35,088 bases of DNA from Bryobacteraceae bacterium (GTDB taxonomy: Bacteria > Acidobacteriota > Terriglobia > Bryobacterales > Bryobacteraceae). The translations under genes and the position numbers were made by a program. Below are positions 1 through 35,088 of the stretch, piece by piece (position 1 is the first letter of the stretch; each line of letters opens with the position of its first letter). The stretch lies in assembly GCA_030037375.1 (NCBI GenBank), contig JASHRP010000045.1, positions 1-35,088 of the forward strand. Direction: 5' to 3'. A model generated the notes under the pieces. It saw only the letters and a program-made list of their open reading frames with translations, had not been told where the DNA came from and made no database searches.

Positions 1-2
1 CG

Positions 3-632
3 CGATTTGAGCTGGTCCTTGCGAACTACTTCGACGCCTCGTTAGGTCCCAAGGCAGCGCAGGAGGTGTTGTACCGGGATTTTCAGACAGGGGAGTCCAA
101 GCGGGAACAGCTAGAGTACTTTCATTTCAGCGTCGAGTCGGAGCGCTTTCCGTTCGCGGAGGGCGTATTCGACGTGGTCCTTCTGTGCGAAATTATCGAG
201 CATTTGCAAAACGATCCCGCAGCCGTTCTGACGGAAATCCATCGCGTGCTGAAGCCGGGAGGGACGCTGGTTCTGACGACGCCGAACGTGAACCGGCTGG
301 AAAACGTGACGCGGATGGTGGCGGGGGCGAATATCTACGATCCCTACTCCGGTTACGGCCCGTACGGCAGGCATAACCGCGAGTACAACAAGCACGAGCT
401 CAATCTGCTTTTGAGTTACTGCGGCTTTGAAGCCGAGGCGATGTTCACGGCGGATGTTCACGAGAACAACGCGCCCAACTACAGCGCCGTCAAGCCATTA
501 GTTCCGCTCCTCAAATTTCGCGAATCCGACCTCGGGCAATACATCTTTATCCGGTGTCACGCCAGCCGCGCGCCGGGCAAGAAGCGCCCCTCCTGGCTGT
601 ATCGCAGCTACCCGCCCGACCAGTTGGAATAA
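3..632 (+). CDS. Class I SAM-dependent methyltransferase, 5'-truncated by the window edge
   Basis: Frame 3 is open from nt 3, with no stop before the listed ORF at 66. VVLLCEIIEHL...LKPGGTLVLTTPN is the typical post-motif-I/II region of Rossmann-fold SAM methyltransferases. The GxGxG SAM-binding motif would lie off-window. Confidence 0.75.
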   Translation, partial: RFELVLANYFDASLGPKAAQEVLYRDFQTGESKREQLEYFHFSVESERFPFAEGVFDVVLLCEIIEHLQNDPAAVLTEIHRVLKPGGTLVLTTPNVNRLENVTRMVAGANIYDPYSGYGPYGRHNREYNKHELNLLLSYCGFEAEAMFTADVHENNAPNYSAVKPLVPLLKFRESDLGQYIFIRCHASRAPGKKRPSWLYRSYPPDQLE

Positions 633-701
633 CTCGCGCGGTTCGCGCCGGGCCGCATTTCCCGATGCGTTAGAATACAAGCGTCACTTAGGAGGAAAGC
701 G

Positions 702-1091
702 ATGCCACTGCAGGTCTGCATGGGTGCGTCGATGATGTGCACGATGGGCATGGCGCCGAGCTCATTGGTGGTGCTTCCCATCAATCGTGTAATGACGCAA
801 GAGGTGCCAGACGCCAACATCATGGACCACATCCCGATGGTCAACATCATGCCGTTCGGAATGTGTATGTCGCCCGCGAATCCGGAGGTAGCCGCCGCGA
901 CCGCCGCCGCGATGGGAGTGCTGACGCCCATGCCCTGTATTCCAGCGACGCCCTCACCCTGGGTAGCGGGTGCACCTACCGTTTTACTAGCCGAGCAGCC
1001 GACACTCGACAATATCTCCCAGTTGATGTGCATCTGGGGCGGCGTGATCACGTTCGAAACCGCGGGCGAGATGACTGTCAACGTACCCTAA
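702..1091 (+). CDS. DUF4280 (PAAR-like) domain protein, putative T6SS spike-tip protein
   Basis: 129 aa. The N-terminus MPLQVCMGASMMCTMGMAPSSLVV fits the DUF4280 pattern (V-x-x-GA-x-x-C-x-x-G-x-x-P-x-L). Cys/Met/Gly-rich small protein. Strong RBS AGGAGGA 5 nt upstream of the ATG. Located at the edge of the T6SS locus. Confidence 0.8.
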   Translation: MPLQVCMGASMMCTMGMAPSSLVVLPINRVMTQEVPDANIMDHIPMVNIMPFGMCMSPANPEVAAATAAAMGVLTPMPCIPATPSPWVAGAPTVLLAEQPTLDNISQLMCIWGGVITFETAGEMTVNVP

Positions 1092-1102
1092 GGGATGGTA
1101 AC

Positions 1103-2047
1103 GTGCTTCCGAAACCGCCATCTCTGCCCCCACTTAGTGCGCAATTTCAGAGTTCGTTCACGCCTCCGAAGCTGAGCGTGCCCGGAGCGCCATCTGCTCC
1201 CTCGGCTCCGCAGCCGGCCTCCGCGCCATCTGCTCCGTCGGCGCCACAGGCTCCATCGGTATCCGGAGCGCCATCGATGCCACAGGCGCCTTCGCTGCCG
1301 GGGACGCCATCGGCGCCCACGCCGCCGTCAGCGACGCCGCCGCCCGCGCCAGCGACTCCAGCGGCGCCGACTTCACAGTCGTGGGGTTACTGCCGTTCGT
1401 CGAGCGGTCAGACGCGCATCGACTCAGGCAATCAGTCGATCATCAACAATCCGCAGGCCGGGCAGACGATCCGGCTGGACCATGTGAATCAAACCGCCCA
1501 GATTTTCCCTTCCGGACAGGCTCCGAACATGCCTTCGATGCCCGGATCGGCTCCCACATTGACTCCTCCAAATCCGCCGATCAACGTCCAGGACCTAGGA
1601 ACAAAATCAGTCGCGGGACAAATGGCCCAGGGGAAGTTATACACGTACGCGATGCCAAAGCCGCCAGGGGTTCCGCAAGCGCCGAGCACGCCCCAAGCTC
1701 CAAGCGCACCGCAAGCTCCCAGCGCGCCACAAGCACCGGGAATGCCACAAGCCCCAAGCATGCCGTCGGCTCCGGCGTTGCCGCAACTGAAAACGGTCGA
1801 GGTGTGGAATAGTCCGCAGCTTCAGATGCCGGTGGCGAGCCGCGTTACCACGCCAATGGGAACGCAAACCACGCTGCCGCAGCAGATCACTCCTGGGGAA
1901 CCGTCGCCGTCGCAGTTCCAGATCCCGCCGGGATATAAGATCATCCCGCCGCCGTCTCTTTCGCCGCCCTCGATTCCCAAGCCATCGATTCCGAAGCCGC
2001 CCTCGCCGCCATCAATTCCGAGTCCGCCTTCGACGCCGTCGATTTGA
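1103..2047 (+). CDS. Proline-rich low-complexity protein of unknown function (APSAPQ / PQAPS / PSIPK repeat blocks separated by non-repetitive islands)
   Basis: 945-nt open frame with G/C-rich third positions. GTG at 1103 lies 11 nt after the DUF4280 stop, with AAGGGA 7 nt upstream. The ORF-track version starting at 737 overlaps the DUF4280 gene in another frame and is rejected. No signal peptide or TM segment is evident. Confidence 0.6.
   Translation: MLPKPPSLPPLSAQFQSSFTPPKLSVPGAPSAPSAPQPASAPSAPSAPQAPSVSGAPSMPQAPSLPGTPSAPTPPSATPPPAPATPAAPTSQSWGYCRSSSGQTRIDSGNQSIINNPQAGQTIRLDHVNQTAQIFPSGQAPNMPSMPGSAPTLTPPNPPINVQDLGTKSVAGQMAQGKLYTYAMPKPPGVPQAPSTPQAPSAPQAPSAPQAPGMPQAPSMPSAPALPQLKTVEVWNSPQLQMPVASRVTTPMGTQTTLPQQITPGEPSPSQFQIPPGYKIIPPPSLSPPSIPKPSIPKPPSPPSIPSPPSTPSI
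1181..1375 (+). repeat. Imperfect A/P/S/Q-coding repeat block 1 (APSAPQ-like units; Ser as TCN, Gln as CAG)
   Basis: Read directly: gcg cca tct gct ccc tcg gct ccg cag ... gcg cca tct gct ccg tcg gcg cca cag ... Confidence 0.6.
1660..1785 (+). repeat. Imperfect 18-nt-period repeat block 2 (PQAPS[A/T/M] units; Ser mostly AGC, Gln as CAA)
   Basis: Read directly: ccg caa gcg ccg agc acg ccc caa gct cca agc gca ccg caa gct ccc agc gcg cca caa gca ccg gga atg cca caa gcc cca agc atg. Confidence 0.6.
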
Positions 2048-2055
2048 GGACTGCC

Positions 2056-5000
2056 TTACTTGGCTACGTCGGCGACGCAACTCATCGCGGACAGGTAGCC
2101 TTTTTGGAAGACGGGCGGCGACGCGCCCATATCGAGGTCCAAGCGAATTGTGAGGGGATTGCCGTTCGCCAACCGTGTGATCTGATCCCCGCTCCTAAGT
2201 AACCATTCGAGGTTGCTAGTAGAACCCGGTCCCGCTGGCTTATCGGCCTTCGCAAGGAATCTGAATATGCCCCATAGACCGGGAAACGTCTGCCAGGTGG
2301 TTTCCAGGCCCCCGACTTTCGCCACGGCTTTAACGCCGGAGGAATCGCCGGGCCAATTGAATTGTTTGGCCGTGCCGTTACCGCCGTTGGAGGTGAGGTT
2401 CTGACCATCGATCGTCAGGTTAATCCCCTGGATTCCCTCGGAGCGGACGGGTTTGAGCGAATAGGTAAAGTGCAGATCGCCGGAACCGTACAATGCGCCG
2501 GAAAATGCAGCCATCCGGTTAAAGAAACTGACGAAAGCCGGAAGCAACGTGGGACTGCCGCTAGCCGCAGGCACGTAAACGCCGCCTTGCTTCGGCAGGA
2601 GTTTTTGCAGGTTTTGATCGTAGAATTTCCATAGCGAGCCATCCATCGGCTTGAAGATGGCGTTGATGTCGGAGATGCTGGCCTCGTTGGCGCTGGCCGC
2701 GTTAAACGGATACTTGGTCATCAATGCGCGAAGATCGGTACAAAGACTCTTACCGCCCTTATTCAGCGCCGCCGCACCCAAACCCTTCACCAGCGGCTCG
2801 ACGTAGGCGATGGGAGCCTCGATGAGCGACTGCACCGTACCGGCCATCGGGTCCACGCCGAAACTCTGCGCCATTCCACCGGTAACCACCTTCGCGGCAG
2901 TAGCGCTGTTCGCCGCTTGAAGGACGTTGGGGTCGTTCGGGTCGGAACTCGTGATCTGGCCCAGCGCAACTTGCAGCGCGAGCAACGCCTTCATGTAATC
3001 CTGATTGGGCGGCCCGACGTATTGATCTCCGCAAGAGGGCTGAACGACGCCGAGAAGGGGCTTGAAGGACTTTGCGATTTCCGAGTCCGCGCCCACATTT
3101 TGCGCGGCCATGCAGAACATAGCGAGCAAGGGCGATTGCGGACTAGAGGTGACTTGGAGCTTCTTGGCGGCATCAGGGACGCTATCGTATCTCACCACCG
3201 TGGTTTGCTTCAGGTAGTCCCGCCATTGAGCGACAAAATCGTTGCTATAAAGCGTCTGAAGATCGCTTTCGAGCTTGGCGCGGTCGCCAATCGCGGCCGA
3301 TTGATCGCCCAGGACCCATTGCTCGCCCGCGAAATACCGGTCGGCGTGCTTGATCGCGTCCTGCATCGCGGCCCAGCCGGCCTTGGTGTACGCGCCGGCT
3401 ACCTCACGAGTATTCACCACCGTTTGGGCCGAACCGGGAAATTTCTGGTTGAAAATCAACGACGGATTGTTCTTGTTCACTTCCGTGAGCATGAACCGGT
3501 ACACTCTCTCGGTTCCGGCGAACTGCGCTAGGTACCTGCGGGCGCGACTGATCGCGGAGGCGTCATTGTCGGCGGAGAACGGGTTTTCGAATCTCAATTC
3601 ATCACTATAAAAATCGAACTGCTTGCGCACGAGTTGCGCGCGCGCTGCATCCACGTTCTTGCCCGCCTCCCAGCGCGAGTAAAGCACGGGGGATAGATAG
3701 AGCTTGGTGCTCTTGTCGTGGTTCGAAGTCGTGATCAGGTAGGATTTGAGACTGTCGTATGGATACTGATACGAATCCGCTGGACCCGGACTAGACGGCA
3801 AGGATAAAAGATTCACAACCAAGCCGGTCTGTGTTGAGCTGAACAGAAGCTGGAAGAAACGGCGGAAATAAACTTTGCGGGCTTTTGGATAGATTTCTTG
3901 CCCGCTATACAATCCCCAGCGATAGCTCAGCGGCGCGCCTTCACGATTGTAACGCCCGATGGTCTCGAGCGACTGACGCAGGGCGTCGAGCTTGGTGAGA
4001 TCGTCGAGCGAAGGAATCGGCGGCGGAGTCGCGGTATCGAGCTTGATCGCCGCCGCAGCTTCCCGAGCGGTGGCCTGCAGATCGCTATTCTGATTGAACG
4101 ATACGGTCCATGCGATCGACAGAAAGAGACCCAGAGCCGCGGCGCAGGCCAGCAGCGCCAGCTTCAGCCGGCTGGTGGTCACGGTCAACGCGCTCCGGCC
4201 GAGAGCGGTTTCGTCGGCCAGGATCACCTGTGCGAACAGTTGCTTCAAAAAGAGCCACTGCGGCACTTTGCGGACGGCGGAGCTTTCGGCCTGCAATGCA
4301 GCGCCAGGGTCGGGACCGAGGCGAAAGACGCCGGTCGCGCCGGTGTCCGGACCCATTGCGCGCTTTGCCACCACAGGGGTAGGCGCAACGTCGCGCACCA
4401 TGATTGGACGGACTCCAGAGAAATAGAATCCGCGCAGGAAAGGGGCGGCGGTCAACTGGCTGGGGCGGCAAACGTCCAGCAGGAAGGCCGCAAGCAAATT
4501 GCGAATCTTACGAAACTCGCGGGGAAATTCGTAAGCCCCGGGCAATCGCTGCACGTCGCCTTCGCGGCCCAGGAAAGCCGTGCGGTGCTCGGCAAGGGAG
4601 AAATAGATCCGGTCCAGAGCAGCATTCAATTGCGCCGTCTGCTCCTCGTCGTAGGCTCCTTTGTTAACCCGCGCGGACAAGGTCGCGCCCAAGACCTGGA
4701 CCGATTCGTCGTTGGTTAGGGTTTGGAAATAGTCGGTGAAATAGGGGACCCGGTCCAGCTTGGTGAAGAGAACGTAGACCGGCAAGCTGATGCCCAGAGT
4801 CTGGGAAATGGTCGCGAGCCTTTCCCGCATTTCGCGAGCCAAGGCCGCAACACCCTCCGGACTGCGTGCCCGTATCAGTTCCTCACAATCGAAACACACC
4901 AGAGCGGCCCTTGGCGATTGGGCGCCCCTGCGAGTGGCTCCCTGCAGCGGCCCGGGGCGCATTCGCTGAATCAGCTTGGTCCACTGTCCGGCATCGGCAA

Positions 5001-5505
5001 GCGCCGCGGCTCCGGCTTCGAGGAAAACCCACTGCCGCGCGAACCAGGCGTTCACGAAGCGCGTGGGAGCGATGATGTTGCCTTCCTGATAAACCTGGCC
5101 GGCAAGCAACTCAGGCGCAAGCCCGGATTGCAAAATCGTGGTCGTTTTGGTCGCGCCGCGCGAGCCAAGCATCAGCAGCGCGGGAAGGCTCGCGAACCGC
5201 GCGTTCTTGCCCAAATTGGAGGATCGCAGCCGCTCCTCGGCTTCGCTTAGTAACTGCCCAAGCTGATCGTCGGACTTGCTGGAACCCGGTTCGGCAGTTT
5301 CCTTTTTCGCTGCATCTTCGGCTCTCTTTTCGGTCCACAGATAGGCGCCAGCGGCCACAACGCCGATCAAAGCCAATCCGCCGAAGAGGATCCAAAAATT
5401 GATGCCCGTGATTCCTAACAGCTTGGGGACGAGAAACGCAATGCCCAGATAGACCACCAAGGCTGCGCCAGCTACTTTAGCTTTATTCGAAAGCTCCTGA
5501 GACAT
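2056..5505 (-). CDS. tssM: Type VI secretion membrane-complex protein TssM (IcmF family)
   Basis: 1149 aa. Two N-terminal TM helices, a cytosolic P-loop-like region (LMLGSRGATKTTTI), a third TM (LALLACAAALGLFLSIAWTV), then a long periplasmic domain. Starts 2 nt after the tssL stop. Confidence 0.9.
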   Translation of the reverse strand: MSQELSNKAKVAGAALVVYLGIAFLVPKLLGITGINFWILFGGLALIGVVAAGAYLWTEKRAEDAAKKETAEPGSSKSDDQLGQLLSEAEERLRSSNLGKNARFASLPALLMLGSRGATKTTTILQSGLAPELLAGQVYQEGNIIAPTRFVNAWFARQWVFLEAGAAALADAGQWTKLIQRMRPGPLQGATRRGAQSPRAALVCFDCEELIRARSPEGVAALAREMRERLATISQTLGISLPVYVLFTKLDRVPYFTDYFQTLTNDESVQVLGATLSARVNKGAYDEEQTAQLNAALDRIYFSLAEHRTAFLGREGDVQRLPGAYEFPREFRKIRNLLAAFLLDVCRPSQLTAAPFLRGFYFSGVRPIMVRDVAPTPVVAKRAMGPDTGATGVFRLGPDPGAALQAESSAVRKVPQWLFLKQLFAQVILADETALGRSALTVTTSRLKLALLACAAALGLFLSIAWTVSFNQNSDLQATAREAAAAIKLDTATPPPIPSLDDLTKLDALRQSLETIGRYNREGAPLSYRWGLYSGQEIYPKARKVYFRRFFQLLFSSTQTGLVVNLLSLPSSPGPADSYQYPYDSLKSYLITTSNHDKSTKLYLSPVLYSRWEAGKNVDAARAQLVRKQFDFYSDELRFENPFSADNDASAISRARRYLAQFAGTERVYRFMLTEVNKNNPSLIFNQKFPGSAQTVVNTREVAGAYTKAGWAAMQDAIKHADRYFAGEQWVLGDQSAAIGDRAKLESDLQTLYSNDFVAQWRDYLKQTTVVRYDSVPDAAKKLQVTSSPQSPLLAMFCMAAQNVGADSEIAKSFKPLLGVVQPSCGDQYVGPPNQDYMKALLALQVALGQITSSDPNDPNVLQAANSATAAKVVTGGMAQSFGVDPMAGTVQSLIEAPIAYVEPLVKGLGAAALNKGGKSLCTDLRALMTKYPFNAASANEASISDINAIFKPMDGSLWKFYDQNLQKLLPKQGGVYVPAASGSPTLLPAFVSFFNRMAAFSGALYGSGDLHFTYSLKPVRSEGIQGINLTIDGQNLTSNGGNGTAKQFNWPGDSSGVKAVAKVGGLETTWQTFPGLWGIFRFLAKADKPAGPGSTSNLEWLLRSGDQITRLANGNPLTIRLDLDMGASPPVFQKGYLSAMSCVADVAK

Positions 5506-5507
5506 GG

Positions 5508-6170
5508 CTAGATTCCCGATGACCCGAGAGAGATCTTAAACGCGATAAACAGGATCAGCGCCAGGCCCAACAGAGACGAGGCGGCGATCGTCAACCATTT
5601 CAGCCTGGGATCTCCCTTGGCGGGCGCTGCGATTTCACCCTGCGGCGCCCAATCCGGCGAGAGCCAAGAGTCGCCGCGAATGTGCCGAATTTTCGCGGCG
5701 ATCGATTCCGCTACCGCGCGCAGCTCTCCCTTACCCATCACGGTGTACTTCCCACCATAGCCAAGGAGGATGCACAACAGGTAGACCTCCAGAATGTCCG
5801 CCAGAACGCTGGAATCCGGTTGCGCCATGAGATTGTCGACGTTGCTAAAAAAGACTTCGCCGGCCTGATGCCCTCCAAACACTTCCTGTTGCAGGGGCCT
5901 GCGTGGCCAGTCCGCGAATACGGGATTGCGCGAATTAAGGATCGATTCGTCGAGCAGCGCGATCACGGCGAACATCGCCAGGCGCACGTCGTCCCGTGAA
6001 TAGCCGCGTTTGGTTCCTTCTTCGTTGGCGAGAACGAACTGTTGCCGCATCTCAGCACGAAAAACCTCCGGGTCCGCGACCTTTTCCCGGCTGGCTCGGA
6101 TTCGTTCGATGGCCGTGAGCGCCTCTTGAAACACCAGCGCCAAATTGTCGTATTGTCTGTCCGGTTGCAT
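5508..6170 (-). CDS. tssL: Type VI secretion protein TssL (DotU family), without a peptidoglycan-binding extension
   Basis: Internal ATG at 6168-6170 gives a 220-aa DotU-like protein (MQPDRQYDNLALVFQEALTAIERI...) with one C-terminal TM (WLTIAASSLLGLALILFIAF). The longer ORF-track form reaching 6395 overlaps the tssK 3' end and is Arg/Ser-rich noise. Confidence 0.85.
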   Translation of the reverse strand: MQPDRQYDNLALVFQEALTAIERIRASREKVADPEVFRAEMRQQFVLANEEGTKRGYSRDDVRLAMFAVIALLDESILNSRNPVFADWPRRPLQQEVFGGHQAGEVFFSNVDNLMAQPDSSVLADILEVYLLCILLGYGGKYTVMGKGELRAVAESIAAKIRHIRGDSWLSPDWAPQGEIAAPAKGDPRLKWLTIAASSLLGLALILFIAFKISLGSSGI

Positions 6171-6180
6171 AAACGGAGTC

Positions 6181-7530
6181 TCAGGACTCGAGAACCGCGA
6201 GAAGCTGAATATCGGGTTTCGGAATGTCTCCCGGCACGTAGATCCCAACGCCCTTGGTGGTGACGATGTGCTCCCAGAACGGGCCGCTCTTGTTGACGCG
6301 GAAGTACTGCGTCGCGACACGCGCGGCGATCGCCGGCGGAGGAACTGGCACGTGAGCCAGCGGCAAGCCAGGCAGAGCTCGCTTGACCAACTCACCGACG
6401 AATTTCTCCGAGCAGAGCTTCACAAGCTGAGGGACCTTCTGGATCAAATCCACGTCGCCCATGTCCGCGCGAACCGCGAGATACCAGGACGAATTTCCGA
6501 AGCAACGTTGATCGGTGACTTGCCCTGCGTAGTAATAAGCCGCCGTGGAATGCAGCGGGATCGAAAGGCAATTGGTGGGAATGATCAGCTCCAGATGCTC
6601 CCGGATGTGACGGTCGAGGGCATCGAAGCATTCGTCTGGATGCAGGTGGTCGTAGGCGGGGAGCGTTCTCGGATGGGAGGCTAGCGCAAACGTGCAGAGC
6701 GCGCCGGCAAGGCGCGAAAGCTCGATATACAATTCCTGCGGATGACCGCGCTTCGAGAAATAAAAGTGTCGAAGCGGAGACAGGCTGGCGTTCACCGTAT
6801 GGAGAAACCAAAAGCTGGCAATCTCGCGGGTGGAGAACCCGATGGCGCCCGCCAATTCCGCGGCCCGCGTCAGGCCGGCGATCTTCTCCTCCATCAACTC
6901 AATCAGCGGTCCAAGCAGGTTCATCAAGCGGGGACTGGCGCTGATCTGAAGCGTCGGACCGATGAAATTCGGATCGAAGACGAACTTTCCCGAACCGGAA
7001 CGCATCACGCGCGCGATGGGGAGGGTCATCAAATCGTCGGTCTGTTCGGTTTCGAAGATGATCCTAAGGTTCTTGCGTCCGATCCGGATCTGCTTCTCGT
7101 CTTGGCCGGTGGTGTCGTCGTGAAGCGTCTGCGTCTCGGCGATGTACCGGTAGCCGTCCGGCTCCGCCAACGGGGTAAGGGCGCAGTTTACCCCGTTGTT
7201 CTTACGCCAGGGGAGCGCGAGCATGACGGTCAGCCGATTGCTAGCCGGCGAGATGACCGACGCGACGTCGCGCGGCGGAGGCAGTTGATCCGATTCAGGC
7301 ATGTGAAATGCCGTACCGTCGGGCATGATGCCGCGGGCATGAAGAATCGCGACCGTGCCGTTGCTCAAGGCCTCCTCATCCAACGCGTACCCGGTCACGC
7401 CGTAAGTGCCGTCCCACAGCGCCTCCGTAACGAAGTGAATGGAGTCCTCGAAGTAGCGGCTTTGGGCCTGGAAATGGTGCGGCCCAAGGTACATGCCCTC
7501 GGCCCACACTACCCGTGAAAGATTCTTCAT
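6181..7530 (-). CDS. tssK: Type VI secretion baseplate protein TssK (copy 1, in the tssK-tssL-tssM block)
   Basis: 449 aa. The N-terminus VVWAEGMYLGPHHFQAQSRYFED matches the conserved TssK/ImpJ/VasE signature. Gene order tssK-tssL-tssM is canonical. Confidence 0.9.
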   Translation of the reverse strand: MKNLSRVVWAEGMYLGPHHFQAQSRYFEDSIHFVTEALWDGTYGVTGYALDEEALSNGTVAILHARGIMPDGTAFHMPESDQLPPPRDVASVISPASNRLTVMLALPWRKNNGVNCALTPLAEPDGYRYIAETQTLHDDTTGQDEKQIRIGRKNLRIIFETEQTDDLMTLPIARVMRSGSGKFVFDPNFIGPTLQISASPRLMNLLGPLIELMEEKIAGLTRAAELAGAIGFSTREIASFWFLHTVNASLSPLRHFYFSKRGHPQELYIELSRLAGALCTFALASHPRTLPAYDHLHPDECFDALDRHIREHLELIIPTNCLSIPLHSTAAYYYAGQVTDQRCFGNSSWYLAVRADMGDVDLIQKVPQLVKLCSEKFVGELVKRALPGLPLAHVPVPPPAIAARVATQYFRVNKSGPFWEHIVTTKGVGIYVPGDIPKPDIQLLAVLES

Positions 7531-7599
7531 GGTCAGGTTATAGCCCGCCGGATAATAATACTAGCATCCCTATTGTATGTGGTGAAATAGGATACAGTC
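7531..7599. promoter_or_regulatory. Divergent intergenic region (tssK1 leftward, repeat-motif gene rightward), AT-rich
   Basis: The two genes diverge from this 69-bp gap, so at least one promoter must lie here or within the flanking coding sequence. It contains the inverted repeat CCTATT-N11-AATAGG (7569-7574 / 7586-7591). No consensus promoter could be defined. Confidence 0.4.
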
Positions 7600-8961
7600 A
7601 TGAACCTGTTCGACGGTTTGCAGCTCCTTGAGCAGATCAAGGACGGTGAAGTCAAGAGTTATCTGGCAGCCGATCCTCCTCGAGGCCGCAACTTGCTGGT
7701 TCACTGGATCTCCGTGGACGCGGGCTCGGAGGTTCGCGAGCTGCTCGAGTTGGTGGACGGGCTTCCATCGGCGGGCCGATTCCTGATTCTGGAAGCGGGA
7801 ATTCGGGACGGCCGCATTTACCTGATCACCGAGAACCCTCCGCAATTTCCAGGCTTGAAAGAATGGTTGCTCTCAGCCGGACGCTCGTTGGCGGCCGCTG
7901 GCCAAGCACAGGTTCCGGAGCGAACCGCAGAGATGCCCATTCCCGAAACGGCCGGGGCGCAGCCCGAGCAGTCCGCTCCTGTGCCCGTCGCGGCGGGTGT
8001 TCCGGTAACAACGTCTGTGGCGCCGGTGAACGCGCCCCCGGCTTCGAGCCCTGCTCCCGCTCCGGGAGAGTTTACTCGACTGTTCGAAGCGCCAACGTTT
8101 CCCGCAGCCCAGCTTCCCGTTGTGACGCCGGTTGTGCCACCGCCTGCTGCTCCACCTGCTACTTTTCAACCCCCGCCTGTACAAGCTCCGACGGCGCCAC
8201 CTCCGGTATCGCAACCCGCATCCGCGCAGCCGGGCGAATTTACGCGACTGTTCGCGAGGCCGGAAGCACCACCGGCGCCGCCTCCGTTGGTGCAGCCCGT
8301 TCAGTCGCCGCAGCCCGTGCCGTCATCGCAGCCGCCGGGCGAGTTCACGCGCGTGTTTCAGGCGGGATCGCTCCAAGCCTTGGGCGCTCAGGGTTTGGGC
8401 CCGCAAGCTCCAGCTACGCCCACCGTACCCGTGCCCAAGCCGGCGCCTCCCAAAACCGAACCTGGCGAGTTCACGCAGTTCTTCCAGAGCCCTGGCCAGC
8501 CGAAAGCTCCCGCTCCCCCGGCATCCATCCCTGGCAAGCCGGCAGACCACGACTTTACGAAGTTCTTGCAATCGCCCCTGGCAACGCCGACGCCGTCAAC
8601 CGCAAACGACGATTACTTCTCGAAGCCCGAAGTGAAAGCGCCCGCGGGACAGGGTGCAGGCGAATTCACGCAAATTTTTGGAAGACCCGGCGGTCCGCCT
8701 GAGGCCCCGCAGTCAAGGGAAGCTACCGGCGTTTTCAGCAAGCCGCCCGCGGCGCAACTGGGCCAGGGCCCCAGCGAGTTCACTCGAATCCTAGGTCCGC
8801 AATCCGTGCCTGCGGCCCCCGAACCCGCGCCCGCGCCGCCCAAACCAGTTGCGGCGAAGCCCGCCCCGGCGGCTCAGAAGAACCTGTTGCCCTTGATTCT
8901 GATCCTGGCGGTCCTAGCCGTGCTAGCGCTGGTTCTCGTCTTCCTATTCATCCGCAAATAG
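7600..8961 (+). CDS. Tail-anchored Pro-rich protein with seven [G/S/H]-[E/D]-F-T-x-x-[F/L] motifs and a degenerate kinase-N-lobe-like N-terminal domain; function unknown
   Basis: 453 aa. RBS AGGA 7 nt upstream of the ATG. Residues 1-90 resemble Hanks-kinase subdomains I-V but lack the Gly-loop and the beta3 Lys. The C-terminus LLPLILILAVLAVLALVLVFLFIRK is a single TM. G/C-rich third positions support coding. Confidence 0.75.
   Translation: MNLFDGLQLLEQIKDGEVKSYLAADPPRGRNLLVHWISVDAGSEVRELLELVDGLPSAGRFLILEAGIRDGRIYLITENPPQFPGLKEWLLSAGRSLAAAGQAQVPERTAEMPIPETAGAQPEQSAPVPVAAGVPVTTSVAPVNAPPASSPAPAPGEFTRLFEAPTFPAAQLPVVTPVVPPPAAPPATFQPPPVQAPTAPPPVSQPASAQPGEFTRLFARPEAPPAPPPLVQPVQSPQPVPSSQPPGEFTRVFQAGSLQALGAQGLGPQAPATPTVPVPKPAPPKTEPGEFTQFFQSPGQPKAPAPPASIPGKPADHDFTKFLQSPLATPTPSTANDDYFSKPEVKAPAGQGAGEFTQIFGRPGGPPEAPQSREATGVFSKPPAAQLGQGPSEFTRILGPQSVPAAPEPAPAPPKPVAAKPAPAAQKNLLPLILILAVLAVLALVLVFLFIRK
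8065..8793 (+). repeat. Seven dispersed peptide-motif repeats: GEFTRLF (8065, 8233), GEFTRVF (8338), GEFTQFF (8464), HDFTKFL (8548), GEFTQIF (8659), SEFTRIL (8773)
   Basis: Codons read directly at each site, e.g. GGA GAG TTT ACT CGA CTG TTC vs GGC GAA TTT ACG CGA CTG TTC vs GGC GAG TTC ACG CGC GTG TTT. Synonymous differences show the conservation is at peptide level, not recent DNA slippage. Weaker copies are DDYFSKP and TGVFSKP. Confidence 0.8.
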
Positions 8962-8978
8962 GCGCCCGGTATTTAAAC

Positions 8979-10334
8979 TTACTGAGCCTGCGGGAAAAGA
9001 ACGATCAATTCGACCTGCGGATTCGGAAAATCTGCGGGGATATGAGCCGCGAAATTCCGCGCCCGAATGATCGACTCCCACGCACCGCCGGATTGGTTCA
9101 AGCTGAAGTACTGGTAATTCATTTTCACGGGAATTGAGTTCGGCGGCGAGGAAACGTGTGTCAACGGAACGCCTTTGAGCGCCTGGCGCACCAGCAGCTC
9201 GATGTGCGTGGCGGATGCGACCTTCAGCAGCTTCGGAACCTTGTCAATCAACTCCGCTTGCTTCAATTCGGAATTAATCGCCAGATACAAACGGGTGTTG
9301 TTGAGGTATTTATCCTCGGCGAGCGCGGTCGCATAGATCGACGGCTGCACTTGTTTCAAGGCAAGCGACACGAAATTGCTTGGCACCACCGTTTCCAGCA
9401 ACAAGCGGATCTTGGAGTCCAACTCCGAAAAGCAGAAGGACAGATTGTCGTGATCGTACTTAGGCAGATCGCGCGCGTGGACTTCGGTTGAAAACGTAGT
9501 CAGCGGGCCGGCCAGGGAGAGCATGGTGTGGAACACGCGTTCGGGATGGCCTTTAGCCGCCTGGAAGAAGTGATTCAGCAGCGGGAAGCTCGAGTTGATG
9601 GTATACAGCAGCCAAAAGTTGGCGATATCGGATGCCGTGAAATTTGCCAAGGCTTGGTTCTTTTGGCGGCGGTTCCCGGAGAGCTCGCTGATCTTGGCCG
9701 CGAGAATCTCCACCAGGCGGCGGACAATCGACACAAGGTATTCGCTGGCCTGAAAATCCACAAGCGGCGCGACGAAGGTGCGGTCGAGCTGATACGCGCC
9801 GGACTGAGTGCGCTGCACCCGGGCGACGCGCATCGCGGAGGTTCCCTCGCGGACCTCGCTCTTCACCATCAGACGCAGGTTCTTGCGGGCGACTTGGATC
9901 GGTTTCTCCGACTGTCCGGTGTTCTCATCGCGCATCATCGAGACTTCAGCGTGGTAGCGCGTCTCGGCATTGAGCTGAACGCCGGAGACGTTCAACCCAC
10001 GATCGCGATGACGCGGCACGGCCAGGAAAACGTCCACGGTGTCCTGATCCATTTCGTAGCAATCGACCAGCGATTTCGGCGGCGGGCAAGCGTCGGATTC
10101 GGGACAATCGAACAACAGGCCGTCCGCGAACATCCCCGCCGTCCGCGTCAGCGCAAACGTCCCTGAGCCGAGAGCCGCATGATCGATTTCCAAGCGTTGA
10201 AATCCCCACGGACGGAAGTTCAGCGATTCCGTATGGAATTGCAAAGTGTCTTCAATGAACCGGTCCTGGCATTGAAGATGCTGCGGCGTTAGAAACGTGC
10301 CCTTGGCCCAGATGACGGGCTGCAATCGCCTCAT
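8979..10334 (-). CDS. Second, diverged TssK-family baseplate protein (copy 2)
   Basis: ATG at 10332-10334 (MRRLQPVIWAKGTFLTPQHLQCQDRFIED...) with a GAGGGG RBS. 451 aa and colinear with TssK1 from the N-terminal signature to the C-terminus (ADFPNPQVELIVL vs GDIPKPDIQLLAVL). By eye roughly one third to 40 percent identical over the first 90 aa. Confidence 0.85.
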   Translation of the reverse strand: MRRLQPVIWAKGTFLTPQHLQCQDRFIEDTLQFHTESLNFRPWGFQRLEIDHAALGSGTFALTRTAGMFADGLLFDCPESDACPPPKSLVDCYEMDQDTVDVFLAVPRHRDRGLNVSGVQLNAETRYHAEVSMMRDENTGQSEKPIQVARKNLRLMVKSEVREGTSAMRVARVQRTQSGAYQLDRTFVAPLVDFQASEYLVSIVRRLVEILAAKISELSGNRRQKNQALANFTASDIANFWLLYTINSSFPLLNHFFQAAKGHPERVFHTMLSLAGPLTTFSTEVHARDLPKYDHDNLSFCFSELDSKIRLLLETVVPSNFVSLALKQVQPSIYATALAEDKYLNNTRLYLAINSELKQAELIDKVPKLLKVASATHIELLVRQALKGVPLTHVSSPPNSIPVKMNYQYFSLNQSGGAWESIIRARNFAAHIPADFPNPQVELIVLFPQAQ

Positions 10335-10441
10335 ATCCCCTCTACGATATCTCAGGTACGAGCGCCGGCACAGCACTAGCGAGAAGTTCGCGGCACGCCG
10401 AGCGCGCGAAAGGGTAAGCTATTTCAGAGCGAGGTCGGACA
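10335..10441. promoter_or_regulatory. Divergent intergenic region between tssK2 and the TssB-TssC-like fusion gene
   Basis: The genes diverge from this 107-bp gap. Two GGCAC-N-GC sites with sigma54-like spacing are noted under findings. No firm promoter assignment. Confidence 0.35.
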
Positions 10442-11827
10442 ATGCCATCGAATTCCTCTAGTTCCGTTCTATTGGACGTGAACGCCGGCGATCCCGCGGA
10501 TCGCCCGCAGCCCTGGCCGGTGGAAGCCGCTTCGGACGATCCATTCCGTATTCTCATCCTCGGAGATTTCAGCGGGGGCGAAAGCCGTCCGCCGCTCGCT
10601 TCCCGCATCCCGCAAGAAATCGATCGGGACAACTTCGATGAGGTGCTCGCAAGGCTGGGTGTCCAGGTGGCTCTGCGATTCGGCCCGGATGCGGCCGTGC
10701 GGCTGAAGTTTCGGGGGCTTGCCGATTTCGAGCCGGATTCTATCTTCGAGCGTTGCGAACTGTTCCATGGAGCCGCGCCGGCGCAAGCAGGCAGCGAAGC
10801 GCGGCGCCAGTCGACACGGCACGAAGAAATTGAGGAGCGCGGCTCGCTGGAATCCGACGCTGCCCGAATCACGTCGGGGAGCCTTCTCGACGATATCGTG
10901 GCGGGCACGGATGTTACTGGGCGAGCGAAACCGAAAGACGATCTGCAGGCGATCGTGGACCGCTTGGTTGCCCCGCACCTTGACCGGTACTCACCGGAGG
11001 ATCGCTCCAACCGCGACCGCGCGCATTCTGCTGTCATGCGAGCCGTCCTGCACGATCCTCAATTTCAGGCTCTCGAATCCGCATGGCGCGCGCTCGATAT
11101 GGTGGCGCGCGGCCTGGATACGGATGGCGCACTGAGCATTCACATCCTCGACGTGACTAAGGCGGAACTGGATCGCGGTCTGAAGGATCTGGCTCCGCGG
11201 CTGGCCCCGCGGGAGCCCTGGGCGGTAATCGTTTGCAATTTCGTGTTCGATCGCTCGGCAGGCGACGTCGCGTTGCTTAAACGGCTGGGAGACCTCGCGG
11301 TTCGCGCTGGCGCGCCGGTGATCGCCGAGTCGGCGCCCCCAGACGAGGATTCGGAGAGTCCGGAATGGCGCACGCTGCGTGGTTCGCCGGAAGCGCGCTG
11401 GCTGGGCCTCGCGCTTCCTCGGTTTCTGGCCCGCGTGCCCTACGGAAAGGCCACGTACGAAATTGAGAAATTCGCCTTTGAAGAGGTTGAAGGCGCGCCG
11501 GAGCATCGTGATTTTCTGTGGGCGAATCCGGCGTTTGCGTGCGCGTTACTGCTAGGCCGCGCCTTCGAGGAATACGGCTGGAAGTTTCGCCCGGGCGCGG
11601 TCAGGCAGATGAGCGGCTTGCCCTTCTGCGCGTTCGAGGTGAACGGGGAAATGCGGTCACAGCCTTGCGCCGAGATTCTGCTAACCGACCATCAGATCGA
11701 ATACATTCAGGAGCAGGGCTGCATGGCCCTCGCCCCCATGAAAAACAGCGATGTCGCGATGCTGGTGAGATTTCAATCCATAGCCGACCCCGTGACCGCG
11801 CTCGCCGGGCGTTGGAAGATCAGTTGA
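10442..11827 (+). CDS. Single-chain sheath-like protein: TssB-like N-terminal region fused to a TssC-like core, lacking the TssC C-terminal ~125 residues
   Basis: 461 aa. Residues 33-108 (DPFRILILGDFSG, DNFDEVLARLGVQVALRF, LKFRGLADFEPDS) parallel canonical TssB in this window (IPFVMGVLGDLTG, DNFDSVLDSMKPHLAFSV, LNFKSMDDFEPDA). Residues 146-447 parallel canonical TssC (GSLLDDIV/GSLLDEIV; DPQFQALESAWRALD/HPEFQRLEATWRGLQ; LPRFLARVPYGKATYEIEKFAFEE/VPHILMRVPYGKDTRTIEAFNFEE; FLWANPAFA/YLWGNAAYA). The match ends at about TssC residue 370 of 495. Confidence 0.8.
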   Translation: MPSNSSSSVLLDVNAGDPADRPQPWPVEAASDDPFRILILGDFSGGESRPPLASRIPQEIDRDNFDEVLARLGVQVALRFGPDAAVRLKFRGLADFEPDSIFERCELFHGAAPAQAGSEARRQSTRHEEIEERGSLESDAARITSGSLLDDIVAGTDVTGRAKPKDDLQAIVDRLVAPHLDRYSPEDRSNRDRAHSAVMRAVLHDPQFQALESAWRALDMVARGLDTDGALSIHILDVTKAELDRGLKDLAPRLAPREPWAVIVCNFVFDRSAGDVALLKRLGDLAVRAGAPVIAESAPPDEDSESPEWRTLRGSPEARWLGLALPRFLARVPYGKATYEIEKFAFEEVEGAPEHRDFLWANPAFACALLLGRAFEEYGWKFRPGAVRQMSGLPFCAFEVNGEMRSQPCAEILLTDHQIEYIQEQGCMALAPMKNSDVAMLVRFQSIADPVTALAGRWKIS

Positions 11828-13658
11828 TTTCGACGATCGGCGAGCCCTGAATCGAGATACCCGACGGACCTAGCGTGATCGAGTTCGCGCCGCAGGTGAT
11901 CGTGATTTGCTGGTTGGCTGTGATGCTAATCGATCCTGTTACGTTGATCGTCTGATTTTGGCTAACCGTAAGCGTGTCGTTTTGGGTGACGGTCCAACTG
12001 CGATTCTGGCTGACGGTTCCGGTCTCATTCTTCGTTACGCTCTCGGTCCGGTTACCGCTGATGGTGACAGTCTCGTCGTTTTGAACCGTGCGGCTTTGGT
12101 TGTGCTTGACCAGGATGTTAAGGTCCTTCTGAGCTTGCAGGTAGACCTCCTCGTTCGACATCTTGTCTTCGAAGCGCAGTTCGTTGTAGTCGGAGCTTCC
12201 TCCGCCGGGTGAACTGCGGCTCTGGAAGGTGCTGCGCGTTGAATTGGCCGGCAACGCGTAAGGGACCGTTTGCTGCTCGTTATAAACACGCCCCACAATC
12301 AACGGCCGGTCCGGATCGCCTTCCAGGAAATCGACCACGACTTCCTGGCCGATGCGCGGAATCCAGATCCCGCCCCAGCTCTTCCCGGCCCAGGGTTGCG
12401 ACACGCGGATCCAGCATGAACTGTTTTGGTCTTTTTGGCCTATGCGATCCCAAAAGAACTGCACCTTGACCCGTCCGTATTGATCGGTGAAGATCTCTTC
12501 GCCGCTGGGTCCCACGACAACCGCGGTCTGCGTTCCATGCACGATTGCGCGTGGCGTTATTCGCGGAGGACGGTACTGAACCGTCGCCGGAAAACATTCG
12601 AAGCTATTGCTGTAATTGTCTTGTCCCTCAGCCATGCCGCCGAATAAGCTGGCTTGGACCGCCCGATGGCTCACGGAGAGCAAAACGTAAGTAGAGTTCT
12701 GGTCCGTCTGCTCGTGATTCGTCAACGTGAATTTATACCCGGAAGCAAAAGACCGGCATCCGCTCTCTCCTTGCGCCGTATCGTAGCCGGCTTCCTCCTC
12801 TTCCATGCGGAGCTTTGTCAGCGGCTCACCGTCGCCTTTGGTCAAATATTCTCCCGGATAATCGAAGAATTCGTAATTCGTGGCCTGGTCGATGGAGAGA
12901 ACTGTCGTCTCGTTCGCAAGCAGACTGGTTGTCGGCGTCTCGAAGTTGTAATCGGTCTGGGTCCACTTACCGGAGCGGTATTGATAATGGCGCTCCCATG
13001 CGTATACCGAATCTTCGCTGTGGATGCCGCCGCGCGTGAGCTCCATCGGCACGGTGGATTGATAATCGCAGTTCTGCGGCACGGTGGAGCTATCCCCGAT
13101 CACCATCACGTGCTTCCCGTTTGAGTGTTGAAAGAAATAAAACATTCCTTCTTTTTCCATCAAACGGGAGATGAAGTTGAACGCAGTTTCGCGATATTGT
13201 ACGCAATAATCCCACGCGTTATGCGTGCCACTGAGTTTGAATTGGTAATCGTTAAAGCTCAGATTCGAAAAAATCTGCTCCATCACTTGCTGGACCGTCA
13301 TCTGCTGAAAGATGCAGCAGTCGGTGGTGCGTGTGAGAAACCAGGTCCACGGTACGATCCGGAGCTCGTACTCGAAGAATACATGGCGCGGCGGGCGTCT
13401 CGGCAGCTTGGCGAAGTGCGAGACGAACCCATCGAAGTACCGCTGGGTGGAATCGTCGGCTTGCAGAATAGACAGAGTCACCCGCTTACCGACGATGTCC
13501 TGGGCGGAAATCGAGCCATTCTCGGAAGCCAGCTCGACCCGGTATTCGTAGAGGCGCGAAATGCTTTCCGTACCCTCAAACAACCGCGGCACGAGTACGT
13601 CCGGGCCGAGCGGCGTGGTGATTTGGATTAATCGATTCGCTTGTTTAAGGTCCGCCAC
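11820..13658 (-). CDS. vgrG: Type VI secretion spike protein VgrG (TssI), no C-terminal effector extension
   Basis: 612 aa, GTG start at 13656-13658. The N-terminus ITTPLGPDVLVPRLFEGTESISRLYEYRVEL is the VgrG/gp27-like signature. The C-terminal beta-helix repeats (TVTISGNRTESVTKNETGTVSQNRSWTVTQNDTLTVSQNQTINVTG) are gp5-like. Confidence 0.9.
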   Translation of the reverse strand: MADLKQANRLIQITTPLGPDVLVPRLFEGTESISRLYEYRVELASENGSISAQDIVGKRVTLSILQADDSTQRYFDGFVSHFAKLPRRPPRHVFFEYELRIVPWTWFLTRTTDCCIFQQMTVQQVMEQIFSNLSFNDYQFKLSGTHNAWDYCVQYRETAFNFISRLMEKEGMFYFFQHSNGKHVMVIGDSSTVPQNCDYQSTVPMELTRGGIHSEDSVYAWERHYQYRSGKWTQTDYNFETPTTSLLANETTVLSIDQATNYEFFDYPGEYLTKGDGEPLTKLRMEEEEAGYDTAQGESGCRSFASGYKFTLTNHEQTDQNSTYVLLSVSHRAVQASLFGGMAEGQDNYSNSFECFPATVQYRPPRITPRAIVHGTQTAVVVGPSGEEIFTDQYGRVKVQFFWDRIGQKDQNSSCWIRVSQPWAGKSWGGIWIPRIGQEVVVDFLEGDPDRPLIVGRVYNEQQTVPYALPANSTRSTFQSRSSPGGGSSDYNELRFEDKMSNEEVYLQAQKDLNILVKHNQSRTVQNDETVTISGNRTESVTKNETGTVSQNRSWTVTQNDTLTVSQNQTINVTGSISITANQQITITCGANSITLGPSGISIQGSPIVEIN

Positions 13659-13667
13659 GTGAGTGTC

Positions 13668-16319
13668 CTAAGCGTATACGAACTGCCCGTTCTCTCCAAT
13701 CGTTACCCGGATCGACGATAGCTTTTGGCCATCGGCAAGACCGGCTAAAATGCGGCGTGAGATGTCGGGGAGCAAGGTATTCGTCAGGATGTTGTCGACG
13801 TTGCGGGCGCCGCTCTCCACTTCCGTGCAGCGGCTGGCGACTTCATTGAGCAGCGCTTCATCGTAAAGCAGCTCAATCCGGTGATTTTCTAGAAGGCGGC
13901 GCTTGATCTTTCCGAGCTTCAGACGGATGATCTGCTTCAGCGCCTCGTCGCGGACGGGGTAGTACGGAATGATTACCATGCGCCCGAGGAACGCGGGTTT
14001 AAAAATCTTGTTCAGGTCCGGCTTGATGGCCTTGATCAAGCCATCGGCCGTCGGCATGGTCTCTGGATCGGCCGTCAGCTTAGCGATCTGATCCGTGCAC
14101 GCGTTGGTGGTCAGCAGGATGATCGTGTTCTTGAAGTTGATCTCGCGTCCTTCTCCGTCTTCCAGGATGCCCTTGTCGAATACCTGATAGAAGAGCTCCA
14201 GAACGTCGGGGTGCGCCTTCTCCACTTCATCGAGCAGCACCACTGAGTACGGCCTCCGCCTCACGGCCTCGGTGAGCACTCCGCCCTCGCCGTAGCCGAC
14301 GTAGCCGGGAGGCGAGCCCTTCAGGGTGGAGACGGTATGCGCTTCCTGAAACTCCGACATATTGATCGTGATCAGGTTGCGCTCTCCCCCGTAGAGCAGG
14401 TCGGCCAGCGAGAGAGCGGTCTCGGTTTTTCCGACGCCGCTCGGTCCCACCAGCATAAATACGCCGACAGGCTTGCCCGGATCGTCGAGACTGCTCCGCG
14501 ACGTGCGCACCCGCTCCGAAATCAAGTGCAGGGCATGATCCTGTCCGATCAGCCGGCGGCCGAGATGCGATTCGAGCTCAAGGATCATCGAGATCTCGTC
14601 CTTGAGCAGCTTCCCGACCGGGATGCCGGTCCATCCGGAAATCACTTCGCCGATGATCTGTGCGTCGACGCACACTCGCATCAAAGGGTTTTCGCCTTGG
14701 ATCTGATCCAACTTGCTCTGGAGTACCGACATCTCTTCCCGGGCTTGCGTGGTTTCGGCCGAGCCCGAGGTCGCCTGCGCGGCGGCAGCGCCGGCGGCCA
14801 AAGCGCTACCCTCTAGTTTGGTCCGCAACTCGCGAATTTTTCCGACCAGATCGCGGATCTCTTTCCATTTCTCCTGTAACACCGCAAGCTTAGCCTGCAC
14901 GTCCGCTTTGCTCTTGGCAATCTGCGCGAGACGTTCGGCGTGGTCCGTGCCGACCGCCGATTCGCGGGTGAGCACACGCTCCTGCACCTCGAGCGAGTCA
15001 AGCTGGCGGGTCAAATCCTCAATCGGGGCGGGCGTCGCCTCCTGGCTCAAGGAAAGCCGAGCGCACGCCGTGTCGAGCACGCTAACGGCTTTATCGGGGA
15101 GTTGGCGTTCCACCAAATAGCGATTGGACAGATGCACGGCCGCGGAGACCGCTTCGTCCAGAATGCGGACGTTGTGATGTTTCTCCAAAGCTCCGACGAT
15201 GCCGCGCAGCATCACCACGCAATTGTGCTCGTCCGGCTCGTCGACCTTCACCACCTGGAAGCGACGCGTGAGAGCGGGGTCTTTTTCGAAATATTTCTTG
15301 TACTCGGACCACGTCGTGGCTGCGACGGTGCGCAGTTCTCCGCGCGCCAGCGCCGGCTTTAAGAGATTAGCCGCGTCGTTCTGTCCGGCTTGTCCGCCCG
15401 CGCCGATCATCGTATGAGCTTCGTCGATAAACAGAATGATCGGAGTCGGCGACGATTTGACCTCTTCGATAAGGCCCTTAAGCCGGTTCTCGAATTCGCC
15501 TTTGATCCCGGCCCCAGCCTGCAGCAGCGCGAGGTCAAGGCTGCGAACGGTCACGTTCTTCAACGGCGGCGGAACGTCGCCGAGGGCTACGCGCATCGCG
15601 AAGCCTTCGACCACAGCCGTCTTGCCGACGCCGGCTTCGCCGGTCAGGATCGGGTTGTTCTGCCGCCGGCGCAACAGGATGTCGATAAGCTGGCGGATCT
15701 CGAAATCACGCCCCAGAACCGGATCGATCTTTCCTTTTTTTGCCCGATCGGTTACATCGACGGTGAACTGATCGAGATTCGGCGTCTTGCCGCTGCCCTT
15801 GGGCGTAGCCGGGGAGTCCTCGCCACCCGCCGCCGCGGTTGATTCCTCGCTTGAGCCGGCGGTGATGTTCGCAAACTCCTTCTCCAGCGTCGCGACGTCG
15901 ATCTTCTGAAGCTCGCGGCTGGATTCATGCGCTTGCCGCGCCAGCTCCTCGTTCATGACCATCGCGAGAACAGTGTGACCGGTACGGATTCGCGACGCTC
16001 CGAAGGTGAGCGAGCCGATGTTCCACGCCTCCGACAGCATCTTGACCAGAGACGGGCTCAGCGACGGCGTACGCGCATTCCCGGACTTCAGTCTGTCCAA
16101 GCTGCGGTTTAGCTCCGTCGCAAGCCGGCTGCGATCGATCTCGAAGCGCCGGAGGATCGGCAGGAAATCGCCGTCCTGAACGTCCAGCAGCTTCAGAAGG
16201 TAATGCTCAATCTCGATCGCATAATGCGTTCGGGACAGGCAAAGCCCAGCGGCGGCTTCCACGCTTTTGCGGGTCGCGTCGTCGAGCTTGCCGATCAAAG
16301 ACTTTAAATTCACGGCCAT
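13668..16319 (-). CDS. clpV: Type VI secretion AAA+ ATPase ClpV (TssH)
   Basis: 883 aa. Clp N-domain, two AAA+ modules with Walker A motifs (GEAGVGKTA and GPSGVGKTE). Positioned between tssG and vgrG. Confidence 0.92.
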
Positions 16320-16341
16320 CTTTCATTCCTCCCGATATTTC

Positions 16342-17376
16342 TCAAAGCGGCAGAATCGTTTCCCCGGGATCGCGATCCATGGGTTTGGTTCGCGACCAGG
16401 TAATCCATCCCAGGCGCGGCCCGGAATCCCCTTCCGCGCCCAGCTCACATAGGGGAACGTCCCGCCGGTCAAGGATCAATTGCACTTCAAAATCGATTTC
16501 GTTTTCCGCATAGAACTGGACGATCGCGCGTAGCGGAGCGTAGGCGGAGCCGCTGGGCAGGAAATCCAAGTACCGCTCCATCGGAAGCGGACCGATCCGC
16601 AAGCGCACGCGCCCCTGCGTATCCCAAACCTCATCGCCCACGACCGCGCCCCGGCCGAGCTGCTCGGAAAGGTCAGCGCCTTCCTCCATGCAGAACTGCG
16701 TTGACTCGTCGAGCTTGTACCACCCGCCGACAAACTGCTGCACTTCGACCGGAACCTCAAACAGATCCGCGATCACGTTCTCCAGATTCGCGGCGCATCG
16801 CGGCTGTTGCGAGAGCAGGCCGGTGTAAAACATGAGCGCGCCATCGTCCACCTTCTGGCGCTGCTGAAGGCCCGCCGTGCCCATTCCGATGAAATCCAGA
16901 AGGCGCCGTCCAACCTGATCCAAATCGCCCCTTTCGTAAGCGATCGGGAAACGATACTTCTCCCAGGCTCGGTAAAACAGGGAGATAATCCGGTGGTTGA
17001 AGATATTGAAAAAATCGATGACCGCGGCGTCCTTCAGGCGCGCGCGTTCGGCGATGAACTCGGTGTAATACAGAGGCAGCACGCCGATGGGCCCGAACAG
17101 CCCCATGAAGTTCACTTCCATGTCCGCGCGCGCGTCGTCGGAATCGCGCAAAGACTGAATCTCGCTTGCAGGGAAGACGGTGGACGCGTGCGTTCGAAAA
17201 CGCATCGCCTCCGATGAAGGAACAGAGAAGTGGCCCACCGGCTCGAGATCCGGGTGAAGGCGCTCCAACAAGCGTACGGCCTGGAAAAACTCGAAGTCCC
17301 AGGGCGTGGTACGCAGGACACCGGCCAGATCGGAAACGCTTAGAGCAAGATCTTCCGGCCGGCACGCGGTTGCCAT
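16342..17376 (-). CDS. tssG: Type VI secretion baseplate protein TssG
   Basis: 344 aa. WDFEFFQAVRLLERL is the TssG (VC_A0111/ImpH) signature. The ATG at 17376 overlaps the tssF 3' end by 37 nt, and no alternative canonical start lies downstream. Confidence 0.88.
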   Translation of the reverse strand: MATACRPEDLALSVSDLAGVLRTTPWDFEFFQAVRLLERLHPDLEPVGHFSVPSSEAMRFRTHASTVFPASEIQSLRDSDDARADMEVNFMGLFGPIGVLPLYYTEFIAERARLKDAAVIDFFNIFNHRIISLFYRAWEKYRFPIAYERGDLDQVGRRLLDFIGMGTAGLQQRQKVDDGALMFYTGLLSQQPRCAANLENVIADLFEVPVEVQQFVGGWYKLDESTQFCMEEGADLSEQLGRGAVVGDEVWDTQGRVRLRIGPLPMERYLDFLPSGSAYAPLRAIVQFYAENEIDFEVQLILDRRDVPLCELGAEGDSGPRLGWITWSRTKPMDRDPGETILPL

Positions 17377-19175
17377 TCGCGGACCACCTCCTTTCTCTGC
17401 GGCGTACGCACCACCAACTGGCTGAAGCTGTTCATGGATACGTATAGCCCGAGAAAATATTCCAGGATCGAGGCGAACAAGTACACGCCACCGCCCACGA
17501 ACTGGTCTTCGTCGATCTCCATCTCCACCCGGGTTCCCCGCACGAACGAAACGCTGAGCTCACTTACTACCCGCGCAAAATGACGGCGGCTGGATACAGA
17601 ACGGATGCCGTCGATCTGCCGTTCCAAATACGATGAGCCGGAATAATTGTACAGCCGCAGCAACTCCTGAAGCGCCTCCTTCCCATCCTCCACCAGGGAT
17701 AAATAGTTCAGCGAAAAATGAGATATTTTCCGCCACAGCAGGCTACGATCGAAGGCCGGGCGCAAGGAGGGAGTGGGCTTGCGGAGCGAGGTGATGCGCT
17801 GGATGATCGCTGATCCCTGCATCTCGAAGTCGCCCTGCTCATCTCCAAAAGGCAATTGCGAAGGCAGGTCGCGATTGGTGCAGGTGCATTTGACGGTAAG
17901 GGCATCCGCATCGGGCCGCGCCCGCCGTCCTGACAGGTCCAGCAGGCTGATCATGACGTCGCTGCCCTCATCGCCCTTCTTGGTCGCGACGTGCCGCGTG
18001 GCATGCCAGAACGTCTTGGCTCCATCGTGGCTGCGCACATGGCGCAGCGAATAAAACGGCTCGTAATCGACGACTTCGCGCGTATCGGGATTGGAGCTGA
18101 AAACCCGGTTGATGGAATACACTTCCATGCTGCCGCGCCGGCGCAAGTCCGGTATGACCGGATATTCGTAGCGGGTCTGATCCAGCAAGACTGGTTCAGC
18201 GGTTTGCGGGAACAGATTCACAATCGGCGAGCAGTTCAGCCGAAACGTCTTCGCGCTGACGCCCAACTCGAGCGGCTGATACCGGTCGTTACGCTCGAAG
18301 GGACCGATCAGGAACAAAACTTCGACCTCGTTCTCAAAGGCCAGCAAGGGTTCGAGACCGTTAAGCTCGATGAAAAGAAATCGCTCCGGCAGCGTGAAAT
18401 ATTCCTGCAGCAACCGGTACCCGGCGAAGGACCGCCGTGGCGTCGGCAGCAGCGCCTCTTCCTCCCGGAATCCCACCGGCTGAATCGCGCTAGCGGGAAG
18501 GTGCACGGGGCGGATTCCCGAATGGGGGCGCGGATCGCGAACAATGATCCGCGTGCAACTGTTGAACAGAAGCTCGTAGAGGGTGTGTGTTAGCGCGCCT
18601 TCGCCGTGTAGGTAGAACCGGAGGCTCGAAAGCGGCATCGCCTTAAACTGCACGTCGGGCAAACACGTCAGCTTCAGGCGGCATACCGCGACTGCATCCG
18701 GAGCGTGCACTTCGGGGCGGAGTTGGTCGGGCGGACGCCACTGCGCCTCGGAGACAACCAGCGGCCACATGGTCATCTCGTGCGAGGTTTGGAATTTACA
18801 CGGGATTCCGCCGACGGGGCGGGAATACAGCATGGACCCCGCCTCCACCTTCAGCCCCGTCGTCATTTTTCCTTCCTTGGGGTCAAGGTGGAATTCGGCG
18901 ACCGTCATCGACGGGATGGGCCGGATGAAATGCGGATACAGGATGCTGAGCAGCGATTCCGAGATTTCCGGAAAATCGTCATCGATCCGGAGGTGAACGC
19001 GCGCGGCGAGAAGCGCGAAACCCTCCAGAAGGCGCTCGACGTGTGGATCTTCGCAGCGGTCCGGCTCCAGCAACAAGCGGTTCGCTACCTTGGGATATTT
19101 CTCGGCAAACTCCGCGCCGAGCTGGCGCAAGAACGTCAGCTCGCGCTCGTAGTATGCGAGCAGTTCATCGCGCAC
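17340..19175 (-). CDS. tssF: Type VI secretion baseplate protein TssF
   Basis: 611 aa. The N-terminus MRDELLAYYERELTFLRQLGAEFAEKYPKVANRL is the TssF (ImpG/VasA) signature. Confidence 0.9.
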   Translation of the reverse strand: MRDELLAYYERELTFLRQLGAEFAEKYPKVANRLLLEPDRCEDPHVERLLEGFALLAARVHLRIDDDFPEISESLLSILYPHFIRPIPSMTVAEFHLDPKEGKMTTGLKVEAGSMLYSRPVGGIPCKFQTSHEMTMWPLVVSEAQWRPPDQLRPEVHAPDAVAVCRLKLTCLPDVQFKAMPLSSLRFYLHGEGALTHTLYELLFNSCTRIIVRDPRPHSGIRPVHLPASAIQPVGFREEEALLPTPRRSFAGYRLLQEYFTLPERFLFIELNGLEPLLAFENEVEVLFLIGPFERNDRYQPLELGVSAKTFRLNCSPIVNLFPQTAEPVLLDQTRYEYPVIPDLRRRGSMEVYSINRVFSSNPDTREVVDYEPFYSLRHVRSHDGAKTFWHATRHVATKKGDEGSDVMISLLDLSGRRARPDADALTVKCTCTNRDLPSQLPFGDEQGDFEMQGSAIIQRITSLRKPTPSLRPAFDRSLLWRKISHFSLNYLSLVEDGKEALQELLRLYNYSGSSYLERQIDGIRSVSSRRHFARVVSELSVSFVRGTRVEMEIDEDQFVGGGVYLFASILEYFLGLYVSMNSFSQLVVRTPQRKEVVREWQPRAGRKILL

Positions 19176-19665
19176 CCGCTTCTCCCTTGACTTCGTGGGA
19201 CCCGTTTACGGTTTCGAGCACGGTGTCAAACGTGACGTATTCAGGCGCTGGGTCGACTCTGAGGAAGCCCTCGATCACAAAACGCAGAATGTGGGTTTTC
19301 TCCTCGCTGCTGGGGACCCACCGGACCTTGAGGTTGGCCAGTCTCGGCTCGAAAGCGGTCAGTGCGTTTTCCATGACGCGCACCAGACGCTTGCGGTCAT
19401 CCATCGAAGAAACGGACATGCTGGTGATATCAGGCAGGCCGTAATTGTAGACCGATTTGACCAATTCCGAAGCGCCCTCCGGCGGCTCGTCAAGCGGTTT
19501 CCTGGTATTCAGCAGCCATTCAAGGTCGCGCCGCACCGACGCCTTGAGATCTCGCATCGACTGAAGCCGCGTCGGCGGAGCCTCCATCCGAACCTTTATG
19601 TCCTGGTCGATCAGCCGGTCGAACACCGAGAGCGTAACCGGACTGTCGGCGGATTTGCGGGCCAT
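19165..19665 (-). CDS. tssE: Type VI secretion baseplate protein TssE (gp25-like)
   Basis: 166 aa. SVFDRLID...LEWLLNTRK matches GPW/gp25-family TssE. 11-nt overlap with tssF. Confidence 0.88.
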   Translation of the reverse strand: MARKSADSPVTLSVFDRLIDQDIKVRMEAPPTRLQSMRDLKASVRRDLEWLLNTRKPLDEPPEGASELVKSVYNYGLPDITSMSVSSMDDRKRLVRVMENALTAFEPRLANLKVRWVPSSEEKTHILRFVIEGFLRVDPAPEYVTFDTVLETVNGSHEVKGEAGAR

Positions 19666-19669
19666 TCGC

Positions 19670-21430
19670 TTACTCCAGACAGCTCAGCGCCTGAGCAACA
19701 TCCAACTTGCAGATACGCATGTGTAAATCTTCCATTTGGCCGGTATCCACTTGCAGCTTGCCCAGGCATTTATAGAGCAGAGCCAAGGGACGCGCGACCA
19801 GCGCCGGAGCTTCCCAATCCTCCAGCTTTCGATCCGAAATTTCCTGGGCCAGATCCCGCAGGATTGGAAGAGCGACAGACTCCTTGCTGAGGGCCATGAG
19901 CAACTGCGCCAGCTCAACCTTGTTGATAAACCGGCTTCGGCCCGAATCGCTTTGCGCCCGCTCCTGGTTCAGCATGTCGATGGCTTCGACTGTATTTCCG
20001 GAGTTTGCGGCATCGAGCGCGCGCTGATATACTCCGGCGCCATCCCCGTTCTTGCCGTTGAGCACCGGCTCGAGCAGCCGTTCGGAATTCAGCACCTTGG
20101 TCCGAATCCACTTCTGCGTCTCGACATTGGCGACCGGGGTATCGTCCATAAGAAACATCTCCGGGAGCTGCGGATAGTCCATCAGAAGCGTGCGCAGCTC
20201 CGACTTGAGCGCCCGCGCGAGCGGCTGATACTCTTCGCCGAGCTCCTCGCACGCACGTACGGCGTACCGCTGCACGTCCAGCCAGCCGCGCCCGCACGCC
20301 ATGGCCGACGCTCGCTCACACGCCTCAAGGAGCTCCGTCCACTTGCCTTCGAGCGCGAGACTCTTGATCTGGGTCCTAAGATCAAGTGGCGCAGCAACCA
20401 TGGTCTTCGGTTCTGGATTGATTCCGGCCGCCCGCAGTTCCCCCCAACGCAGACCGCGCGCCGCTAAATAGCCCGCGGGGTTGCGCGGCTCCGAGCTGCG
20501 AAGAAAGGCCACGCCGGCCAGGACGTGAGAGATGGCGTCATCCCGGTTCCGGATCTGCCCCAGCGCGGCCGGCGCTTCGGCCGCGGCGTCGACGACCGTT
20601 TCTGTCGATTCCGCGCCCGCTTCCGGCTCCGGGTCCGGCTCCAGCTCGCGCTTCTTCTTCAAAATGATTCCGACCGTGGTGGCAACGTCGGTCAGGGAAG
20701 TGCGCAGATTTCTAAAGCTTGGCGCAGCGTCTCCGAACTTTTCGTCCGCCAGCGCCTCGATCGTCTTAAGGCTTTGCAGCGAATCCGCCAAGGATTTGTT
20801 CAGAGCGGCGTAGAACGCCTTGGGCGTTTGGTCAACGGAGGCGTCCGAGGTCTCCGGCGGGAGCTTCCCTTCCTTAATCTTCTTGTCACGATCCGTGCGT
20901 TTGGTCTCGCTGCCGTTCGCCTCGTCCTCGGTGGGAACAGTCCTCGATTCCGAGTACCGCAGCCAGTCCAGCTTGTCCGCCGTGATTGGCACGGTCTTCA
21001 CGGCCAGCGCCGGAGACGATCCCTTGCTCGGTTCGAGATAATTCCCGAACCAATCGAGCGGCGAAGCGCGAAACTCCGCGTCCCCATCCTCGATCTCCGG
21101 ATAGAGAGTGTCCCAGAAGCGCTCAATCAGCTCCCGTATCAGATTGAGGCCGTCGTTCAGTCCGGCGAAGCCCTTCTTGTTGAGCAGAGCTTCCGCATGC
21201 CAAGTCGCCAGAAAGAGATCCTTCGACTGGTTCGCGAGCGCGTCTCCCGTCAACTTCAGGACGGCATCGTAATCCGCGGTTTTGACCTCGTGTTCCCACA
21301 AGCCTTGCGGACCGGTATCGTCCTGACGGCGCGCTTCGCGAATCTCTTCAAAGAGCGGGCTGGTGTAGAGATTTACGCCGCTCGGATTCTCTCCGGGAAT
21401 CGGGAGCAGAAGCTCTTCGCTGACCGGCAT
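19670..21430 (-). CDS. tssA: Type VI secretion protein TssA (ImpA_N domain with a long VasJ-like C-terminal region)
   Basis: 586 aa. The N-terminus LLLPIPGENPSGVNLYTSPLFEEIREARRQDD is the ImpA_N signature. An acidic linker is followed by a helical C-terminal region. Confidence 0.85.
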   Translation of the reverse strand: MPVSEELLLPIPGENPSGVNLYTSPLFEEIREARRQDDTGPQGLWEHEVKTADYDAVLKLTGDALANQSKDLFLATWHAEALLNKKGFAGLNDGLNLIRELIERFWDTLYPEIEDGDAEFRASPLDWFGNYLEPSKGSSPALAVKTVPITADKLDWLRYSESRTVPTEDEANGSETKRTDRDKKIKEGKLPPETSDASVDQTPKAFYAALNKSLADSLQSLKTIEALADEKFGDAAPSFRNLRTSLTDVATTVGIILKKKRELEPDPEPEAGAESTETVVDAAAEAPAALGQIRNRDDAISHVLAGVAFLRSSEPRNPAGYLAARGLRWGELRAAGINPEPKTMVAAPLDLRTQIKSLALEGKWTELLEACERASAMACGRGWLDVQRYAVRACEELGEEYQPLARALKSELRTLLMDYPQLPEMFLMDDTPVANVETQKWIRTKVLNSERLLEPVLNGKNGDGAGVYQRALDAANSGNTVEAIDMLNQERAQSDSGRSRFINKVELAQLLMALSKESVALPILRDLAQEISDRKLEDWEAPALVARPLALLYKCLGKLQVDTGQMEDLHMRICKLDVAQALSCLE

Positions 21431-21433
21431 AGG

Positions 21434-22153
21434 CTATTGCGTAGCGCTATCCGCAGCGTGGATTTGGAGCGTGCGCACCTCCAACAACGGAACTTCCTCG
21501 CCATCGACGAGGAGCACCTTGCGGCCCATGGGAAACTCGGTTCCGGACTCATCGCGAAACCATTCGGTCACGCGGCCGAGGCGGATATCCGGATCGTCGC
21601 TGTCAACCGAGCCTGGGGCGAGCGCCGGAAGCAGCACGTCGCCCAGATCCTGGCCCTTAAATGACGGGCCAGTCCGTAGCCGCGCGGTCGCCCAGAGGGT
21701 GTCCCGCAGCTTCTTGGGGGCCTCGACACTCAAGTGGGCCACGTGCTCAAAACCAATCCACAGATAGTCTCCGGCGGCGAAGACTTCCAACCGGGCGCCT
21801 ACCCGCGGATCGGCATCGGAGATCGATTGGAACGGCTTTCCGTTCAGCGATCCGCTCACTTTGGGCGGATCGAGAACGGGCGGGGCGACTTTGCCATCGT
21901 GAAACATGTCCTGGCGGGTACGCTCCGCATTGATGGCGCCGCGATACAGCAAGCTCGCCAGCATTGCATCCTTGTTCTGGTCCCCCAGCAGGTCGAGCTG
22001 CTTCTCCGCACGGTCGTATTCTCCGGCGAAGCAAAGCAGCTCGAATAAGAAGGTCCGCTTCCGGGCATTCGAAGGATCGTCGCGAAGCTCCGATCCGAGA
22101 GTCCGAATGGCCTCTTCTAACTTCCCCTCGCGGAACAAGACTTCCGCGCTCAT
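21434..22153 (-). CDS. tagJ: T6SS accessory protein TagJ (ImpE family, TPR-like N-terminus)
   Basis: 239 aa. MSAEVLFREGKLEEAIRTLGSELRDDPSNARKRTFLFELLCFAGEYDRAEKQLD is typical ImpE. Its position between hcp and the baseplate genes matches H1-type loci. Confidence 0.82.
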   Translation of the reverse strand: MSAEVLFREGKLEEAIRTLGSELRDDPSNARKRTFLFELLCFAGEYDRAEKQLDLLGDQNKDAMLASLLYRGAINAERTRQDMFHDGKVAPPVLDPPKVSGSLNGKPFQSISDADPRVGARLEVFAAGDYLWIGFEHVAHLSVEAPKKLRDTLWATARLRTGPSFKGQDLGDVLLPALAPGSVDSDDPDIRLGRVTEWFRDESGTEFPMGRKVLLVDGEEVPLLEVRTLQIHAADSATQ

Positions 22154-22185
22154 GGGCGATTTCCTCCGGTTTCCTACTCCTGCTC

Positions 22186-22680
22186 CTAGCTGCTCACGCC
22201 GGTCAGGATGTTGAATCCGGCCATTCCGCCCTTCGCCATACCGCCCTTGCCATCCTGCTTGAAGTAGGTGATCTGGATCTGAGAATAAGCGAAAGACGCG
22301 GACTCGCTAGCGGTGTCGCCGCTCCCACCGGACCCGGACCATTGGACGGATTCACACATCACGTCCGTGAAATCGTACTGAAGATAGACTTGCGCGTCTT
22401 GGCCCGACTTCAGGCAGCAAACGCTGGCCGAATCGAAATGCGTGCCCTTGGTGAGCCCGGAAAAGAGATTGCAACTCCCCGTGTCCGTGGTCTTCATGAC
22501 GTTAAAGGAACTGAGCGTTGGAGTCCCGCCGCTCAATCCGCCGGAACCGGCGTTCACACTGACGGGATTGCTAGCGCCGACGCTGAAGCTGTCGATCCTC
22601 ATCCAGCCGGTGTAGTTATTTGCAGTCGCTTCACCCGTGACACCTTTGACCGACATAAAAATTTTACTTGGATCTGCCAT
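22186..22680 (-). CDS. hcp: Hcp (TssD) inner-tube protein
   Basis: 164 aa. MADPSKIFMSVKGVTGEA...GWMRIDSFSVG is the Hcp signature. Strong RBS GGAGGAG. Confidence 0.9.
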   Translation of the reverse strand: MADPSKIFMSVKGVTGEATANNYTGWMRIDSFSVGASNPVSVNAGSGGLSGGTPTLSSFNVMKTTDTGSCNLFSGLTKGTHFDSASVCCLKSGQDAQVYLQYDFTDVMCESVQWSGSGGSGDTASESASFAYSQIQITYFKQDGKGGMAKGGMAGFNILTGVSS

Positions 22681-22750
22681 TGGATTGCTCCTCCATTTTC
22701 AAGTTAGTTGATTTACTCAATAACGATCGAGGCTCCGACGCCGTACCGGA

Positions 22751-24238
22751 TTATTTAGCCGGGGGCGGCAGATCAGCCACGAGCCGCAAAGAGACCGAAA
22801 GTTCGTCCAACTGGAAGTGCGGACGCATGAACGCTACCGCTCGGTAAGCGCCCGGCTTTCCAGGGACATCAACAACATCGATTCGCGCTTCCCTCAAGGG
22901 ACACTGCGCCTTGATGATCGGGCCGGCGTCGTCATTGGGCACGACGTACTTCTGAATCCAGCGGTTCAGGAAGGTCTCGCATTCCGAACGCGACATGAAG
23001 CTGCCGATCTTGTCGCGCATCATCGACTTCAGATAATGCGCAAACCGCGATACCGCGAACAAGTACGGCAACTGAGTCGAGAGTCTCGCGTTGGCGTTAG
23101 CCGATTCCTGATCGTAGATGCGCGGTTTCTGCGCCGATTGCACGCTGAAGAACGCGGCGTAGTCCGTGCCCTTGCAGTGAACCAGCGGGATGAAACCGAG
23201 GTCGGCCAGCTCCTTTTCGCGCCGGTCGGTGATGGCGATCTCCGTCGGGCATTTCAGCGCGACATCGCCGTCGTCGGTCCGGAACGCGTGCGTCGGCAAA
23301 CCCTCCACCAGGCCGCCGCCTTCCACGCCTCGGATCGCGGCGCACCAGCCGTAACGCGAGAACGCGTTGGTCAGCCGGGTCGCGAGCGCATAAGCCGCGT
23401 TGCCCCACAGATACTTGGAGTGATCGGAACCGTCAACTCCTTCCTCAAAGTTGAATGCCTCGATCGTCCGGGTGTCCTTGCCGTACGGAACGCGCATGAG
23501 AATATGCGGGACGCACATGCCCACGTAACGCGAGTCTTCGCTCATACGGAAGCCCTTCCACTTCGCATACTCGGTCGTGTCGAACACCTTGCCCAAGTCG
23601 CGAGGCTGGCCAAGATTAGTGAAGCTATCCAGGCTGAGCAGGTTCGCGTTCGCGGCGGTCAGGAACGGAGCATGCGCCGAGGCCGCGACGTGCGACATGT
23701 TATCCAGCAGCTCGAGATCCTCGAAGCTCTTGGTGAACTCGTAATCCCCGAGCAGGGCCGCGAACGGCTCGCCGCCAAACACGCCATATTCTTCTTCGTA
23801 TACCTTCTTGAAGATCGCGCTCTGATCGAACTCGGTGGCGCGCTGCAGATCCCGCCCCAGCTCCTTCTTGGACACGTTCAGCACGCGGATCTTCAACATC
23901 GGCGTGCACTCTGAATTCTTGATCAGATACTGCAATCCGCGCCAAGTGGCTTCCAGCCGCTGAAACTCGGGATGATGCATCACCTCGGAAAGCTGGATCG
24001 ATATCAAGTGATCGAGCTGCGCGATGCGCGCGTTGATCATGGCCTCGGTATCGCGCGAGACGGTCATCTCGCCTTGCAATACTTGCGCCACGAACTCCTT
24101 CACCATGTCCCGGCCGCGTTCCTTTTGGTCGGGAGCCGCGCCGGCGCTCGCGGTCTGCACGATCTCGTCAAGGAGACTGCCTTGAGTCTCTACGGCTTCC
24201 GCCGCCTGGGGCGCCGCTGCTGCTTTCTTTTCCGCCAT
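22751..24238 (-). CDS. tssC: Contractile sheath large subunit TssC (VipB/ImpC)
   Basis: 495 aa. HPEFQRLEATWRGLQYLI and VPHILMRVPYG motifs with a full-length C-terminus. RBS AAGGAGGG. Confidence 0.92.
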   Translation of the reverse strand: MAEKKAAAAPQAAEAVETQGSLLDEIVQTASAGAAPDQKERGRDMVKEFVAQVLQGEMTVSRDTEAMINARIAQLDHLISIQLSEVMHHPEFQRLEATWRGLQYLIKNSECTPMLKIRVLNVSKKELGRDLQRATEFDQSAIFKKVYEEEYGVFGGEPFAALLGDYEFTKSFEDLELLDNMSHVAASAHAPFLTAANANLLSLDSFTNLGQPRDLGKVFDTTEYAKWKGFRMSEDSRYVGMCVPHILMRVPYGKDTRTIEAFNFEEGVDGSDHSKYLWGNAAYALATRLTNAFSRYGWCAAIRGVEGGGLVEGLPTHAFRTDDGDVALKCPTEIAITDRREKELADLGFIPLVHCKGTDYAAFFSVQSAQKPRIYDQESANANARLSTQLPYLFAVSRFAHYLKSMMRDKIGSFMSRSECETFLNRWIQKYVVPNDDAGPIIKAQCPLREARIDVVDVPGKPGAYRAVAFMRPHFQLDELSVSLRLVADLPPPAK

Positions 24239-24242
24239 GAGA

Positions 24243-24764
24243 CTAACCCTCCTTCTTGCTATCGAGTCCCAATTCGCCCTTCAGCTTATTCAGCTTGTCG
24301 GTGTTTGACACCGCATCCAGAAGGAGCTCATCGAGTTTCTCGTTGGTTTGCAGATTGCCTCGTAGATCGGAAAGCTTCGTCCGCAGATCCAGCAGCTCCT
24401 TGAGCGGCTTCACCTGCTTGGCGACAGCATCCGGCTCAAAATCGTCCATGCTCTTGAAGTTCAGGTCGACTTTGATCTGCCCGGCGTTCGGATCTTCGCT
24501 CAGCTTGTTCTCGACGCTGAACGCCAGATGCGGCTTCATGCTGTCGAGCACGCTATCGAAATTGTCGGGCGTGATCTCGACGAACCGGCGATCCTTCAGC
24601 CGCGGCAGCGCCTCTTTGGGCTGCCCGGTCAAGTCTCCCAGAACGCCCATCACAAACGGAATCTCTTTCAATTCAATGGCGTTGCCGATCTCGACGTCAT
24701 AGCTGATCTGAACACGCGGTGGGCGCACACGTTCAAGCTTTTTTTGCGTACTTTCTCGTGCCAC
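24243..24764 (-). CDS. tssB: Contractile sheath small subunit TssB (VipA/ImpB)
   Basis: 173 aa, GTG start with a GAGGAGG RBS. RVQISYDVEIGNAIELKEIPFVMGVLGDLTG is the TssB signature. Confidence 0.92.
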   Translation of the reverse strand: MARESTQKKLERVRPPRVQISYDVEIGNAIELKEIPFVMGVLGDLTGQPKEALPRLKDRRFVEITPDNFDSVLDSMKPHLAFSVENKLSEDPNAGQIKVDLNFKSMDDFEPDAVAKQVKPLKELLDLRTKLSDLRGNLQTNEKLDELLLDAVSNTDKLNKLKGELGLDSKKEG

Positions 24765-24984
24765 GGGGGCCTCCTCGGTCTAGGTATCGGCTCGATGATA
24801 TCACAGGTCCTCTTCTACTTCTCTAAGTTTTTGGTCTTAGTATCCTCGACCCAGAGAACCTCATTCGGTTCACCACAGAACCATCAATTTCGCTGTCACT
24901 GTTATACGCGCAAAGCACCCGAGGATCGGATCAGGGTCGGGAAAAAAATCAGAAAATTCGAAAGCGCGGCCTGGATCGCCTGCT

Positions 24985-26208
24985 TCAGAGCCTCGCGCCG
25001 CGCAAGCGGGATACAAGATTGTGCCACGTATTGCGCATCGCTTCGAGAAAGCCCCCGCCCGTTGGAGCAGCTCGATGCTGATCGCCCGCGCCAGGCCCAT
25101 CCCCCGCGCTCTTCGAGCCGGTTTCCAGTCCGAAGGAGCGCAAAAATGCCGCGCGCAAGCCGACGTCAGTGATGTGACCCGAGAGCTCCTGGCAAAGCGG
25201 GTTGAGCGTGGCGTGTCTCTGCGTTGCCTCGGCGACAAGAGTCTTGGCGGTTGGTCCGATGGCGGTCGTCAGACGCTTCTCGACTCGCAAGAGGTCCGTT
25301 GCTTGGATCGCCGGGTCCGGCGGCTTGGGGGAGGCAAACGGCCGAGCGGTTCGAAAACCGGAGGCTGTCGAAGGATCGGTCGCATGCTCTCCAAACAGGG
25401 CTCCTCGCAACGCGGTTTGAAATGCTTCCGCGGATGGGTACCGTTTCTCGGGTGATTTCGCGAGTGACTTCATGATCACCGACGAGACATCGCGCGGCAA
25501 ATCCGGAATCAGGTCAATTGGCCGCATTGGAGTCGCTTCCAGGTGCGCCGTCAGAACCTCAAACGGAGTTTGCCCCGAAACCGGCAATCTACCCGTTACC
25601 ATCTCGTAAAACGTCACTCCCAGCGAATAAAGATCCGAGCGTTCATCGGATACACTCAAACGGATCTGTTCCGGGGACATGTAATGGAAGGACCCGATCG
25701 CGATGTTGGTCTGCGTGAGGCGTTCTTCGCCGAGCGCCCGCGCAATTCCGAAATCGGTCAGCTTGGTAATTCCGGTGGAAGTCACCATGATGTTCGCCGG
25801 CTTGATGTCGCGATGAATTACGCCGTTCTTGTGGGCATAGGCAAGCGCGCTCAAAACGTCGTCGATAATCGAGAACGAAGCGTCGAACTTTAGCGGGCCT
25901 TTCTTTAATTTGGCGCTAACGCTTTCGCCATCGATCAGCTCAAGAATCATCAGGATCCGCTCGCCGGCGCGCACTGCGGTGCGCAGCTCCACAATATTAG
26001 GATGCCGCAGCCCCGCTTGAACGCGGATTTCGCGGAGAAAGCGTTCGGCCGACTTGGGGTCGCCCGTGGCGTTCGGCAAAACCACTTTCATGGCTTCTTC
26101 CCGATGCGATAACACGTTGCGGACCCGGTAGACCGCGGCCATGCCTCCCTGGCCCAAGACACCTAGGATTTCATAGTCGCCAACCGTATCTCCGGCTTTA
26201 AAAAGCAC
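24985..26208 (-). CDS. Hanks-type Ser/Thr protein kinase, soluble (kinase domain plus ~135-aa C-terminal region of unknown function)
   Basis: 407 aa, GTG start with an AAGGA RBS. Gly-loop LGQGGMAAVY, beta3 AMKVV, catalytic loop HRDIKPANIMV, DFG, SPEQ. No TM segment seen. Confidence 0.9.
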   Translation of the reverse strand: MLFKAGDTVGDYEILGVLGQGGMAAVYRVRNVLSHREEAMKVVLPNATGDPKSAERFLREIRVQAGLRHPNIVELRTAVRAGERILMILELIDGESVSAKLKKGPLKFDASFSIIDDVLSALAYAHKNGVIHRDIKPANIMVTSTGITKLTDFGIARALGEERLTQTNIAIGSFHYMSPEQIRLSVSDERSDLYSLGVTFYEMVTGRLPVSGQTPFEVLTAHLEATPMRPIDLIPDLPRDVSSVIMKSLAKSPEKRYPSAEAFQTALRGALFGEHATDPSTASGFRTARPFASPKPPDPAIQATDLLRVEKRLTTAIGPTAKTLVAEATQRHATLNPLCQELSGHITDVGLRAAFLRSFGLETGSKSAGDGPGAGDQHRAAPTGGGFLEAMRNTWHNLVSRLRGARL

Positions 26209-26361
26209 TGTGTCCTTATCCTACACGAGCGCCGCCGGGCTCCGCTTCGGCGAGTATTTACGTGTATAAGATTTTAAAGACCTGCCAAACCGCGGGCAGC
26301 CAAGCTAGGATTGTAGGAAGGATCGGGCGCGCAATAGACGTGCCGGTCTCAGGAGGACGCC
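26209..26361. promoter_or_regulatory. Divergent intergenic region between the two Ser/Thr kinase genes (AT-rich core GAGTATTTACGTGTATAAGATTTTAAAGA)
   Basis: The genes diverge from this 153-bp gap, so promoters for both must lie here. I could not define a convincing -35/-10 pair. Confidence 0.45.
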
Positions 26362-28107
26362 ATGAATGTCGGCGAACGCATCGGCGATTATGAAATCGTC
26401 GCGGTGCTCGGGGCAGGCGGAATGGGCCAGGTGTACCAGGTCCGTAATGTCTTTTCCGAGCGAATTGAGGCCATGAAGGTCCTGCTGCCCAATATGAGCA
26501 GCGATCCGGACCTTGCGCAGCGCTTCTTGCGTGAAATTCAAGTGCAGGCCGCGCTGGATCATCCCAACATTGCACGATTGCACGCGGCGCAACGCGTGGG
26601 CAATCAGCTCGTAATGGTGATGGAGCTTGTCGAGGGCAGCTCTCTCGAAAAGCTCATCGAGCAGCGCGCCCTAACCGTAGGCGACAGCGTGAACTATGTC
26701 TCCCAGGTTCTCGACGCGCTGGCGTATGCTCACGGCCGCGGCGTGGTGCATCGCGACGTGAAACCCGCGAACATCATGGTCACTCCATCCGGAGTGGTCA
26801 AGCTGATGGATTTCGGCATTGCGCATATAAAGGCCGACCGGCGGCTTACCCAAACCGGCACCGCCGTGGGTTCGCTCTACTACATGTCGCCGGAGCAGAT
26901 TCAGGGCGGCGAGCCTGACCCTCGCTCCGACTTGTACGCCCTGGGCATCACCCTTTATGAAATGGTCACCGGCCGCAGGCCCTTCCAGGGCGATAGCGAC
27001 TTCTCCATCATGGCGGCGCATATGCAAAACGTTCCGGTGGCGCCGATCGAAATCGTGCCCAACGTTCCCACCGACTTGAGCGAGATCATTCTCATGGCAA
27101 TCGCGAGGGAGCCGGCGGCCCGATTCCAAAGCGCGGACGCATTTCACGCAGCCCTGCGGAACCTCGCCATGCCGGGGGCCGCACCCGCGGAAAGCGTCGC
27201 GAAAATGCCGCCCGTGCCCATTAGCTCTCCGCCACCCCTCCCGAGGACTGCTCCGTCAGCGCCGCTATACAGCGCGCCTCCCCCGGTGGCGTCCGCCGCC
27301 CCGCCGGTTCCCCCGCCAGTGCCGGCGGCGGTTTCCGCGCCAAAATCCGGAAGCCGTAGAGGCTTGTACATGGCCTTGGGTTCCGTCGCGACAATCGCCG
27401 TGCTGGCAGCGGCTTTGATCGAGGTCCCTAAGTTCCGTAATGCCCGCGCCGTTCAGAACGACGCTAGAACCGATGCTTCCGCGACGACCAATCCGCAACA
27501 AACTCCCGCGGCGGATCCGGTCCCTGCGGCGGCGACAGTAGATAGCCCGCCCGCGTCCGCGACTCCACCCGCCGCGGAAGCTGATACGCCCTCTCCGACG
27601 CCGGCGCGCGTAGCGCGTACCGACACCCAGCCTCCGGCGGCAAAGAGTAGTAACGTGGCCGTCAGTCCGCAAAAGCCCCCCGCGCAAGTCGCGGTCCAGC
27701 AGACTCCGCCCGTTCAGACGGTACAGCAACCTGTCGTTCAGCAGCCAATAGTTCAACAACCGGAGCCCGTCGTCCAACCTGCGCCGCCCACTTCTCCGCC
27801 GGTCCCGGTCGGAGGAAGCCAACGGGCTCGCGCCAATGCCGCCGAAATCCGGGATCTGCAACAACTCTACGATCTACTCGCGGTTCGCGCGGGAACGGCC
27901 AAGAGCGGTCTGGCGTCGCTAAAACAACAGATGGCGCGCCAAGGGCTTGGACTTCGCGGCGACATAGTGGCAGCCGAAGGCCGCATGGACCTGCAGATGA
28001 GACGAGCCGAGGACGCAATTCGGAACGGCGATGCTGACGAAGCCCGCAACAGCTTGCAACTCGCCGAGCGAGCCGTTGAGACCATCGAAAAATTTCTCGG
28101 GCGTTAG
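26362..28107 (+). CDS. Hanks-type Ser/Thr protein kinase, membrane-spanning (kinase, Pro-rich linker, one TM, Pro/Gln-rich and helical extracytoplasmic tail)
   Basis: 581 aa, RBS AGGAGGA. LGAGGMGQVY, AMKVL, HRDVKPANIMV, DFG, SPEQ. TM GLYMALGSVATIAVLAAALIEV. The N-terminal 70 aa are close paralogs of the neighbouring kinase. Confidence 0.9.
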   Translation: MNVGERIGDYEIVAVLGAGGMGQVYQVRNVFSERIEAMKVLLPNMSSDPDLAQRFLREIQVQAALDHPNIARLHAAQRVGNQLVMVMELVEGSSLEKLIEQRALTVGDSVNYVSQVLDALAYAHGRGVVHRDVKPANIMVTPSGVVKLMDFGIAHIKADRRLTQTGTAVGSLYYMSPEQIQGGEPDPRSDLYALGITLYEMVTGRRPFQGDSDFSIMAAHMQNVPVAPIEIVPNVPTDLSEIILMAIAREPAARFQSADAFHAALRNLAMPGAAPAESVAKMPPVPISSPPPLPRTAPSAPLYSAPPPVASAAPPVPPPVPAAVSAPKSGSRRGLYMALGSVATIAVLAAALIEVPKFRNARAVQNDARTDASATTNPQQTPAADPVPAAATVDSPPASATPPAAEADTPSPTPARVARTDTQPPAAKSSNVAVSPQKPPAQVAVQQTPPVQTVQQPVVQQPIVQQPEPVVQPAPPTSPPVPVGGSQRARANAAEIRDLQQLYDLLAVRAGTAKSGLASLKQQMARQGLGLRGDIVAAEGRMDLQMRRAEDAIRNGDADEARNSLQLAERAVETIEKFLGR

Positions 28108-28161
28108 CGCTGTAACGTAGTTTTTCGGACAGCGGCCGGCGAGTTCAGCGACAATACCTGC

Positions 28162-30024
28162 ATGTCGCTACTCGATATCCTATTCGGACGGCCGCTCGCT
28201 TCCCGCGAAGAGCGCGCCGAAAGAATCGGCTCGATCGCCGGAATTCCGATCTTCGGTCTTGACGCGCTCAGTTCCGCCGCTTACGGTCCGGAAGCGGCTT
28301 TGACTCTGCTGATCCCGCTGGGCGCGATGGGCGTGAGGTACATCGTGCCCATCACGCTCAGCATAATCGCGCTGCTGACGATTCTTTATTTCTCTTATCG
28401 CCAGACCATCGCCGCGTATCCGGGAGGCGGCGGCTCTTACACGGTCGCGCGAGAGAACATAGGGCCGGGAGCGGGACTCCTGGCCGCTGCCGCGCTGATG
28501 ATCGATTACGTCTTAACCGCGGCGGTTGGAATCTCGGCCGGCGTGGGCGCGCTGGTATCGGCGGTGCCCAGCCTTCAGCCGCACACTCTCGCCATCTGCC
28601 TCTGGATTCTCGCCATCATCGCGCTGGTGAATCTACGCGGATTGCGGGAATCCGGTGCCGTGTTCATCATTCCGACCTATTTATTCGTCGGTTGTCTGTT
28701 CGCGATGATTGCGATTGGCGGCATCCGGAGCGTGGCGGCGGGAGGGCACCCTACGCCGGTCGAGGCTATGCCAATCATGCCTCCCGCGACGGCAACGGTC
28801 AGCCTCTGGCTGCTGCTAAAAGTCTTTTCGAGCGGTTGCGCGGCGATGACCGGCGTGGAGGCTGTATCCAACGGCGTCAAGGCCTTCCGCGAACCCACCG
28901 CCCCAAACGCTCAGCGCACGCTAACCACGATCATCGTCATCCTGATGGTGCTGCTGGGGGGCATCGCTTGGCTGGCTTCGGCTTACGGTATCGGCGCCAC
29001 GAATCCCGAGAAGAATTATGAGAGCGTTCTATCCATGCTGCTGCGCGCGGTGGCAGGGAAGGGCATTTTTTATTACGTGTCGATCGCATCCATATTATCG
29101 GTGCTCTCTCTTTCCGCAAACACCGCCTTCGCGGACTTTCCCAGGCTCTGCCGCATCATCGCTCACGACGGGTATCTGCCGCGCTCCTTCGCGTCCACCG
29201 GCCGGCGGTTGGTTTACTCCCAGGGGATCTACGGGCTCGCGGTGCTCACCGGCGGCTTGTTAATTCTGTTCGGCGGCGTTACCGACCGGCTGATTCCGCT
29301 CTACGCCGTGGGCGCGTTTCTTGCCTTCACGCTTTCTCAGGCGGGCATGGTTCGGCACTGGAGGCGGCAGGGCGGCGCCTTCCACAACGTGCTGGTGAAC
29401 GGTCTGGGCGCGTGTGCGACCGGCGTCACCACCATCGTGGTTCTTACAGCAAAGTTCATAGACGGCGCCTGGGTAACGGTTCTTTTGATCCCCGTGATGC
29501 TAATCGCGATGGTGTGGGTCCGCCGCCATTATCAGCTTGTCTCCGAGGAGACATCCACTCTGGAGCCGGCCAACTTCGGCGAAATCCGGGAGCCGATTGC
29601 GATCACGCCGATCGCGAACTGGAGCCGCATCTCCGAAAACGCCCTGCGCTTCGCCTACACCGTATCTCACGATGTCCGTGCCGTTCATGTATCGGCTGGC
29701 GATCAAACCGAGGACGCCTTTTGCGCGGACTGGACCAAGTACGCCGAAATACCCGCGCGAAAGGCCGGCTTGCCGGCCCCGGAACTGGTGGTGCTGGAAT
29801 CGCCATACCGCTGGGTGCTGACGCCGATTCTGAATTACGTTCTCGACCTGCAAAAGCAAAACCCTGACAGGGAGATCGCGGTCATTCTGCCGGAGATGGT
29901 CGAACGCCACTGGTATCACTACTTCCTTCACAATCAGCGCGCGGAGATCTTGAAAACGTGGCTGCTGGTGAGGGGCAACCAACGCATCGTGGTCATCAAC
30001 GTTCCGTGGTATTTGAAGGCGTGA
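28162..30024 (+). CDS. APC-superfamily permease with a C-terminal cytoplasmic domain (KimA-like architecture; substrate not determinable)
   Basis: 620 aa. The N-terminus GRPLASREERAERIGSIAGIPIFGLDALSSAAYGPE resembles the KimA/YdaO-type APC family as I recall it. About 12 hydrophobic segments are followed by a ~170-aa soluble tail. Confidence 0.75.
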   Translation: MSLLDILFGRPLASREERAERIGSIAGIPIFGLDALSSAAYGPEAALTLLIPLGAMGVRYIVPITLSIIALLTILYFSYRQTIAAYPGGGGSYTVARENIGPGAGLLAAAALMIDYVLTAAVGISAGVGALVSAVPSLQPHTLAICLWILAIIALVNLRGLRESGAVFIIPTYLFVGCLFAMIAIGGIRSVAAGGHPTPVEAMPIMPPATATVSLWLLLKVFSSGCAAMTGVEAVSNGVKAFREPTAPNAQRTLTTIIVILMVLLGGIAWLASAYGIGATNPEKNYESVLSMLLRAVAGKGIFYYVSIASILSVLSLSANTAFADFPRLCRIIAHDGYLPRSFASTGRRLVYSQGIYGLAVLTGGLLILFGGVTDRLIPLYAVGAFLAFTLSQAGMVRHWRRQGGAFHNVLVNGLGACATGVTTIVVLTAKFIDGAWVTVLLIPVMLIAMVWVRRHYQLVSEETSTLEPANFGEIREPIAITPIANWSRISENALRFAYTVSHDVRAVHVSAGDQTEDAFCADWTKYAEIPARKAGLPAPELVVLESPYRWVLTPILNYVLDLQKQNPDREIAVILPEMVERHWYHYFLHNQRAEILKTWLLVRGNQRIVVINVPWYLKA

Positions 30025-30039
30025 AGGAAAGCCTGGGCG

Positions 30040-30077
30040 AAAAAAATGGGGCCGGACAGCTTGCGCCGCCCAGCCCC
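30040..30077 (-). terminator. Putative intrinsic terminator for the minus-strand phosphoesterase genes
   Basis: On the minus-strand RNA, GGGGCUGG (complement of 30070-30077) pairs with CCGGCCCC (complement of 30048-30055). This gives 8 bp including one G-U, with a 14-nt loop, followed by A then U7 (plus-strand A-run 30040-30046). It lies 30 nt after the stop at 30107. Confidence 0.45.
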
Positions 30078-30106
30078 GGTAAGAACTCGTTAGTCCCGCT
30101 CGAAAG

Positions 30107-31723
30107 CTAATCTGTTGCAGGCTCGCCGCTGTTCGGGTCGAGAATGAGCTTGGTCTTATTCGCCTTGGTGAATTCGAACATGTTCTCGATCGAATTGGCG
30201 ATGGCGTCGAAAGAGCCGCTGCCAATGCGTGTGCCGTTGAGCCAGTTGTCCTCCACAAAACGGATGATCGACGTCTGATCGGTCAGAGTATGGTCCACGA
30301 AGTTCTGCTTGGCCCACGGAGAAATGACCATCAACGGCAGGCGCGGGCCATATCCGCAACGCCCTTGGACGGGCATGCTTACGCCGGGTCCGGTCAGGGC
30401 GTTGGTTCCGGTTCCGCAAGACGCTGGCCCGTTCAGGGTGTCCGCGGGACTCGCTGATTGATTCACGATTGGAGCCATCTGGTGGTCGTACCAGCCGTCC
30501 GAATCGTCATAAGCAATCACGACGGCGGTGTTTTCCCAATTTCCGCTGGTTTGAAGGAAGTTGATCACGGTTACCACGAACGCTTGCTCATCCAGGGGGT
30601 CGGAATATCCCGCGTGCGCATCCTGATAGCCCGGCGCCTTCAGGAAGCTGACTGCGGGGAAATTGCCTGCGTTGATCGCATCGTAGAAGTCGTGCACATC
30701 GTACTGGTGATTGGCGGCGTCGGTGTAACCGATCGAGGCCACCGATGACGGCCGAGCGTGAGTCGGGTTCGCCGTCGACTTGTAATACTGGAAAGGCTCA
30801 TGATGCGGAATATAGTCGGCCTTCTTGGTGGCGGTCACCAATGAGGTAGTGCTGCGGCTGCAGCCCGTGGTTCCGTTAGCGTTGGTAACCGTAAGATCGA
30901 ACCCTTGAGTAAAGAATCCCCAGGTTACTCCCGCGGAGTTCAGCAAGTCGCCGATGGTCGTGCCGGTCATGCTGAACGCTTCGCCGGTCGTCGTCGAGCA
31001 GACATCGCCCACCGGGTCCGCGTCGCCGATGTCCGTCATGGTGCCGCCGCCGCCCGTCGTCACCGACGCCGTACCATTGACGTTTCCGACGACTCCGTTG
31101 GTCTGGCCTGAGATAAGATTCACGGCTCCAGTAGTTGACGGGCCAAAGGTGGTCCCGTAAGAGTTGTCATTCATAGCGAAGTGCTGCGCGTAGTTCCACA
31201 GCGCGGTGACGGTGTTGCCGTCATAGTAGCCCATGGTGAGACCGGTGGTGGTGTACGGCGCGAAATTCACGCCGCTGTTTGTCGGAGGAGGACCCGCGAC
31301 ACCCACTGAGGACGGAAACAGGTCCATCAACCCGCCGTGAAACGCGGATTGCTCCGGCCCATAATTATGATTCTGATCCGAGGTCGCGGCCTGAGAGCGA
31401 TCCAACCGGAACGGATTCACCGCGCCCGAACCATTAGTGGCGTTCATCAGATTCGGATTGTGGTTCATCAGTGCATCGGTCAGTCCATTGACGCTGGGAG
31501 TGTTGGGGAGCGCGGTGAATTGCGGCTCTCCCTCGGGATTGGTCGCCACCGGATAGGTGCCGAAATAATGATCGAAGGAAATGTTTTCATTGAAGATCAC
31601 CACCAAGTGCTGGATTGGCGTGATCGCTGTGGAAGTGGAGGACTGTGCGCGAACCGGAACAGGTCCGACGAACAGGCCAAACACTAGAAGTTGAACTGTC
31701 AACAACGAGACAAATGGTCGCAT
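30107..31723 (-). CDS. Secreted phosphoesterase-family protein (PF04185: acid phosphatase AcpA / non-haemolytic phospholipase C type), copy 1
   Basis: 538 aa. Signal peptide MRPFVSLLTVQLLVFGLFVGPVPVRAQS, then IQHLVVIFNENISFDHYFGTYP, the family signature. Confidence 0.82.
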   Translation of the reverse strand: MRPFVSLLTVQLLVFGLFVGPVPVRAQSSTSTAITPIQHLVVIFNENISFDHYFGTYPVATNPEGEPQFTALPNTPSVNGLTDALMNHNPNLMNATNGSGAVNPFRLDRSQAATSDQNHNYGPEQSAFHGGLMDLFPSSVGVAGPPPTNSGVNFAPYTTTGLTMGYYDGNTVTALWNYAQHFAMNDNSYGTTFGPSTTGAVNLISGQTNGVVGNVNGTASVTTGGGGTMTDIGDADPVGDVCSTTTGEAFSMTGTTIGDLLNSAGVTWGFFTQGFDLTVTNANGTTGCSRSTTSLVTATKKADYIPHHEPFQYYKSTANPTHARPSSVASIGYTDAANHQYDVHDFYDAINAGNFPAVSFLKAPGYQDAHAGYSDPLDEQAFVVTVINFLQTSGNWENTAVVIAYDDSDGWYDHQMAPIVNQSASPADTLNGPASCGTGTNALTGPGVSMPVQGRCGYGPRLPLMVISPWAKQNFVDHTLTDQTSIIRFVEDNWLNGTRIGSGSFDAIANSIENMFEFTKANKTKLILDPNSGEPATD

Positions 31724-31759
31724 GTATTTTCCCTTATCCGTTTCTCCGCAAAAAGTTGG

Positions 31760-33211
31760 TTACTTGCCCTGCTTAACGACTTCCCCGCTGGATGGGTTCA
31801 AGATCAGTGGCTTGGCGGGTGTCGCTGTGAAATCAAAATTATTCAGGATGGAACCCGCCATGGCATCGAAGGATTGATCGCCGATCTGGCCCAGGTTCCA
31901 GTTGTCCTCGATGAAGCGCAGAATCGAGGTGGTGTCGTTCACGGTGTGATCGACGAAATTCGGCTTGGCAAACGGCGAGATCACCAGGAACGGTTCCCGT
32001 GAGCCGTACCCGCAGCGGTCCAAATACGCGCCCGCCGTGGGCGTTCCGCACAAACCCGAACCATTCAAAGCGTCGTTAGCGGAATCGTTGGATTGATTCA
32101 CGATCGGCGGCATCACGTGGTCGTACCAGCCGTCGGAGTCATCGTAGGCGATCAGGATCGCCATGCTGCTCCACTCGGGCAGACCCATAAGGTCGTTGAT
32201 CGTGTTTACCAGCCATGTCTGCTCTGAAAGGGGGTCCGAATTCTGAGGATGGCCCGTGCTGTTGGCCGTCGCCTTCAAGAAGGTGACCGCCGGCATGTAT
32301 CCGTTGTAGGCTGCATTCCAAAAATCACCCACCGAATACTGATGATTGGCCTGATCGGTTTGGCCGATCATACTCACCGTCGTGGGCGGCAAATGATGCG
32401 GGTTCGCGGTGGAGGCGTAGTAGTTGAATGGGTCGTAGTGGGAGTTGTAGACGCTGGAGCAGCTCGCGACGCCGTTCTTCGCGCTGGTCGGAATCCAATC
32501 GCCATAAAACCATCCCCAAGTGACCCCCGCCGCATTGAGGAGGTCGCCAATGTTCTTGCCGGTCATCTGAACCAGGGTGCCCGTGGCGCAATCGTCGTCG
32601 CCGGCTTCCACGTTGGCGATGACGCTTCCGTTGGCGATTTTTCCAGAGATCGATGCCGTCGCGGTCTGGTGAGTCGATCCCGAGATCAGGTTCAGATGGC
32701 CCATGACCGTGGTCCCGAACTCAGTGTCGAAGAAGTTGTCGCTCATCGAATAGTGCTGCGCGTAGTTCCACAGCGCCGTCACCGTGTTGCCGTCGTAGTA
32801 GCCCATCGCGAGCGCGGGCGTGCAGCCCGTGGCGTTATTACTGGTGTCCTGCACGAACTTGTCGAGCAAGCCGCCGTCGTAGGCTTTCTGCTCATCGGTG
32901 TAGTGGTTGTCGTTGTCGCAAGTCACGTTCATCGTGCGATCCAGCCTGAATGGCGGGCTTGTGTTCGGATTGTGGGCGATCAAAGTCCCGGTCAATCCGT
33001 TCACTTCGGGCGTATTGGCCGCCGCCGTGAAGACGGGCTCGCCCTGGGGATTGGCGGCATGCGGATAGGTTCCGAAGTAATGATCGAACGACTGGTTTTC
33101 GTCGTAGATCACGACTAGATGCTGGATCGGTGTCGTGGTGTTTTGGCTCTGAGCGCTTGCGAAGCCCGTAAAGAACAGGCCCAGCAGCGCGGCGAATGGA
33201 CGCGGGTTCAT
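31760..33211 (-). CDS. Secreted phosphoesterase-family protein (PF04185), copy 2, tandem paralog
   Basis: ATG at 33209-33211 (MNPRPFAALLGLFFTGFASAQS signal peptide; AGGGAGA RBS). IQHLVVIYDENQSFDHYFGTYP. Colinear with copy 1 and separated from it by 36 bp. Confidence 0.82.
   Translation of the reverse strand: MNPRPFAALLGLFFTGFASAQSQNTTTPIQHLVVIYDENQSFDHYFGTYPHAANPQGEPVFTAAANTPEVNGLTGTLIAHNPNTSPPFRLDRTMNVTCDNDNHYTDEQKAYDGGLLDKFVQDTSNNATGCTPALAMGYYDGNTVTALWNYAQHYSMSDNFFDTEFGTTVMGHLNLISGSTHQTATASISGKIANGSVIANVEAGDDDCATGTLVQMTGKNIGDLLNAAGVTWGWFYGDWIPTSAKNGVASCSSVYNSHYDPFNYYASTANPHHLPPTTVSMIGQTDQANHQYSVGDFWNAAYNGYMPAVTFLKATANSTGHPQNSDPLSEQTWLVNTINDLMGLPEWSSMAILIAYDDSDGWYDHVMPPIVNQSNDSANDALNGSGLCGTPTAGAYLDRCGYGSREPFLVISPFAKPNFVDHTVNDTTSILRFIEDNWNLGQIGDQSFDAMAGSILNNFDFTATPAKPLILNPSSGEVVKQGK

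Positions 33212-35088: not shown

Follow-up and report, generated by a model that had tools for sequence, protein, structure and literature searches.

Models of T6SS assembly derive almost entirely from Proteobacteria. Among the proteins described there, Fha has been presented as a condensate-forming initiator of assembly, consisting of an FHA domain (residues 1-101), an intrinsically disordered region (IDR, residues 102-561) and a C-terminal membrane-binding amphipathic helix. Its condensates recruit TssL/TssE, and Fha is required for the membrane complex and the baseplate (bioRxiv 10.1101/2023.12.21.572528). PpkA forms condensates too (PMC12607579), and in Agrobacterium it phosphorylates the membrane-complex protein TssL at Thr14 (PMC3953482).

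The window analysed here, a stretch of 35,088 nucleotides from a Bryobacteraceae bacterium, contains a complete T6SS cluster in which no Fha/TagH gene was found; Fha/TagH was likewise not annotated in eight homologous 20-kb loci. One ORF in this cluster, starting with ATG, encodes a 453-aa product that we call X (Table 1), while the other genes of the window cover TssA, B, C, Hcp, E, F, G, ClpV, VgrG, K (twice), L and M. X matched none of the core T6SS component models (TssA-M, Hcp, VgrG, ClpV), no NCBIfam model, and, at full length, no Pfam family even at E<=10. It belongs to a large, unnamed family of Acidobacteriota and Gemmatimonadota without a Pfam or NCBIfam model, with at least 222 full-length homologues and at least 1662 cluster representatives of the N-domain at E<=1e-3, the domain being N-terminal in the listed matches. 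No paper was found in the literature for the motif strings described below, and no description of gene X was found in the literature on the T6SS of Acidobacteria/Gemmatimonadetes.

Fha/TagH and X have several properties in common. Both are found in T6SS clusters with PpkA-like Hanks kinases, sometimes together with PP2C, and both begin with a domain of ~100 aa and phospho-signalling type, continue with an IDR several hundred residues long and end in a membrane-binding element. Both are also proposed to be located at the interface of membrane complex and baseplate. However, X lacks an FHA domain (PF00498; no Pfam match) and its fold is that of a kinase N-lobe, not the FHA beta-sandwich. It carries a true TM helix, whereas the amphipathic helix of Fha lies in a helical C-domain, and its discrete repeated motif is undescribed for Fha; there is no detectable homology between the two. 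By analogy, X could be functionally equivalent to Fha, which we infer from layout and context. The reading that we tentatively prefer is that X is a tail-anchored multivalent scaffold in the Fha role, in which the near-invariant threonine of the motif is a probable phospho-switch.

Table 1. Features of gene X, its flanking genes and the two candidate kinases in the window
Feature	Position	Strand	Evidence
tssK1, opens the divergent unit tssK1-tssL-tssM	6181..7530	-	Pfam and NCBIfam TssK; synteny
Intergenic region common to X and tssK1, 69 bp, AT-rich, divergent	7531..7599	.	One sigma-70-like match per strand; consensus matches only
Gene X, complete, tail-anchored motif-array protein	7600..8961	+	ORF; orthologues with same start and architecture
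Degenerate kinase N-lobe of X, aa 1-100, beta1-beta2-beta3-alphaC-beta4-beta5 and following helix	7600..7899	+	AF2, Foldseek, hhalign, PDB profile
Pro/Ala/Gln-rich linker, predicted disordered, aa 101-428, carries the motifs	7900..8883	+	AF2 pLDDT ~50; composition
Motif 1, GEFTRLF, aa 156-162	8065..8085	+	Pattern; conserved 0.71-1.0 in orthologues
Motif 2, GEFTRLF, aa 212-218	8233..8253	+	Pattern, ortholog alignment
Motif 3, GEFTRVF, aa 247-253	8338..8358	+	Pattern, ortholog alignment
Motif 4, GEFTQFF, aa 289-295; module present or absent between orthologues	8464..8484	+	Pattern, ortholog alignment
Motif 5, HDFTKFL, aa 317-323; orthologous by position to GEFT[KR]FFQSPLA	8548..8568	+	Pattern, ortholog alignment
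DDYFSKP, conserved element, aa 337-343, second short-motif class	8608..8628	+	Ortholog alignment
Motif 6, GEFTQIF, aa 354-360; positional orthologue of GEFTxxFG	8659..8679	+	Pattern, ortholog alignment
ATGVFS, conserved element, aa 375-380	8722..8739	+	Ortholog alignment
Motif 7, SEFTRIL, aa 392-398; orthologous by position to GP[GS]EYTRMF, the last motif of the family	8773..8793	+	Pattern, ortholog alignment
C-terminal TM helix, aa 429-452, then last residue Lys453	8884..8955	+	Hydrophobic run; AF2 helix 430-452, pLDDT >90
tssK2, convergent paralogue, ends 17 nt after X	8979..10376	-	Pfam and NCBIfam; synteny
Soluble Hanks Ser/Thr kinase 1, encoded directly upstream of tssB; putative X kinase	24985..26208	-	Sequence models
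Hanks Ser/Thr kinase 2, with a TM helix and a Pro-rich juxtamembrane linker; putative X kinase	26362..28107	+	Sequence models

Membrane anchor and kinase N-lobe remnant

The start codon of X was confirmed by orthologues that open with the same MNLFDGLQ... sequence. A folded N-domain of ~95 aa is followed by a Pro-rich linker of ~325 aa and one C-terminal TM helix, just after which the protein ends with RK. An initial reading of the sequence only had expected a single C-terminal TM segment and no signal peptide, and this held, as the N-terminus has no hydrophobic segment or signal peptide. Among close orthologues the TM helix has an identity of 0.80, which exceeds that of the N-domain. X is therefore predicted to be tail-anchored in the inner membrane with the remainder in the cytoplasm. 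The opposite, N-out (periplasmic) orientation was rejected, because 428 residues would have to be translocated without a signal peptide and the N-domain has the fold of a cytoplasmic-type kinase. TssL (DotU) is likewise anchored by a C-terminal TM segment, with most of the protein in the cytoplasm and its gene beside tssK/tssM, and for the model proposed here it gives a precedent of a membrane-bound PpkA substrate in the T6SS. In contrast to TssL, X has no DotU fold or Pfam match, is mostly predicted to be disordered, and would carry many candidate sites instead of one.

The same reading had aligned residues 1-90 by eye with the kinase N-lobe, and had regarded the Gly-loop, the beta3 lysine and the catalytic lobe as lost; all of this was supported by profile and structure comparisons. 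With the AF2 model of the N-domain (pLDDT 89.8), the top 50 Foldseek matches were all protein kinases, aligned in the N-lobe with a probability of 1.00 and TMq of 0.5-0.63. The profile of the domain matched almost exclusively kinase N-lobes in the PDB, in register, and hhalign against 7 Hanks kinases (Prob 89%, E 2.3e-6) placed residues 4-81 of X on residues 9-93 of the kinases. In that alignment, KD-GEV stands opposite the Gly-loop GQGGMA and His35 is paired with Lys41 of kinase 1 of the window, at the position of the beta3 lysine, while the alphaC glutamate is not clearly retained. Thr77 occupies the gatekeeper position. H35, G67, T77 and W89 are nearly invariant across the family, with His35 conserved at 90% or more.

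The match to kinases stops at residue 81, in the hinge. The HRD catalytic loop, DFG and C-lobe are absent from X, with a Pro/Ala-rich linker there instead (residues 101-425 predicted disordered, pLDDT ~50), and Pkinase (PF00069) matched none of 46 N-domains of the family. Since there is no C-lobe, and hence no HRD or DFG, and both Gly-loop and beta3 lysine are lost, X cannot be a kinase. As judged from these alignments and models, the N-domain is a remnant of a Hanks-kinase N-lobe, predicted to be able neither to bind ATP nor to catalyse.

Compared with Hanks receptor kinases (PknB/PpkA and the two of the window), X has kept the fold of the N-lobe, in which beta1-beta5 and alphaC align in register, but not the Gly-rich loop, the beta3 lysine (His35 in X), the C-lobe, HRD, DFG or the ectodomain. 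Kinase 2 of the window shares with X a Pro-rich juxtamembrane linker leading to a single TM helix, and this is the architecture from which X looks derived. X thus looks like a PknB/PpkA-type receptor kinase minus its C-lobe and ectodomain, with N-lobe, juxtamembrane linker and TM kept.

An N-lobe-only kinase module is, to our knowledge, not an established domain class. The KIND domain is a half-kinase interaction module made of the C-lobe only, and in eukaryotic arrays of short linear motifs in disordered tethers, many copies of one motif give avidity. X is similar to these in having a repeated motif in a disordered chain and one kinase lobe reused non-catalytically, whereas motifs, readers and kingdom are different, and the likeness is a resemblance only.

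The motif array and its conservation

Seven motifs of the form [G/S/H]-[E/D]-F-T-[R/Q/K]-x-[F/L] are present in X, as counted with the pattern [ED]FT[RQK]x[FLIM] (coordinates in Table 1 include the preceding residue). Their spacings of 56, 35, 42, 28, 37 and 38 residues fall in exactly the range of 28-56 that had been read by eye. In 200,000 composition-preserving shuffles of X, the mean count was 0.002 and the maximum 1, and the only other match in the window outside X, in all six frames, lies in tssC. The Pro/Ala-rich and probably disordered nature of the region, also anticipated by eye, was reflected in its composition (79 Pro and 53 Ala in the 324 residues of aa 97-420) and in AF2 pLDDT values of ~50.

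At the DNA level, identity between the motif copies over 27 nt is no higher than 70-78%, with differences at synonymous sites, and no long DNA repeat underlies them; the conservation therefore sits in the peptide, and the earlier suggestion of selection on the peptide was upheld. A recent DNA repeat expansion was rejected as the origin of the motifs, as the DNA copies have diverged and lack a long repeat. The motif is also conserved in orthologues. Among the 8 closest, identity is 71% in motif columns and 28% in spacer columns, with module-sized indels; together with the synonymous differences, this pattern suggests that purifying selection acts on the motifs and not on the spacers. Judging by the alignments, the linker has diverged around the conserved motifs, which is the signature of short linear motifs.

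Across the family the consensus is (E)PGEFT[RQK][MLI]F, in 3-15 copies per member, and the last motif, GP[GS]EYTRMF, is located a median of 40 residues ahead of the TM helix. The motif classes can be listed as EPGEFTRMFQAP, GEFTKFFQSPLA, DDYFSKP, ATGVFS and GPSEYTRMF. DDYFSKP and ATGVFS are two conserved elements of X that the sequence-only reading had not listed, and an ATG[MV]F element is also found at the N-terminus of relatives that lack the N-lobe.

In a scan of 185,579 species genomes with degenerate DNA encoding PGEFTR[MLIVF]F, the counts describe a sample, the matches listed, and the loci are fixed 8-kb blocks in which genes are often cut at the block ends. Among the matches listed, 63 of the 94 multi-motif ORFs had the N-lobe domain, and the remaining ones were either truncated by block ends or belonged to the N-lobe-less variant. 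The possibility that the motif also decorates real kinases was rejected, as none of these 94 ORFs contained a kinase domain. The GEFT-type motif is, by sequence and among the matches listed, exclusive to the X family, and X has all three of its defining elements (N-lobe stub, PGEFTRMF array and C-terminal TM) as well as the place beside tssK/tssL/tssM.

The residue at the motif threonine position is Thr in 628 cases, Glu in 8, Ala in 4 and Ser in 3, and a hydrophobic residue is found at +3. In the AF2 model of the linker, helical turns of only 3-4 residues are located at the motifs, and each copy is modelled as a two-turn nascent helix bracketed by Pro/Gly. With G, E, F and the distal F strictly conserved, a structural binding epitope would explain the motif no worse than a kinase consensus does. 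X could be a constitutive docking array, in which helical GEFTRMF peptides bind, independently of phosphorylation, in a groove of a single T6SS structural protein (TssK1, TssK2, the cytoplasmic domain of TssL or TssM, or TagJ/ImpE), raising its local concentration at the membrane, with the threonine as a structural contact or helix cap. The nascent helix and the conservation of every position from G to the distal F, not of Thr alone, argue for this. However, a purely structural threonine would not usually be preferred so strongly to Ser (628:3) and replaced most often by Glu, and we regard constitutive docking as somewhat unlikely.

Another explanation is homotypic assembly, in which the motifs act as 'stickers' (two Phe and Arg/Met) between Pro-rich 'spacers', or bind the N-lobe stubs of neighbouring X molecules, so that X self-assembles into a condensate at the membrane and nucleates the T6SS without a specific partner. 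The long IDR holds aromatic/Arg islands at regular intervals (median 37 residues), one folded domain with many motifs is a classic network-forming architecture, and the condensates of Fha and PpkA are a precedent. Against it, AF2 confidence is not raised at the motifs and there is no docking sign on the N-domain (61-sequence alignment), the same motifs are kept in relatives without the N-lobe, and the specific conservation of Gly, Glu and Thr goes beyond the needs of a generic sticker. Such self-assembly is improbable. Docking of the motifs on the protein's own N-lobe was not supported either, since no sign of it was seen in the full-length AF2 model, in which the motifs have a pLDDT of ~50 as judged by confidence and secondary structure only.

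T6SS neighbourhood, kinases and methyltransferase

Among the matches listed, 79 of the 94 multi-motif ORFs had T6SS genes in the same 8-kb block. The dominant order around X is tssM- tssL- tssK1- X+ tssK2-, i.e. tssM-tssL-tssK1 <> X >< tssK2, and the same gene order was found in six homologous 20-kb loci in which the identity of X falls to about 29%. The synteny of X between tssK1 and tssK2 is kept across two phyla, and among the 79 T6SS-flanked ORFs position and orientation are fixed down to about 25-30% identity. Such synteny would not persist by chance, and the link that had been proposed from the one locus is much stronger than could be known from it. Paralogues of X outside T6SS loci (P0050, P0040 and P0012), beside Fe-ADH and glycosyltransferase/methyltransferase genes, could point to a general membrane scaffold for envelope or polysaccharide biogenesis or a similar housekeeping role, to which the T6SS location is incidental, and the T6SS copy would then play no part in secretion. 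Given the T6SS flanks and fixed arrangement of X across the two phyla, this is very improbable; the molecular activity of the family is nevertheless not T6SS-specific, since these paralogues exist.

The tight synteny with tssK1, tssK2, tssL and tssM would also suit constitutive docking. However, no receptor was found, and relatives without the N-lobe adjoin tssL-tssM with no Pfam-recognisable tssK beside them. The sequence-only reading had named TssK2 or a sheath-like fusion as possible partners of the motifs, or else the motif threonines as possible phospho-acceptors; the genes and families around X single out neither TssK2 nor the TssBC-like fusion as receptor.

For the scaffold with a phospho-switch, the preferred reading, the indications are the ratio of Thr 628 to Ser 3, the hydrophobic +3 residue, the two Hanks kinases of the window, and loci with kinase and PP2C. 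Kinases were found in or adjoining two loci (L002, L128) and eight 8-kb blocks homologous to the X locus. Among the matches listed, a kinase was seen in ~10 of ~90 partial blocks, and of 12 loci in which the downstream side of tssM is visible, only 2 have a kinase directly there. In two 20-kb loci of the variant without the N-lobe (L131, L132), Pkinase and PP2C adjoin tssM and no FHA protein is annotated, and PP2C was also present in L082 and L116, while no PP2C was found in the window. That no kinase is seen in the visible part of many loci would favour docking without phosphorylation; that kinases, and pairs of kinase and PP2C without an FHA substrate, recur is a point against it. An FHA reader of phosphothreonine is absent from most loci, the exceptions being an FHA-TM-SLT protein in L130 and a weak match in L017. 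An FHA protein of the cluster reading the putative phosphothreonines of X was rejected, as there is no FHA in the window.

A methyltransferase with the architecture DUF7059-MTS(NPPF/HPPY)-DUF7782, HemK-like and weakly PqqD-like, is encoded directly downstream of X in 23 loci examined, in 14 of them co-directionally with gaps down to ~23 nt, and ~7 kb upstream of X in L128. The motifs could be recognition or modification sites for a HemK/PrmC-like N-methyltransferase with a PqqD/RRE-like peptide-binding domain, and methylation instead of phosphorylation would tune X. The adjacency of the genes, the motif residues at +1 ([R/Q/K]) and +4 (frequently Gln), and the similarity of the enzyme, which is highest to protein N5-glutamine methyltransferases (NCBIfam), are in line with this. 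However, the gene is missing from most loci and from the window, where tblastn gave no match and tssK2 follows X instead, and the enzyme could act on another T6SS protein. Methylation as the tuning mark is quite improbable.

Proposed role of X in T6SS assembly

Under the preferred reading of a phospho-regulated scaffold, X would stand in for Fha/TagH, missing from the window cluster and from the annotation of the homologous loci examined. Tethered to the membrane on the cytoplasmic side of the TssL/TssM complex, the multivalent chain could concentrate subunits of the baseplate or membrane complex (TssK1/TssK2, TssL) or their regulators. The motif threonines would be probable targets of the cluster-encoded Hanks kinases, with PP2C, where present, reversing the phosphorylation, and valency and affinity could thus be set by phosphorylation. 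The N-lobe stub may pair with the N-lobe of a true kinase, for docking or for dimerisation.

A bolder version, which we consider unlikely, is that X is a 'decapitated' receptor kinase that became the nucleating scaffold of an Fha-less T6SS lineage of Acidobacteriota/Gemmatimonadota, with a multisite phospho-switch for firing. The N-lobe stub would pair with the N-lobe of the cluster's true kinases, and these (with PP2C where present) would add and remove phosphate along the membrane-tethered disordered chain, at up to 15 identical Thr motifs, to which the HemK-like methyltransferase could add a second mark in some lineages. The change in valency would turn recruitment of the TssK1/TssK2 baseplate to TssL/M on or off. 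This would amount to a graded multisite post-translational switch built from parts that are non-homologous to known T6SS regulators.

Soil Acidobacteriota and Gemmatimonadota have abundant T6SS clusters, and those examined are without Fha yet keep kinases. As a conserved, model-less gene at the heart of such Fha-less clusters, X is the obvious candidate when the missing scaffold or substrate is sought. If the proposed role is true, a design in which a long, disordered and multivalent chain joins a small signalling domain to a membrane anchor would have evolved twice from unrelated parts, and X would be a clean, repeat-encoded system for the multisite phospho-regulation of a bacterial nanomachine. 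Whatever X does, an N-lobe-only kinase remnant under purifying selection, with at least 1662 representatives, is an unusual domain, and the family merits a Pfam or NCBIfam model and a name in the Tag/Tss style.

Motif array and N-terminal domain of X

The 453-aa protein X carries seven matches to the motif [ED]FT[RQK]x[FLIM] at a spacing of 28-56 residues, exactly as the sequence-only reading had described, and shuffling gives a mean of only 0.002 such matches (200,000 shuffles). The copies differ at synonymous sites, as had also been claimed, and no long DNA repeat is present. In a full-length AF2 model (61-sequence alignment), aa 1-100 form a confident domain (pLDDT >90), followed by a middle region of ~325 residues at pLDDT ~50, in which the sole secondary structure is helical turns of 3-4 residues at four of the seven motifs (158-160, 216-218, 292-295 and 355-357), and by a confident C-terminal helix (aa 430-452). 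Because the hydrophobic run stops three residues short of the C-terminus and the sequence has no signal peptide, X is likely to be tail-anchored with its bulk in the cytoplasm, as topology rules and the cytoplasmic-type fold of the N-domain suggest; this agrees with the single C-terminal TM segment and the probable cytoplasmic bulk proposed earlier.

A word-indexed search returned at least 222 full-length homologues, essentially all unnamed or 'hypothetical'. Among the matches listed, those with a named source are from Acidobacteriota, and the architecture shared by all is an N-domain, 3-11 motifs (median 6, reaching 15 in genome-scan ORFs) at a median spacing of 37 residues and a C-terminal TM helix; the family consensus is E-P-G-E-F-T-R-M-F-Q-[AS]-P. 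An exhaustive search with the N-domain profile gave, at E<=1e-3, 1662 cluster representatives (clustering at 50% identity), 812 of them at <=1e-10, the domain being N-terminal among the matches listed. The motif is conserved in orthologues: in the eight closest, identity is 71% in motif columns vs 28% in spacers, and length differences are whole motif-plus-spacer modules inserted or deleted. Towards the C-terminus, the last four or five elements can be matched by position between orthologues and differ from one another (GEFT[KR]FFQSPLA, DDYFSKP, GEFTxxFG, ATGVF and GP[GS]EYTRMF, the latter ~40 residues upstream of the TM helix), and the number of more upstream EPGEFTRMFQAP copies varies between members. 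Conserved motifs amid divergent spacers, with modular indels, are the signature expected of functional short linear motifs. A further element, GxW[KRQH]x, lies ~20 residues past the N-domain in 71 of 120 listed homologues ('ETAGAWKV' in the homologue P0050); X itself has lost it and has AGQAQV there.

The fold of the N-domain was approached in three independent ways. A profile of 46 family N-domains gave weak matches to PDB sequences (E 0.005-1), almost all to Ser/Thr kinase N-lobes in register from beta1, with a few repeat-protein or cNMP-binding artefacts. By hhalign against seven Hanks kinases (the window's two and five from related loci), X 4-81 aligned with kinase 9-93 (Prob 89%, E 2.3e-6). 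The AF2 model of aa 1-96 (pLDDT 89.8) has the order beta1-beta2-beta3-alphaC-beta4-beta5 and then a helix, and its best 50 Foldseek matches in the PDB are protein kinases only (prob 1.00, TMq 0.5-0.63, ~85 aligned columns). The alignment to Hanks N-lobes made earlier by eye is thereby upheld, together with the loss of Gly-loop and beta3 Lys noted then. As hhalign places the residues, GQGGMA, the Gly-rich loop of kinase 1, is opposite KD-GEV, the beta3 Lys41 is opposite His35 and the alphaC Glu is opposite Leu51; Thr77 takes the gatekeeper position ahead of a retained hinge Glu. As nothing resembling a C-lobe follows the N-domain in sequence or AF2 model, in keeping with the catalytic lobe reported missing, X is neither a kinase nor a full pseudokinase, and the domain is best read as a degenerate, N-lobe-only kinase remnant. 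Conservation within the family reaches at least 90% at His35, Gly67, Thr77 and Trp89, so the domain is under selection for a new, non-catalytic role.

Linkage to type VI secretion

The window holds a complete T6SS cluster. In it X lies between two tssK genes: tssK1 is divergent and starts 69 bp away, and tssK2 is convergent and ends 17 nt away.

Coordinates of the T6SS cluster and of features in loci with X homologues (L numbers)
Feature	Locus	Coordinates	Strand	Basis or remark
ORF, 436 aa	window	737-2047	+	putative
tssM	window	2056-5505	-	Pfam/NCBIfam
tssL	window	5508-6395	-	Pfam/NCBIfam; mechanical ORF 295 aa, GTG start
tssK1	window	6181-7530	-	Pfam/NCBIfam
X	window	7600-8961	+	
tssK2	window	8979-10376	-	Pfam/NCBIfam
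TssB/TssC-like fusion	window	10442-11827	+	Pfam/NCBIfam
vgrG	window	11820-13658	-	Pfam/NCBIfam
clpV	window	13668-16319	-	Pfam/NCBIfam
tssG	window	16342-17376	-	Pfam/NCBIfam
tssF	window	17340-19175	-	Pfam/NCBIfam
tssE	window	19165-19665	-	Pfam/NCBIfam
tssA	window	19670-21430	-	Pfam/NCBIfam
impE/tagJ	window	21434-22153	-	Pfam/NCBIfam
hcp	window	22186-22680	-	Pfam/NCBIfam
tssC	window	22751-24238	-	Pfam/NCBIfam
tssB	window	24243-24764	-	Pfam/NCBIfam
Hanks kinase 1	window	24985-26208	-	Pfam/NCBIfam
Hanks kinase 2	window	26362-28107	+	Pfam/NCBIfam
Phosphoesterase family	window	30107-31723	-	PF04185
Phosphoesterase family	window	31760-33295	-	PF04185
Pkinase(+DUF8082) and PP2C	L131	2781-5238		beside tssM
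Pkinase(+DUF8082) and PP2C	L132	1749-4199		beside tssM
FHA-TM-SLT protein	L130	2900-4357	+	485 aa, next to tssM
Methyltransferase-like	L131	11617-13086	-	
Methyltransferase-like	L128	1448-2899	-	
Methyltransferase-like	L132			
Methyltransferase-like	L020, L060, L065, L095, L106			co-directional, gap 23-70 nt

The two TssK proteins are full-length paralogues, each with 54-87% identity to its own orthologues in other genomes vs 34-40% to those of the other, and the pairing recurs in Acidobacteriota and Gemmatimonadota. The tssL ORF overlaps tssK1 by ~215 nt, and since its orthologues have only 222-247 aa, translation probably begins near 6180. The 461-aa fusion joins a partial TssB (VipA) N-terminal region to a TssC (VipB) N-terminal domain, has no VipB_2/gp25-like C-domain and scores under NCBIfam cut-offs; similar genes accompany canonical tssB/tssC in L001, L002 and L128. 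The putative ORF convergent with tssM is very rich in Pro, carries repeats of the APSAPQ type and matches nothing in Pfam or NCBIfam. Just beyond the cluster, past an amino-acid permease, the tandem phosphoesterase genes (phospholipase C / acid phosphatase-like) might encode T6SS-related lipase effectors or be unrelated to T6SS. No gene for the lipoprotein TssJ (SciN), TagH/Fha or TagF was detected in the window cluster (2056-28107) or annotated in the 20-kb loci L001, L002, L007 and L128-L132, and the outer-membrane lipoprotein may be missing from this T6SS lineage.

Sequences encoding PGEFTR[MLIVF]F were found in at least 120 blocks by a DNA scan of one genome for each of 185,579 species. 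Multi-hit blocks among the matches listed come from Acidobacteriota (Bryobacterales, Solibacteraceae, Terriglobia, Acidobacteriaceae) and Gemmatimonadota (Gemmatimonadaceae, Longimicrobiales); single matches in other phyla look like chance. Of 94 ORFs from these matches that contain two or more motifs, 63 have the N-lobe domain and not one has a true kinase domain; the others are truncated at block ends or N-lobe-less. T6SS genes share the 8-kb block with 79 of the 94, the dominant order being tssM- tssL- tssK1- X+ tssK2-, and this order is kept in six 20-kb loci retrieved by way of single homologues, whose identity goes down to 28-29%. A rival reading is that X is a general scaffold and its T6SS linkage incidental. 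It can draw on three paralogues outside T6SS loci (P0050, P0040 and P0012, in L004, L005 and L006), and the 79 T6SS-flanked ORFs speak against it. These paralogues have the architecture of X and adjoin Fe-dependent alcohol dehydrogenase and GT4 glycosyltransferase/methyltransferase genes; the family therefore serves at least one further function in the cell. The N-lobe-less variant (at least 240 homologues) is divergent from tssL-tssM in Acidobacteriaceae clusters, and therefore the motif array and TM anchor form the T6SS-associated core and the N-lobe stub is common yet dispensable.

Candidate modifications of the array

Pfam/NCBIfam find two Hanks kinases in the window cluster and no PP2C gene. 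A Pkinase+FGE-sulfatase kinase immediately follows tssM in L128 and occupies the cluster edge in L002, and eight 8-kb blocks also have kinase matches. The Acidobacteriaceae loci L131 and L132, with N-lobe-less X, have a kinase/phosphatase pair and no annotated FHA protein; such a pair, lacking the Fha that normally goes with it, calls for a different substrate or scaffold. A DUF4280 (PAAR-like) gene sits between the pair, and the X homologue there begins MTEDxKKPG...DPLSATGMFLNAF. PP2C is also found in L082 and L116. At the motif Thr position the family has Thr 628, Glu 8, Ala 4 and Ser 3 times, and near-exclusion of Ser is typical of pThr-specific systems. A kinase is visible in 2 of 12 loci with a readable tssM-distal side, and FHA readers are rare (L130, and a weak match beside tssK2 in L017). 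The L130 protein, in which a TM segment separates an N-terminal FHA domain from a C-terminal lytic transglycosylase (SLT) domain, could be an enzyme that pThr recruits to remodel peptidoglycan. These clues point to phosphorylation of the motif Thr, yet are not decisive; a phosphorylation-independent docking array is a rival reading.

Another rival makes X a methylation substrate. A ~485-aa protein is encoded just downstream of X in 23 examined loci (~7 kb upstream in a 24th, L128), co-directionally in 14 of the 23, with smallest gaps of ~23 nt. It has DUF7059, MTS (NPPF or HPPY motif) and DUF7782 (weakly PqqD-like) domains, is most similar to HemK/PrmC/PrmB protein N5-glutamine methyltransferases and could act on X or another T6SS protein; the window has no such gene.

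Comparison with Fha and receptor kinases

The Fha protein of Acidovorax has three parts: an FHA domain (1-101), an IDR (102-561) and a C-terminal domain membrane-bound via an amphipathic helix. Its condensates recruit TssL and TssE, and both the membrane complex and the baseplate depend on the protein (bioRxiv 10.1101/2023.12.21.572528). PpkA likewise forms condensates (PMC12607579), and in Agrobacterium its substrate is membrane-bound TssL (PMC3953482). X follows the same three-part logic with different parts, and the examined clusters encoding it lack Fha. By this comparison X could also be a homotypic condensate former, a further rival.

Kinase 2 consists of a kinase domain, Pro-rich linker, TM helix and ectodomain, and X of an N-lobe, Pro-rich linker and TM helix, so that X looks like a receptor kinase minus its C-lobe and ectodomain. 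PknB-type kinases use their N-lobes to dimerise and receive phosphate on juxtamembrane Thr residues, which makes it plausible that the stub docks a kinase and the linker is phosphorylated.

We hold with high confidence that X is a conserved, T6SS-cluster-encoded, tail-anchored protein joining an N-lobe-only kinase remnant to a disordered chain with a conserved motif array. As the best-supported model we propose more tentatively, at a little under an even chance, that it would be tethered to the membrane as a multivalent scaffold, fill the Fha role in X-bearing lineages and be tuned by Thr phosphorylation. No description of X was found in the literature or in Pfam or NCBIfam models. It has neither the Gly-loop, beta3 Lys and C-lobe of protein kinases nor the FHA domain of Fha/TagH. 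X is therefore best treated as a family of its own, one that probably works like Fha.
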